From contig OZ237735.1 in NCBI GenBank assembly GCA_965178125.1, forward strand, positions 62,001 to 126,000: a stretch of DNA of 64,000 nt, read 5' to 3'. Position 1 is the stretch's first letter; each line of letters begins with the position of its first letter. The notes under the pieces were generated by a model that worked only from the letters and a program-made list of their open reading frames with translations, was not told the DNA's origin and did no database searches. Shown here piece after piece: positions 1 through 64,000 of this stretch. The stretch is from Bilabrum cf. latius. Taxonomy: Eukaryota. The translations under genes and the position numbers were made by a program.

Positions 1-137
1 AATTTTTCGTATGCTGCTGGATCACGCCGCAAATCGTTCAGCTGCTGCCAAATCGCTCTAGCTTGAGAAACCATTTCGGGATTCTTAGCGATATCCTTCG
101 GGATCGCCCCCGGTGGAAGTTCTGAGGAACCGGACAT
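1..137 (-). CDS. 5' end of a PIH1D2-like (R2TP-type co-chaperone) protein, runs off the left edge
   Basis: ATG at 137 reads MSGSSELPPGAIPKDIAKNPEMVSQARAIWQQLNDLRRDPAAYEK(F/L). This resembles the PIH1D2 N-terminal W..L.DL...DP..YEKF motif. Only 45 codons are visible. Confidence 0.5.
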   Translation of the reverse strand, partial: MSGSSELPPGAIPKDIAKNPEMVSQARAIWQQLNDLRRDPAAYEK

Positions 138-384
138 TAGATATTACGTGAGAAACTGCCTGCAAGTGCGACACGGTGCAAGTCAAGTTAAGTTTTGGAG
201 TGGCAGTTGACCTTCGTCACACCACTGGCACCGGCATCAACTGCCACGCCCTGGTTTTCTGCCATCCTGTTGCCGAGACGATGCTACAGAAGCAGCGCAT
301 CTCAGTGGTTCGATTATCTCGGTACGGTTGCTGTTCATTTCTTCCTGAAGGTTCTGCGTTCTGGGCGGGTCCCCCAACGAGCAA

Positions 385-1111
385 TCAGGACCTGCCATTG
401 CCTTGTGTCTTGTCCCCACCGCTGTATGCCCCCGATGAAATGACCTGGGTCGCCATCTTCGAGCATTCAGCGCGTAGATTCAAGGAAAGGGGCCACAGGA
501 GCGCCCCACCGGCAGCATACGTGCCTACCGCAAGCAGTCTGGAGGGCCCACCACCGCTCATCAACGATGACCCAATCGCCGATGACCTCGGGACCATCGC
601 GCCAAGGAGCGCCCCACTAGCCCCACCGGCCCCCTGCAATGCCGTCCAGTACCTCCAGTCCATCGTGTAGTGCCCGGGCTAGCCCACGTCAATGCTGGGA
701 TTCTGAAATGCTGGGCCAAGCCGAAACTGCTCCATGAGCACCACTTCAATCCCTGTGGATACAAACGCCCACCCGACGGGGCGCAAAGACATCACAATCC
801 CGTCTTTGGCGCCCTGCACCATCGATGCCAATACTCTGGACATGGTGCCAACGTTGGGGTTTCCTGGTTTGGCTTGTGTCGCCACCGATGGCAGCGCCTT
901 TCTGCAAGTTCACGGTGGCTCTAGTAAATTCAAAGCGTTCATTCTTTCAAGAAATCGATGGACGCTTTGGCTAGTGATTTATTGCGCGTGCACCTCACCT
1001 GTCCGCTGCTCGCTTCCCTCGTTTTCCGAATCCTACCTATTCAGATACAGATGCAGAGCTGCGTTCCATTTTAGCTGCTTCACTCAGCCGAAGATGGGCC
1101 GCAGAGCTCAT
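385..1111 (-). CDS. Hypothetical Gly-rich membrane protein, ~209 aa, 2 exons, 2 internal TAG
   Basis: Exons 1111-999 and 901-385, with a GTGAGG...TTGCAG intron at 998-902 that keeps frame. TAG at 1037 and 679 join ORF-track pieces 679..885 and 385..663. Ends TGA. Confidence 0.55.
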
Positions 1112-1388
1112 ATGCAATGTTCTCGCAGCCAGTATTGCAGGCCACACCGTACCTATCATGGCGACAGACTGCAACATGGTTGCTAGCACCATATCCTAGG
1201 ATGAAATAACCCTACCGTTCCGCTCAAACGCGCGTTGTAAATCTTGAAGACTTTTTGACATTGACAATAGGGTCGATTGAATTGGCAGGTAGACGTGCAC
1301 AGCCGAAATATGAAATGCAGCAACGACTCCGAGTTTCTCTAGGATTTTTACCAAACCCTTCCTCACACAGTAAGAATACTGCGAAAGC

Positions 1389-2552
1389 ATGTCGGGCATT
1401 CTATGCAGTCTTCATTGTTTTAGCTCTGACCTGTCTCGCGTGGGTGCTTCAATCGGAATAGACACCCCAGTAGTTGCGGGGCTTGACGAAGAGTAGGTCG
1501 CCGAACGAATCCGGGGCTCAATGGCCAAACTACCATCTCCCATTAGGTGTCCAGAGTGGCTGTGCTGCTTGCTTCCGTGCTTGCGCTGGACGGAAACCGT
1601 CAAACGTTTCGAGAGATCACAACCAGGGGATGCTTCAGTGATGCGAAGGACCACCCTATCAGACGACGCACGCTCTGTCGTGGAGGAGCAGCGGGTCCCT
1701 AGCACTGACGTATTCGTGGGAGATGTTGTTCGTCTCAGAGCAGGAGACGTGTGTCCTGCGGATCTTGTGGTGACGTACACTGTGGCAGAGGCTCAGGCGA
1801 GCAGACGTGCAATCGCTAGTGAGACCTGCATTCTCGGGCTGCAGTGGATACGCGGCAGGACTTTGGACCCGGATCCGGAGTTTGGATCGCAACATCAACA
1901 ACAACAATCGCCCTTTCGGTTTCACCCGATCGCGTGCAGAGCTAGAGGCCCCGGTGGAAGTGGACCTCTGGCAGCGGACGAGACCGGGGGGCTGCTGCCA
2001 CTCGCTAGCGACCACGTCATTCCATGCGGCGCCGTGCTAGAGCGGGGGACCGTGGAGGGCGTGGCAGTTGCCACTGGGGAGAACACGCTGTGGGGGCGCA
2101 TGATATTGGCAGGGGAGTGGCCTGGCTCCGCGGATCTTGGGGAGTCGGCCGCTGGTGGACTCGCGAGTGGGCGCGAATGTGCGGAGGCTGTGGTGTCACT
2201 GGTGCGGCAGGGGCGGGGCGGCGATGGAGTAGACCGCTGGGAGCGTGTATTATTTGGTGCATCTGCAGCGTCTGGGGGTGCAAACCAAGAGGTGATTGGT
2301 CTAGCAGGCGACGCTACGGGCGGGTCGGAGGGTGCAGGGGGGGAAAGAGGCGAGCACTCTGGCCAACTGATGCAGATGAAGCAGCTGCCAGGCGAGATGG
2401 GAACACTGAGCCACAGAAGGGGTGGTGCAGGGCCTGGTAGAGGGCATGGTGGGGTACAAGGAGAAGCAGGCGATGCATTGCGTACGAGTGTGGACGAGGC
2501 TGGGAGCAGCAAAGGCGGCGAGTCCCCGGGGACAAGCCCTCCTCCTGGCTGA
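1389..2552 (+). CDS. Short P-type-ATPase-related protein (N-terminal + actuator-like domain only), ~387 aa, 1 internal TAG
   Basis: GIDTPVVAGLDEE[TAG 1494]VAER resembles the cation-ATPase N-terminal motif. STDVFVGDVVRLRAGDVCPADL and GTVEGVAVATGENTLWG are A-domain motifs. No TGES, DKTGT or TM bundle. Ends TGA. Confidence 0.75.
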
Positions 2553-2645
2553 CACAGCAGTCAAAGGGCCGGAGTGCGTTAAATAAGAGTATGAATAATG
2601 TCGATAATTTATCGTGCAACAACTACTCAGGAATGCCTTATCGTT

Positions 2646-5600
2646 TTAAGTGGCCTTGCTGCCGAACCACCCAGTGAACGCGTTGCTGACCGCTCCCCCC
2701 ACGCGATTCGCAACGGCACTGACAGCCTCCGATGTACGCCTGGTCCCCGCACTCACATACCTGGTCGCGGTATCTACGCCCCGCTCCGCAGCTGCAGCCG
2801 CCACATCCATGGCAGGGGCCAGGTACTCCTGCGCCACCGCCGTGCCCAGCTCCTCGAGGTCCCCGCCCAGCCCGTCACCCAGCCACTTGGCCCCCACCGG
2901 AGCGGATGCCCTGCCCCCCGCGACTCTGACCATGGGTGGCAGCGCCAGCGCAGTCACCACCCCTCCTTCCCCGCCGCAGACGATGTATCCTCCGCATGGA
3001 GACGCGCCCATGCACAGCACGGGGCCCTCCCCCGCCACCTTCATGCCGCACAGAGGCAGCAGCGAGCTGGTGTCCAGCAGGCGGACCGTCCCATCGGCGC
3101 ACCCGACTGCGACCACCTCGGCGTCATCTCGAGGGCTCGTGGCGGCAGAGGGACCCCCTCTGTAGGCAGACCCCAGCCCCACCATGCTCGTGATGCGGGA
3201 GGGGATCCGCCGCGTGGCGAGAGGCGCATCTGGCGCGGCCGAGACACGGTGCGAAAACACCCAGCTGCTACCTGTGCTGCTTCCGGGAGCACTACTAGGG
3301 GCACCATCCTCTCCCCCGTCGGGGTAGTTGCCCGCGAGGACCAGGGCACCGCCGGCACCAAACACGACGGCAGCCGCGTCCAGCGGGCGGCCAGCCGCTG
3401 CACCCGTCAGTGGCGGACTCGTGCATGAGGCCGAGGCGCTCGGTGTCGCTGGCCGCACGTCAGCCCCGCCCACCTCGGGCTCAGGCTCCCTCAGGTCGAA
3501 GTGCCGGATCAGTAGGCCTCGCGATAGGCCCCACAGAGACACGCCTCCTGGGGCTGCGCGGCCGACGCAGCACGCATCGTGCGCTGTGCTTGTCACGATG
3601 CATCGTGCTGGGGCATCGCTGCCGTCATCTTGAGCACCCGTTGATGCTTCGCTCCTGGCATTGGTCACAACGCCGGGCACGCACAGGCGCGGCCTCCTCG
3701 ATAGCGCGGCCCCACCCGAGTCTAGCAGCCAGTCCGTCACCCAGGCAAGCGATCCCGCCCCGCGTCGCAATGCAATACGCGGATCCACTCCATGCATCCT
3801 CCAAGCGGCAGCGGACCCGTCGCTGAACCCAACAGAGATCCACTGCCCGTCCTCCGATGCGTGCAGGCAGCTCGCCTATCTGCGAGGCAGCCCGTCGATG
3901 GCCCCTCTGCCGTCCCACTCGGGACCCACGCTCAGAGGGAGGCAGGCCTCGGCCGCCCAAGCATCGCGGGGCCTAGAGTCGCCCTTGTCATCCAAGGGGG
4001 CCACGGGCGGGCCGGGTGGTGCCGCAACCCGTATGGTAAGCTGCACACCGGAGGGCTTGTTGAGGCAGCCAACCACCAGCATTCCGCAGGCGCCCACCGC
4101 CACCAGCCTGCCTGAGTTACCCTAAGGCTCAGAGCCGGCTAGGGCGTCCTCCTGCTCGTCCCTCGCTGCCTCGAGTGCCGGATGTTCACCGCACTCTACG
4201 TCCAGTGACCCAGTCCTGAGCTCCCGCCGCGCTGTCAGCGTGAGGGGCGGCGGGTCCGCGGGTCCTGCGACGGCGAAGCACGGGTGCAGCGCTGGCGGGG
4301 CCATCACCATCTCGTCATCTTCGTCTGCATCGTCGGGGTGTCCAGGCGCACTGCCGATCCCCGACTCGCTGGAAGCATGCGACCCACTAGGGGAGGGGCC
4401 TCGAGGCGGCACATCGCGCGCCCCTGGCCTTCCGTGCCTCGCGAGGGCAGACCGCCACGTTTTGGCGACAGGGTCACCGATCAGCTGCACCGACCCATGC
4501 TCAGCCCTGCCTATGGACCCCCCTGGCCTGCTGCCAGTGGTTGGCACCGACGGCAGTTCGTCCGCTCCCAGCATCCGAGTCATCTTGGCCGTGCCTACAC
4601 GGACGAAGTCCACCTGGCCCTCCTCCGAGACCAGCATGACGCTGCCGGCCCCTCGGACCGCGATCGAGGCGCAGTTCCCGTCGATCGAGCAGGGAGTGGA
4701 GGTGGAGCCCCACGGGCTGCTGCCTCCTGCGCCACCCGGCCCCGCCACTAGAGTCGCCCCCTCGGCACGCTACGCCGCCCTCGTCATCGCGAGCGGGGCA
4801 CAGGCTGCGAGGAGCCGACCAGGGGAAGGGTCTTCGTCACCCCCTGCACCGGCAGCTGATCCGCTCCCACTAGCGCGAGCTGGCGAGCACACCGCAGCAG
4901 CCCCGCCCTCCATCGCGCCGTCCCCTCCCCCCACGCAACCAAGCACCGCACGGGCAAGCTCCTCCGACGCCAGCCCAGCCCTTGTCCCGACAGCACCGCC
5001 CTCGGCCCCTGCCTGCACCCGTCCCACAGCCAGCTCGGCCACTGCGTCAGCCGCCCGCGCTGCCTCCTGCCCGCTGCACTGGTACCGAAAGGAGGCTCGC
5101 GCCCCTTCATGAGCGCGAAGCAGCGCCGGTCCGAACGCGTGGGCCTGTCTGCGGGCCGCGAGAAAAGAGGCAAACGTTCGCTGGTCGCACTCCATGGGGC
5201 ATGCCGGCACAGCCGCCGGCGAGCTTGGGTCCTCGCTCCATGCATCCAGCAGGTGAGTCCGATTCGCTTCCTCCTTGTCTTCGTATGCTTCCGCGGAGCG
5301 TTCATCGGGGTGGGGAGACCACCACAGGCTCCGTCTGTAGCACCTGCGCACTTCCGAGTCTGCAGGTATCACGGCGCAGCACGTGCCCGATCTGACCGGC
5401 CAGATCGCGTTCAATGGCGGCGCGAACACGGCCGCATCAGTGCCCTGACCGATGCAGTCATGCCGGTACTCGTCGTGCTGCTCGGACGTGGCGTCCTCCG
5501 GGCTCTCGCCGACATCCACGGTAGAAGCGAGCGGCACTGGCTCCCGCAGGGGAGCCATCGACACGAGATCCGAACGCACGCACACTACCGATTTGAGCGG

Positions 5601-8600
5601 CGGCGGGTGCAGCGGGTCGTCCCCCACCACACAGCCCATGGCGCAGTAGCCCTCTGGGGCCACGGGCTGCCAGAAGCACAGCAGCTTCTGCCTCCGCACC
5701 TTGTCCTCGTCAATGTCGTCGCGTTCGGGAATGGCGGGGCTCTTGTGACGGTCGTGCCTCCTGCCCGTGTCTTTGTGCGGCTGCACGGCAGTGGCCAGCA
5801 GAATGGCCCTAGCCTCGATCTCTTCGTCCACGACGTCCTGCTCGCCCTCGCTGTCGTCGTCGGAGCCAGCAGGCTGCTCTTCCTCAACGTAGTGCAGCCT
5901 GCAGGTCATTCCAGTGGGCCACGCCAGGGGCGGCTTGTCCGTGGGCTCATCGGACCCGCCCGGGGCCGCCCTCAGCTCGCTGGCCCGGCTACTAGAAGCT
6001 CTTCGGTCCAGCACGAGTCCTTGGATGGCGGCTGCCACATCGTCCAGACCGTATGCTCCGCCTTCCTCTGGATCCAGCAGCTCGCTGGGCTCCACCAGAA
6101 GCACGGCAGCACAGGGCGGCGGCGACCCTCCGTGCGTCACGATGTCCCCGACCCGCAGGAAGACAGCAGGGGCCCCCTCGGCGTAGTCAACGAGGGGGGA
6201 GCCAGATGGAGAGCGGCTGCCAGCCGGGCCTCCTCGGCTAGCACTCAGCTACAGCGAGGTCGAAGAGGCGTCCGAGTGGGCCGGGCGGGCCCTCCACACG
6301 GAGAATCCGGCCTATGCGCACACTACCAGCTTATCAAACGAATGGCACATTACCACTCGAAGTCCGCGGACCGACGACGCCTTCCCGCGCCCCTCCGGTA
6401 GTGCACTCACGAGACCCATGGAGCTGTCAAAGGAGACCGATGCAGGATCACTGGCCCCTTGTTCCCTGTCTGCCCCAGCACCCCCTGCTTTGGATGGACT
6501 GCTGGGCTATGAGGCGGCCCCTCCCTCCGTCCTGCCCAGCGACTCGCCGGGCAGCACGGCAGGTAGCAAGCCCCACGGCAGCAGCGGCACGCCCCCCTCC
6601 ACAGTTCCCCAGAACGCCCGCCCAGTCGCCTCTCTCCGCATCTCCGCGAACCAGCGAAGGTCCTCGCCCAGCGGGCGCGGCTTACTGATGGCAGTAGGCG
6701 GTGCTCCCCTCACCGGGTGTGCGCTCCGCAGCAGCGGCAGCGGGGACTGGCCGTAGTGGGCGACCTGCTGGGAGGCGGCTCGCTTGTCGTCGTCGGAACG
6801 AAACGTGTTCCAGTCGATGGCACCTGCGTACGTGAACCGCTCGAACACGTTGTCATGGGCCAGTGCGGCCTTGCCTCTCTGCTTGTGTCCGAACATGAGG
6901 TCGATCCAGTGGTGCATGCGGGAGGAAACGGACAGGCTCTCGAGGGCCTGCCGCTGCAGGCGAGTGAACAGCGAGTGGCGGTGCACGGGACCAAGACCAA
7001 CGTGTGCTGTCGAGATCGACACCGCTCGCTGGGCCAGAGAAGTTACCGAAGCAGCAGCCGCCGCAGCCTGAGTCGAATCCATCCCGCACCCGTATACCCT
7101 GTTCGAGTCAGCAAGCAGCACGGGCCCCAGCAAAGGGTCGCACCATGGTGGCAGCCGCACGTCGCCGACCTGCCTGCCGGTCATGCGCTTCCCGAAGTCA
7201 TGCCTCGCTCGGTTGAGCGTGAATTCGAATGACTCGTACCACTCGGGTGTGATCTCCTTCACCTCGTTCGGGGACCGCGAGGAGGCTCGCCAGGCGCCTG
7301 CCACAGAGTCGAACAGGCGGTCCGTCACGTCGAAGGCACCGCTCTGCACGTTGGCATGCAGGGTGGCGAAGGGATGCATCCGCAGCAAGAAATGCACCAC
7401 CACCCCAATCTCCGTGCTGAAGTGGCTGCCGTACAGGCGTGGGGGCAGCCCAGTCATCTCAGCCACGCTCTCGAGCTCCTTGAAGGCATCCCTGAATCGC
7501 AGCAGTCGCGACCGCCGCAGTGCTCCAATCGGCCGGCGCAAGTCTCTGAACGTGGCGGGGTTGGAAAAATCCAGAGCCGCCGCTCCCACGCTCGCGACTA
7601 CCCACGGTGCCACCGCATACGCACTCAGGTCCTGTCTGGTGCGAGAGGCAAACCGGTTGAGCGAGTGCAGGTACTCGAGGTTGGTCATGTCTCTTGACTG
7701 CCAGAAATGGGTCGCGCGCGACCTGCGGAAGTACCAGCTGCCCACGTGGTGCGTCCCCTTCCCCTTGGAATCCAGAGCGCTCGCAGCCGCAGTGGGGTCT
7801 GGCAGGTCTGACTCGGGACCATCCACTAGTGCCTGCACCAGCTGACCGTGTGAGCCGCGGGGCAGCTGGAAGGCAGCTCCGCGCGGCAGCATCTTGCGCA
7901 TCTGAAGTGCCGCGAAATCCCTGGCCTTCTCGCCCTCTGGGAATGCCATAAAGTACGACTTGGTCCGGGGTCCGCCCTCCGGCGCCACCACCAGCTCGAT
8001 GGCGGCGTCCTGAAGCCGCCAGTGCCGCAGCAGCACGCCCCTCACGTGCACCATGCGGATCAGCCTTGGCCGAACGATAGCGAAACTGGAAGCCTCATCC
8101 CTGCCGACAACACCTCTAAATGCCTTCACCATGCGAGGCCCTGCAGTCTGCACGATGTCTGCATTCTGCATCCGAGTGTCCGTCACGAGGCCGTAGCCGT
8201 CCTTCCGCTGCTCCCGTAAGGCCCTGGATGCTCTCCGAGCCTCCGACCTGTCGCTCCCCTCGCCGCCTCCTTCGCTTTCCTTGAATGCCAGCGGAGCCCA
8301 CACTAGCATCTTGGCCTCTTTCATGACGTGCAGCACGCCGGGGTGGATGCCGGTCTTCTTGACCAGAGCACACGGCATGCGGAAAGAGGACGGGTCCCGG
8401 ATGTGTCCAAGCGATCGATAGTACGAAACGTCCAACGCGCGCTGCATACGGCTCGGCCCCTCCTCCCAGGAGTCAATTGGAACCGAGGGGCCGTGCTACT
8501 GCCCATCTTTCTCTGTGCTGCCCATTGGTTCACTGTGGGCACGATCTGGGCCACTGTCACCTGCACCGCTGGCTGCCTGCGGCGTAAGTGCTCCACCATC

Positions 8601-11600
8601 TACCAAACTGCCGGACTCATCGCGACTAGCACCTGCAGCATGGAATCCGCCCCCATCGCCATGCTCAGCAACAAAACTGCTTCCGGACACAGACAATGCC
8701 TGCGGACTGCCAATGTCGCCATCCTCGTTGGCAGCCCCTCCTGGGCTTGAGCCCACCACGTCTCCCTCGCTGGCAGGATCCGCCGCAGCGGCGCTGTCGC
8801 TGCCCTCGTCTCCGCCCTCCGCTTCCCCTTCCTCGCTGTCTTCGTCGACATCGACCACAAGAGCCTTTGCAATCGCCTAACGAGCCTTGTCGTCAGCTTC
8901 TGTAGCCCCCGTGGCGGCTTGGGAGCGAGCTACCCGCCGTGCCGCTGCCTTGCTGCCCGCCTCTGAGGCAGCAGAAAACGGGGGTGGGCGGGACTTGGAG
9001 TCTAGTAGAGCCACCCGACAGGGCCCACTCCCCGAGATGGCGTGCTGGTCGAATCCCCAAGAGAGCCCCCACCTGCTCTCAGGCGAGGCATCGGGCTCCC
9101 CGCCGTACCCCAGTGTCAGGGAGAGGCCTTGGCGAGAGTCGGGAGGTGGCTCGGGGATAGAGCCCGGGCCCCTCGGCTGTTGGCCACACACGAGCTGCAC
9201 AACCCGTTCGGCTGCCTTCGCATCGGCAGACCTGTTCCTATCCTCGTTGGGCATGCCGGCCACTGACTGCAGCCTGTCCACTTCTGCGGCTAGGGCGGCG
9301 CCCTGCAGCCGCAGGCTCCTGTTCGCAGCCTCCCTGCCCAGCACATCCTGATCAAGGCGCGCTCGTTCCGCCCTGACGACTTGCAAGGCTGCCAACATCC
9401 AGCCAGACTGGCTGGCGGGCACATCGTCAGCTACCTACATCACTCTAGAGCACCACCGGTGCCCGCCAGCTGATGCAACAGCTGCGCCAGCATCGGAGCC
9501 GGACAGTCCAGGACTGGCGGTTCCACTTGCACCGGAGGCAATTTGTACTGCCGCCAGAACGGCCCGCGCTTTGGTCCATAGACTTCGGGCGGGCGAGAAA
9601 GCGTCGTCCCACGGCGTTTGGGGCAACGGTGCAGCCTCACCGCTTTGGCTCGCACCCGACTCGATTGCTTCGCGGACCCCATCTCCAAGGCACATGCCAG
9701 CGGCCATAGTGTCAAACGCAGCGGTGACCACTGCGGCTGCCAGTTGCGTGGCCTGTGGCGCCACCGAACACATGGCCTCTGCTCGGGCGGGGCAAGGCTG
9801 CTCTGCTCGCTCCTTGACGGTGGAGCCAGCATCCTTATCAAAGGCCAGACGGATGCCCTCTAGCAGAAAGAAGAGCGCCTTGCGCTGCTCCTCCGAACTG
9901 CCCAGCCCCCAGCTGCTCGCGGGCTAAACCAGCGCCACTCGGCTTACGCCAGGGCCAGCGCGCCGACTCAGCGCGCCACCGCCACCTCGAGCCCTGGCTG
10001 CTGCTGCCTCGGCCGCAGCGGTGGTGGAGTCGGAAATCCCCCCGTCCTTTGCCACGGTATCTCCGCTGCTGCCGAGCCCAGTGATCTTGGGCTGCGGTCG
10101 GATCGGGGTCGCCGCCTTGCCGCTTCCAGCAGCAGCTGCTGCGGCAGCAGCCCCCGATTTGGACGGCGAGCCCACGGCCGCGGCTTGCTTAGCCTCAATG
10201 TGATCGGCCTCGAGCTGCGAGAGTGGCTTGAGCTCTAGCACCATGAAGCTCTGCACCAGTAGCACTAGCGTGGTCAGCACGCCCTCTGCCTCCTCTCGCT
10301 CATCGGGCGAAGAGGCCCGGCGCACGGCCCGTGCTCCCGCCTCGAGGGCACCCCGCGTCATCCGGAAGACGGCCCAGCAGTGCGAGCCGCCCAGTGGCAG
10401 GATGCGGCGGGCAAATTCCAGCGCGGGCCCCGCATTGGACAGCACCCTGGCGTGATAGGCCGGCTCTATCTTCGCTGCCGCTATCTCAAGGACGCTCAGC
10501 ACGTTGGCCCGCAGGATGTTCCTCTGCTTGTCCTCTCCGCGCAGCTTGCTAGCCTGCGATAGATGGCCCAGCAACTGCTCCACGACCTCCACCACGGTTT
10601 CCATCCGCAGAGCCCTCGCAGCTCCGTCTGGATCCCGCCCCGCATCGCCTATAAGCCCTTCCACTGCCAGCTGCGCCCACTGCGGCTCGGTGCCGTGCAT
10701 CAACCTAGCCTCCACAAGCACCAGCAGGATGTCCTTCGACTGCTGCCCGCAAGTGTGCCAGTCCTGCTGCATGGCAGCAGGGGAGGTGACGCTCCCTCTG
10801 TCGGCAGTCCCATCGTTCTCCTCTTCGTCACTTGCACTCGAGCACTGTGCCTGCTTTCTGCAGTGGGTTGTCAGTCGAGCCAGGAGGCCTAGCCAATCAG
10901 CATCCACGGCAAGCGGCTTCCCCCTGCTTTTGGTCATCTAGATGACGGCCTTCACGGCAGTATCGAGGCAGACCAGCGCGGCAAGCACCACGGAGGGAGT
11001 CGAGCACCATAGCAGCACCTCGAGCACCGCAGAGATCCCATCAGGCAAGGCAGCACCATGCGCCGCTTGCGGTAGGTACGGCATGGTGGCAGTGAACTTG
11101 TGGCACATGGCAGACAGCATCGTGAGCTTGCCGTCCAGCAAGTGCGTGAGCTTATCTGCACCACTGCACGGCTCTGCAGCGATCGTGCCTCCGTCTGTGA
11201 GCCACTTGTGCGGCGATGTCATCTCCTTACTGCTTCGAGTGCTGCCGAGCGGTGGAGGCTGCGCCGCTGCCCATTGCTCGTCCATTCGAGCGGGGGGCAA
11301 GCTGGGAGCCCCCAGCACACTAGGCACACCGGTCTTGCGGCCAAACTGACGGGGCATTCCGCTTGCGCATACCGCGTGCGGTGGCATGCTTGGTGAGCCA
11401 GCGACCTTGCCCTCGCACGCAGAAAGCACGGCGCCAAGTTCTTGCGCTTCGAATGCAAGGGCATCTTCGCTGGATCCGGGCTTGCAACAGGCACCAAGCG
11501 CCCGCTCCGCCATAGTCTACACTCGTATCCTTGACACCTCCAAGAGCCCATCATCATCGTCCTCAGCCTCGGCCTCATCGCCACCCCGTGCACCTCGTGA

Positions 11601-14600
11601 CCCTGGCCCCACCGCTCCACCCCGTGCACCAAGGGCCAATAGAGAGACAGACGCCGCCAGCAGCTCCACTTGCGCCACAGATTGCATTGAATCTGCTCTC
11701 GCCTGAGCGCTCCCAGCTAGTTCTCTGGCCGCTTTGAGCAGCCGGAGAGAAAAATGCGTCACAATTCCAGCCAAAGCTGCACTATCGATGGAACCCAGCG
11801 TTGTCGCAGCGTCACGCGCAGTCAGTGAATCGCTGGTCCCTTCGTGGGTGCTGTGGGAAGCAACGCTACCCGATGCGCTGGATAACCCTGTCCCGCCCCT
11901 GCTTCTGCCCCCACCGGCCTACCCTTGCTCATCATCCACATGTACCTGTGCATCCCCGTCCGACTCTGCGACGGACCAGTTCTCATCTGCTGCAATAGCA
12001 GACCCGCCCGCCAGCTTGGCCTGCCTCTCGGACAGCATGGCAGCGGTCGAGATGGTCGTGCTCTGCCTCCGCTGCCCTTCGTGTGCCACAGCCCGCCGCA
12101 GCAGGCCGGCTCCAGGCACAGCTGCATCCATGGACCAGCGCCAGCGAGATGATGCCTGAAGCCTGGCCACGCTTGAGAACCGACGCTTGCCGCGGTCGCC
12201 TACAGCCTGACCCTCGCCAGATCCAGCCGCGCTGCCGGGGGAAGGCAGCGCCAGCTCACTTCCGACTGGGCTCGGTGCTTCCAGTGCATCGTGCACGATG
12301 GAGGCATCACCAGTGGCCGACCGAGTGCGCGCCCTGATCTGCATGCTGCGCTCCTGCACCTTGGATGTAGCGCGCGAAGCTGTTGATGTCACCGCGAGGC
12401 ACACCTCACGAAGGGCTAGCAGGAGTGATATAATCTCAATGGCGGCGCAAACTACGCCGCTGCTCATTGATCCGTCCTCCAACAGGCTGCCGAGAGCAGC
12501 AGCACACAATTGAGCTGCATTGCAGGCATCGCACGACGCCAGGAGAACCATCGAGATGGGACCACCGGCGGCAACACACCGCCTCAACGAACCAGCAAAG
12601 GCTCTGCACGCCCATGCATGTCTGTCCCCGTTCGTCCCACCCGACGGCACCCGGCCCTGGCTAGACCTCGCGTGATCCGCCGCAGCCTTGGTCATCGCCG
12701 ACAGGCAGCTCACTACGGCCCTCCCAAGGGAGGAGGAGCCTGGCCCCAGCCCCGACCGGATTCGAGTGGCCTGCGCGATCGATGAGGCTCTACGGCGACC
12801 CGAGGCTGAGCTGCTGGTGCTGCCAGCGGAGGGCGTCCGCGTGGGCGCACTCGGCGCCATGGCATCTTGACTGCGGCTGGGGAGTTGTGCCCCTGTGGCC
12901 CCGTCGGTGGCTTCTCCTCGGCTCGCTAGGCCAACCTCGTTCGCAGCGAATGTGGCAGCATACGTGATACTCTGCACCAGCATCCGCTCCCATTCGATGC
13001 TTGTCTGAGTGCACACTGCTCCGACGTGTTCTTGTCCTGAGCGCCCATATGAGCAGGCGACAGAGAGGGAAGCTGCATCGCACACGTCCTAGTATTCCCA
13101 CCCGAGCAGCTTCCGCGGCGCGTCAACGTCTCTGTCGGCCAGATCACCCACCCGTCGGCTCCAGGCCCCCACCACGAGAGGTGCAGATCGCCCCCACAGG
13201 CTCCAGTTGCCGAGGATGCCCCGGAGGCACACAGCATGCAGCACCCGGGAGGGGCGACAGCTCTCAGTTAGCGCGCAGCACGCATCCAGCAGCCGCCCTG
13301 ACGTCCACGTCACTCCATCGAGACCTGAGCGCGCGTCCTCTTGCTTCGTACCCGAAGGTCGCCCGGCTGTGGCAGACAGCCTAGAGAGCTCCGCAGCCAG
13401 CACGCCGCACAGCCGAAGCTGGACAGCAATCTCCAGCGCGGCGCGGCTGCCTGCAACGGCTTGCGACAGCTCGACCACCAGGTTGGCAAGCTGCTGCGAC
13501 GCATGCATGCCAGGATCTCCCGCGCCTGCACCCTCTTCCTGCCCCCGAATTGCAGCGCACGCCCTCCGCACCTCACGCACCCAGCGAGCTGCGCCCAGCA
13601 CACCCATTCCCAGCCGCTGGCTTGGGGCGCAAACCAGCGAGGCAGGCCCTGCGTGACTGACCCCAGATCCTGCCGCGCACATGCGCAGAACGGCCTCAGA
13701 CGGTTCCGCCCCAGCGCCCAGCATGAGCAGTGCCTCGAGCGGGCACCCGGGCGATGCCAGCATCACCGCGGGGGACAGAAGGGCTTCGGCGCCCGTGTCC
13801 TGCTCTCCACCTCCGCGGCCCGGGGGCCCGAGACGGACGTACGCAGCAGTCGCGACTCCCGCGCTCCTCCATACCGGAGTGGTCCAGCACTGCAGCCTGT
13901 CCGTCGAAGAGGCCGCCCTGAACCCGCGGGCCACGCGCACATCCCTTCGGCTGGTGGCCGGCAGCGCCAGCTCCCAGCCAGACCCCTATGCGCCCAATGA
14001 CGTCGATCCCCCCGCCGCTGTATTGCTCTCACCCGCATCCCGCTCCCTTAAGGCTTCGCGGCAATCCCACGCTGTATCAGCCGGGATGAGCGCTGCTGCG
14101 ATGGGAGGCACGTGGGCCGCTTCGACCTACTCCGGGGTGAGGGAGACAGAGCTGTCCCCGCCATCGCCCCCCGTGAGCGTGCCAGCATCCAGCAGCCCAT
14201 CCGAGGGCCGCCGCCGCAGGGGCTTGGGTCTGCCCATCCTCCCGCTCGCCCTCCGTCTCACTGCCTGGCCCTTACCCTGGGCCCGGCCACTGGCCTAGCC
14301 CGAGCCAGACGAGCTAGCTCGCGTGGCTGTAGCCCCTCCAGCCGCAGACGAGCCTCGGGGCCTGCCCTGCCCACCATTTTCCTTGCCCTTGCCCTGCCCC
14401 TGCCCCTGCACCCCCGCTGCTCCGGCCTCCCTGCCCCCACCAGCAGTAGCAGTTTGCACCCCGCGAGACGGTGCCACGGCCAGGCTGCCCTCGCTGGGGC
14501 CGAAGAACGCAGACGATACGGTCGAGAACACAGAGGACACGCCATAGGACGCCCCCTCCACGATATTTGTCGCAGTCGCAGCCGCAGTGTCCGTGGCAGT

Positions 14601-15374
14601 GATCTGCAGCGGGGCAGGCGCGGGCAGCAGCGAGTGCAGGTCGGCGCCGTCCCCGTGGGGGCCCAGCGGCGGCGGGGCGCCGTCGTGGGATTCGCTCGCG
14701 TAACGCCGCACGAGTCCTACTCGATAGACCCGGCTGGGGACATGCAGCGACCACGGCACGGCCGGAGCGTGCCATGGAGTTGCCATGCCGGGGCCTCGCA
14801 GCGCGATCAGCTCTGCGTGGCTGTCAAGCAGGCGGGACCCGAACACAATGCACGGGCCGATAGCCCCGGTGAGATTTTCCCCTATCAAACACTGCACAAT
14901 GCTACCGTTTGGTTCCGGGATCTGGGCAGTCGCAATGAGCTGCCCGTCCAGCCAAAGCCGCAGCTGCGGCTGCCGGAAGTACTCGTGCCACATGGAGATG
15001 CAGATGTTTCGCCAAGAAGTGCACAGCCCGGCAGGTTCGTATCTTTTGGCAGCAGCTTGTACAACGCTGTGCTTTGCCCGGGTCGAAGGCACGCTCTCCG
15101 CGGCAAACCGCCAAACGGCCCGAGCTGCGACACCCACTCCGTTGCTGGCTTCCGCAGATTCACGAACGACTCTCGCCCTCACTCGTAGCGAACCTCCCTT
15201 TGACGATAAAAGCTTAATAGCAGTAAACTCTCCCAGATCCCCAGCGACACGAATCCACACTGAAGCGGCCACTCCACTGTTCGCAGCCACTCCTTGGACA
15301 GGAACTGCAATCCCCGGTATCCCCGAAGATTCAGCTTGCGGGAGCGCTGCGAAATAGCTAGTTTGGTACTACAT
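2646..15374 (-). CDS. Giant BEACH-domain protein (ConA-like, PH-BEACH, Vps62-like segment, WD40), ~4242 aa, apparently intronless, 18 internal TAG
   Basis: One frame broken only by TAG at 15369, 14295, 14127, 13986, 13089, 11919, 11517, 10938, 9924, 9435, 8877, 8496, 6507, 6312, 6249, 4770, 4122 and 3876. Ends TAA at 2646. BEACH motifs: TNLEYLHSLNRFASRT, FRDLRRPIGAL, YGSHFS, FDVTDRLF, EVKEITPEWY, VSSRMHHWIDLMFGHKQRG, HYGQSP. WD-like VAVGCADGTVRLLD. Confidence 0.9.
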
Positions 15375-15501
15375 CAATTGGCGTGAGTTGAAAACGCAAT
15401 TATGTTCAGGAGCTGATGAATCCTGTCCTTGAAGGCAAGCGCAGTGCCTGGACACTTCCAAGCGATCATGCAGTGCACCCACCTACCGATATCGCGCTTC
15501 T

Positions 15502-16974
15502 TCAAGATACCCCACCGCTCTCATCCGCCGCCGCCGGCTGCTCGCTGCCCTCTGCGATCACCGCAGCCACCACCTCAGCGCACTCCCCGTGTCCCCTCAC
15601 TTCCGCCAAGGCCCGCATCCCCTCCATCGCAGCTGGGTCCAGCACGTGCCTGGCCCTGCGCATCCGACCAGCCAGCTCCAGGGGCCGCCCCTCCTCGCAG
15701 CACTACCGTGCAATGCCCGCGTCCTGGCGCGCGTCCCCCGCCCACCGCCAGCGGAGCACCCGCGCCGCCCTCTCCCTGTTCTCGACCCTCAGTCGCCAAT
15801 ACCTCCACGGCGGGCCCGTAGGCCAAACTGTGGCGTACACAGCCTCAGGGGGCAGTCTGTCCTCGCCCGCAGTCAGGAGAGCAGTCACCACGTCCTGGTG
15901 TGGGGAGCAGACAGCCTGAGGGACCTTCCGACCCCTGTACGACGCGATCTGCCTGTCCCTGGCTGCCATGGCGCAGGCCACCCTGAGCGCCCGCCAGTCG
16001 CCAAAGTTTAGCTAGATCCTCCGCTTCCTCCCGGGCACTCGGAGGAACATCCTCACGATGTCCGCGTGTCCGCCGGTCACGGCCTCCATGAACGCGCGGT
16101 GCTTGAAGGCCCGCAGGTCGTACTTGCGCCCCTTTCTGTTGAGGGCCAGCAGCTCGCTCACCACAGCTGTGCTCCCTTGTGCGCATGCCCTCGTCAATGC
16201 ATCACCCTCCTCGGCATGGATGTCCACCTTCCTGTCCCCGTCGAGGCCGAGGAGCGTACGCACCACGTCCACGCGATTGCTCTCGCACGCGGCTCGGAAT
16301 GCAAGCTCATCCTGGGCGTGCACGTTCACCACGCCGTGGCTGCCCGGCCCTAAATTCAGTAAGAACTGGACGGCATCCAAATGTCCGCCGCGGCAGGCAG
16401 CGATGAATGCCGCCTCATCGTCTGCATGGATCTTCGGCGCCCGGACCCCCTTAATGTCCAATAGAGCCCGCATGACTGCCACGTGACCACAGGCACACGC
16501 ATGCTAAATTGGTTTACTATATGCATAATCTGCGCCTGTTGCGTCCGCACCGCTTTCCAGCAGCATCCTAACCATCTCGACGTTTCCGCTACCGCACGCA
16601 GCGTGTATCGGTTCGGATAGCATCTGGGCATCGTTAAGCGCACCAACACCAACATCATGCATCACATACCGGGCAACTGCTTCATTGCCACTACGGCAAG
16701 CATAAGACAGCACTTGCACTACGGCTGATCTCATAGGTGGCTGGCTGAAAGCACCAACAAGTCCAGATCTTCGGATTGCTTCAGCGCACTCAAAATGACC
16801 CTTGGAACAAGCGTTCTAGAAGCATGACGACCACAGCTGGGGCTCATGCTACAGAATAGACTCGCCGCTCTTGGCTGCATTGATCGCCGCCACTACTTGA
16901 CTTGTTGCACCGTCACTTGCTGCATCGAGAACGCCATGCAAGCTGAAGATGTCATAGCTATGGTCGGGATCCAT
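15502..16974 (-). CDS. Ankyrin-repeat protein, ~490 aa, 5 internal TAG
   Basis: Ankyrin units such as IHAACGSGNVEMVRMLLESGAD, AACRGGHLDAVQFLL and RACAQGSTAVVSELL lie in one frame. TAG at 16849, 16816, 16504, 16012 and 15703. Ends TGA 15502. Start MDPDHSY is assumed. Confidence 0.8.
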
Positions 16975-17162
16975 GTGCGACGAGCCTCTCAATATAATTT
17001 TGCGTGTGCCAAGAAACGAATGGTAGCCTGCCGACAAGAGTCGGAACCTTTAATCCGTCAAAAGCAAGATCACCAAGTGTGCGGGATGACTGCACTGCAA
17101 TGCACAGCGATGAAGCTGATAGATCAGATAGAATCTATCACAACAGGTCCAGTGCTTGTCTG

Positions 17163-19301
17163 TCAATCCATGGTGATCGCGCTCTCCTTGCCCCACCCTC
17201 CTTGCTGCACGCCGACCATGCTGTCCCGGTGCTCCGGCCCAGGCCCTGGCCCATCGGCCCCGCCCCACCCAGCAGCAGCGGCCTCCGCCGCTCTGGCCTG
17301 CAGCGACACCGCCCGCAGCTGCCGCTCCAGCCTCGCCGCCCTGTCCTCCGCCGCGTCCCTTTGGGCCATCGCCTCCTCTGCCTGCCGCAGGGCCTCCTGC
17401 AGCCGGGCCCCCGCACCCGCACCCGCACCCGCACCCGCACCCGCACCCGCACCCTCGCCTGCTGCAGCACCCGGGCCGCTTGCACTGGCAGCGGGACTGT
17501 CACCCGCCCGAGCACCTCCCCCAGGAACAACCCCCGGCGCACCCTCGGTCGCACGGCCATCCGACCTATCTCCCACACCTCCCTGACCATCCGAGTCGCC
17601 CCCGCCCGCGGTGCTGCGCGCCGCAGTGCCCTGCAGCTCCCTGACCTGCTCCTGCAGCCGCTTCACCTGCTCGTCCAGGAAGATCGCCACGTGCCTCTCG
17701 CTGCGGCGCCTCACCTCGGCCTTATCCAGGGCTGCCCTAGCCTCCCGCAGCTGCTTCTCCGTATCCTCGTGCTGCGCTGCGAGGAAACCCTTCACCTCCT
17801 GCGCTGTGGCCAGCTCCATGGCCAGCGTCTGCGCCCTGCTCGAGGCCTCCCGCGCGGCAGCGCGGGCCGTCTGCACGTTCCGCATGAGCACGCTGGCCTC
17901 CTGGTAGCTGATGCCCTTCCCGCTTCCCCCGCCGCTGCCTCCCGCCCCCGGGCCAGGACCACCGCTCGAAGGGGCGCCGGCTCGCCTAGTCGGCTGGCCC
18001 GCCGAGCTCCTGGCTCCAGGCGCGATCGGGGGAGTGCCAGGCGCGGCCGCCGCCCTGGGGCCCGCCACCCCTGCGTGTGGAGCCGGCGAACCGCGCCTGC
18101 TTCCAACCGCCCCTGAGCTGCCCCCTCCCCCTTTCCCACCCCCTCCCCCGGTACTGAAGGCGGCGAACGGGTTGAAGGAGAAGCCCCGTGACGCGCTCGC
18201 CTTGGGCTCCTGCAGCTGGCCCCTGGCACCGCCGCCCTGGGTCCTAGGCACGAGCCCTGACCGCGCCCTCGCGACCCCCTGCGGGTGGGGGTGCGGCTGT
18301 CCCCCGGGGCTCTAGGTGGTGGGGGTCATGGCCCCGGGGGTGAGTGCGTGTCTCCCCGGCATGGCCAGCACCCGCGGCTCAGCGGCCGCTCCCTCGGGCG
18401 TGGGCAGGCCAGGCAGGCGGGAGGAAGGGTCCCTCTAGGGGCTCCCAGGGGTGCCTCGCCCTCCCGCTCCCACGGGGACAGACGCCACAGACCGCCCCGA
18501 TGGGGACAGAGGCACGCCACCCGCCCACCCGGGCCCCCCCCGCGGGTCCCTGTCGCCGAGACCCGAGGAGGTGCTGAAGGCGTCAGAGGGGCGCCGCCCG
18601 CGAGCGCCTGGTCGCGGACCGAAGTCTGCAAACGAGGCGGACGGCCCCCTGTGCTGGCTGGCAGCCACGCTGCCGGCCCGACCGACGTCCAGCGACGCTG
18701 AGGCCACGAGGCCGAGCGCAACCGAGCGGCTGTGCATGCTCCGGCTCGTCAGGGCCAGCCGGACCCTCGGCGCAGCTCCTAGAAACTGATAGATACGAGA
18801 AAATGCCTTCGCGCGGAGGCGAAAGAAAAGGTATTCGCCGGGCACCCGAGTGCCCGCTACGCTGCCAACTGCGCCGATACCTGCCGCGCCGGGGCCCTAG
18901 CCGGCTGGCCCGGCAGAAACCTGGTTCCATTCCACGCCGCGCCCTGCTAGCAGCCCAGACATGCGCTCCAATTGCACACGCTGCTCCTCGACTCGCTCAA
19001 TTAGCCTTCTGCAAAGGTCTTCCAACCTGCGTTATAGCATGACAAACGTCTCTCGGCGCGCAACCTGGTGAAGCCCACCAACTGTGAATACAGCCAACTG
19101 AAGGGGCGCACGGTTAATTTATAAGCACGCCACACGGCCTCACAGAACTCGCTCGTCCAGAGCCCGTACCACCAACGACAGCTCTTGGTCAAGGCTGGCC
19201 AACGGTCCTGCACTGGGACCTCCAGCTCCAGCAGGCAAGGAGCCGCTCGCGGGGGCTGACGAGCCCCCTATGACACTATCCTGCGCAAGGACTTCTGCCA
19301 T
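17163..19301 (-). CDS. Hypothetical coiled-coil protein with low-complexity linkers, 1 intron, 3 internal TAG
   Basis: Intron 19143-19027 (GTGAGG...ACGCAG) removes in-frame TGA/TAA and joins LDERVL-LEDLCRRL. TAG at 18897, 18435 and 18312. Heptad-rich C-terminal half. Ends TGA. Start is 19301 or 19355. Confidence 0.65.
17412..17455. repeat. (GCACCC)n hexamer microsatellite encoding Gly-Ala dipeptides on the minus strand
   Basis: About 7 direct tandem copies within the coding frame. Confidence 0.85.
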
Positions 19302-19353
19302 TGCTTCACCTCTCGGTGGCAGATTGCCGGCATCGATCGCAGCTCGTGCGACC

Positions 19354-22300
19354 ATGTGCGGAGCCGAAAGCGCGGCGCCGCGACCAAAAAGGGATGCGTT
19401 GCAGCAACTGCAAACTGTGAGGTATTTTACGGCTGGTGCGATATGTCGCCATGGTTGATGGCGTGTATCCTTTTTTTTCAGATATCATTGAGCTAGACAG
19501 CCGATCCTAGAGTGCCTGAGGTACATGTGGTGGCATTCAGCCTGCGAATTAGCCCAACGAGGCGGTTCGCTCCGTTCACGACAGTTTTGTCGGTATCCAA
19601 CGAAACAGTCGTAGTGTCCAATATATCTGGGTCTGGGCTGCCATTTTCGATGCTTCCGGCATCGGTGCGTCCCGGCGCAGACCCGGTGGAGCAGGCCGCC
19701 TCAGCGTTCAGCGACCCAGGACCGCTGGTGTACGCGATTCTGCCGGAGAGCACGACGGATGGGGTCGCGACGGGTACTGCTCTCGAAGCGCGGTCGAATC
19801 GACTAGGTGGATTCGCCAACGGGGGCGAGTTTCCGTCGCTGGAGGATCTCCCGGCTGCCGTCAACACGCCAGGGTGGGACGTGGTGCGGCTGCGCAACTT
19901 GCAGGGGCAGCCCTCTCTGGTGTACCGCACGAAGCACGAGGCGGACTCGGACCCTGACGTGACTTGCACGCTGGTGGCGGACGAGTTCATCGACTACTCG
20001 TGGCGCTCCGAGGTGGTGGTGCGCCAGACCATGGGCACGCAGGCAGCCGGGTGCATGGGACTGCGGCCCATCACGCTGCCGCAAGTACATCGCATGACGG
20101 CGCGGCTGTACGTGGGGCTGCTTCCGGTGATGATCATATACCTCGCAGTTGTGGCTGGGGCCGCCCTGGCAGTCTCCACGGTAAGCTTCGCGATGGACCG
20201 CGGGATGATCCCGGTGTACGACGGCAAGGCCCAGGGCCTCAGCGCCCTGCGGCTGGCCATCTTCGGGGCGGAGATAATCTTCTGGCTGGACCTTGCAGGC
20301 ACGGGCACGGCTGCGGCCCAGTCCTGGGGCCTGCTGGGCGCGATGGTCGTTGGGTTCCTCCTGAGCGCGGGGTGCACGAGGTACTTCTTCCGCCTGGACC
20401 AGGTGGCAGAGGACCTGCCGGTCCAGGAGGCGGTAAAGCTGTGGGTGTTCGAGAACCAGCCGACCGTGTGGGCCGTGTCGGTCGCGTCGGGCATGGGGGG
20501 GCACGTGGCATCCGTGGCGTTCTCGGGGGCATTTGCGATGCGCCGCTTCTCGTGCCCCGCTGGGGTGAAGCGCAGGATCGTGTACACGTGGCTGGCGCTG
20601 CCCGTGGCACTCATCACGGACGGGACTTGTCTCACCGTGACCACCCTGCTGCTGCACCTGCAGACCCCTGACGTGATCATCCCGCTTTCTACGTACGGGG
20701 CTGCCTTCCTCTCTGCGCTGGGAATCGCCACTGCCTTTGCGGTGGCGGTGCTGGCCCCAGTGGCAGAGGAGGAGAGCAAGCATGTGAGCCGGCTGGCTGC
20801 CATCTTCGCCATGAAGAGACAGGCGCAGTGGGTCAAGGCACAGGAGGAGAAGGCGCTCAAGGAGGCCGAGGAGCACGAGAGGCGCGCCAGGGAACTGGAG
20901 GAAGCCGGGGGTGTGCTGGAAGACAGGCATGAAATGGACGACGGGGAAGAGGGAGAGGGGGGGAATATCTTGGGCGCAGGGGTGGGCGAGGGAGGCGAGA
21001 GCAAAGAGGCGCCGGGGGGTGCTCCTGCATAGGGGGCACCCGGCAGCGGCGGCAGGAGCTCTGGCCGACGGACGGCGAGGATCGTGCGCAAGGTGGGGGT
21101 GGGTGCTCGCTCCAGAGGGCTGCACATCGCACCCGCCTCGTCCCACAGGCAGCAGCAGCCCACGGCCCGCACGGGTACCAATCCGTTCAGCACGGGGCGC
21201 AGAGGCAGCCGCACGGGCAGCAAAGGGGGCGTCTTGTCGGCGCGGATCACGCCTGCGGACGGCTTAACCGAGGCAGAGCGAGAGCTAGCGGCGCGGGAGG
21301 ACGCCTACCGCATGGAGCTGGAGGAGGAGGCGGAGGCTCTCGGGGTGGACCCAGCCACCATGGAGGGGCAGGTGGAGCTAGCCAAGCGAGCGGAGGAGCC
21401 CCTGGAGCTGGACAACAAGGGGGGGTTCGTGGGTCTGGCCCCGCCCGTCCCCCAGGTGAAGGGGGTGCGCCCTGACGTGGTGCGCTACATGCAGAAGGCA
21501 GTCAGGGCAAAGGGGGTGTACCGCGGCCCGGCCACTGCCGCCCGCAAAGTGCGTGGAGTCACAAGGGATGGCACGCGGGTGGCCTTTGGCGGCGATACCA
21601 CGGGGACGGGGCCGACGGGGACCAGCGTGCGGGCCAAGAGGTCCCGGCGCACCTCGGGGGCGGGGGCGGGCCTAAGGGAGGAGGAGCTGGCGGCCCGGCG
21701 TGCAGCCGCCCAGATCGCAGTGCCCGGCATGTCGCGCGTCAAGGAGGACGGAGGGGGTCGGGGGCGGATCGGGGGCCGGCGGTCCGTGGTGGCCGAGGCG
21801 CGGGAGGCGATGCATGCCGGGCTTGGACTCGGAGTCAAGGGGTCCCAGGGGCACTACAAGAAGGGGGTGTGGGGGGGCGACGGCGGGATGCAGACCGTGG
21901 GCGGTCCCCCGGAGCCGTTCGACGAAGAGACGTACAAGCTGCCCAGCGTGATCCACGGGAGGCCCTCCAGGAGCCGCGGGTCGGCAAGGGAACGGGCTGG
22001 GGGACAGAGAGAGGGGGGACAAGGCGGGCATGGGGCCCTCACGCCTGCTGGTGCTGGCGCGGGGTCCAGCGGGAGCGACGATGCCGGAGCACGAGCACGA
22101 GCACGAGCACGTGCAGGGGACCTTGCGACGGGCGGTCACGTGGCTGTGGGCATGGAGGGGCCGCGGTCGCCTACTCCCGAAGCCAGGGGGGGCGCGATGG
22201 GCCTGCAGTGGACAGAGCCGACAGAGGGCACCAGCACCGCGGGGCAGGGCACCGGCACCGGCAGCAAGCCGACGAGCAGCGAGGGGGGAGGTGATGAGGA

Positions 22301-22604
22301 GCAGCGGCCGCGGCTGATGTCCCAGATTTCGGCTAGATCTTACGCCAGCTCGACGGGAGGTCTGGTGCCACAAGGCGTGGCGGCTCGCATGGGGCTGGGG
22401 CACGGCTTCGGGTCGGACCACGACATCCCGGGCTCGGTAGCGGTAGCGGCGGGGTCTGGCATGCTGCTGCCCGACTCGCCATCTCAGAGGAGCGTGGGGA
22501 GCGAGGGGAGCGATTCAAAGGATGGTAGCGGCGCAGATGATGGAGGCAGCAAGGTCGTGGCCAGCGGGGTGGCACTCGGGGGCCGTAGGCGCGGGCAGGG
22601 CTGA
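19354..22604 (+). CDS. Multi-pass membrane protein with long disordered C-terminal tail, 2 internal TAG
   Basis: ORFs 19512..21032 and 21084..22604 are in frame and separated by TAG 21030. There are about 6-7 hydrophobic helices at ~20100-20760. The main exon starts after acceptor TTTTTTTTCAG (19481) and contains TAG 19494. First exon 19354-19416 is tentative. Ends TGA. Confidence 0.65.
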
Positions 22605-22831
22605 TCCGGATCTCGGCAGGCAACCATTCCGAGTCGGATCCGAACAAACACGTCAGCTGTACTTGCATGCGCTTGCCGCGCTACATATTCCGTAGTTCAG
22701 CTAGATTTGGGTTGAAACGCATCGCAGTTACTTTGTGCTTGCGCACGGTCTCCTTTGAAGCGGGCAATCTCGTGAAAATCACTGAATTCACGCCGCGTCA
22801 CACGTACACGTAGGCGCTGTCCATTCGAGCC

Positions 22832-23610
22832 ATGTCCGGTGCAGCAGGCTCGAAACGCAAACGTTCAAACGATGGTAATGAATCTTCAGGAAAGAAAGCT
22901 AGAACTAGTTCAAAGTCTAGTGATGTGGGCCACAAGGTAGTCAATGCCGACGAAGACAGCGCTCGAGTGCGGCGGGAGCGTGTAATGGTCGTCAAGTCTG
23001 GGAAGAGCGACGGGGGCCCATGCAAGGGTCCCATTATCTTATGGATGTCGCGCGACTAGAGAGTGCGCGACAACCATGCCCTGCTGTATGCTGCTGATAA
23101 GGCAATCGAGTCCGACCAGCCTCTCGTGGTTTGCTTCAATCTCGTGAAGGGATTCCTAGGTGCTACGATTCGCCAGTTTGGATTTATGCTAGATGGCTTG
23201 AAGGAAGTTGAGGGGGCTCTGACTGCAAGGGGCGTTCCGTTCGTTCTGCTGCAGGGAAACGCGGCAGACACGGTTCCAGCTCTTGCTAGGGGCATCGGCG
23301 CCGCTGCCGTGGTCACGGACCTGACTACAGTGCGGATCGGCAGGGAGTGGAGGCGAGCAGTAGCAGAAAACCTCCCGCCCAACGTCTCCTTTGAGGTGGT
23401 GGACGCGCATAACGTGGTTCCAGTCTGGGTGGCCAGCCCAAAGCTCGAGTACGCCGCCCGCACCATCCGCTCCAAGATCCACAAGCAGCTGGGAGACTGG
23501 TTCCTGCCAGTGCCGCCTGTCTTCCCGGACCTTCCATCAGCTGTAGATGCGGCCCTGGATGGCGCACCGGGCGCGGGTGAACGAGCTTCCTCCTCCTCCA
23601 AGCCATCCTC

Positions 23611-23643
<33 letters not shown>

Positions 23644-24712
23644 AGCTGCAGCGTCATCCGGCGAGTCGTCCTCATCCTCATCGGCGGCCTCGTCCTCTTC
23701 CTCTTCCTCTTCCTCTTCCTCTTCCTCTTCCTCTTCCTCCCGAGGCAGCGCGCCCGTGCCCCGTGGCATGGACTCAGGGTCCATCAAGATGGACGGGCCA
23801 TCGTCGTCCGACTCTTGTTCTCTCCTGGGTGTGGGTGCATCGATCGACTGGGCCAAGGCGAAAGCCGGGCTGCAGGTGGACCGCGACGTGCAGGAGGTGG
23901 ACTGGATCAAGCCCGGGGAACAGGGCGGGGCACGAGCACTGGGAGCCTTCTGCGACCGGCTGAAAGGATACAGCAAGCACCGGAACGACGCCAGCAAGGA
24001 CGCACTCTCCGGACTCAGCCCCTACTTCCACTTCGGGCAGCTGAGCCCGCTGGCTGCCAACCTGGCGGTGCGGCGGCGGCGCAAGGCAGACCCCGAGTCC
24101 GCTGACGCCTTTTTCGAGGAGTCTGTGATTCGGCGGGAGCTGTCTGACAACTACTGCTTCTACAACCCGCAGTACGACCAGATCGAGGGTCTGTACCCGC
24201 AGTTCGGGAACAACTCGTGGGCGCAGCTGAGTCTCAGGGAACACGCCGGGGACAGGAGGCCCAAGGTGTACACGTACGACCAGCTGGACAGGGGCGAGAC
24301 GCACGACGAATTGTGGAACGCGTGCCAGATGGAGATGGTGGTCCGCGGCAAGATGCACGGGTTCTGCCGCATGCTCTGGGCCAAGAAGATCCTCGAGTGG
24401 ACCGAGAGTCCCCAGCAGGCCATGGATGTCGCTCTCAAGCTCAACGACAGGTACGAGTTGGACGGGAGGGACCCAAACGGATACGTCGGGGTGGCGTGGT
24501 CCGTGGCGGGCGTGCATGACCAGGGCTGGAAGGAGCGGGAGGTCTTCGGCAAGATCAGGTACATGTCCAGCGACGCGTGCAAGAAGAAGTTCGACGTGGC
24601 TGCCTACGTGGCCAACGTGCGGCGCATAGTGGATGCATGGAGGCGGGCAGGGGGCAGATTCGCGTCCGAGGCAGGGTCCGCGGCCGCGTCGGGCAGTGCT
24701 GAAGATGAGTGA
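22832..24712 (+). CDS. PHR1: Class II CPD photolyase, ~626 aa, 1 internal TAG
   Basis: Motifs WMSRD[TAG 23057]RVRDNHAL, VDAHNVVPVWVASPKLEYAARTIRSKI, LSGLSPYFHFGQLS, RRELSDNYCFYN, GKMHGFCRMLWAKKILEW and DGRDPNGYVGVAWS. Ends TGA. Confidence 0.95.
23587..23740. repeat. TCC/TCG/TCT microsatellite tracts encoding poly-Ser in the photolyase interdomain linker
   Basis: (TCCTCG)n and (TCCTCT)n runs are directly visible. Confidence 0.85.
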
Positions 24713-24959
24713 TGGATCAGATCCAGCCGCCGTGTTGGAGAGACCCGGAGTGGCCAAAACCAGACGAATACCGTGTGCAACCTATTTGCGATTCGGGCTC
24801 CATACATCTGCACTCATTGAAGATTAAAAACGCTACAAGTATCGAAGCATGTTGCGGTTTGACGGTATATTTGCTTTCAATAGGCAGCAAAGACGCCCGG
24901 ATTCATCAGCATATGGCTTCGGACACGCTGGCCTAGTTCTGACGCCAGGCGGGGAGACA

Positions 24960-25676
24960 ATGTCTATGAAGGAAGCCAAAATCCGCAGCTATGCTGGTTT
25001 AGCTCTAGGCATCGGCGCAGGAACGTGTACAAGACTTGCGCAAGACTTCATACTAGAGGAGGGCTTCAGGTACTACCTTGGAGGCGTCATTCCCCTACGG
25101 TTTGGTCTTGCATGCAGGCAAGATCTCGCATGTATCAAAGCAAGGGATGTCCGGCTCACGATTGGGCTTGCATCTGCATTTGCAGCTCCGATGTGCGCAG
25201 TCCTATCCTACCTATTGCTTCGTCCCACAGCTGGGATCCACACCTCATCTGTGGTGGGCCTTTCAACATGGTTTGGGTACGGAGCGACCAAGTGGACATT
25301 TATGCGCGATCCCGCAGCAGCTTCTCCGTTTGATGGACGCATCTAGAATCCCAAGGCCCGCTTGAAGCTGTCCCTCGGTGACCCAAGGAATCGACGAGAC
25401 GTCATTGGGGCCGGGTAGGCATGGTGGGGACTGGCTGCCGCTGCTCTTGGAGTGTGGCTCGCAATCAACTCTGGAGATTTGGGGCTATTTGGTCTCGCGA
25501 ATGCCGGCGCTTTCGGGTGAGTGTGAGCCTGACTCTCACACCTTCAGCAGCCACCCGCCCCCAACCTGACTCTAGACCGTGCGTGCGTGCGTGCGTGCAT
25601 GTGTTCATGTGTTGTGGCATTCGACAAGCCTCTGGTTGGGGTTTTAATTGTCAGGAGAGGCCTCCTCGGACACTAA
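24960..25676 (+). CDS. Hypothetical small membrane protein, boundaries uncertain, 2 internal TAG
   Basis: The hydrophobic ORF 24849..25346 continues through TAG 25344 and 25416 into another hydrophobic stretch (AWWGLAAAALGVWLAI) and reaches a GTGAGT donor at 25517. The last exon after TCAG 25654 is tentative. Confidence 0.45.
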
Positions 25677-25995
25677 ACTTGCATATTCACCATCTTGCCG
25701 TGCGTCGTGGACGCGAGCTGCCTCTTTGCCAGTGGCCTGCCAGTGCCAGTGCTGCCCCTGCCCAAGGAGCCCACGCTGTTCGACCACGGCCCGGGGGCAC
25801 GAATCATGAAGCAAAACATGCAGCGAATGGCTTGAGCGAGCTCTCACAGGGTTAGACTAGGTTGGTCTCGGCGAACCCTGGACCAGCCGGACGAAGGTTC
25901 CTTGAAATGGCCGTTCGAGAAAACATTGAATCGTAGAAATAGCAGTGAAATATGATCGATGATACTGTCTACATGAGACGGATAGAATAAATTTC

Positions 25996-28900
25996 ATGCA
26001 GCAAAGGATGCATACCGATAAAAGCCCACAGTTGTGCTTTTACCATGCTCCAGTTCCAGTGAATGCCAGTAATGTGCAGTCGCTCGCCGCCAAACAGCCG
26101 ATCCTTGACCGCACTGATGATACCGGTGCGGATAGTCTCTCCAATGATGCACTATAGGCTGGCCACGTGAGCGTTGTGGCAGAAAAGTTCCATCAACGTC
26201 CGCAAGGCGGGTCAGACCGGCTTGCCGCGCCGCTCCAGCAAGCCGGCAGCAGCTAGGCAAGGCCAGCCTGGAAGATTCTTCAGCCGTCGAATCGATCCGT
26301 ATTTCCATTTGGATTCGGAGAGTCTGACGTTGTACCTGGACAGCCGAGTGATCCAGCATATTAGGATTGGCCAAAGGCAGATGGCAAGCTAGACTCGTAC
26401 CCGCAGAGGTGGTCCTCGTCGCTGCAACAAGGGGGCATCGCAGAGGAAATGTCCCTAATTGCAAGCCAGTCTGTCGGCCTGCGCTCGCCACGACTGGGCC
26501 GCGTGGACCACTTGGTGCCCCGGCCCCGCACCGAAGCGAGCATCCGCACCGAGCAACAGGCCAGCCCGCCAGCGAGCAACGTCACCGTGGCGCTGTAGAA
26601 TCGGCCGGAGCCCGTCGCAGTTAGACTGGCTCTCTACAAGACAGCCGTGTCCAACAGACCCACTGGGTCGTGCCCTCCCAGCAGCATGGCCCCTGCCCGG
26701 GCTGGAGCTCCCGTGTTTGAGCTGTCCGCTGCCAGCGACCCGGAGCCAGAGCCCGGTATCGGCAGATCGCCCCGCCTCAGGCCACGGCAGACTCGGAGGC
26801 AGAAGGAGGGTGCAAGCCATCGGGAAGGTCACTGGCCCCCTGGGTTCGCGGACGAAGCGATGGTCCCCGCTCCTCCGACGACACAACCCCACTAGCATTG
26901 GCAGGGATTGCCCTCGCGGCGACCCACCAGTGCAGCAAGGGCACGGATGACCGAGAGGCTCAGGCTGCAGCACGCTGCGACAGAGGCTAGGAGCGAAGCC
27001 GGGGAGCGGAAGCACGGCCAAGATCGCAATCCAGCGCAGATACTGCCCCCCATCGGTTCCGCACCAGGCCGACCTCACTGGCAGCTTCGCCCCTCTCCGA
27101 ATCGGCACGGGAGTGCAGCCAGCAGATGGGCACTGGGAGAGGCCGGGCGATACAAGGATGTCGGTCTCGGCTCGATCTCTACGTCCCAAGAGCAGAGAAT
27201 AGCCGACTTCTCCCCGCGCAGTACTACGAGCGCCCATGCCTAGGGGCAAAGAGGCGCTCCTCTGGACTCAAGACAGCGGGAGTCTGCCACAAGATCTCCA
27301 GCTGACAAAGTGCGATGGAGAGGGCTTGCTGCCAGCCCACTGTCTGCCAGACGAAAGTTGACTGTGTCCTAGCAGTCTACCGCCCTTGCTCAAGACCACG
27401 ACGAGCGTCGCTCGGACGCAAAGCAAGGCTCGCGGAACCACGGCAAGATTGTATCGCTTCACAAGCAGCACTTGCTGCTGCACGCCGGAGCCGATGGTAG
27501 CACACTGCAACAGCGAGCCGAACATGCGCCTGCAGCATCCTCCTGGCAAGGTCAAGTCGAAATCGCCGCCGAGGCAGACAACAGGGGCGAGCACGTTGAG
27601 TCTCCAGCGGCGCCGTAGGCCGTGCTGCGGCTCCGCGAGACCTCCAGGCGCCAGAGCCTCATCAATAGGGGCTTGGTAGATGCAGCCGGCAGCCCTGTGC
27701 CCGATACGGCCGGCACTGGGGGACAAGAGTCCAAGTCAGGCGACGCAGGGAGCAGCACTCCTGCTCCTCCATCCTAGCACAGGCATGGGTCGTCGTCACC
27801 TCGCTGGCGGCTCGATGCCGGAGACCACGGTCGGCACGAACAGCTTACTGGGGCTGAGCTCTTGCAGGGAAGGGGGCTGCTGAGGGATGCTCGGGGCGCT
27901 GTGCCAGCTTCAGATGCTGCAGATGAGCACCGTGCTCCAGCACTATAGCAACGGCACAGTCGCCGTGCTGGAGCTGTGTAGGGTCATCAGCAACGGCATG
28001 GCAGCAAGGCGCACGCACCCGTGCGAGCCAGCAGCCCTGACACGCCGGCAAGTGAGTTTGCGGAGCCGACTAGCCCAAGGGACGGCGATCAACTTATGGA
28101 TGGTGATACGTTCCTGGTCTCGGATTCCGCAGCACTGGGAGGTGGCAGCCCTGCCCATGATGCCCTAAACACCCTGGTGCCGACCAACGAGGCGCCTTCG
28201 ACGCCACCGGCATCGAAACCGTCCAGCAAGCCGGAGGAGTAGGCTGCTCTGGCAGGCCCTGCTAGTATCAAGCCGCCTAGGACTATTTCCAGTCATGGCG
28301 CAGGCTCAGGTCGGTCTCATCGCCCAACGCGGCGTCCTCGTGCGCCGCGTGCACCTGGTGCACCTGGAGGCAGTCGGCCCGCGCCACCACCTGCCAGGCG
28401 AGGGGGTCAGGTGCAGGAGCAGAAACAGGAGCAGGAGCACGTGTACAACAGCACGCCGCTTGGCAGGACAGATCGCCCAGGGAGTGCTGCCTCTCGACGC
28501 TAGCGCCCTCGGCGAGCCAGCACGCTCGTGGTAGACGACCCCAGCACGCCCTTCCATGCCCCGGTCGAAGATGACACCCGGGAGGCACGGAGGGACGGCG
28601 ACAAAGCGGAGCCCGCGACTCAGGCTGCTGGATAGGCGCGCCATAGAGGACGCAGGGCCTCGGCGTTCGCCGTGAACCACCTGCTCCGCGGTGCCGTGGG
28701 GAGTCTGCACGACCACGTCGGCCTCCAGGAACACGTCGGCCTCGAGGAGCTCGGTGACAGCGGGCTGGCAGCGATGCAGAGGCCGGCCGTGCGGGCGAGG
28801 AGCAGGCGTGTATCCCAAGTGACCATGGGTGCAGGTGCGCACTACGGTCCCACCGCTGCTGCCGCCGATGCCTCGGGCCGGCACGTGTACGACAGCAGCT

Positions 28901-29742
28901 CGGGTGGTGCCCGGGGTCCACTGCGAGCGCCCAGGGAGATCAAGCGGTTCCCGGCGCGGAGGAGCGCCAGGCGCCCGTCAATTGTGGACAACTTGGGCGC
29001 CCGCGCCATGGTGAGCGATAGGATGGAGCAAGGAACTGGAGTGCATGCCCTGGCCGGACGACGTGGCAAGCTCAGGGCAGCCGCGTCGTTCTTGGGCGCG
29101 TCAGTGTCATCTCGGCGGCGATCGACGGGTGGCATTGGGGTGGCTGCTCTGGGCCAGCCTGCTCTAGGTACCGACCTGCATGAGCCAGAGCGATCAGATC
29201 GGCCTAAAGCAGATGGCACGGTGCTGCAAGCTCTGCATGGCCCCTCTAGGAGACCACCGGCCCCGGTGCGTGCCCCGCTGGGCATCGATCGGCCCGGGGC
29301 GGATGCATCGAACGATGTGCCGCTCGTCAAGCCGAAAATAGACGCTGGTCCCATCAAGCCAACCAAGAAAGAGCGCATTGATTCGTCTGACCAAAAAAAG
29401 GCGATACCTCCTCCAAAGGAGCCCGCGCGTGTGGGGACTGAGCCGCAACCGCAACGTGCTACGCGTCCGAGTGGGTCGGCCCCTGCTCCTGGCCAGTCTG
29501 GGCCCTCTGCGCTCAGCGGGCTGCCTAGCTTTGGGCCATCCTCCGGCCAAAAAGCTCCAAGGCATGGACTGTCGCCGCGGCCCACGTCTGCGGGTGGCTG
29601 GAGCGTCGTCAGCTCGGAAAGCGGCGGGAGCGACCGGAACGGCGAGGACGAGCAGGGCGTGGACGTGGTAGGGATGGTGGCACTGCAACAGATAGAAGAG
29701 GAACAGGAAAAACGCAGAGGCAAGCGCCAGGAAAGGCGCTAA
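25996..29742 (+). CDS. Large low-complexity/disordered hypothetical protein, ~1248 aa, 14 internal TAG
   Basis: Single frame with no TAA/TGA until TAA 29740. TAG at 26155, 26254, 26362, 26596, 26893, 27241, 27370, 27616, 27775, 27946, 27979, 28240, 28501 and 28633. No recognisable domain. Confidence 0.7.
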
Positions 29743-30374
29743 AGAGATCTGCACGGTGCAAGACTTGGCTGTTCCCGGGTCAGGATCAGCCGATACAGGT
29801 ATATCCTGTGGGCAATACTGGGTGTAGCAGACTTTTCACAGCGAGATTGTGGGTTCTGTGTGCGGCTTGAACCACAAAATGTATGTATGGAAGTTATCAT
29901 CAGGAACGCCCGAGTGTGAATGCTGTAACGATGCCCCGGAAGTATCCTCAGCCCGGCGGGCCACAGGGCATTGCCAGAGGTGCCGCGGGACAGCGGCTGG
30001 GCCCGGTCCCAAGAATGCCCATCGGCTTCATGGGGCGCGAGATGGTGCATGTTGTTGCGGAGTGTGCGAACGTAAGAGGGGCTGCAAGTGGGTCGGGAAA
30101 GCCTGCTAGGACCTCAATCGAGCTGCTTGGGCACGGAGACCTCGTGGGACCGCTGGTATAGGTACGCGCTGACTCGGAGAAGCCCCTTCCGAACGCGCTA
30201 TGCAAGTGCTCGCCCACAGAAATATGGTCAATGTGTAAGTGCTTACCCGAACTATGCGCCTGCATTACCTGAGAGCATATCAAGATACCTTGCGCTGCTC
30301 CGATCACCGTCTGGCATCATGGTGTGACTAGTGCGGTGGTCGCCCCGACAGCGTGAACTTTAGTCTTGCTTCTC

Positions 30375-33300
30375 ATGGCGGCATCGGGGGCTGGATCGGG
30401 TACTTCGTCTGCTTCTGCTGCATCTGGAGGGGCAAGTAGCCCTTCCACTGGGCTGAAGCGTGCACGCACCACGGAATCGTCGTGAGAACTGGCTTCGAAA
30501 CTGAAGTGTTTGAATTCCGATTTTACATGTGGCTTATTTGAAGTCACGACAGAATCACACCGTAAACATTCAATTGAATATACGAAACGTATCCTTAATT
30601 ATCGTATGCAGGACTTTCACGGACGAAATCGCGGAGCTGGGCACAAGCTAGAAGGATGTTTGGGGCAGGCCTCCCATGCCACCTTTGGACGATAGGAAAG
30701 ATGATTTGGGTAAGAGCCGCAGGCCCGTGCTTCTTTTTGGCTCCTTGTGTAGCGTAGAAATACCTGTTGTATCTCCATGGTCCCTTCGCTGGTGCTTGGG
30801 TCGCAGTAATGCAATGGAGCTACATCGACATGTATCAAGGGGATCCCCTGCCTGCTAACCCGAATCCGGCACGAACCATGCCAGGCTCCAGGGAAGGCCC
30901 AGTTCCTGTTATTCGACTGTTTGGCATCACAGCGGAGGGGAACTCTGTGATGGCCCATGTGCACGGTTTCACGCCATATTTCTACTGCCAGGTGCCGTCC
31001 TCGTTCGACCCCAGCCGGCACATCAAGGAGTTTTAGATGGCTCTGGACCAGGCCCTGAGGGGTGCCGGGAAGCAGTTTGAGCGCATGCCCAAGCGTGTAT
31101 TGGCCGTGAACATGGTGGAGCGCACCTCGATCATGTACTACATGGGCAAGGCGAAGCAGCGCTTTCTGCAGGTGTACGTGGCCATGCCCACCGTGGTGCC
31201 TGCCGCCCGCCGTATGCTCTCCAAGGGCATCCGGCTGCCTTCCCAGGGACACGCGGCCAGCTACCAGTGCTTCGAGGCGAACTGCACCTTCGTGCTTCGC
31301 TTCATGATCGACCGCGGCATCGTGGGGCACCAGTGGCTGAGGATGCCCAAGGGCAACTACAAGGTGCGCAAGCAGTCCCAGTTCCGGTCCAAGTCGCAGT
31401 GCGAGTTTGACGTCGTCTACGACAGCATCGATGCCAAGGCGACGGAGGGCGAGTGGCAGACCATCGCTCCCTTCCGCATCCTGTCCTACGACATCGAGTG
31501 CAAGGGCAGGAAGGGGCACTTCCCGGATCCTAAGGAGGACCCCGTGATCCAGATCGCCAACGTCCTGCAGCTGCAGGGCACCAACGAGCATCCCGTCAGG
31601 AACGTGTTCGTGCTGGGCACTTGCACTCCCATCGCCGGCGCGGACGTGCTCACCTTCCGCACTGAGAAGGAGATGCTCACCGCCTGGGCCAAGTTCGTGC
31701 TGGCCACCGACCCGGACGAGCTCACAGGGTACAACACGGACAACTTCGATATGCCGTACCTCATCGAGAGGGCCAGGCAGCTGGGAGTGAAAGAATTCGA
31801 GCACATCGGGCGCATCCAAGGGGAGGGCATCCGCATCCGAGACACCACGTTCCAGAGCGCGGCGCACGGCAAGCGGCAGAACAAGGAGACCACGATCGAC
31901 GGGAGGGTCAGCTTCGACATGCTCGAGTACATGAGGCGCAACCACAAGCTGAGCTCCTTCTCCTTGAACGCCGTGTCCGCCGAGTTTCTCGGCCAGCAGA
32001 AGGAGGACGTGCACCACAGCATCATCGGGGACCTCCATGAGGGCTCCCCTGATGACCGCAGGCGTCTGGCCGTGTACTGCCTGAAGGATGCCTGGCTGCC
32101 CTTGCGGCTCATGGACAAGCTCATGGTCATGGTCAACCACATTGAAATGGCGCGAGTGACAGGCGTGCCCCTGGATTTCCTGCTCAAGCGCGGCTAGCAG
32201 ATCAAGGTGGTGAGCATGCTCTACCGCAAGTGCCTCAAGGACGGGCTGCTCATTCCGACGATGGAGCGGCAGGGGGCATCAGCTGACGACACCACATACG
32301 AAGGAGCCACCGTGATCGAGCCAAAGAAGGCGTACTACGACGAGCCCATCGCCACGCTGGATTTCGCCTCGCTGTACCCCAGCATCATGCAGGCCCACAA
32401 CCTTTGCTACTCGACCCTGCTGCCCCCAGGCACCGACGCGGGGCTGAAAGAGGGCGACTACGAGGTGACGCCCACCAGGCACCGCTTCGTCAAGCCCTCG
32501 GTCAAGAAGGGGGTCCTGCCAGAGATTCTTGAGGAGCTGCTGTCAGCCCGGAAGCGCGCCAAGCGGGACATGAAGGCTGCGACGGACCCGATGGTGAAGG
32601 CGGTGCAGAACGGACGGCAGCTGGCGCTCAAGATCAGCGCCAACTCGGTGTACGGGTTCACCGGCGCGACGGTGGGCCAGCTGCCGTGCCTCGAGATCTC
32701 GAGCTCGGTGACCTCGTACGGCAGGCTCATGATCGAGCAGACCAAGGAGGCCGTGGAGAGGATGTACACGGTGGCCAACGGGGCCCCGGCCGATGCAGAC
32801 GTGGTGTACGGCGACACGGACAGTGTCATGGTCAAGTTCGGAGTCCCCGACGTCAAGACTGCCATGGAGCTTGGCGAGAAGGCTGCAGACGAGGTGACCA
32901 AGCTGTTCCCCCACCCCGTGAAGCTCGAGTTCGAGAAGGTGTACTTCCCGTACCTGCTCATGAACAAGAAGAGGTATGCCGGCCTGTACTGGACGCAGCC
33001 TGAGAAGTGGGACAAGCTCGACACAAAGGGAATCGAGACTGTGCGGCGAGACAACTGCGCTCTGGTGAGGCAGGTGGTGACGCAGGTGCTGCGCAAGATT
33101 TTGATCGACCGCAGCATCAAGGACGCGATCGAGTACACCAAGGGGACAATCTCTGAGCTGCTGCAGGGCAAGGTGGACATCAGCATGCTGGTCATCACCA
33201 AGGCGCTGGGCAAGGGCGCCTCGGACAGCGACTACAAGGCCAAGCAGGCGCACGTGGAACTGGCCGAGAGGATGAGGAAGAGGGACCCGGGCACTGCACC

Positions 33301-33886
33301 GGCGGTGGGTGACCGCGTCCCTTACGTGATCACGCAGGCGGCCAAGGGTGCCAAGGCCTACGAGAAGAGCGAGGACCCCATCTACGTGCTGGAGCACGGT
33401 GTGCCCATCGATTTCAAGTACTACCTTGACAACCAGCTGAGCAAGCCCTTGATGCGGATCTTTGGGCCCATCATCGAGAGCCCGCAGAGCCTGCTGGTTG
33501 GCGACCACACGCGAGCCATAAAGAAGACGGCCAGCACCAAGAAGGGAGGCATCATGCAGTTCGCAGTGAAGCGGCGCAAGTGTCTCTACCAAGGGTGTAA
33601 CGTGCCGCTGGCTGCCGGCGAGCGCACGGTGTGCGCGACGCACAAGTCGCAGGAGGCCGAGGCCTACCGCCAGCGCCTGGAGCTGGTCACTTCCAAAGAG
33701 CGCAAGTTCGCTCAGCTGTGGACGACCTGCCAGCGGTGCCAGGGCAGCCTGCACCAGGACGTCATCTGCTCCAACCGAGATTGCCCCATATTCTACATGC
33801 GCACCAAGGTGGCCAAGGAGCTTGACGAGGCCGCGGACAAGCTGGAGCTGTTCCAGGCCGCGTACGAAGGCAGCGGGGGATTCTGA
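30375..33886 (+). CDS. POLD1: DNA polymerase delta catalytic subunit, ~1094 aa, 3 exons, 3 internal TAG
   Basis: Exons 30375-30481, 30612-30709 and 30807-33886. Motifs: exo I SYDIEC, LDFASLYPSIMQAHNLCYST, RQLALKISANSVYGFTGA, YGDTDS and C-terminal Cys motifs. TAG at 30649, 31034 and 32195 (LLKRG*QIKV). Ends TGA. Confidence 0.97.
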
Positions 33887-34019
33887 GGCCAGCACAAGGA
33901 AGAAAGGAAGGCGCGGCGCGAATTGAACCCACATGCATGCATGTCGCTGTGCAGTCACTGTGTAATCGCAAGGCAGACTGCTCCATGTCGGCATCTCCCT
34001 CCACCAATTTTCTCGGTCG

Positions 34020-35933
34020 TCAGCTCTCACCTGCCGCCCCACCGGCTCCGCTCTCTCTGCTCCCACCCCCGGCCCCGTCCTCACTTCCCTCACCTTTGTC
34101 TTTACCATCTTCCTTCGGGTCACCCGGCGCGCTGACGCCGGCCATGTGCGAGGCGGCTGCCAGGTGGGCAGCAAGGTCCTCCTGAGCCGCGCCACCACCA
34201 GGCAATGCACCCGGGACGGCCCCGGCCCTGGCCCACGGCGCTGCTGTCCCAACTCCTAGCCCAGCTCCCGCACCTGCACCCGGACCAGGCCTCGCCCACG
34301 GCGCTGCTGTGCCAGGCCCCGCCCCCACACCTACGCCCATGCCCATGCCCATCCCGGCGGCCCCGGCCCTCGCCCAAGGTGCGGTGGCCGACACCCCCAT
34401 GCCCACCTCGACGGGTGCCTGCCGCCCCAGCCGCGCGTCGGAGCGAGCCACCTGCCAGTCGGCCGGCAGCAGTTCCCCGAAGAGGAGGTGCTGCATCACC
34501 TGCCTCTTGGCCAACACCTCTCCGTGAAACATGCGCAGGAGGCCCCGCCGGGCCCGCTCCCAGGTGGGCAGCTGGCTCACGTCGTGCAGGATCGGGGAGT
34601 GCTCAGCGAAAGGGGCCCCTGTCTTCACCTCGAGCACGAAGTCAATGGCGCGCAGATACATGTACTCGTCGCGGTGCGCCTCGCGCACGGCGGGGTCCAG
34701 CACGGAACTGGGCCGGATGGCCTGGTGTCGCACGAGCTGCGATGCTCCGAATAGAAAGACCAGCAGCTGGTAGTCATCCAGGCTCCACACACCGTGCGAG
34801 CCGGCGGGCTCCAGCTTGTACGCGCCTTGAATTCGCCTGCAGACCCGCATGTAGGCCGGAAATGCCCGCAGCGCCATGGCCTGCAGCCATGTCGATGCAC
34901 CGGGTGCAGCCGCACGGGCAGCACCAGCACCAGCACCAGCACCAGCACCAGCACCAGCACCAGCACCAGCACCAGCACCAGCACCAGCACCAGCACCAGC
35001 ACCAGCACCAGCACCAGCACCAGCACCAGCACCAGCACCAGCACCAGCACCAGCACCAGCACCAGCACCAGCACCAGCACCAGCACCAGCACCAGCACCA
35101 GCACCAGCACCAGCACCAGCACCAGCACCAGCACCAGCACCAGCACCAGCACCAGCACCAGCACCGGCGGAAGGGGCGTCGTGGGGGCCGCTGGTTCGAG
35201 CAGCCGCTGCTCCAGACCCTCCTGTATCGCTGCTCGTGGCACTCTCATCTCCCGCCGTGCCTTTCTCCTTCTCCCCGCCCGGGTGCCCCCCTGGCCCCGC
35301 AGCCTCCGACGGCTCCTTGTCACCTGCTGCGTCACCGGGCTCATCCGAGTGGTCGCAGTTGTCATGCAGGAGCAGGAGCAGCACCACAAAGCAGCACTCA
35401 TGACCGGTCCCATAGTCAATTCGGGTCGCATTCCCAAAGCTCTCCGCCAGGTACCCAGCAAGCTCGCGGATGCTGCTCGGTGACAGGTCGCTCGCCCCCG
35501 TCGTCGATGCTTCCTCAGCACCTTCCGCAGGATGGCCCGCAATGACATACCGCATCAAATTCTCAGCCTGGGAGACCATGTCTTTGTGGTACGATCTGTA
35601 GGCCTTGTTCCCGAACCGCATGGGCTGCTCTATAGGCGGGTGCCGGTCAACCAAGTCGTGAAGCTGTTCAAGTACCTCGACCAATCGCGACACGACGGGG
35701 GGTACCTAGATATCTACCGACATAGATTTACCCTCACAAGCCAGCGAGAGATCGCCAACAAACGCAGAGATCCTCCGAAAGCTATTCGATGACCTGAACT
35801 GATTGTGATCAGCGTCAGACAAGATCATTCTCTTCAGTCCCCATCGAGCTCCTGCAACTTCATCCGACGGATCCATGGATGATATTGGGTCTATGACAGA
35901 CCCCATCTCTCCAGGAAGCTCCGGCGATGACAT
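34020..35933 (-). CDS. PTPA: PP2A activator PTPA/Rrd, ~637 aa with Gly-Ala insertion, 1 internal TAG
   Basis: Motifs PPIEQPMRFGNKAYR, ESFGNATRIDYGTGHE, YKLEPAGSHGVWSLDDYQ, PFAEHSPILHDVS and EVLAKRQVMQHLLFG. TAG 35706 joins the N-terminal ORF 35706..35933. Ends TGA. Confidence 0.93.
34921..35165. repeat. Perfect (GCACCA)40 hexamer array encoding ~(Gly-Ala)40 in PTPA
   Basis: 240 nt of uninterrupted GCACCA plus a partial unit. Confidence 0.97.
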
Positions 35934-36055
35934 GATCCTTGCGAATTTTGGTCAGTTGCAGCAAAAAATTAGCCTGCCGGAACGAACCTACGATCGAACG
36001 TTCGCCAGCGCCACAGAACCAACGAATCGTAAATGCAGCAAAACTGTAGCACAAC

Positions 36056-36762
36056 ATGAGGGCGATCGCACTGGTACTGCTAACGTTTGGGTTTGCGGTC
36101 GTACTTTCTGTAGAAGCTGCGAGGAAGGATCCGAAAGAATGCGAAGGTAAGCAATGAAGGCAGCACTTAGCAAGCAAGCATACACGTGGCGGTATCCGAA
36201 CCAACGCTGTGGCTTGGCGCGTACCTGAAGGATGTTCCGGTGCTATGGAATATTGTATCGAATCAATCCGAATGATGCGGCTTTGGATCAGCTCTAGCTC
36301 CCCAGAAAGTCGCCAGAAGTGCATTGGCAAGCTTTTTTCATCGCAGTATGTCGCAAGGTTCTTACGGACGTCAGAGATGGTCTTGACGAGGGAGATTCCA
36401 AGGATCTCGTTGCAATTGAAGGCGCCATTGATTCAGAGTGCTCAAAATTGCGGAAAGCGAAGCCTGACGGGCCGGAGCGCAAGCTGTGTTACTTTATCGA
36501 GCCGGTCAAGCGTAGCATCAGCTAGCCGATGAAGAACGGTGTGCCGGTTGAGAGAATCTGCAAGCGCCTCAAGAAGAGCGCCCCGGAAGTTTGCGAGATC
36601 CGCTTCCCCGAGAAGCTGGACCTGAGCAAGACTGACATCACCAAGCTGCGTGTGAGGCAGCTCAAGAAGATTCTGAACGAGCGCGGCCTCAAGTGCGACG
36701 GCTGCCTGGAGAAGGGAGACTACGTTAGAAAGGTGCGGGAGGCGATCAAGGACGAGCTTTGA
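36056..36762 (+). CDS. MANF: MANF/ARMET-family ER-resident protein, ~168 aa, 2 exons, 1 internal TAG
   Basis: Signal peptide, then ECE|VC across intron 36147-36346. Saposin-like Cys pattern, then KLRVRQLKKILNERGLKCDGCLEKGDYV and C-terminal KDEL-TGA. TAG 36523 lies inside the saposin-like domain. Confidence 0.88.
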
Positions 36763-37526
36763 GAGCCACTTGCTGCGGATGTGCACCGTCGCACGCGTGC
36801 ACGAACAGGTGCCCGGCGCTCGGTCTTGGCCCCGGCCTCCCCAGCACGTTTTGAGGCAAAAATGCCCCAGCGGCAAACAACACAACAGGCCGATTCCTTT
36901 ATTATGTGTCCTTACATGCATGCATGGACAATGTGCCCTACCAAGTCCAGAAGAGCGGCAAGCCCTTTGTTGCTGAGTCTGTGTGCGGAAGAGTGATTGG
37001 GTGGGTGTCTGTCAAAAATACGCCACGTCATCACGAGACTCCGTATGTACTACTCGTCTTTTGTGTCGCAAGCCAAACTTGAGTCGAGGACGTCCATCCG
37101 CCCATCCCGCCGTCGTGTGGATCAAATTTGAGCCACCCTTCTCACCATCCCGTCACGACGGACCGCCCACGAGCCCAGCTGTGCAGAGACGAAGCAAAGA
37201 CCGAGGCATCGCTATTCCCAGCAGAGGACTCGATGGGCACAATAGCTCGCGAAAGCGTTGCTACCATCCTCTCCTCTCCTCCGATGCCCCCGGCCAGAGC
37301 CCGACCCCCCTCCCGTCAGTGTGTCAGCACCTATCGCGGCCGCGGACACGGCGGCGCACCAAACCGGCAGTAGACGGTCTCGTCACTGCATAGTATTGCG
37401 TGCAACGCAATGCAGAAACGTGAAACCGATCCGCCGGCCCGTGCGACCCGCCGCCCCCCGCGGCGCACCGCCCCTCTCTTCAAGAGCGGGTCCATGCCGC
37501 GCCTGCGGGCCCCCTCGCTCCTTCTC

Positions 37527-38961
37527 TCACAGAGAGGGGAACTCGGCGGCCTCGTCGAAGGTGCTGCGCCCGGCCGGGCGCCCGCGGCCACCGGCGCGCG
37601 CGCCGCCGCCGCGGCCGCCGGTGCGGGGCCCGTCACGGCCGCGCCCACGGCCTCCATCGCGGCCGCGCCCGCGGCCACGGCCGCCCTCACGGCGGGCCGG
37701 GCGGTCACCCTCACGGCGCGGGGCACGGTCGCCATCACGGCGCGGCGGGCGGTCTCCGTCCCTGCGAGGCGGGCGGTCGCCGTCGCGGCGCGGGGGGCGG
37801 TCGTCGCCGGAGCGAAAGGATCCGAGCTGCGCGGAGATGTCCTCCTCGAGCACGTCCCTGGCGTGCGTCCTGCTCTTCTTGCTCTTCTTCTTCTTGGAGG
37901 TCTTGGCCTGCCCCAGGGAGGAGGCGTCGATGATGGAGCTCACGTCCACCGGACCCGCCCTCTCGGCGGAGCGGTCGATGACCTTGGCCTTGCTCAGCTT
38001 GGAGTCGTCCACCTTGGCGGTCTGCACGCTGGCGAAGGCATCCCCCTGCCTCTTCTCGGCCTGCAGGGCGCGGTACTCCTCCAGGGTGAGCATGGGCTCG
38101 GGCTCGGCGGCCTTGCTCTCCTGGGAGGGGCCGTCGGCGCCAGACTCGGCGGCGGCGCGGGCGGCGTCATCAGCCTCCTCCTTGGCGGCGGAGGCCACCA
38201 CGGCGCTGGCAGACCCGCCGGCCAGCTTGCCCACTGGGGCGCTGGCGGCGGCCTTGGGGCCGCCGGTGCGGCCCTTGGCGCCGGACCGGTCGTACGTGCG
38301 CTTGGCGCCGCGGCGGTTGGTCTCCTTGGTGACGTGGGGGCCCTGCTCGCGGGACTTCTTGGCGGCCTCAGCCTTGGCCTTGCGGGCCGCGGCGGCACGG
38401 CTCGCCTTGCTGGGCTTGGCGGTCTGGGTGCGAGCTGCGGCAGCGGTGGTTTGGACAAATCGAAATCAGGGGGCGGTGCAGTAGCGAGTTGGAAAGAGTA
38501 TGTGCGTCTAAGAGGAAGCCATACTTCGCGGTGATGCAGTTGTACGGGCGCCTGGTTTCAAGACAGGCCTTGACAAGAACAGTAGCGCAAGGGCAACTCA
38601 CGAGCAGATCCCTCGTCCTCCGAGTCGGAGTGCTCGAACATCAGAGAATACTGCGGTGAAATGAATGAGTGTATTCTCGATCGCGGGAATTTGGTTGCTG
38701 TGATGCTCTGTGATCAACATTTGCCAGCGATAGGATCTGGCTGCAACTTCGGACGGCAGAAGCATAACTACAACTGCGCATAGTTAGCCCGGAGCATCCA
38801 CCGTAGGGCGTAGCCGCAACGGTTGACTGCCATGTCGTGTAATATACGTACATCTAGCCTCTGCCATCCATTCATACCACTCCAGTGAACGAGCACGGGA
38901 TAGAATTGCTTCCCTAGGGCATTGCGACGCCATTACAACTTACCTTGTTCTTGGTGTCCAT
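37527..38961 (-). CDS. SERBP1/Stm1-like RGG ribosome/RNA-binding protein, ~324 aa, 3 exons
   Basis: Exons 38961-38944, 38650-38602 and 38434-37527. Motifs KRTYDRSG, MLTLEEYRA, RDGDRPPR repeats, RGG tract and terminal EFPSL-TGA. No TAG codons. Confidence 0.8.
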
Positions 38962-39239
38962 GACTTCTTAGTTTGAGAGAGTATCAACCGGGATAAAGGT
39001 GCTGACTATCAACCTGACCCCGCAAATCCCGCCGTGTGCGTCTCAATGAGTACGATAGCGAGTGATTGCAGCTGGCTGGTTTCGGGCCCGGATTTCGTCC
39101 AAAAATACGATTTTGTCGAGCGGCCGGAGGCTTGTAGCGTGCTACTTGAGCACGGACAAAGAGAGGCTACTTACAAGGTTTCTTGGCGTGCTTAACCGTT
39201 TTTCTTAATCCACTTGCCTACCTACTGCATTGCACCAGG

Positions 39240-40238
39240 ATGGCTCTCCCCCCCCAGGTTGCTGCTCGATTGAAAAAGGCGCAGGAGGCGTAGGCGGCGG
39301 CCTAGGCAAAGGCTGCCGAGGCAGCTTCTGCTGGTGGTGCTGCGGTAGGAACAGACTCTGATGAAAGCGAGGATGAGGCTGATGCGAGCACAGAGGCTGC
39401 AATGATGCCCCGGGTAGGAGCGGCTGGTGGCGGGCCAGGCGGAATGCCGCCGCAGCAGACAGGTGCCCCTGCTCGGCAGGAACCGCCTGAGGGATTCAAG
39501 GAGTGGTGCTAGGTGTACCCCTGCTATATTGACCCCACATTTCCGCTCAGAAAAGGCAGAAAAATTTCAAAGGAGAAGTGTGCAGGATGTGAGCTTGCTG
39601 CTTTAGCATGCCCCGAACAGCTGGACAGTTCCTACATGTGATGTTGCGACTTGCATCCATTCCCCCGACATGCGTTCCTTGCAGGTGATAGGCTCCAGAT
39701 TCGAGAATTAGTAGGAGCAATCTAGCGTATCGGCCTCGCGTTCGAGGTGGGAATTGAGCAAGGCAAGCGGCATCCGTGCGATCCGCTTCGACCAGGCAGG
39801 ATTCGCGTGAAACTGTTCGACGATGACAAGAAACCAGTGCATGAGGAAATCCCGTCTAGAAAAGCCCTGTTTGAGCGGCTAGCGAAGATCATTGGGGGCA
39901 TCGAGGGCCGCGGGCCCGCCGTGGAAAAGGGCTACGCCGCCTCGATGGCCCAGCTGGACGACGTGCTCACCAAGGGCTCCATGGCCGTGCAGAAAGAGCT
40001 GCAGCAGCAGCACATGCAGATGCAGCAGCAGCACATGGCGGCCCAGAGGATGGCCATGAATAGCGGCGGGGCTGGGGGAGGGGCCTTCCCCGCGTTGGCT
40101 GGGGCTGGGGCTGTGGCGGCGGGGAATGCGGCGGGAGCGGGGGCGGCAGCGACGGAGGCAGCCGCGGGAAGTGCCGGTGCAAAGCCAGCTGCCACGGGGA
40201 CGTCTTCCAAGAAGAGACGACGGAGGCGAAGAAAGTGA
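39240..40238 (+). CDS. SRP19: Signal recognition particle 19 kDa protein (SRP19/Sec65), ~300 aa, 2 exons, 4 internal TAG
   Basis: Motifs VYPCYID...KGRKISKEK and KRHPCDPLRPGRIRVKL, with a basic tail. Intron 39589-39684. TAG at 39291, 39303, 39510 and 39723. Ends TGA. Confidence 0.88.
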
Positions 40239-40494
40239 GGCAGCCTGCAGAGTTACCGCCAGCTGGCGTGCGGTGGATTTAGCGGTGCTTCGAGGGCACT
40301 CGAGCCCCCCCCCCCCCTTGCATTTCTGCGCACTACATTGCACGAAGCTGAATCATGACATCATCCTACGAATCAGCTCAGTCACTGCGCGTCGTGCGGA
40401 GTGCAGTGCTGTTACCAGGCACGGTGTGACGAGCAATCCAACTGCAGTTTCACAGTGTTCGTCTGGCCACCACAAGCGCCGGAAACTGCAGCGA

Positions 40495-41439
40495 ATGGCG
40501 GGCGAGGAGGCTGCTTATGACGAGCAGCTAAAGCTCCTCATGATTGGAGACTCCGGTTAGGCATTCAATTTTCCCGTTGGCCCATAGTTTGCGGCAGTCG
40601 CCAAGACATGTACTCGCTCTTTTCTCCCCAGCCGCCACTCTCTTTCGCATCGACCCATACAGGCGTTGGGAAAACTTGTTTGCTATTGAGATTTGTTGAG
40701 AGCAAGTTTATGGACTCATTTATCACAACAATAGGTATGAATCGCATGGGATGCCGAACGTGGTCAGCATTCGCGTTCCGAGCTCTACTGAATTGATTTG
40801 GAATGATGAGCCCCGTAATTTTCTGCAGGTATTGATTTTAAAACCAAGGTGATACCGATCGGTGGGAAAAGGGTCGAGCTGCAGATTTGGGATACAGCCG
40901 GTAAGTGCTGAATCGCGACGTGCTGCGCTTGTTCGGACCGGTTGGCGTGCCGCAGGGCATGGCGCGCGCGTTGCTCCAGCGCCGCTCTCACGCAAGAACG
41001 ACCTACATATTTCGCAGGGCAAGAGAGGTTTCGTACCATCACAGCATCGTACTTCCGGGGGGCGCAAGGAGTTGCGCTGGTGTACGACAAGACAGCGCGG
41101 GACTCCTTCGAGAACATTGAATCATGGACCGAGCAACTGCACGAGCATGGCGACCCGTCGTGTGCCTCCGTCGTGATCGCAAACAAGTCGGACCTGGAGG
41201 GCGAGGTGAGCGACGAGGAGGGCGAGGCGCTCGCCCGGCGGTTCGGGGTACCCTTCTTCGCTTGCTCCGCCAAGACCGGGACGGGAGTCGACACGGCCAT
41301 GAAACGCCTGGGAGAGCTAGCGTTGGATGCTTTGGAAAAGGGTGCAGGGGCTTTGACGGGAGCGGGGGCAGGGTCGGAAAAAATTGGTTTGGATACGGCC
41401 GACAAGGGCGGTAAAGCTGGCGGCGGTTGTGCTTGTTGA
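40495..41439 (+). CDS. Rab8/RabE/Sec4-like small GTPase, ~208 aa, 4 exons
   Basis: Exons 40495-40555, 40663-40734, 40829-40900 and 41018-41439. Motifs IGDSGVGKT, FITTIGIDFK, WDTAGQERF, NKSD, SAK and a CXC terminus. Confidence 0.92.
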
Positions 41440-41683
41440 AACAGTCATTCTGATGTGATTGCCCTTGGTATGCCGCTAGAAGTATTGGCTGTTTTTTCTG
41501 TCTTCCCTTGGCGATGGGGGTTGCCAATCCTGGTGCTCAGCCAGTGGCGAGGCTGCCTCGCCGCCGGCGAGGCATCGCCGCCGCCGGGATCCAGCAGCCT
41601 GATAAGCGTGACAACGGTGGGAAGTGAACCTTGCGCGCCGTTGCGTACATCTTCGGCTTCCCAGTGCACGGTTTACCATCACA

Positions 41684-42037
41684 ATGGATTCTTGCGTCAT
41701 AATTATTGAGAAAAGCTCCATCTTGCGCCAGCTTGGGTTCGTGGGCCTTGCAGTCTGGCCATTCATTCTGATCAAGGAGCAGGCCTACACGCAGAAGGGC
41801 AACTCCACGCACACGCTGCGTCACGAGAGGATCCACATTCGGCAGCAACTCGAGTGCTTGCTTGTTGGATTCTTGATCCTGTATGCTGTGCAGCTCCTCG
41901 TCGGCCTGCTGCAGCACGGCAGTCTCGGCGACGCATACCACGCCGTCTGTTTTGAAATGGAAGCGTACGACAATGAAAACAAGGGGTCGTATCTGAGGCG
42001 CAGGCGGCCTTTCGCATTTCTGCAGTATTTGTTATAA
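41684..42037 (+). CDS. Small HExxH-motif membrane protein of bacterial/phage-like type, ~117 aa
   Basis: GLAVWPFILI...LRHERIHIRQQLE...AYHAVCFEMEAYDNE...YLRRRRPFAFLQYLL. Intronless. Ends TAA. Confidence 0.75.
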   Translation: MDSCVIIIEKSSILRQLGFVGLAVWPFILIKEQAYTQKGNSTHTLRHERIHIRQQLECLLVGFLILYAVQLLVGLLQHGSLGDAYHAVCFEMEAYDNENKGSYLRRRRPFAFLQYLL

Positions 42038-42095
42038 AGCCCGGGCGTCTTGTCTTTCAAGTAGCCGCGGCACACAAGCGTGCGTGGGTCGCTCA

Positions 42096-44091
42096 TCAGG
42101 TCGCGTGGGCTGCGGCAGTTGCACGAGCCTCAGCGGGCCCGGCAGCCGCAGCCGCGGCAGCTACCGCGGCGGCGCGGCGGGCGCGCTCCTCCACCTCGGT
42201 GGGGTACGACGACCGGCCGCAGGACGCGCCCTCGCAGGTGCGCAATTGGGCGAGCCCGGCGGCGAGCTCCTTCTTGGTCTGCTCGCCGGCCGACTTGTAT
42301 AGGTTGCTCGTCTGCCACACGTCCTTCTCCACGTCGTAAAGCTCCTTGAACCCTGTGACGAACTCGGTGTAGATACTCGAGGCCGGGCTAGCGGAGGAGG
42401 GGTCGTGGGTCCGCATGCCCTCGTACGTGTTGTTCCTCACGTCCTGGCACGAGCAGAACGGGGTGCCCGTGAAGAACGGGGGCTTGTTGTCCTGCTTCTG
42501 CGCGTAGCAGTTGAGGTCGGGGTCGGTCAGGTGAGAGCACTCGGGCGCGTTCCCTCCCGCCCCGTTCTTCTCCCCGTGGTACTCGAACAGCAGGGTCTGC
42601 CTCACCTGCCCCTGCGCCTCGGGGCCCACCGCGCCCTCCTGCACTGCCTGCGCCATGTGGATCTTGGGCAGCATGCTCTCGCCATCCAGCGGGGGCGCAC
42701 CCACTGCAGCGGCCGCTTCATCGGGAGAGGCCCCGGCCATGTCCGCGAAGGTCGCGGCGATGTCCACGTGGCCAACCTAGTAGGGCACCTTGATGCCGGC
42801 GGGGATGCCCGGCCCGCGCACGAAGGTGGGGATCCGCAGGTCCGTCTCCCAGGGCTGCCTCTTGTCCAGGCCCAGCCCGTTCTAGCCCAGATGGTATCCG
42901 TTGTCCGCCGTGTAGAAGAAGTACGTGTTGTCCCACACCCCCTGCTGCACCAGGGTCTGGTCCAGCCGGGCCACGATGTCGTCGATCGTCATGAGCGTCA
43001 GCAGCCGCCTGCGGTACAGGAGGTCCGTCCATGCGGCCGAGTTGGAGTCCATGGGGCCCGTGACCCCCTGCACGCTCTCGAACCAGTGCGAGTCCGCGTT
43101 CTTGGTGTTGTAGTTGGGCGTGCGAGGGGCCTGGATCGTGGGGAGCCGGTCGGCGTACTGTGGCGCGGGGTCCGCGGGCTGGTGGCAGGCGGGCACCGAG
43201 AGCACAGTGAAGAAGGGCTTGGCGTCCTCGGGGCGTCCCTCGGCGTGTGCCCTGCGCTGCTGCTCGGCGGACTCGGAGAGGAAGGCGAGCGTCTTGTTGA
43301 GGATGACGTTGGGCAGGTAGTCCGTGGCGTACTCGTCGCCGTGCTTCTCGGCCTGCCCGTTCACGCTCAGCTGATAGTTGAAGTAACGGCTATTTCCGAC
43401 CAGCCCCGCCCACATGTCCCACCCGGGTGGGACATGCTCCACGCCGCCCGCGTCCTTCTCGCCGCTGCACGAGGAGAGGGGAGGGAGGGAAGGTGGGAGA
43501 ATCTCGTGGGCAAGGGGTTGCGAGGGATGTTCTACTTTGATGAAACTCGTTTGTATACTCACTACTGATTGAGGTACTTTCCGCTGTAGAAAGTACGGTA
43601 GCCCTGCGCCTGCATGATCGTGCCAAATGTGAAGAGCTCAGGGCCGCTCCGCCACGCAGCTCCGTTGCAGTTGCCAGGGACAGAGTTGTTCGTGACGCCA
43701 GCAGAGTGTATGTATCGACCGGATACAATCGTTGACCTGCTCGGGCAGCACACGGGTGTATTGCAGATAGCCTATTCCATTGTGGCGCCCTTGTCAGCAA
43801 CCAGCGACTGCAGATGGGGCATCACCCGCATCGAATCCAGCAGCTGATCCTGATCGTCAGTGAGCACTGCGTTCGATTACTTGAAGAAATGAAAGCAGCT
43901 GCCGCAGTTGGCAAAACAAATCCATTCAAGCCGATTCCACGACGAGACTCTCCGAGGTGCAACTCCATCACGAAACATTCAAGCAGGCGGGTGGGTGTCT
44001 CACGAAACACAATGTTCGGTTTGCTAGCCGCCATCGCCCCAGTAACCGCGACTCCAACCATAAATGGCGCAATCGACATCGGGCCACACAT
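42096..44091 (-). CDS. GNS: N-acetylglucosamine-6-sulfatase-like sulfatase, ~586 aa, 3 exons, 3 internal TAG
   Basis: Exons 44091-44004, 43866-43563 and 43464-42096. Motifs KPNIVFLLTDDQD, CCPSRS (FGly motif), GKYLNQY and ADNGYHLG[TAG 42882]NGLGLDKRQPWETDLRIP. Other TAG at 43772 and 42777. Ends TGA. Confidence 0.9.
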
Positions 44092-44485
44092 TAGACCTAG
44101 TACACAAAATGACTGCCGTGACGCTTTGCTAAATCAGAAAGATCGTGTAAAACTACACTTTATAAATTGATTCGGAGCCGACTTTGATCCGATCACCTGT
44201 GCTGCTCAATGCAAACATAATTAGCTAGCAAGAGTTAGGCTAAGGCTATAATAGCAGATTGAGTGCTCAATTGAAGCCTCAGTCCCCAGCTCTTTAAGAT
44301 AGACAAGTGAGACCCGCTAGTACTGGAATGCGTGGTTGCTTGCCTGCGCTGAGAAATCGCTGCATTCCGGGCTGGACGGAACGGTACGCGTTCAACCTCT
44401 CGGAGTCGGACCAACTAGTCTCAATTGCATGGAATACGTACGAATATATTATTTATATCATGAGGTCCCGCAGCTACACAACAAA

Positions 44486-45433
44486 ATGCCCGTCAGCGAC
44501 AAGAAGCGCGCCTATGGCGCAAAGCTCGTGTCCCTCATCACCAGCATGAACTCGTGCATCGTGGTGGAGGCAGACAACGTCGGTTCCAAGCAGATGCAGA
44601 ACATCCGCGCCGCCCTTCGCGGTGAGGCCGAGATCCTCATGGGGAAGAACACCACCATCCGCCGCGTGATGACTGACTTCCTGAAGGAGAACCCCGAGCA
44701 CCCCATCCGCGTGCTGCTGGAGCGCATCGAGGGCAACATCGGCTTCGTGTTCACCAACGGCGACATCAGCAAGGTGCGCGATGTGATCGAGGAGAACAAG
44801 GTGCCCGCCCCCGCCCGTGTGGGTGCCAAGGCCCCCATCGACGTGTTCGTGCCCCCCGGGCCCACCGGCTGCGACCCCGGCCAGACCGCCTGGTTCCAGG
44901 CCCTGCAGATCCCCACCAAGATCAACCGTGGCCAGATCGAGATCACGGCCCAGGTGAAGGTCATCACCGAGGGCACCAAGGTCGGCGACTCCGAGGCCGC
45001 CCTGCTGCAGAAGCTCAACATCAAGCCCTTCGCATACGGCCTCAAGAGCACCCTCGTCTACGACAACGGCGAGCTCTTCGACGCAAAGGTGCTCGACCTG
45101 AGCGAGCAGGACGTGATCAACAAGGTGCTGGGCGCCGCCCGCATGATCGCCGCCATCGGCATGATGGTCGGGTACCCCACCCAGGCCTCGGTCATGCACT
45201 CGATCAACAACGCCTACAAAGCCGTTCTGTCGATCGGGCTGCTCACCGACTTCAAGTTCAAGCAGGCAGCCTCCTTCCAGGACTTCTTCGACAACCCGCA
45301 GAACTTCGCGGGCCCCGCCGCCTCTGGTGGTGCCGCGGCCGCTGCCGCGGAGGAGGAGGAAGAGGAGGAGGAGGAGGACGAGTCCGTCTCTGGCGGAGGC
45401 GGCGGCCTCTTCGGCGACGAGTCATCGTCGTGA
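44486..45433 (+). CDS. RPLP0: 60S acidic ribosomal protein P0 (uL10), 315 aa
   Basis: Motifs ADNVGSKQMQNIRAALRG, MGKNT, GNIGFVFT and FQALQIPTKINRGQIEI, with an acidic tail GLFGD. Strong codon bias and no TAG. Ends TGA. Confidence 0.97.
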   Translation: MPVSDKKRAYGAKLVSLITSMNSCIVVEADNVGSKQMQNIRAALRGEAEILMGKNTTIRRVMTDFLKENPEHPIRVLLERIEGNIGFVFTNGDISKVRDVIEENKVPAPARVGAKAPIDVFVPPGPTGCDPGQTAWFQALQIPTKINRGQIEITAQVKVITEGTKVGDSEAALLQKLNIKPFAYGLKSTLVYDNGELFDAKVLDLSEQDVINKVLGAARMIAAIGMMVGYPTQASVMHSINNAYKAVLSIGLLTDFKFKQAASFQDFFDNPQNFAGPAASGGAAAAAAEEEEEEEEEDESVSGGGGGLFGDESSS

Positions 45434-45828
45434 GCTAGCTAGCTGCATGACGCAAAGGGCTATTATGCGGAAGCAACTAATCGTGTGTGTCTATCGGGCC
45501 CGGGCCCGTGGTATCCCCGCGCCATGGACTCAACGAGGGCACGGCGGGCGCCTCCCCGTGGCTTGCCACAGGGACGGTGCGCCCCCGCGCCTCGTCGTGT
45601 TGGCAAGCGCGAGTGTGTGACTTGACCCGGCCTGGACGTACACGCAGCTTCTGATCGAATCTACGCCTTTGTTGTGCACAGAGCGGTGTGTTGCGCTGTC
45701 TCACACGAACTCATACACCCAAACAAGAAATCGACACGCACCAACACATCGGCGACCAAGTCACATATAGGCGTCCCTCCCCCGGCTCTGCCCAGCCCTT
45801 GCAGGTCCCACCACTCAGGATCGCCGCC

Positions 45829-47812
45829 TCAGGTCTCGGTCAGCAGGTCGAGGTATCCCTCTGTGATCTGCCCGATGACCGCCTCGGGGGCCGACTTGGA
45901 CATGCCGTAGAGAGCCATGCTGCTCCCGCGGTTCGTGACCGGGTCCGCGAGCACTTGCTGGACGGCCCACTGCAGGTCCGCGGCGAACTCGTCGGCGAGA
46001 GGGGCGTTCTTGGCCGTGACACACAGGTGCACGCAGGGGGGGTCCTGCAGCCCGTTGAGGTTCCACCCCCGGGTCTTCATCTTGTCCATCACGCTCAGGG
46101 GGTGCGCCCTCTTGCTGCCAGTCCGCGCCTCCCCGAAGCACACCACCGACAGGTCCGGTGACCCGTAGATCTCGATGCCCTCCGCGTCCTCCACGGCCCG
46201 CTTGGCCACCTCGACCGCCTCGAAGATGCGCCGGGCCGCCTCCACGTACCCGTCCTTGCCCATAGTCGTCATCACCGCCCAGGTGGCAGCCACGGTGGCT
46301 CCGATGCGGCTGCCCGCGATCGAGGGGCTGGCGTAGATGCCCCCCGGCCAGGTGAGGCAGGAGAAGTACTGGTAGGACCTGACCTTCCGGTTCGAGTACA
46401 TGATCAAGGAGGAGCCCTTGGGCGCGTACCCATACTTGTGCGTGTCGCAGGAGATGCTCGTCACACCAGGCACGCGGAAGTCGCAGGGGGGCAGCTTCTT
46501 GCCTGCCGCCTCGGCGCATGCGAGCACGAAGCTGCCGAGGCAGGAGTCCACGTGCACGGGCACCCCCTTGGCACGGGCCCTCGCAGCGATCTCCTCCACG
46601 GGGTCCAGGCAGCCGTGCGGGTACTGGCAGGCCGAGGCCACCACGGCCATGGTGTTCCCCGTCATGGCGGCCTCCATGCGGTCGGGGTCGGCCCTGAAGG
46701 TGACCGGGTCCACGGGCACGCTGACCAGCTTGAAGCCGAAGTAGTTGGCCGCCTTGTTGAAGGCAGCGTGCGCCGTGATGGGTGCCACAAGCTCGGGGCT
46801 GGTGATGCCCTTGAGGTCCTTGGCCATGTCCCTGTACGCCTTGCAGGCCATGAGGATGCTCTCCGTGCCCCCGCTGGTCATGCACCCGCACGCCTCCCCG
46901 CGGCCACTCTCCGCCTCCCTCCCGTTGAACATGTCCAGCACCATGGACACCACCTCGGCCTCCATCTTGCGCACGCTGGGGAACACGTCCGGGTGCAGCG
47001 GGTTGGAGAGAGCGAACTTCTGCATGGCCGACTGCGGGGTGGGGTGGGTGAAAAAAGATGCCCAAGAATGACAACAATGGACAGGAAACCATGATGCGGT
47101 AATGATTGTGCGCCAGCAAGGCAGCCAAAATGGATTCGAGGCCAGGACCGCTTGCGGCCATGGCCTGGACCCGCCCTTGCAAGAACGCTCTGTCGTAACG
47201 CCGCAGATTGACGAGCCGGGACAGGTAGCTCCGGGCCTCTGCAAGCATCCATTCACAGTAAGCAGTGAAACGGCTCATGCTTGGTCCGAGAACGAAGCAA
47301 AGGGGAGTGCAACTGCCACGGGTCTGCACGGACACACGTCAGATCTGGGGGGAAACGTTTCGCCGGATCCTTGTGCACACAGACCTCACCTGTACCACCT
47401 GACTGATCTTGTCGGCGTCATCATGTCCGTAATAAACGCAACCCGATACCTTTCCGCTGTTCCAGACATTCGTATCGACATCAGAATGGGCTTCCAGGAG
47501 CTCAATCACCTTGCGAGACGACATGCCTTTCTTCGGGAGCTTCGTCACCTCTTGCAAGCCCAGAATAGGCTCTGTCATCTCTTCTTTCATACCATGCAGT
47601 GCCTTATCCTTCTCTTCGTTGACCTTGGCTTGAACCAGTGGGATATTGGACACCGTTGCAAAGATGGAGTCCTTGAGGGCCTTCACCAGGCCTCCACGTT
47701 GGCTCGCCCACATGTGGACCACAAGGCACGAGAGAGCCACAGTGGTCACCAAAAGAACCTTAGCATTGTCTTTTACAATAGCATCGAGGGTGTTGTTGAT
47801 CCACTCGATCAT
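45829..47812 (-). CDS. SGPL1: Sphingosine-1-phosphate lyase, ~541 aa, 2 exons
   Basis: Exons 47812-47390 and 47031-45829. N-terminal TM, then GKVSGCVY, SNPLHPDVFPSVRKMEAEVVSM, TSGGTESI and PLP lysine SISCDTHKYGYAPKG. Confidence 0.94.
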
Positions 47813-47974
47813 CCTGGCGGCTGCAACTTGCTGAGGACTGCCCCCGAATCTTCGCGATCTTGGCGAAGCGAACGTTCGTTTTCGCAATAGTACCGTGCAC
47901 AAACAAGAAAAACCAGACTGTCGGATCGCGTCCAATCGGTCACCGTAACTCTTGACGAGGCTACAAACTCAGCG

Positions 47975-48840
47975 ATGGCTTCCAGAGTGATTGGACGTTT
48001 GGGAAAGGTAAGTCTTCTCCAACGTGATTTGTCCACGTCCTGGATCCGCCGTGCCAATTCATCTCGGATCGTTGCAAGAACAGATGTGCTGGCCAAGTTT
48101 CGCAGGAGCTCCTTGATCCCCGATACCCTGGAGGGTTGGAATCAAAGAAGAAGGAACTTGGAAAGGATTGCTTCTTCTCCTTGGAGCCCGGTTTGGAGGG
48201 TGCCAGGCTGACGTCGTTCTTTGTTGAGGTGCAAGGTCCCGTGAGTTTTCGCCCTTTGCTCCAACATGAATTCGGTTTAGCAATGGTCGATTTTCCCTTT
48301 TTGTGGCAATGTGCCGCTGTTGGGAGTGAATGGTACAGCCCTGGTTGAGTGTCTCAGGACGCTGCACGTTCAGTTGCACCCTTCCAACCCTTCGCTTCTT
48401 GCGTTTCGCAGGACGAGTGGTGCCCTGACGGGAAAGAAAAGAAGCCTTCCCCTTACAAGGATGGATTCTTCAAGCTGTCATTCACGATCCCCGCAGATTA
48501 CCCGACGTCTTGCCCGACTGTGAAGGTGGACACGAAGCTTTACCACACCCACGTGGACGAGGAGAAGAACGAGCTGTGCGCAGACACTATGCCGGAGATC
48601 TGGAAGGAGAAGGACTCCAAGGACAGGAGGATCTTTCACCTTCTCGAGGGCTTCCGCCGCCTGCTGGCCTCCCCCGAGGGCGGCACCTCGGCCGTGAATT
48701 CGGCGGCCAGCAGCCTGCTGCAGACGAGCGCTGATGAGTACTACAAGAAGGCCAGGGAGTGGACAGAGAAGTATGCCATGGAGGCGGATGAAGACGATGA
48801 TGGTGATGATGACGACGACGATGAGGACGACGATGAGTGA
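47975..48840 (+). CDS. Ubiquitin-conjugating enzyme E2 with acidic tail, ~198 aa, 3 exons
   Basis: Exons 47975-48007, 48106-48240 and 48412-48840. SPYKDGFFKL..IPADYP...PTV...TKLYHTHVD...LC contains the catalytic Cys. Confidence 0.85.
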
Positions 48841-49203
48841 AGCGGCCGTCTGCGCCCACTGTCACACAGCACTCTCTCCTCGACGAGTAGCAAGCCAGAT
48901 CCATTCTGGCATGCCGTGCCTGTAGTGCATCCTTATAGGGCCCCTTATTATCAGTCGCTGCTAGATGCGTTGTGCGTTCACTCAAAAATATCTGGCGCTC
49001 GCGCTGACGCCATACTGCGTGAGCTGGCGGCCAATATCCGTGTTTCAACCGCACTTATGCGGGCGCGTGTGCTCCTTGCCGCAATCCATCGATGTACATG
49101 CTGTGACGCGCATGAAATTTGATCAAAAAATCAATCGAAATAGCATATCATACTGATTGGACCCGGAGTAGTGCAAGATCCATACCGAATTGTGCAGTTT
49201 TCG

Positions 49204-49971
49204 ATGGCGTCGGCATCTGGAAGTAGCGCACGGAAAGCATTCAATGTTCTTATCACGGGAGCAAGCTCTGGAGTCGGGTCCGCTGTTGCGCGCTCGCTTG
49301 CCAAGGAGTTGTAGTCTCGTGGTGCACATCTGCTGCTAACGGGGCGGCGAAAGAAGGCTCTAGAGGAGGTAGCTGAGAGCGTAAAGGAGATATCCGGGGG
49401 CAATGTTGCAACTACTGTTGTTTCTGCCGACGTCAGTGTCGCAGAAGAGGTAGAAAGCGTCTGCGCTGCTCTCGAATCGTGTGACGTGGCCGTGCTGAAC
49501 GCTGGCTTGAATAGGACAGGACAGGTCGAGGATACGACCGTGGATGACTTTGACAGCGTCATTAACACGAACGTCAAGGGCGTGTATCTTTTCTTGAGAG
49601 AGCTTCTCGGTCCGATGAAGAAACAAGGCAGCGGGCAGGTGGTCGTCACCTCGAGCGTCCTTGGCGTTCGAGGGGCAGCAAAAGCCTCGCTTTACTGTGC
49701 GAGCAAGCATGCATTGGAGGGAATGGTGGATGCGGTGCGTCTGGAGCTCAAAGGCACCGGGGTGAAGATCGGCTCGGTGCGACCAGGCGCCATTGCGACC
49801 CCTTGGTGGACGGACCCCACCCGCGGCGGCAGGCCCAAGGAGGCCCCCACCCCGGACACGGAGAGGATGCTCACTCCAGAGGCAGTGGCGGATGCGATCG
49901 TCATGATGGCGCTGCAGGCCCCTTCATCAGACCTGCGCACTCTCGAGCTTGAACCTACCGGCCGAAGCTGA
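49204..49971 (+). CDS. Short-chain dehydrogenase/reductase, 255 aa, 1 internal TAG
   Basis: The Rossmann motif ITGASSGVG lies upstream of TAG 49312. LNAG and YCASK lie downstream in the same frame. Ends TGA. Confidence 0.92.
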
Positions 49972-50083
49972 CATCGGCTTTTGGCAATAGTATTTAGTAC
50001 GAGCCAATGATCTGCAATAATGAACAGCTACACGCAACCCCTCTTATAGCCAGTCAGGTCAGTCCGATCCACCTTGCGGGCAT

Positions 50084-52151
50084 TCACGGCCCACTGGCAC
50101 GCCCCCTCTTGCTGCCGATCGCACCACCGGTAGCATACTTCGCCCCCTTCCCAGCGCCGTCGCCCCCTTCCCCGGACTCGTCTTCATCACGCCTATGCAT
50201 GGCATGCGTATATTCCCTTCCGTAGTCAGCCCGTCTCACCGTGTCCCTCCTCCTTCGCTTGCGTCTTACGAACGCGTCTTCGTCGTAGGATAGCTCGACG
50301 TCTTGCTCGTCCATGCCCTCAGCAAACCACACAGAATTAACCCAGCTCTACTCCTGGTCATCTTGTGCTTGGCTGGTACTTGTTGCGTTGGTGCTTCTCG
50401 AAGTGGTCAAGGCGGTCAGCTGCATGTGCACCCCTGCAGGCGCTGCTCCGGCGATGCTTTGGCCGCTGCTGCTAGCCGGCTGCATGCGCACCCCTGCAGG
50501 CGCTGCTCCGGCGATGCTTTGGCCGCTGCTGCTAGCCGGCTGCACGTGCACCCCTGCAGGCGCTGCTCCGGCGATGCTTTGGCCGCTGCTGCTAGCCGGC
50601 TGCACGTGCACCCCTGCAGGCGCTGCTCCGGCGATGCTTTGGCCGCTGCTGCTAGCCGGCTGCATGTGCACCCCTGCAGGCGCTGCTCCGGCGATGCTTT
50701 GGCCGCTGCTGCTAGCCGGCTGCATGTGCACCCTTGCAGGCGCTGCTCCGGCGATGCTTTGGCCGCTGCTGCTAGCCGGCTGCATGCGCACCCTTGCAGG
50801 CGCTGCTCCGGCGATGCTTTGGCCGCTGCTGCTAGCCGGCTGCATGCGCACCCTTGCAGGCGCTGCTCCGACTATGCTTTGGCCGCTTCTTCCGCTTCTT
50901 CTGCAGCTGCTTCTTCTGCAGCTGCTTCTTCTTCTGCTTCTTCTTCTGCTTCTTCTTCTGCTTCTTCTGCTGCTGACAGCCACCTGCATGTGTCTGTGTC
51001 GCATGTCCGGACCTTCCACCTCGTCTTCGTCCTCATCCTCGTCCTCGTCTTCCCCACCCTCGCTTAAGGTCCAGTCATCGTCCTCAGCCTCCTGCACCTC
51101 GTCGTCCACGTCATCTACCGTCTCATCAATGCCATAGCACTCGTCGCACAGATCTTCGTCACTCGCCTGACCGGCGCCTTTCCCATCTCGGCAGGGAGCC
51201 GTGCCCGCGCGGTCCCGTAAGCCCGACGAGCCGCTCATCAGAACGGCGTAGCACTAGCCACAACGCTGCACAACCTCACTCAGCGGCTCCAGTACGCTGG
51301 ATCTTGGTGCTGAGATGTTTATGAGGAGCACGTCCCGGCTGATATTCTTCTCCTGCCTGAGGTACGCCCGCAAGCCATCCGCATCATGCCTGGTCGCAAA
51401 CCAGTGGATCCTCTTGGCGTGAGTCTCCATTCTGTCACGGACGATCCCCACCCTCGCCATTGAAGGCGACACGGTGCCCCTCCAACGCTCCAGGTCGCGC
51501 TTGACGCCAATGTCAAGGCGGGTCATGATCACCTCCACGAATGCCCGTGAATTTCCCCGAGCAAGGCGCAGCGCATCATGGATCATCTTGCGGCGGTTCG
51601 CCTCGCCGGCGGCGTGCGGCGCAGGTTCGCGAACATTCCAAGATTCCTGCATCTTCGAATAGTCGAGCAATGAAATACGATCATTGGTCTCGGCATCTAT
51701 CACGATGTGGATGTCAATTCTCGCTCCATGCGACGCCAAGATAGCGCATGTGCCTGGATATCCGTGCCGGACGGCAAGCGTCATGGGGCTGTTGCACTCC
51801 AAGTCGACATCGCCCTGCAGCGGTGATAGTTTAAGCATGGACCCAACATTGGCACTCGTAGCAGAAAGCATCTTGTGTTGTTCAACAATAGTTGCCTAGT
51901 CTGGGATGCACCAGGCAACTTGAATGGTGATCAGCACTCCGTGAGGTTCTATTCGTACGCACGTGTGCGCAGTCAGCAAGCAAGCGGATGCGTGCATTTA
52001 AATTTTAGTGCCAACTCACAGTTATTCCAATATTCATAATGGCGTTGACGTCTGCCGGGCCGGCAGCTGCTGCGATTCGCCCGCACTCCGGAAACATGCC
52101 TTGGCTTGCTGCACGTCGTAGCTGAACGCCGGCGGCTTCGTTCTGCAGCAT
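50084..52151 (-). CDS. Ankyrin-like protein with acidic, RS-rich and 20-aa repeat regions, ~620 aa, 2 internal TAG
   Basis: LRRAASQG...ADVNA is joined by intron 52019-51815 to SPMTLAVRHGYPGTCAILASHGARID. TAG 51254 and 50348 join three in-frame ORFs. Ends TGA. Confidence 0.65.
50419..50888. repeat. 60-bp minisatellite, ~7.8 near-identical copies
   Basis: Unit GCTGCAYGYGCACCCYTGCAGGCGCTGCTCCGGCGATGCTTTGGCCGCTGCTGCTAGCCG, arranged head-to-tail with no spacers. Followed by a TCT/GCT microsatellite to ~50975. Confidence 0.95.
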
Positions 52152-53393
52152 GTTTAAAGCAAGGGACTGCTGCAAATTAACCAGCATTTGAAACCATTTG
52201 TCCAATATTTTCGAATAAAGTACGCTGTTGGCAATGATGCGCCAGACCCGCTCGAGAATCGGGCCAATCCTAAGGCGGCTTTCACTCACCGCACCGCCGG
52301 CGCCAGCGCGTGCCGGCAAGGCTTGAGATTGAACCCCGATGGCTCCTGCAGCATCCGTTCTGGCGGCATCTTGTCTGCATTGGCGGGAGAAGCAGTGTGC
52401 ATTTGGGTGTCGATTGACTAGGCACTCTGCTCTACGCCGCACCGACGGGGCATGCATCGGCACTGATGATGGTATCGGACAGGCATTTTTGGGCCCCCGG
52501 TGGGTGGGAGACCACTGGCAACCTTCAAGTGCTGTAGATCTCAGGCCAGTGCAGCCCATCATTCATGTGTAAGCTGGCATTCATTCTTATTGTAGTAGTC
52601 CAGCAACTCACGAGGCCATTCTGTTGCTGCGTTAGTTGTGGTGTGGGCGGCTAGCTGTATCGGCCAAGGGGCCGTGCTGTTCAACTTGAAACTGCACACA
52701 ACATTGGCAGTATGGCCCGCATTTTAGGTTATTGGCAATTACTCACGAGTTAGTCCGGTTTTCAAGACCATTTTAGAAAAAAATATAATAACAAACACAT
52801 TAAAGGCATAAGAAACAAGCGGGATCGCCAAACAGCACCGTAGGTAAGCAGTAGCTACGCATCGCTTATTTGGTCGCAAATAGTACCAATCGCATTTAAT
52901 ATTTTTACGGATTGTTCGCGAGTGAAACCGGTTCTTCAGGTTGGACCAATATCTTAATTTTCACGCGTGACTGCAGCAGCGTCCCCAACACTATCCAAAC
53001 GGCCCTCCAAACGACCCCGTGTCCATGCTGCGACCACAGCTAGACCAACCTGGTCGCTTAAAAGAACATTCAAATCCACGCTTGACCCATGCTAATTATC
53101 AAATGCAATGACGACTTGTGCAGTTTATCTTAATTTTGTCGGGTGTCCCTTTCGACAGAAATTTGGGCTGGCTCTGTCACACTTCCCCTCCTTCTAGACC
53201 AGCTGGAATCAAGCAGTCTATGGGCCTTTAACACGCCGTAGGCTGTCCAGTTGATCCTCCAACATCTTCACGACGGCGCTGGTGGCTCAATCCTTGGTCC
53301 TACCCTCCAGCTCATCCAGACTGGTCGCGGCTGACCATCTTCTTCTCAGCTTCGGCAGCCAAAATTGTCTGGAATCGAAAGCGAGCAACACTG

Positions 53394-54839
53394 TCACTCC
53401 GCACCCTCGCCTTGATCCACCTCCTCGTCCTCGCTATCAGACAGCTCAGTAGCACCGCCTTCCCCGTCACCACTTCTATTTTGCCTATCCGTACCCGAAT
53501 CCCCATCGACAGCTTGGTCTGGACCACCGACAGCTGGCGCTGCAGCTGATCCCTTGCCGCTCGTCAAATCACCCGCCGGAGCATCCGGGACGGGGCTGCC
53601 CTGCTCCGCCTCTCCAGCAGGGGGCGGTACCACCTGAGTGCTCGCGTGCCGGGCCACCGCCCCGCTGCCGCCGCTAGTAGTCCCGCCCGCCAGAGGAGCA
53701 ACGGAAGCAGGGCCAGCAGCGTCCGAGTCTTCCGTTACTGTGCCTGTTGGCGCGGCGCGCTCTGCAGCGCCCGTGTCACCGCTCGTTTCACCGGCCGTCT
53801 CCTGTCCCGTGGCGGCCCCGGCCGCCTGCAGTGCCGCCTCCACCGCCGAGTCCTCTGGCATGCCGTCCGGGGATACGAAGTCCTCCTCCGTGGCGTACAT
53901 GATCTTGAGCACGCGCCTGGCCATGTCTGTGTCGGGCCCCGCATACCCCTGCAGCAAAAGCTCGATGTCCCTGAGCTTGCTGTAGTAGAAGTCCCTCTCC
54001 TTCACCGCCCCCTCGCACTCGGACTGCGCCTCTTTCACCTCGCCCTCGAGGACAGAGACGCGCTGGCGGAGGGCAGCGCCGCCCCCCTCCGGGCCCCGTG
54101 CTGTTCCCCGTGCCCCCGGCCCAACCCTTGCACCGGCTCCCCTCCCAGTGCCAGTGCCGCGCGTGCCTCGGGACCCCACGGTAACCCCCCCTCGGCCTGC
54201 TCCGGGAGCAGCTGCCCCCCCCGAAGTAGCTGGGGCACCCGCCCGACCCCGCGCGCCCGACCCCTGAGTGCCGGGAGCCCTGCGCGGAGCTCGGCCCCCT
54301 GTGCCTTCTCTGGCGGTTCCCCGACCCCTTCTGCTGCGGCCCGCGCCCGCCCCACGGCCCCGAGCACCTGCTCCGCTGCCCTTGCTCGCAGTACCAGTGC
54401 CAGCGCCTCCGGGGCGAAACTCAGGCATGCTAGCCGCTCCTTTCCCTGCCTACCGACGCTTCCAAGCGTTGTAGCTTGACATGTCGCCAACGTTTGCCTC
54501 AAAAAACTGCTTGGCAAACTGCATCGCTTCGAGCGAATCCTGGAATCTTGCTCGTGTCAGCTTGGTTGGATCCAAGACCTTGTCGATTCCATGCTTTGCA
54601 AAGACGTTCTAGATTATCTTGTAGTTGTTTAGCATTTCGTGCGGGGCCTTGCAGTCCCACCTCACCTTGTGCATCGGCACATCGCCATAGATGGCGTCGA
54701 GGATCTGGCAGAGCACCGCCCCTGAGGCCGTTTGCTCGACTTTGGTAAGGCTCAAATCAAACGAAGAGTTCAACCACTCTAATATAGCGACGCGACCCAC
54801 GAAAAAAGAGGAATTCATCATGCCTGCGAAGTAGGACAT
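53394..54839 (-). CDS. EB1: Microtubule end-binding protein EB1 (RP/EB family), ~481 aa, 2 internal TAG
   Basis: CH domain GRVAILEWLN...KVEQTASGAVLCQILD...NYKII[TAG 54609]NVF...RFQDSLE. EBH domain KERDFYYSKLRDIELL. Second TAG at 54450. Ends TGA. Confidence 0.95.
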
Positions 54840-55144
54840 GGCCAGCATCGCTCAAATTCTACAAGTGCACACCTTCACGGGCCTCCCCCGCAGCTATTTA
54901 CGCCAGGGAACGTATACAATCATTGCAAGACATCAATCACTCACCTACCGAAACACCTGCCATGGTAGGTGCGAAAAATATCCAACAAATAGAGCGTCAC
55001 CGTGCTTGTTTCTGCGGACCTGAAACGGCTGCGGATGCAATCGTCACATGTGCTCCTGCCGCCGTGGCGGGCGGGCCGGTGTGCGAACCAAACAACACAA
55101 AATCCCATTTCGACTGCAAAACGCATACCATAGACCTTCAAATC

Positions 55145-58100
55145 TTACCCCCTCTTGGAGCTCCCTGACCCGACCCCATGCCGCAGGGACACGCCCACGG
55201 CGTCCACGGACGGCGTCACCGAAGCGGCCTCGAGCACCTTGAACTGCCGCTGGGCCGTGTCGTACTTGAACAGAATCTTCATCGAGCCGTCCGTCAGCAC
55301 GGCCGGTCCGCTGCCCCAGATCCGGTCTGCCCGCATGCCTCCACCCTCCCCCACCTGGTTCTCATCCCCCTACCCCTACCCCTATCCCTATCCCTATCCC
55401 TATCCCTGCCCCTCCGGCACCCTCACGGCGTACAGCCCCAGCAGCGGGCCCCTCGCCTCCTGGGCGCCCTGAAAGGCGAGGAGCACGTGCCTGCTCCTCC
55501 GCTCGTCCATCGCGTCCAGCGCCGCCTCCAGCTTGCTCCTCTGGTAGGGCGCGGCCAGGAGGGCCCTCTGCAGCGCGTTCCTCACACGCTTGTGGTTCTC
55601 CTTGCACACGGACAGAGTGCGGCCCGCGCCCGCCCACCCGCCCGTGGCCCCTGCGTGCAGACTCGCGCGAGTCTCCCGCCGCGCCTCGGTTGCAACCGCC
55701 TCCAGCACGTCCGCAGACTGCGGCGAGGACTCGGCCGCGGTCAGCGCCAGCTCCTCGAGATCTCCCAGTTCCCTGCCCTCGCGCCTCCTGTCCCCCTCGC
55801 CTTGGCGTGCCCTGGTCCGGGGGCTTGGACTGCCCCTCCTCCCACTCAAGCTCTCCCCCCGCCCGTCCTCCTCATTTTCCTCGTCCTCCTCCAGCCCCAA
55901 GTCAGAGAGGCCATCCGCAAACCCCCCCTTGCCCCCGTTGCTCCCGTTGCTCCTGGCTCCACTTCCACTTCCATTTCCTCCAGCCTTCAACCCCGACTGC
56001 ACGCCCGACCGCCCCGCACCCTCCTCCCTGTCCCCCCCACTGTTCCCTGCCTCGCTGTCGTCCTCCATGAAACGGAGCCGCTGCACGCTCCTGTCCCTCC
56101 CACTCCCACTGCCCCTCCCGCTGCCCCTCCCTCTCACCCTCTCCGAGCCAGCACCTGTCTCAGTGGCACGCCCGCGGCTGCTTGGTCTGCCCCCCAGGCC
56201 AGTCTCGCTGCGACCCCCAGTCGGTGTGACCAAACTCGCCACGGTGTTCCCCCCGTCCAAGCCTCCAACGCCGCGCGATGCGGAACCGGGCCTCCGCCTT
56301 GACCTTGACCTGGACCTGGACCTTGAGGCAGACCGCCTGGCCCTGCGCCTCGTCTCGAGCGCCCGCTCGATGGACAGCAGCTGTCCCTTCGCCGCCCGTG
56401 CCCCCTTGCTCACACTGCGCTCTTCCCACGCGCGCACCCGCTTCTCGAGGTGCTCCGCCGCGCCCTCCAGCGAGACCTCCTGCCCGCTGGGCACCTCGAA
56501 TGCCACACCCCCTGCGGATCGAGCCGAGAAAGGAACGTCCTGACCACGAGCGATGCCCCGGCCCCTCGACGGGGTCACCGAGAGAACAGTGGCGGGCCCG
56601 TTCGTCCCGATCCGGCCCGCCGATGCAGGCGGGTCCCACACGGGGTGCAAGTCCTCGCCCAAGATGCCCGCCGCGCCCCCGACGGTCCGCCTGCTCCCTG
56701 GGCTGAGGCCCAGCACATCTGCGGCCCGACCCGATGCGCCGAGCATCTTGGTGGGCCTGTCTCTTGGCATGGGCGACTGCCCTCGACCTTGGCCTTGTGC
56801 CCCCAGTCCCCCGTCGGCTGCCTGGCCCTCGCTCTCGCGGTGCCTCTCCTGCGCCGCAATGTCGTGCAGGTCCCGCCTCAGCTGCTCCGGCCACGACTGA
56901 GCGGGGGGATCCAGCACCACGGTGCGGCGGTGCTGGTGCTGGTGGTGCGCGTCCCGGCTGGGCGAGCTCGGGTGGCTCGGCACTGGCACCAGGTCGGCCC
57001 CACCGTGCGGTGCACCCGCCATTTCCCCCGAGGGCATGGCCCTCCAGCTGGTCATGGTCCCGTGCCCCCGCATGGGGGTACCCTCCCTGGAGGGGAACAG
57101 GGCTGGACCATGCGGGTGCCCGCCCGAGGCCGATGCTGCGGTCGAAGAGGGCAAGGGACGGCCCACACCCGCCCCAGACCTTGCCCCAGACCCTCTTCCA
57201 GCGCCCGCGGTGGCCCTGGGCCCCCCCGCGCCCAAGGTCCCTGCACTGGCCAGCTCTTTCTCCAGCGCCGCATCCGACTCCCGGACGGCCCGCGCCGCCT
57301 GCTCCTCGTCCGTCCCTCCTCCGCTCCCGCCTCCCGCCTCGGGGTGCAGGCTCTCTCCCTTGAGAGCAGAGAGGGCGTCCTTGCTCGCCCGAGCCTCCCT
57401 CCTCGCATGGGACGCGCCGAACTCGGCCGCCTGCAGCCGGGCCTTCAGGTCCTCCCGGCTGCGGTGGTAGGCCCGCAGCCGCTTCTCCAGCTCGCCCACT
57501 CGCGCCCGCAGCTCATCCCCCTCCACCCTCCGCTGCTCCGCCAGCCGCTCCGCCTCCCCCGCCGCCTGCTGCAGCCTCGCCAGCCCACCGTCAGCGTCCT
57601 CCAGCGCTCCGTACAGCCGCCCGTTCGAGTCCCTCAGCCGCTGCACCTCCCCCTGCGTGGCCTTGAGTTGTTCTCTGGCCTCCTCCAGCTGTGCCCTGTT
57701 CCTTGATGCCTCCGCCAGCTGCACCTCCACCTTGGACCTCACGCCCTCCACGGCACGCTGCACCGCTGCAGCCACGCTGCCGCCGGAGCCTTCGCCCGTG
57801 CTGCCGGCATCGAAGGGAACCATCGCCCCCGCTGCGCTCATCACACCAGACCCACCCAGGGAGCCGCCCAGCCCGTCGCTGTCCTGGTCCGCAGACTCGC
57901 GCAGGGGAGGCAGCGACACCCCTGCCGCCGCAGCCGCAGCGTACACCTCTGCGAGCTTCGCGTCCAGCCGCCTGGCCCTATGCACGGCCCCGCCCAGCCT
58001 CTGCTCAGCGGCTGCCCGGGCCTCCTCAGCCGCCTGCACCTGCGCCCGAGCCCCCGCCAGTTGTTCCCTGGCTTCCCCCAGGGCCGCCTCTCTGGTCTCT

Positions 58101-60148
58101 CTCTCGTCCCGCAGCTGCGCAGCCTCCTGTCCCAGGTGCCCGATCGCGTCTGCCATCATCCCGCGGCTGGCCACTCTGCCCGGGGAACTGGCGCGGCTGC
58201 TCCCGCGGCTGCCATCGTACCCTCCCGCGTCCGTGGCCCGCTGAAACCTGGACATGGAGGAGGACAGCAGCTCCTGCCCCGCTGCCAGAGCCGAGCCCCT
58301 GCCCCCGCCCCCGCTCCCACCGCCCATGCCCTGCGCCCAGGTGCCTGGTCCCGGGAGCGCCAGCATCCCAGCCCCGCGTCCTCCACCAGCGGCAAACGAG
58401 GACGAGGACGAGGACCCGTACGGCCTCGCCGCCGCCGCCCCCAGGAGCCTCAGCTCCGCCCCCTTTGCTCTCTCCTCTGCCACACGCAGGGCCCTCCTGG
58501 CTTCCTCCAGCTGCCCCTGCAGCCGACCCACCTCTGACTTGAGCCGGGAGCGGCTGCTGTCACCCCGCATGGCCCGGGCCACCGCCTCGGCTTCGCCCTG
58601 TCGCGCCCTCCGCGCATCCTCCTCGGCCCGCTGCGCCCTTTTCCTGAGCTCATCCCCGGCGGACTGCTCCCTCTCCACCCTCTCCTGCGCCTGACGGGAC
58701 CGCTCCCGCAGCTGCGCCAGTTCCTGCTTGGCCAAATCAAGCGCCCGCCGCCCCCCCGCGTCCAGCTCTTTCTCCTCGTCTCCCCCTGCCCCCCACTTGC
58801 CCTTGCCCTCTCCCTAGCTCCCCTGCAGCTGGGCCTCCAGGCGACGAGCCCGGGTCCTCAGCGTCTCCGCCTCGGACCACGCGGTCCTGGCTTGTTCCCT
58901 GGCCTTATCCAGCGCCGCCCGCGCCCCATCCAGATCCCTCTGCAGCCGCCCAGCCCGCTCCTCACCCCCATCGGCAGTCTCCTCCAGCTCCCGGCGAGCC
59001 CTCCGCGCGCCATCCAGCTCGGCTCGCAGTCGTGCGCACTCGTCACCCAGCCTCCTCGCCTCCTATTCTGCCCTCTCTCGACCCCTCTTCTCCCTCTGGG
59101 CTTCAGCGCGCCACTGCTCGGCTGCACCGGAGGAGGGCGCGGCTTCGAAGGCCTGGCCCTTGGCACTGCCGTGGCTGTTGCTATTGCTGCCTGCAGGCCC
59201 ATGGCTAAAACCCGCCCCTGCCTCAGTTGCTGTCCCCGTCCCGGCCCCGACTCGTCCACTGGAGCTTGCCACCAGCGCGCCCGTGCCGCCTGCTCCCCTC
59301 GGTACCACCTCCCTCCTGCCCGGCCCCTGGATCGACGGGCCGTCCTCCTTCCGATCCGGGCCCATGGGCGGAGAGGCCGGCCGGGAGCCATGCGCTCCAC
59401 TGGTGGGTGTCCTCCCAGTGGGCAGGCTCCCCGCACCGCCGTGCGATGCACCCTGTGCCCCGCCCAGCGCCGCGATGCGTCTCGCCAGCTCCTCGTTCTG
59501 CCGCTGGAGGTCCCCGAAGGCCCTCGCCCCAAAGCTCTCTCCCAGCAGTGCCCCAGAATCATGAGATGCCGCGCTCGCCCCGGTGCGTCCCAGGACGCGG
59601 CTGGCGGCAGCGGACCGGGGCGCATCGTCCTGCTCGCGCAGGTGGCCGGCGGGCGTCTCCGAGGCGCTGTCCAGCCGGGCCCGGCGGCGGATGCTGCCTC
59701 GGTGCCACGATTGCTCGTCTGGCTCTGAACTATGCGGAACAGGGGCTGCTACTGCCCGCTGCGGCGTCCGCAGCGACACTGGGGCCTGCTCGCCTGATAC
59801 CTGGCTAGAATATCCTTGCCTGCCACTGTGGCCCTGCCATAGACCGCTCGCGGTACCTGCATCGGTCGCAGCCTGCATACCATCCATCCCTTTTCCACCG
59901 ACGTACGCAGAAAATTTCGCTGTTTCGGCTGGATTTCTGCTCCACGAGTCACTGGAGCTCGTTCGCTACCAGCCAGAAGCACGCCTGCCGGGCTCCCCTG
60001 GCACAACAATGCGATCATCCCCTCGAAATGATCTATTTTCTTCGACGGGGGACACCTCTTCGACTCGAGACTCTTCTAATGGGCCGCTCGAGCGCATGTG
60101 CCGATCCCATGGGATTGCCGAAGTTGGAAAGTCTGTAGGGAATGCCAT
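55145..60148 (-). CDS. Coiled-coil protein with C-terminal CKK domain (CAMSAP/Patronin-like), ~1667 aa, 9 internal TAG
   Basis: CKK-like ENHKRVRNALQRALLA...HVLLAF...LLGLYAV...IWGSGPAVLTDGSMKILFKYDTAQRQF...SVTPSVDAVGV. TAG at 59966, 59063, 58814 and six at 55400-55370. Ends TAA. Start uncertain. Confidence 0.8.
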
Positions 60149-60441
60149 GCTGCCCAAGAGAGGAGCGCTGGAGGTGATTAAAGTGTGTGTCTATTGATAC
60201 CAGTTGGAACCGGCAAAAAGGACACTGGCGATCCCCCAGGAGACAACACTGTTGCTGTGAGTGCCAAATTAGCGGTTTGCGGAACCGTTTGCGCGGCGCC
60301 GTGGTACTGGCTGCAGGAGCGGTGCCATCAGCGTTGTTCACCGGCGCTCCTTCCATTTCTACCACAGTGCCGCTAAGTGAATTTATCCACTGGCCTAGGT
60401 GCGGCTGTAGCTACCCGGATCATTCCACTGGCAGTTGAGAG

Positions 60442-61788
60442 ATGATGGAGCACTCTCAGAAATCTTCTGCCACGCCAAGCCAGGGTAGCACAACCGAGCC
60501 TGCCGGCCAGCTGACTGGCTTTATTTGTCGCAGAGTACGAGGAGAAGGTTCGAGATTCGTTTTGTGTCGCGTCGGTCAGCGAGTTCTTGGCATCGGCAAC
60601 CACTGGCCGATGTTCATAGGGACGCATTGCATGGTTGCGCTTCCGTGCTGGTTTTACCTGATGTACACGTATGATACTCTCAAGGCATGGGAGTGGGTCG
60701 CGTTTGCTGCCGTTGTCAGCCTCGTGCTCGGGGCGCTGTGGAATACCGCGCTCTCTGATTCTGGCATTGTGCGGCCAAAAGATGCCGAACTATACGGCCT
60801 TGTGGACTTTGCTCCCGCGAAAACCATCTTGGAAATGTCACCTGAGGACTACAGCAAGCTTATTGATACGGCAGACTCAGCAGAGGCAGGCCAGGCGGGC
60901 GGTGGGGTGCAGGAGCACCACGACTTGCAGCAGCGCCGAGGAGCCGCCACGAAGCAGCAACCGCGAGAAATCGAGCTGGGCAGCGGCCCCCCGTCTGCAG
61001 GGGGGAGTTCAAATGGCGAATCGAACGAAAGCAAGGAACAGCCGTCCCTGAACCAGCAGCCCGGTGCTTCGGCAATGACACAGCCCAGCGACAGCAGCAG
61101 CAGCGGCAGCAGCAGCAGCAGCCTGCACGGCCCCGGGGCCAAGCCGAACCCCGCCGCCTGGCAGCAGCTGCTGCGCAAGTACACGCAGACCCGCCGATGC
61201 ATGCGCTGCCGTGCACAGTGGGAAGCCCCCGCCACCCTGTCCCCCCAGTCGAGGGCAGGGGGCGGGCCCGTGCCGCGCGTGCGGTGGAGCTTCCACGACC
61301 GCGTGGTCCATTGCGAATACTGCAAGACCTGCGTGCGCGGGTACGACCACCACTGCCCTTGGGTGAACAACTGCGTGGGCGCTGGGAATTTGTGGTCTTT
61401 TTATTTCTTCCTTGCCATGGTGGGGGTGGGTCTGCTGTACATCTTCGCGTCCATGATGGTGCACATCATCCGCAGGGACGGGGTCTGGGGCAAGCGCAGG
61501 AGGCGCAGCTACAGGGGCAGGAAGAAGGTCTCGCTCGGGAGCGGGCTGTCGGGGCGGGCTGGGGCTCGTGTGCTGGGGCACAAGGGGGAGGGAGAGGGAG
61601 AGGGAGAGGGAGAAGAAATGGAAGGGGTGGATTTCTCTGGCGATTAGGTTGGGATCGTGCAGGCCGCTGCAGGGTGGGCCTGGGGCGCGGCTGCCATGGT
61701 GTTCCAGGGGACCTGGAGAGTGTGGACAATGGCAGGGCTCGCCAGTAGTGGCACTGGTGCAGGCCCAGCAGCAGGGGTGGGAGGGTGA
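60442..61788 (+). CDS. DHHC palmitoyltransferase, ~448 aa if TAG 61645 is read as sense
   Basis: Two TM helices, [35 protein letters not shown], then a third TM. Reading through TAG adds a hydrophobic segment ending at TGA 61786. Confidence 0.85.
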
Positions 61789-62021
61789 GGCGTGGGGTGT
61801 TGTGATGATGCTGAAAGTGTCCATTTCATGAGACGTTGAGCTTGACATCGCCTGTCGGTTATACTGCCGGTGGCACCGTGACCCAGACGCTCAGGCTGTA
61901 GATCTAGCGTCGTGCCAGTGGGTGATGACTTCCGGTTCGGTCGTGATGGCCATTGTACGGCCACTAGCACGACAAGAGCAGTGCTTTGCATCGAGTCGAG
62001 TTATCCAGCTGCGCGAATCGG

Positions 62022-64000
62022 ATGGGGCAAACATCATCCTGTTCATGCGATGCTCAACTCAGCGACAGCATCCTAGATACGAGCCGGGCTTTGCTTGATC
62101 GCTCGACGACCGTTGCCGTAGCTGCACGCCTGTCTCCATACGTTCGAAAAGCAGGACTCTTTGATGTCGAAGCAGTAGTCAGAAGCATGGCAACGAATGG
62201 AGCCGCCGCAGATGCTGCTCAATGCATCGCTTCCATATTTCTTGGCAAACCAACTGGAGCATCCACAGCATCGGTCCGCCTTTATCATGTATTCAACGCA
62301 ATCGGGCAGCTACTCTCCCCTAGAGAAGGCGACAGAATGGAGGCCCTTCTTCAAATAGTATCACGAATCGGGCACAGCGATGACATTCCCGCCAATGATG
62401 TCTTGAGAGCCATCTGGGGATTCGCAATGTTGGGAAGGATGCTGCGACTCGATACTGCCTGTATCGACGGAGACATGAAGAGTCCGATGGCAGAGCCAAT
62501 TAATTCCCCGTTTATTTCGCCATCGATGGGTGTGTCAGGGTTGGCCAGCAATACCAGACACCGTCCACGACGAGGTTCGTCGGGTCCAGGCCAGTTTGCA
62601 TCTGTTGGAGGCAGGGTAGAAACGCAGTCGCTTCAGGAAGTCCCTGCGTCTGCAGAAACGTCAAAGCAGCCTTCAATATCTGTAGCGGGTGGCTTGTCAC
62701 CCCCTGCGAATAGCGCAGCTGGCGGTTCGCAGCCCTCACAGCTCGGTTTCTTGGCAGTCCGAGCCATGCAGACGAGCATTCGCGTCCTTCCGGGGCCACC
62801 ACTTCGCGGTCCTGACGAGCCTTTAAGTGCAGACAAGGGTTCTTTTTTCCAAGCCAGCGAATATCCAGCGAGCGAGTCTCGGGCTGGTGCTCCGGCTGCT
62901 AGCACGCATGCTGCCAGTGGTGCCAGCGGACCGGGTCTGCGGCTGGTAGGCGACTGGTGCGTTCCCAGATCGGAGCTGCGGCGGTGGGCAGAGAGCAGCC
63001 CGCTGGCACAGGGGCTATTCGGGGCCTCGGAGGGCCTCCGGAAGTGGCTGTCTGCCCTGCACGAGGACAGGATGCGGCGAGGAGGAGGAGTTGGTCGCGA
63101 GGGGGAGGGGGAGGGGGGGCCGCTGTCGAGGCTGTCAGCCGCCGCCGTGTCCACAGAGACGGATGGGTCGGATGCAGGGTCGCACGGGCAAGCCATTAGC
63201 TCCCAGCAGTCCCCGTCCACATCGGCCGGCTCTCCAGCTAGGGGGCTGCCGCGGGTCCAGTCGCACCATGCTGCCCACGCCCCACCTCCGAGCCCCGGCC
63301 TTGCGCCGCTCCCGCCAGCGAGCTCCGGATCCGTTGCTGCAGATGACACCAGCCGACTGCAGGCGAATGGGGCGGGGTCAATGCGTGCCCTCCCTCTAGG
63401 CGTCAGGGAGGGCCAGCGGTATACGGACCCACAGGGGCGGCTCGTGTCGCGGCTGCAGTGGTGCTCCTGGTGCTTCCGGTGCACCCAGCACGGCCTCATA
63501 TCGGCGTGGGGCGTGTCTCGCAAGCAGTACAAGTGCGAGTGTTGCCTGCGGATGACGGTGCAGTGTGCCACTGCCGGCTGCAAGCACATGGCCCGGTTGC
63601 TGGGCAGCATCAGTGGTGACGTGTGCTCGGAGTGCTCGAACTCGAACGGAGCTGGGTCTCTCCCAGCAGAGCACGACCCCCTCTACGCCATCACATCGTT
63701 TGACCCGAACAGCGGGGCAGAGGAGAGAAGGAACAGCCGGGCGGCATTCCCGACCACCCCCGCATCCCCTGTACCTGCAGGGTGGGGAGGACCAGCGGGA
63801 CATGCCAGTGACAATGCAGGCCGCAGATCTGGATCCATGCGCGTGCACGTGCACAGCGCCCGGATGCATCCCAAAGCCACGGACTAGGGCGCAGGGACAG
63901 CTGCAATGGCGCTGCAGAGCTGGCCCTTTTCGGGTGCGGCTGCCACGGCCCACCGAGGCACCCCTGGCGAGCCAAGGTCCTTGGGCTTGCCGCGGCTGTG
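62022..64000 (+). CDS. Predicted N-acylated protein with Cys-rich (Zn-binding-like) domain, partial at right edge
   Basis: Starts MGQTSSCSC. Contains WCSWC...CECC...C...C...CSEC. The frame stays open from TAG 63885 to the window end. Confidence 0.65.

What the first reader, a model, noticed from the sequence alone, without database searches (positions are those of the whole stretch)
32180..32215. TAG in the invariant RGQQIKV motif of essential DNA polymerase delta
Seen: CGC GGC TAG CAG ATC AAG GTG. Established: Pol delta has RGQQIKV between the exonuclease and polymerase domains. A stop here would delete the whole polymerase domain, yet all catalytic motifs downstream are intact. This argues against a pseudogene.
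Basis: partly seen in the sequence, partly recalled or inferred. Interest (0 to 1): 0.85.

Follow-up and report, generated by a model that had tools for sequence, protein, structure and literature searches.

The report
TAG codes for glutamine here
The stop-like TAG inside the DNA polymerase delta gene is real but is read as glutamine, because this GC-rich protist (a relative of the flagellate Cafeteria) appears to have turned TAG into a sense codon across its genes while keeping TAA and TGA as stops.

Summary
In detail: CGC GGC TAG CAG ATC AAG GTG lies at 32189-32209, with TAG at 32195-32197, in frame in a Pol delta catalytic-subunit gene. It is not a gene-specific oddity. Twelve long frames in the window carry up to 63 in-frame TAG codons, against 399 CAG and 91 CAA. 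Each ends at TAA (3) or TGA (8).

TAG falls on conserved glutamines:
- Pol delta Q in 18 of 18 homologues.
- EB1 Q in 3 of 3 alignments shown.
- Class II photolyase Q in 3 of 3 alignments shown.

A metagenomic relative, L001 (90.5% protein identity), has nine different in-frame TAGs in the same gene. Of the 12 TAG sites in either copy, 10 face CAG or CAA and 2 face GAG.

A spliced, transcript-like contig keeps all three TAGs unchanged. Selection downstream of the TAG is strongly purifying (pN 0.045, pS 0.63).

Best reading: a nuclear code with UAG = Gln and UAA/UGA = stop. This variant is known from Iotanema and a few ciliates. Here it sits in a stramenopile lineage near Cafeteria, for which I found no report. 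The tRNA and eRF1 basis is inferred, because no whole genome was available.

The parts
32195..32197 (+). In-frame TAG, codon 532 of Pol delta, in the R-G-Q-Q-I-K-V motif; read as Gln
   Evidence: Q in 18 of 18 homologues. CAG in the L001 orthologue.
31034..31036 (+). In-frame TAG, codon 145 of Pol delta
   Evidence: This column is Q in 8 and R in 10 of 18 homologues. GAG in L001.
30649..30651 (+). In-frame TAG, codon 49 of Pol delta (exon 2)
   Evidence: The aligned L001 codon is CAA.
30375..30481 (+). Pol delta exon 1, from the first ATG seen in the transcript-like contig
   Evidence: Run X5 record 7 covers 30372-30481. Translation.
30482..30611 (+). Intron 1 (130 nt, GT..AG)
   Evidence: Joint 30481>30612 in one contig each of X5 and X6. 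Boundaries.
30612..30708 (+). Pol delta exon 2
30709..30805 (+). Intron 2 (97 nt, GT..AG; the cut may lie 1 nt to the right)
   Evidence: Joint 30708>30806 in X5 and X6.
30806..33886 (+). Pol delta exon 3, including the terminal TGA at 33884-33886
   Evidence: The X5 contig ends at 33947, before the next in-frame stop at 34133.
2646..15557 (-). BEACH-domain giant protein frame (4303 codons) with 19 in-frame TAG; ends at TAA 2646-2648
22541..24712 (+). Class II DNA photolyase frame. The TAG at frame codon 173 sits in W-M-S-R-D-x-R. Ends at TGA.
   Evidence: Q in 3 of 3 alignments shown.
53394..54851 (-). EB1 (CH domain plus EB1 motif) frame with two in-frame TAG; ends at TGA
   Evidence: x81: Q in 3 of 3; x134: Q, Q, G.
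55145..60268 (-). CAMSAP-like protein with a CKK domain. One search counts 10 in-frame TAG in the frame and one search counts 9 after the first ATG, including six in a (GGR TAG) repeat. Ends at TAA.
34020..35951 (-). PTPA (PP2A activator) frame with one in-frame TAG; ends at TGA
   Evidence: the site is hypervariable and uninformative.
25963..29742 (+). Unknown 1259-codon protein frame with 14 in-frame TAG; ends at TAA; has a homologue at the start of L001

Best explanation
[quoted passage not shown] The TAG at 32195 is therefore an ordinary Gln codon in a functional, expressed, single-copy-looking Pol delta catalytic-subunit gene.

Shown here: TAG is frequent inside long conserved reading frames, falls on conserved Gln positions, interchanges with CAG/CAA between two related species, and is kept in a spliced transcript-like contig. 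TAA and TGA sit only at frame ends.

Inferred from established knowledge of such codes (Panek et al. 2017, PMC5304391; McGowan et al. 2024, PMC11687900): decoding is by a tRNA-Gln with anticodon CUA, which pairs with UAG but not UAA, together with an eRF1 whose N-terminal domain no longer recognises UAG efficiently.

The lineage is placed, on a single-gene tree, among stramenopiles near the bicosoecid Cafeteria. Its nearest sampled relatives outside the window/L001 pair still end Pol delta with TAG, so the change looks lineage-specific.
For: 1. Spread across genes. In 12 frames (13,343 codons after the first ATG) there are 63 in-frame TAG, 399 CAG and 91 CAA. The frames end at TAA (3) or TGA (8), and one runs off the window. 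A 4303-codon BEACH frame holds 19 TAG but no TAA or TGA, although its two off-frames hold 132 TGA.

2. Identity of the residue.
- Pol delta codon 532 aligns with Q in 18 of 18 homologues.
- EB1 x81 aligns with Q in 3 of 3 PDB alignments shown, and x134 with Q, Q, G.
- Photolyase x173 aligns with Q in 3 of 3 shown.

3. Comparative test. The L001 orthologue (90.5% identity) has 9 in-frame TAG, none at the window's sites. Of 12 sites with TAG in either sequence, 10 face CAG or CAA and 2 face GAG.

4. Selection. pN 0.061 against pS 0.68 overall; downstream of the TAG pN 0.045 against pS 0.63. Codon positions 1, 2 and 3 are 90%, 96% and 53% identical.

5. Transcript. X5 record 7 (3349 nt) joins 30481>30612 and 30708>30806 at GT..AG introns and then runs to 33947 with 0 differences, so it carries all three TAGs. 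X6 shows the same two joints.

6. TGA and TAA as stops. Pol delta ends at TGA in both species at the homologous C-terminus, and the X5 contig ends before the next in-frame stop. TAA follows the C-terminal CKK domain by 16 codons. TAA ends the BEACH frame, after which the sequence stops looking like protein. All TAA codons in the 19 code-6 frames lie within 150 codons of a frame end.

7. Control. Across the 80 metagenomic Pol delta loci, the first stop after the match is TAG in 22, TGA in 32 and TAA in 25, and none was found in 1. These include the two next-best matches, L002 and L008, which end with TAG right after the conserved terminal W.
Against: - No tRNA gene of any kind is in the window or in L001, and no whole genome was held. 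The decoding tRNA and eRF1 were therefore not seen.
- Frames were delimited by TAA and TGA, so 'no TAG terminator' is partly true by construction. A TAG near a 3' end could still be a real stop in a dual-use code; one example is the DHHC frame, where TAG lies 40 codons before the TGA.
- Two sulfatase TAGs align with E and M in the 2 bacterial sulfatase alignments shown. The PTPA site is hypervariable, with Q in 2 of 120 homologues.
- 2 of the 12 TAG sites in the window/L001 comparison face GAG (Glu).
- The tool labels run X5 'RNA? (probably DNA)'. Its RNA nature is inferred only from the two spliced joints.
- There is no protein-level evidence.
Confidence: 0.9

Rival explanations
1. Both TAA and TAG encode glutamine (the common 'ciliate/hexamitid' code, NCBI table 6), and TAA is merely rare because the genome is GC-rich. 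TGA would then be the only stop.
For: Under table 6 some frames lengthen slightly, for example the BEACH frame from 4303 to 4453 codons. TAA is expected to be rare at 55-72% GC.
Against: Every TAA in the 19 frames lies within 150 codons of a frame end, while TAGs are spread throughout. After the BEACH TAA the translation turns into non-protein-like sequence. The CKK domain, which I recall is C-terminal in CAMSAPs, ends 16 codons before a TAA. If TAA were used like CAA relative to CAG (91:399), about 14 internal TAA would be expected beside 63 TAG, and none is seen (my arithmetic).
Confidence: 0.04
2. [quoted passage not shown]
For: This cannot be excluded from 64 kb. Frames were delimited by TAA and TGA, so a terminal TAG would be hidden. 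The DHHC frame has a TAG 40 codons before its TGA, beyond the conserved domain.
Against: In six genes (Pol delta, photolyase, EB1, PTPA, CAMSAP, BEACH) conserved domains lie downstream of the last TAG (WD-like repeats read in the translation). Every complete frame has a TAA or TGA close to where homology ends.
Confidence: 0.05
3. TAG is a sense codon but encodes another residue, such as glutamate (as in peritrich ciliates and Blastocrithidia) or leucine (as in the rhizarian exLh).
For: 2 of 12 TAG sites in the window/L001 pair face GAG. One sulfatase TAG aligns with E in the 2 alignments shown.
Against: Invariant Q in Pol delta (18 of 18). Q in EB1 (3 of 3) and photolyase (3 of 3). 10 of 12 sites face CAG or CAA. 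Q and E exchange readily in proteins (general knowledge).
Confidence: 0.03
4. The Pol delta copy is a pseudogene or carries an assembly error, or the TAG is bypassed gene-specifically by programmed readthrough or U-to-C editing.
For: A stop in an essential gene would normally suggest one of these. P0003, a 99%-identical database protein, shows Q at both sites. It could be a TAG-free allele, but its DNA could not be read.
Against: Strong purifying selection downstream. An identical DNA contig in run X4 and an identical spliced contig in X5. The same phenomenon occurs in at least 11 other frames and in the L001 orthologue at other sites. No frameshifts.
Confidence: 0.01

Closest known systems
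Iotanema spirale (Fornicata) nuclear code: UAG = Gln, UAA and UGA = stop (Panek et al. 2017, PMC5304391; abstract and passages read)
   Same: The same reassignment pattern, inferred in the same way: in-frame UAG at conserved Gln positions with UAA kept as a stop.
   Different: An unrelated supergroup (Metamonada). In Iotanema UAA is the primary terminator, whereas here TGA ends 8 of 11 complete frames. The window's genome is GC-rich. The eRF1 change proposed for Iotanema (T32G in the GTS motif) could not be looked for here.
Phyllopharyngean ciliates Hartmannula sinica and Trochilia petrani, and Protocruzia tuzeti: UAG = Gln only (McGowan et al. 2024, PMC11687900; abstract, introduction and discussion read)
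   Same: UAG is the only reassigned codon and is used widely as sense.
   Different: Those are ciliates that use UAA for 86.9-98.3% of stops. This lineage groups with stramenopiles near Cafeteria on a Pol delta tree, has spliceosomal GT..AG introns of 97-130 nt, and mostly uses TGA as stop.
NCBI translation table 6 (UAA and UAG = Gln; many ciliates, hexamitids, oxymonads, ulvophytes, an aphelid)
   Same: A stop codon becomes Gln, presumably through a mutated tRNA-Gln.
   Different: TAA is not used as sense in the window.
Rhizarian exLh and an uncultivated phyllopharyngean clade: UAG = Leu (PMC5304391, PMC11687900)
   Same: UAG is uncoupled from UAA.
   Different: The amino acid here is Gln, not Leu.
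Cafeteria roenbergensis (Bicosoecida), the closest named relative of the Pol delta protein
   Same: A GC-rich (~70%), intron-poor stramenopile genome (PMC6972860, abstract and passages). Its Pol delta sits in the P0007 cluster, at 64% identity to the window's protein, and in the same 8-row clade.
   Different: In the passages I read, a non-standard code is mentioned for Cafeteria only for the mitochondrial genome.

Membership tests
Nuclear code variant UAG = Gln with UAA/UGA = stop (table 15-like; Iotanema type) | Many in-frame UAG codons inside conserved protein-coding genes | tested here: met
   Up to 63 TAG in 12 frames; 3 in Pol delta; 9 in the L001 orthologue.
Nuclear code variant UAG = Gln with UAA/UGA = stop (table 15-like; Iotanema type) | UAG falls at positions conserved as glutamine in homologues | tested here: met
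   Pol delta 18 of 18 Q. EB1 3 of 3 and photolyase 3 of 3. 10 of 12 sites face CAG or CAA. Exceptions: sulfatase aligns with E and M, and the PTPA site is variable.
Nuclear code variant UAG = Gln with UAA/UGA = stop (table 15-like; Iotanema type) | UAA retained as a terminator and absent inside genes | tested here: met
   Met within 64 kb only. TAA occurs only near frame ends and ends the BEACH, CAMSAP and 25963 frames where homology or protein-like sequence stops.
Nuclear code variant UAG = Gln with UAA/UGA = stop (table 15-like; Iotanema type) | UGA retained as a terminator | tested here: met
   Pol delta ends at TGA at the homologous C-terminus in both the window and L001. The transcript-like contig ends 61 nt later, before any further in-frame stop.
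Nuclear code variant UAG = Gln with UAA/UGA = stop (table 15-like; Iotanema type) | A cognate tRNA-Gln with anticodon CUA | not testable with these tools
   No tRNA in the window or L001. No genome held.
Nuclear code variant UAG = Gln with UAA/UGA = stop (table 15-like; Iotanema type) | eRF1 N-domain changes that weaken UAG recognition | not testable with these tools
   eRF1 is not in the window, and no genome was held.
Nuclear code variant UAG = Gln with UAA/UGA = stop (table 15-like; Iotanema type) | Gln found in peptides at UAG positions (proteomics) | not testable with these tools
   This is an experiment.
DNA polymerase delta catalytic subunit (POLD1/Pol3) | B-family exonuclease and polymerase domains plus the C-terminal C4 zinc-finger module, with intact conserved motifs | tested here: met
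   Pfam PF03104, PF00136, PF14260 and PF24055. Invariant DFASLYPS, SANSVYG and YGDTDS columns. Best hits are Pol delta at 56-67% identity.
Pseudogene | Relaxed selection, frame disruptions, no mature transcript | tested here: not met
   pN/pS about 0.07 downstream of the TAG. A single open frame under TAG = sense. A spliced contig exists.
NCBI table 6 code (UAR = Gln) | In-frame TAA at Gln positions | tested here: not met
   No TAA in the interior of any of the 19 frames, or of the 12 frames.

The most novel reading that the evidence does not exclude
This would be the first nuclear genetic-code change seen in stramenopiles: a UAG-to-Gln reassignment with UAA and UGA kept as stops, in a bicosoecid-related lineage. 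It would have arisen after that lineage split from relatives that still end Pol delta with TAG. It would also have arisen in a GC-rich genome where TGA, not TAA, is the main stop. That setting fits an ambiguous-intermediate route better than AT-driven codon capture. Two species already sampled (the window and L001) would bracket the event.
Probability: 0.5. Interest if true: 0.78.

Novelty: new member of a known kind. Interest (0 to 1): 0.7.

Why it matters
Reassignments of UAG alone are rare. The papers read here list one fornicate, one rhizarian, one green alga and a handful of ciliates. These cases are the natural experiments showing that eukaryotic termination can tell UAG from UAA.

A new, independent case would add a data point against purely AT-driven codon capture, for three reasons: it lies in a GC-rich, intron-poor stramenopile; its relatives use the standard code; and a second species shares the new code. 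It would also give a comparative system for finding the eRF1 and tRNA-Gln/GlnRS changes involved.

Practically, any annotation of this genome with the standard code will truncate or split most long genes. Under the standard code the BEACH gene would break into 20 pieces.

Tried and rejected
**Resources that were not available**
- The whole genome is not held, so the tests for copy number, tRNA(CUA) and eRF1 could not be run.
- Supplementary files of the papers were not consulted. The eRF1 alignment of PMC5304391 and the supplementary tables of PMC11687900 may hold relevant comparisons.

**Searches that found nothing**
- ARAGORN found no tRNA in the window or in L001.
- Rfam found nothing in either.

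**Sequencing runs**
- No RNA holder is listed on record. The two runs guessed to be RNA were laid as contigs only.
- Run X7 holds a relative (49 differences over 30802-32025), but its listed pieces stop at 32025, so it says nothing about the TAG at 32195.
- A non-canonical joint (32661>32960, side 24) and several loose ends in X5 and X6 look like other sequences sharing conserved polymerase motifs. I did not interpret them.

**Tests that were uninformative**
- PTPA, tried as a second taxonomic marker, gave scattered named hits (flatworms, fungi, Blastocystis, a brown alga, insects) and places nothing. Its TAG column is hypervariable.
- The BEACH and DHHC PDB alignments contain no TAG position.
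- The unnamed closest proteins (P0004-P0013 and others) could not be matched to any fetched locus at 85% identity or more, so their codes are unknown.
- A simple codon log-likelihood scan for coding frames discriminated poorly and was not used.

**Errors in my own calls**
- Searches failed because frames I named contained stops. They were corrected.
- In the tree the row L011 was mistranslated across introns (43 stops, branch length 10) and should be ignored.

**Literature searches**
- Searches for a stramenopile or bicosoecid UAG reassignment found none in the held library. That library lacks most subscription journals.
Full report
**The observation.** The codons CGC GGC TAG CAG ATC AAG GTG occupy 32189-32209, with the TAG at 32195-32197. 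Read through, the frame gives a protein with three Pfam matches: the B-family exonuclease domain (residues 170-406 of P0001), the polymerase domain (470-905, E 1.8e-152) and the Pol delta C4 zinc finger (947-1015). Its best database matches are Pol delta catalytic subunits at 56-67% identity. In an alignment with 18 homologues, R478, G479, Q480, K483 and V484 are invariant. The TAG is the Q480 column. The catalytic blocks downstream (DFASLYPS, SANSVYG, YGDTDS) are intact.

**The gene model.** Contigs of two public runs (X5, X6) join 30481 to 30612 and 30708 to 30806, removing 130-nt and 97-nt GT..AG introns. The X5 contig (3349 nt) then runs without a single difference to 33947. The coding sequence is therefore 30375-30481, 30612-30708 and 30806-33886, or 1094 codons ending in TGA. 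It has three in-frame TAGs, at 30649, 31034 and 32195. The tool labels X5 'RNA? (probably DNA)'. I treat the contig as transcript-derived only because it is spliced at canonical intron ends. A DNA run (X4) gives one contig identical to the window over 30172-34500 and no diverged second copy.

**TAG is not special to this gene.**
- With TAA and TAG both read through, the window holds frames of 4453, 1798, 1318 and 1114 codons.
- TAGs are scattered all along these frames, whereas every TAA lies within 150 codons of a frame end.
- With TAG alone read through (table 15), the frames end where protein-like sequence or homology ends.
- Twelve such frames (13,343 codons after the first ATG) contain 63 TAG, 399 CAG and 91 CAA, so TAG would be about 11% of Gln codons. 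The frames are a BEACH giant protein, an ankyrin protein, class II photolyase, Pol delta, PTPA, a sulfatase exon, EB1, a CAMSAP-like CKK protein and four unknowns.
- Three of these frames end at TAA and eight at TGA.
- The count of 63 is an upper bound, because starts were set crudely at the first ATG.
- The BEACH frame has 19 TAG and no TAA or TGA over 4303 codons, while its two off-frames hold 132 TGA. Chance cannot give that.

**Which amino acid.**
- Pol delta codon 532 is Q in 18 of 18 homologues.
- Pol delta codon 145 is Q in 8 and R in 10 of 18 homologues.
- In EB1 the first TAG aligns with Q in all 3 solved homologues shown, and the second with Q, Q, G.
- In class II photolyase the TAG in W-M-S-R-D-x-R aligns with Q in all 3 alignments shown.
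- Less helpful sites: the PTPA site is hypervariable (R in the human chain; Q in 2 of 120 homologues). The two sulfatase TAGs align with E and M in the 2 bacterial sulfatases shown. The BEACH and DHHC alignments contain no TAG site.

**The comparative test.** A metagenome contig, L001 (7.6 kb, 55% GC), carries the orthologous Pol delta at 90.5% protein identity. Upstream it carries a homologue of the window's neighbouring gene. Its Pol delta has nine in-frame TAGs, none at the window's three sites. Of the 12 sites with TAG in either species, 10 face CAG or CAA in the other and 2 face GAG. That is how synonymous Gln codons behave. Synonymous sites are near saturation (pS 0.68) while pN is 0.061. 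Downstream of the TAG at 32195, pN is 0.045 against pS 0.63. The polymerase domain is therefore translated and constrained.

**Controls.** Of 80 metagenomic Pol delta loci, only L001 shows this pattern among the closer relatives. Five distant loci with many in-frame TAA/TAG look like organisms with already known variant codes. Across the 80 loci, the first stop after the match is TAG in 22, TGA in 32 and TAA in 25, and none was found in 1. The two next-best matches, L002 and L008 (62-63% identity), both stop with TAG right after the conserved terminal W. TAG is thus an ordinary stop outside the window/L001 pair.

**Who it is.** One cluster among the nearest proteins (P0007, 64% identity) contains Cafeteria roenbergensis Pol delta. 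Maximum-likelihood trees place window+L001 (100/100) in an 8-row group with Cafeteria (SH-aLRT 99; 94/98). That group lies inside a 15-row starred clade that also holds the TAG-stop loci L002 and L008, and everything sits within the stramenopile sequences relative to plant outgroups. This rests on one gene with patchy taxon sampling, and a second marker (PTPA) was uninformative. The window's 55-72% GC and few introns resemble Cafeteria, which has ~70% GC and fewer than 2 introns per gene (PMC6972860 passages).

**Mechanism.** It is shown here that TAG is sense and equals Gln, that TAA and TGA are stops, that TAG is retained in a spliced contig, and that the trait is shared by two species. The rest is inferred. 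Because UAA must still be ignored, the decoder should be a tRNA-Gln with anticodon CUA, and eRF1 should have lost efficient UAG recognition. This was argued for Iotanema and exLh (PMC5304391, passages) and for phyllopharyngean ciliates (PMC11687900, introduction and discussion). Neither gene is in the window, and no genome was available.

**Comparison with what is known, and novelty.** According to the discussion of PMC11687900, UAG-only to Gln is known in Iotanema spirale, Hartmannula sinica, Trochilia petrani and Protocruzia tuzeti. UAG-only to Leu or Ser is known in a rhizarian, some ciliates and Scotinosphaera. Seven full-text searches found no report for any stramenopile. The library lacks most subscription journals, and the underlying data date from 2025, so a description may exist elsewhere. 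I therefore file this as a new member of a known kind: a known code variant in a lineage where it has not been reported. It has the unusual features of a GC-rich genome and TGA as the main terminator.

**Verdict.** Confidence in that reading is about 0.9. The remaining doubt concerns possible dual use of TAG, the status of TAA beyond this window, and the unseen tRNA and eRF1.

Noticed in passing
window 55372-55413 (- strand): Inside the CKK-domain region of the CAMSAP-like gene there is a hexanucleotide repeat: CAG GGA, then (TAG GGR) six times. It reads as a (Gln-Gly)7 run, with six of its seven Gln codons being TAG. It may be a microsatellite that spread the reassigned codon, or a small unrecognised intron.
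   Followed up: partly
window 34919-35165: A perfect 41-copy CAGCAC repeat (100% matches) lies inside the PTPA coding frame. It reads as a run of about 80 Ala-Gly residues that splits the PTPA domain into two Pfam stretches.
   Followed up: partly
window 50419-50887: A 60-bp tandem repeat (7.8 copies, 98% matches) lies inside a 637-codon frame on the minus strand that has no Pfam match. It encodes a repeated 20-residue unit.
   Followed up: no
L001 1-3253 versus window 25963-30300: Partial synteny. L001 starts with a homologue (36% identity) of the window's gene upstream of Pol delta. It also carries an extra minus-strand gene, which looks to me like a glycoside hydrolase, between that gene and Pol delta; the window has no such gene there.
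   Followed up: partly
L061 (also L058, L068, L077, L079): Distant Pol delta loci from metagenomes have 8-28 in-frame TAA/TAG codons. L061 has 8 TAG and no TAA, aligned to mixed residues, so it may be another organism with TAG alone reassigned.
   Followed up: no
window 1374-2549, 45832-47274, 48349-48837, 60439-61785: Further genes in the window: a P-type ATPase fragment (1 TAG), a PLP-dependent decarboxylase (0 TAG), a ubiquitin-conjugating enzyme (0 TAG) and a DHHC palmitoyltransferase (1 TAG, 40 codons before its TGA).
   Followed up: partly
window 29500-32025, run X7: A 'protist metagenome' run holds a diverged relative of this region: 49 differences over 30802-32025, and more with small indels upstream. 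At least three related genotypes therefore exist in public data: the window, this one and L001.
   Followed up: no

Follow-up and report, generated by a model that had tools for sequence, protein, structure and literature searches.

Nuclear codes in which UAA and UAG both specify glutamine (NCBI table 6) are found in ciliates, Dasycladales, Hexamita, Streblomastix, and Amoeboaphelidium. The two codons are nearly always reassigned jointly, and the accounts in PMC5304391 and PMC11687900 describe a split between them in only a handful of nuclear lineages. As presented in PMC11687900, table 15 is the code used for two phyllopharyngean ciliates, Hartmannula sinica and Trochilia petrani, and is noted for Protocruzia tuzeti; 93.5–100% of the C-terminal alignments in H. 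sinica and T. petrani fall on UAA. The fornicate Iotanema spirale is described in PMC5304391 as reading UAG as Gln, while UAA stays a stop. According to the same two papers (PMC11687900, PMC5304391), UAG encodes Leu (table 16) in the rhizarian exLh and in some ciliate genomes assembled from TARA metagenomes, and Ser in Scotinosphaera. No report of a nuclear code change in stramenopiles was found in the full texts of open-access papers and bioRxiv preprints. A published or forthcoming report on such a change may exist, as the sequence data date from 2025.

We analyzed one 64-kb stretch of DNA (the window), which has a GC content of about 62%, together with a 7.6-kb relative, the metagenome contig L001. 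Pfam searches of the window identified a BEACH domain, DNA polymerase delta (Pol delta), photolyase, PTPA, sulfatase, ribosomal protein P0, a PLP-dependent decarboxylase, EB1, CKK (CAMSAP-like), ankyrin repeats, ARMET, SRP19, a ubiquitin-conjugating enzyme, a short-chain dehydrogenase, a DHHC palmitoyltransferase, and a Rab GTPase. Within positions 41000–60500, RNA-like contigs from three runs contain 12 joints, 10 of them bounded by GT..AG or CT..AC. Typical eukaryotic genes and joints of this kind show that the window is nuclear DNA with spliceosomal introns. The RNA data are assembled contigs without readable poly(A) sites or transcript ends, and the poorly covered region 54671–55321 was left out of the evidence. 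We conclude, with a probability of roughly 87%, that in the nuclear code of this organism UAG encodes Gln and only UAA and UGA terminate translation, which equals NCBI table 15.

Under the standard code, the longest open reading frame (ORF) in the window has 1137 aa. Once TAG counts as a sense codon, ORFs of 4303, 1259, and 1707 aa appear. In 14 genes (13,316 codons), TAG occurs 50 times in frame, and TAA and TGA do not occur at all. The numbers of TAG, TAA, and TGA triplets in the alternative frames of the same genes are 71, 20, and 212 (+1) and 70, 25, and 203 (+2). When the gene at 25996–29739 and a small ORF are added, the totals are 64 TAG, 0 TAA, and 0 TGA in 14,681 codons, while the alternative frames hold 20–28 TAA each. 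If TAA encoded Gln, and if the ratio of TAA to TAG mirrored that of CAA to CAG, the 14 genes should contain 9.5 (pooled) to 12.5 (per gene) in-frame TAA, and all 16 ORFs 15.1–22.6; the Poisson chance of observing none is at most about 1e-4. The power of this test comes mainly from the BEACH gene and the genes at 25996–29739 and 50084–51997, and only about 1.3 TAA are expected in eight strongly biased genes (13 TAG, 14 CAA, and 138 CAG in 4386 codons). An antisense ORF to SRP19 (38984–40252, − strand) with eight TAGs was left out of all counts, as it is without a codon-position signal.

Because TAA was treated as a terminator when the ORFs were delimited, its absence in frame is to some extent a product of the method, and a triplet scan and a list of ORFs under table 6 served as controls. 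In the scan, every stop triplet on both strands was considered, and 60 same-frame codons were scored on each side. Coding-like sequence was present on both sides of 18 of the 776 TAG triplets, none of the 310 TAA triplets, and none of the 1431 TGA triplets. It was present upstream only at 18 TGA and four TAA triplets (2646, 29740, 55145, and 14701). The TAA at 14701 is an antisense artefact of the scan and was set aside, and the TAA at 42035 remained under the threshold because the codon bias of its ORF is weak. Under table 6, only three long TAA-ended ORFs lengthen among the sense-strand ORFs of identified genes. The RNA joints also yielded six spliced gene models, and these stay open, with seven in-frame TAG, no TAA, and no TGA. 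Reading TGA as Trp in addition to TAG as Gln was rejected because frames on both strands then merge indiscriminately.

The preliminary description of this DNA had listed four genes that terminate at TAA (2646, 29740, 42035, and 55145), and each of these codons does close a long ORF once TAG is sense. The 22 complete gene ends in the window comprise 18 TGA, four TAA, and no TAG. Two of the TGA stops directly follow recognizable C-termini, that of the ARMET gene (36760..36762, + strand) after ...KDEL and that of the intron-containing Rab gene (41437..41439, + strand) after a ...GGCAC tail. The four TAA codons are true translation ends, and the base on their 3′ side is A, A, A, and G. By sequence comparison, three of them (42035, 29740, and 55145) are supported by homologous or orthologous C-termini, and the fourth (2646) is assigned from codon statistics alone.

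The TAA at 42035..42037 (+ strand) ends a 117-codon ORF (41684..42034, + strand; MDSC...FLQYLL) that has an HExxH-like HERIH motif and belongs to an uncharacterized conserved family. At E ≤ 0.001 it has 1392 homologues, of which the best (P0127) is 93% identical over 117 aa, with its residues 1–117 aligned to residues 1–117 of the query. The statement in the preliminary description that the family ends at ...FLQYLL proved accurate. Among the best 150 of the 1392 homologues, 140 match to query residue 112 or further; 93 of these 140 end within two residues of the query end, and 120 of them end between −4 and +6. Past the TAA, the frame continues for 103 further codons, antisense to the sulfatase coding sequence (CDS). 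The small ORF matches no named family in Pfam or NCBIfam. Its second-position GC is below that of its neighbors, and its final codons are antisense to the untranslated 3′ end of the sulfatase transcript (in the region 42000–42098), where RNA contigs begin at 42000 and 42022.

The TAA at 29740..29742 (+ strand) closes a fast-evolving, low-complexity gene located 5′ of Pol delta. Its ORF (25963–29742, + strand; 1259 aa) has weak codon bias, and the CDS (25996..29739, + strand) consists of 1248 codons with 14 TAG, 0 TAA, 39 CAG, and 28 CAA. Pfam gave no match for the protein. The ORF is nevertheless a real gene. Its orthologue in L001 (BLASTP E = 4e-28 over 307 residues) likewise precedes Pol delta. 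The orthologue terminates at TGA within about six residues of the window TAA, and a second stop follows two codons on. An alignment of the last 90 residues of the two proteins scored 100.5, versus a shuffle mean of −0.8 (sd 11, maximum 38). The proteins encoded at 25996–29742 and at 1–1566 of L001 are long, rich in R, S, P, and Q, and of low complexity, and they are only 36% identical although Pol delta is 90% identical. The window protein is probably disordered, and its 14 TAGs are the densest set in the window.

The TAA at 55145..55147 (− strand) ends a CKK (CAMSAP-like) gene, whose CDS (55148..60148, − strand) has 1667 codons with nine in-frame TAG and no TAA; the full ORF (55145–60268, − strand) has 1707 aa and 10 TAG. 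This stop had been placed about a dozen residues past the CKK domain, and the measured distance is 14–15 residues. The Pfam match covers residues 1555–1692 of 1707 (profile positions 9–118 of 119), with the stop 15 residues on, and aligned solved CKK domains end 14 residues ahead of it. The coding score changes from +0.33 to −0.22 at the TAA, and GC falls to 0.53. An RNA-supported EB1 intron (54823–54943) is located about 200 nt downstream; therefore, there is little space for another exon. Word-based searches with the C-terminal parts of the CKK and BEACH proteins found no homologues, which is uninformative either way. Within the CKK gene, a hexanucleotide repeat, (GGR TAG)x6, at 55370–55405 (− strand) supplies six in-frame TAGs and reads GQGQGQGQGQGQ. 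The repeat is placed in a loop between the two conserved halves of the CKK domain. It is a TAG-bearing microsatellite that has expanded within a coding region, and RNA contigs appear cut there.

The fourth TAA (2646..2648, − strand) terminates the BEACH-domain gene, whose ORF (2646–15557, − strand; 4303 aa, 19 TAG) was identified by Pfam with E = 1.1e-77. Its CDS (2649..15524, − strand) contains 4292 codons with 19 in-frame TAG, 0 TAA, and 0 TGA. Ahead of this TAA the coding score is +0.18 and first-position GC 0.71; downstream the two values are −0.30 and 0.50, and GC is 0.59. The loss of coding signal past TAA, together with the homologous C-termini at three of the four sites, supports the proposal that TAA terminates and TAG is sense.

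On the opposite strand, the TGA end of ORF 1374–2552 (+ strand) is located about 94 nt from the BEACH TAA. Of the P-type ATPase actuator domain, this ORF contains just the initial portion (Pfam E1-E2_ATPase, E = 2.8e-8, residues 104–136), and its codon-position signal is weak; a search of solved-structure sequences gave no match for it. The ORF may be a pseudogene, a fragment of a gene, or a single exon of a split one.

TAG is a sense codon and encodes Gln. The Pol delta ORF has three in-frame TAGs, two of which are past the likely start. The TAG at 32195..32197 (+ strand) sits in the block ...LLKRG[TAG]QIKVVS, and its column contains Q in 119 of 119 homologues, in L001, and in two solved Pol delta chains. 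The other TAG falls in a variable column (R in 68, H in 24, and Q in 17 homologues). A protein from another public data set (P0001) matches 938 of 945 Pol delta residues (99%) and has Q at both window TAG positions; it stops just ahead of a window CAG codon. In EB1, the in-frame TAGs at 54450..54452 and 54609–54611 (− strand) both align with Q in the solved EB1 and EB3 chains (2/2). The two sulfatase TAGs (42777–42779 and 42882–42884, − strand) are opposite E and M of bacterial sulfatases, in variable columns. Spliced RNA contigs from two runs span 42000/42022–43464 with no differences. The sulfatase TAGs are thus unchanged in the RNA contigs, and therefore they are neither spliced out nor edited.

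L001 repeats the pattern of TAA as terminator and TAG as sense. Its Pol delta is 90% identical to that of the window in protein and 79% in DNA, and it has nine TAG, no TAA, and no TGA in frame, while TAA occurs 6 and 13 times out of frame. The window has Q at eight of the nine L001 TAG positions and E at one. Between the two orthologues (L001 4183–7191 and window 30878–33883), none of the 11 TAG positions (two in the window and nine in L001) is common, which suggests that TAG and CAG may interchange freely and quickly as synonyms. The alpha-galactosidase gene of L001 carries one TAG at the Q of a conserved VNQD block, and its TAA stop lies two residues beyond the end of the solved plant enzyme, in a weak C-terminal alignment segment. 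Internal TAA codons at conserved Gln columns, which had been named beforehand as the contrary observation, were found in none of the examined CDSs of the window or L001. The preliminary description had left room for a rare sense use of TAA. With no occurrence among 14,681 window codons and 1,773 L001 codons, about 16,500 together, such a use is bounded at roughly less than 2 in 10,000.

Three other readings were weighed against UAG-only reassignment. The TAGs might be untranslated, lying in in-frame introns, edited in RNA, or belonging to pseudogenes, so that the code would be standard and a TAA stop trivial. Spliceosomal introns do exist in this genome, as the 12 joints and their terminal dinucleotides attest. 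However, the RNA contigs of two runs cross both sulfatase TAGs with neither a difference nor a joint, TAGs occupy invariant Q columns within conserved blocks of Pol delta and EB1, and all 50 TAGs in the 14 genes keep the reading frame; we regard this reading as extremely improbable. A context-dependent code, of the type known in Condylostoma, karyorelict ciliates, and Blastocrithidia, would give UAG and/or UAA a sense meaning inside genes and a stop meaning only near mRNA 3′ ends. Such a position-dependent stop would likewise put TAA only at gene ends, and one TAG is compatible with it. In the DHHC palmitoyltransferase gene, 46 Ala/Gly/Trp-rich, poorly coding-like codons separate the TAG at 61645 (+ strand) from the TGA, and this is the sole spot where TAG could be imagined as a terminator. 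Apart from this ambiguous case, TAG ends none of the 22 genes, and the TAGs are scattered along entire genes, in the BEACH gene from codon 25 to codon 3894 of 4304. TAA is never internal and so gives no hint of a double meaning. No codon was found in both roles; TAG is internal 64 times and terminal 0 times, and TAA is internal 0 times and terminal four times. A code of this type is therefore improbable here.

In the third reading, the code is the ordinary table 6, with UAA and UAG both encoding Gln and UGA as the sole stop, and TAA is rare simply because codon usage is biased toward GC. Translation of the four TAA-ended genes would in that case proceed to the next TGA, 149, 58, 103, and 67 codons beyond. 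The frames are indeed open over these distances, and few TAA are expected in the genes with the strongest bias, where CAG outnumbers CAA about tenfold (138 vs 14). Against this, in-frame TAA is absent where 9.5–22.6 are expected, and it is absent even from the gene at 25996–29739, which has 28 CAA, 39 CAG, and 14 TAG. The stretches downstream of the TAA codons score as non-coding, from −0.22 to −0.50. At individual sites, the extension at 42035 would overrun the family C-terminus and continue on the strand opposite the sulfatase CDS, the L001 orthologue of the 29740 gene terminates at TGA in that place, and the extension at 55145 would enter the EB1 5′ exon region. We consider table 6 quite improbable. 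The reading in which UAG alone is reassigned is preferred, on a sample of one window and one relative with only four TAA ends.

A decoding mechanism can be proposed along the lines set out for Iotanema and the rhizarian exLh in the description of PMC5304391. Since UAG is read as Gln and UAA is not, the decoder would be expected to be a tRNA-Gln with the anticodon CUA, which should be unable to pair with UAA because of a C:A mismatch at the wobble position. This tRNA probably arose from tRNA-Gln(CUG) by one anticodon change, and a UUA isoacceptor would be absent. On the side of termination, eRF1 would have lost efficient recognition of the G in UAG while still reading UAA and UGA. The eRF1 N-domain motifs tied to stop reading in PMC5304391 are GTS, NIKS, and YxCxxxF. 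The absence of visible tRNAs from the window, remarked on at the outset, was borne out: ARAGORN and Rfam searches of the window and L001 returned no tRNA and no other RNA family. An eRF1 gene was likewise not found within the window or L001.

Several genes of the window have unusual internal features. The gene at 50084–51997 (− strand) contains, at 50300–50900, about eight tandem copies of a 20-residue unit (...SSGQSIAGAAPAGVHMQPAS...), and RNA contigs break and rejoin near 51019–51053. The PTPA gene has a very long (GA)n dipeptide insertion of about 70 Gly-Ala pairs at 34700–35100 (− strand), between the two halves of the PTPA domain. Contigs of ribosomal protein P0 (window 44247–45211) are also present in X21, a run of marine metatranscriptome data. 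They share the splicing of the window intron at 44307–44473 and depart from the window sequence at 15 listed positions. A close relative is therefore expressed in the sea.

The affinity of the organism and the distribution of the code change were considered from Pol delta. The nearest named relative is Cafeteria roenbergensis, with 64% identity. In a quick single-gene maximum-likelihood tree, the window and L001 are sisters (SH-aLRT 100) on a long stem within a 10-row clade that includes Cafeteria (SH-aLRT 99). From this gene, the organism may provisionally be regarded as a GC-rich, intron-bearing stramenopile grouping with Cafeteria. Among 80 metagenome loci with Pol delta relatives, only L001 has TAGs at aligned Gln positions. 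Relatives at 63–72% identity have no in-frame TAG. Eight other loci (≤52% identity) carry one TAG each, aligned with A, S, V, or Y, and seven of these eight also have TAA and/or TGA in the alignment, which fits read-through introns. A scan of prokaryote genome contigs for Pol delta gave one 381-base fragment only (69% identity). The reassignment looks evolutionarily young, as it is so far confined to the window organism and one sister contig. We lean slightly toward the view that this is the first departure from the standard nuclear code in Stramenopiles, a young change of UAG alone to Gln in a narrow Cafeteria-related lineage. If the change is young, comparison with standard-code relatives could order the events and tell whether the new tRNA or the eRF1 change came first. 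For annotation, gene callers using the standard code fragment most of the long genes and table 6 overruns the TAA stops, so that table 15 is the right setting.

Compared with the described systems, this locus would add a further independent split of UAG from UAA, in another supergroup, and thus a data point on how eRF1 can lose UAG and keep UAA. The case is distinctive in its high GC content, its use of UGA as the main stop, and its close standard-code relatives. It shares with the table 6 codes the change from stop to Gln and the presence of TAG at Gln columns. However, TAA is a sense codon in those codes, and here it is absent in frame from about 14,700 codons and ends four genes. The rhizarian exLh, the TARA ciliates, and Scotinosphaera have likewise reassigned UAG and kept UAA as a stop. 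The amino acid is Gln in the window, as indicated by eight of nine orthologous positions and an invariant Q column, and in this it differs from all three. The closer parallels are the lineages in which UAG encodes Gln. I. spirale, as described in PMC5304391, shows the same uncoupling of UAG from UAA and the same predicted origin of a tRNA-Gln(CUA) from tRNA-Gln(CUG) together with an altered eRF1; however, it belongs to Metamonada, UAA is its dominant stop, and a T32G change was seen in its eRF1. The table 15 ciliates, as far as PMC11687900 describes them, match the window in the code itself, since UAG alone has changed to Gln, UAA and UGA are the stops, and UAG is used along gene bodies as a synonymous Gln codon. 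In contrast to those ciliates, the window comes from a provisionally assigned stramenopile with about 62% GC and spliceosomal introns, and its main stop is TGA (18 of 22 gene ends).
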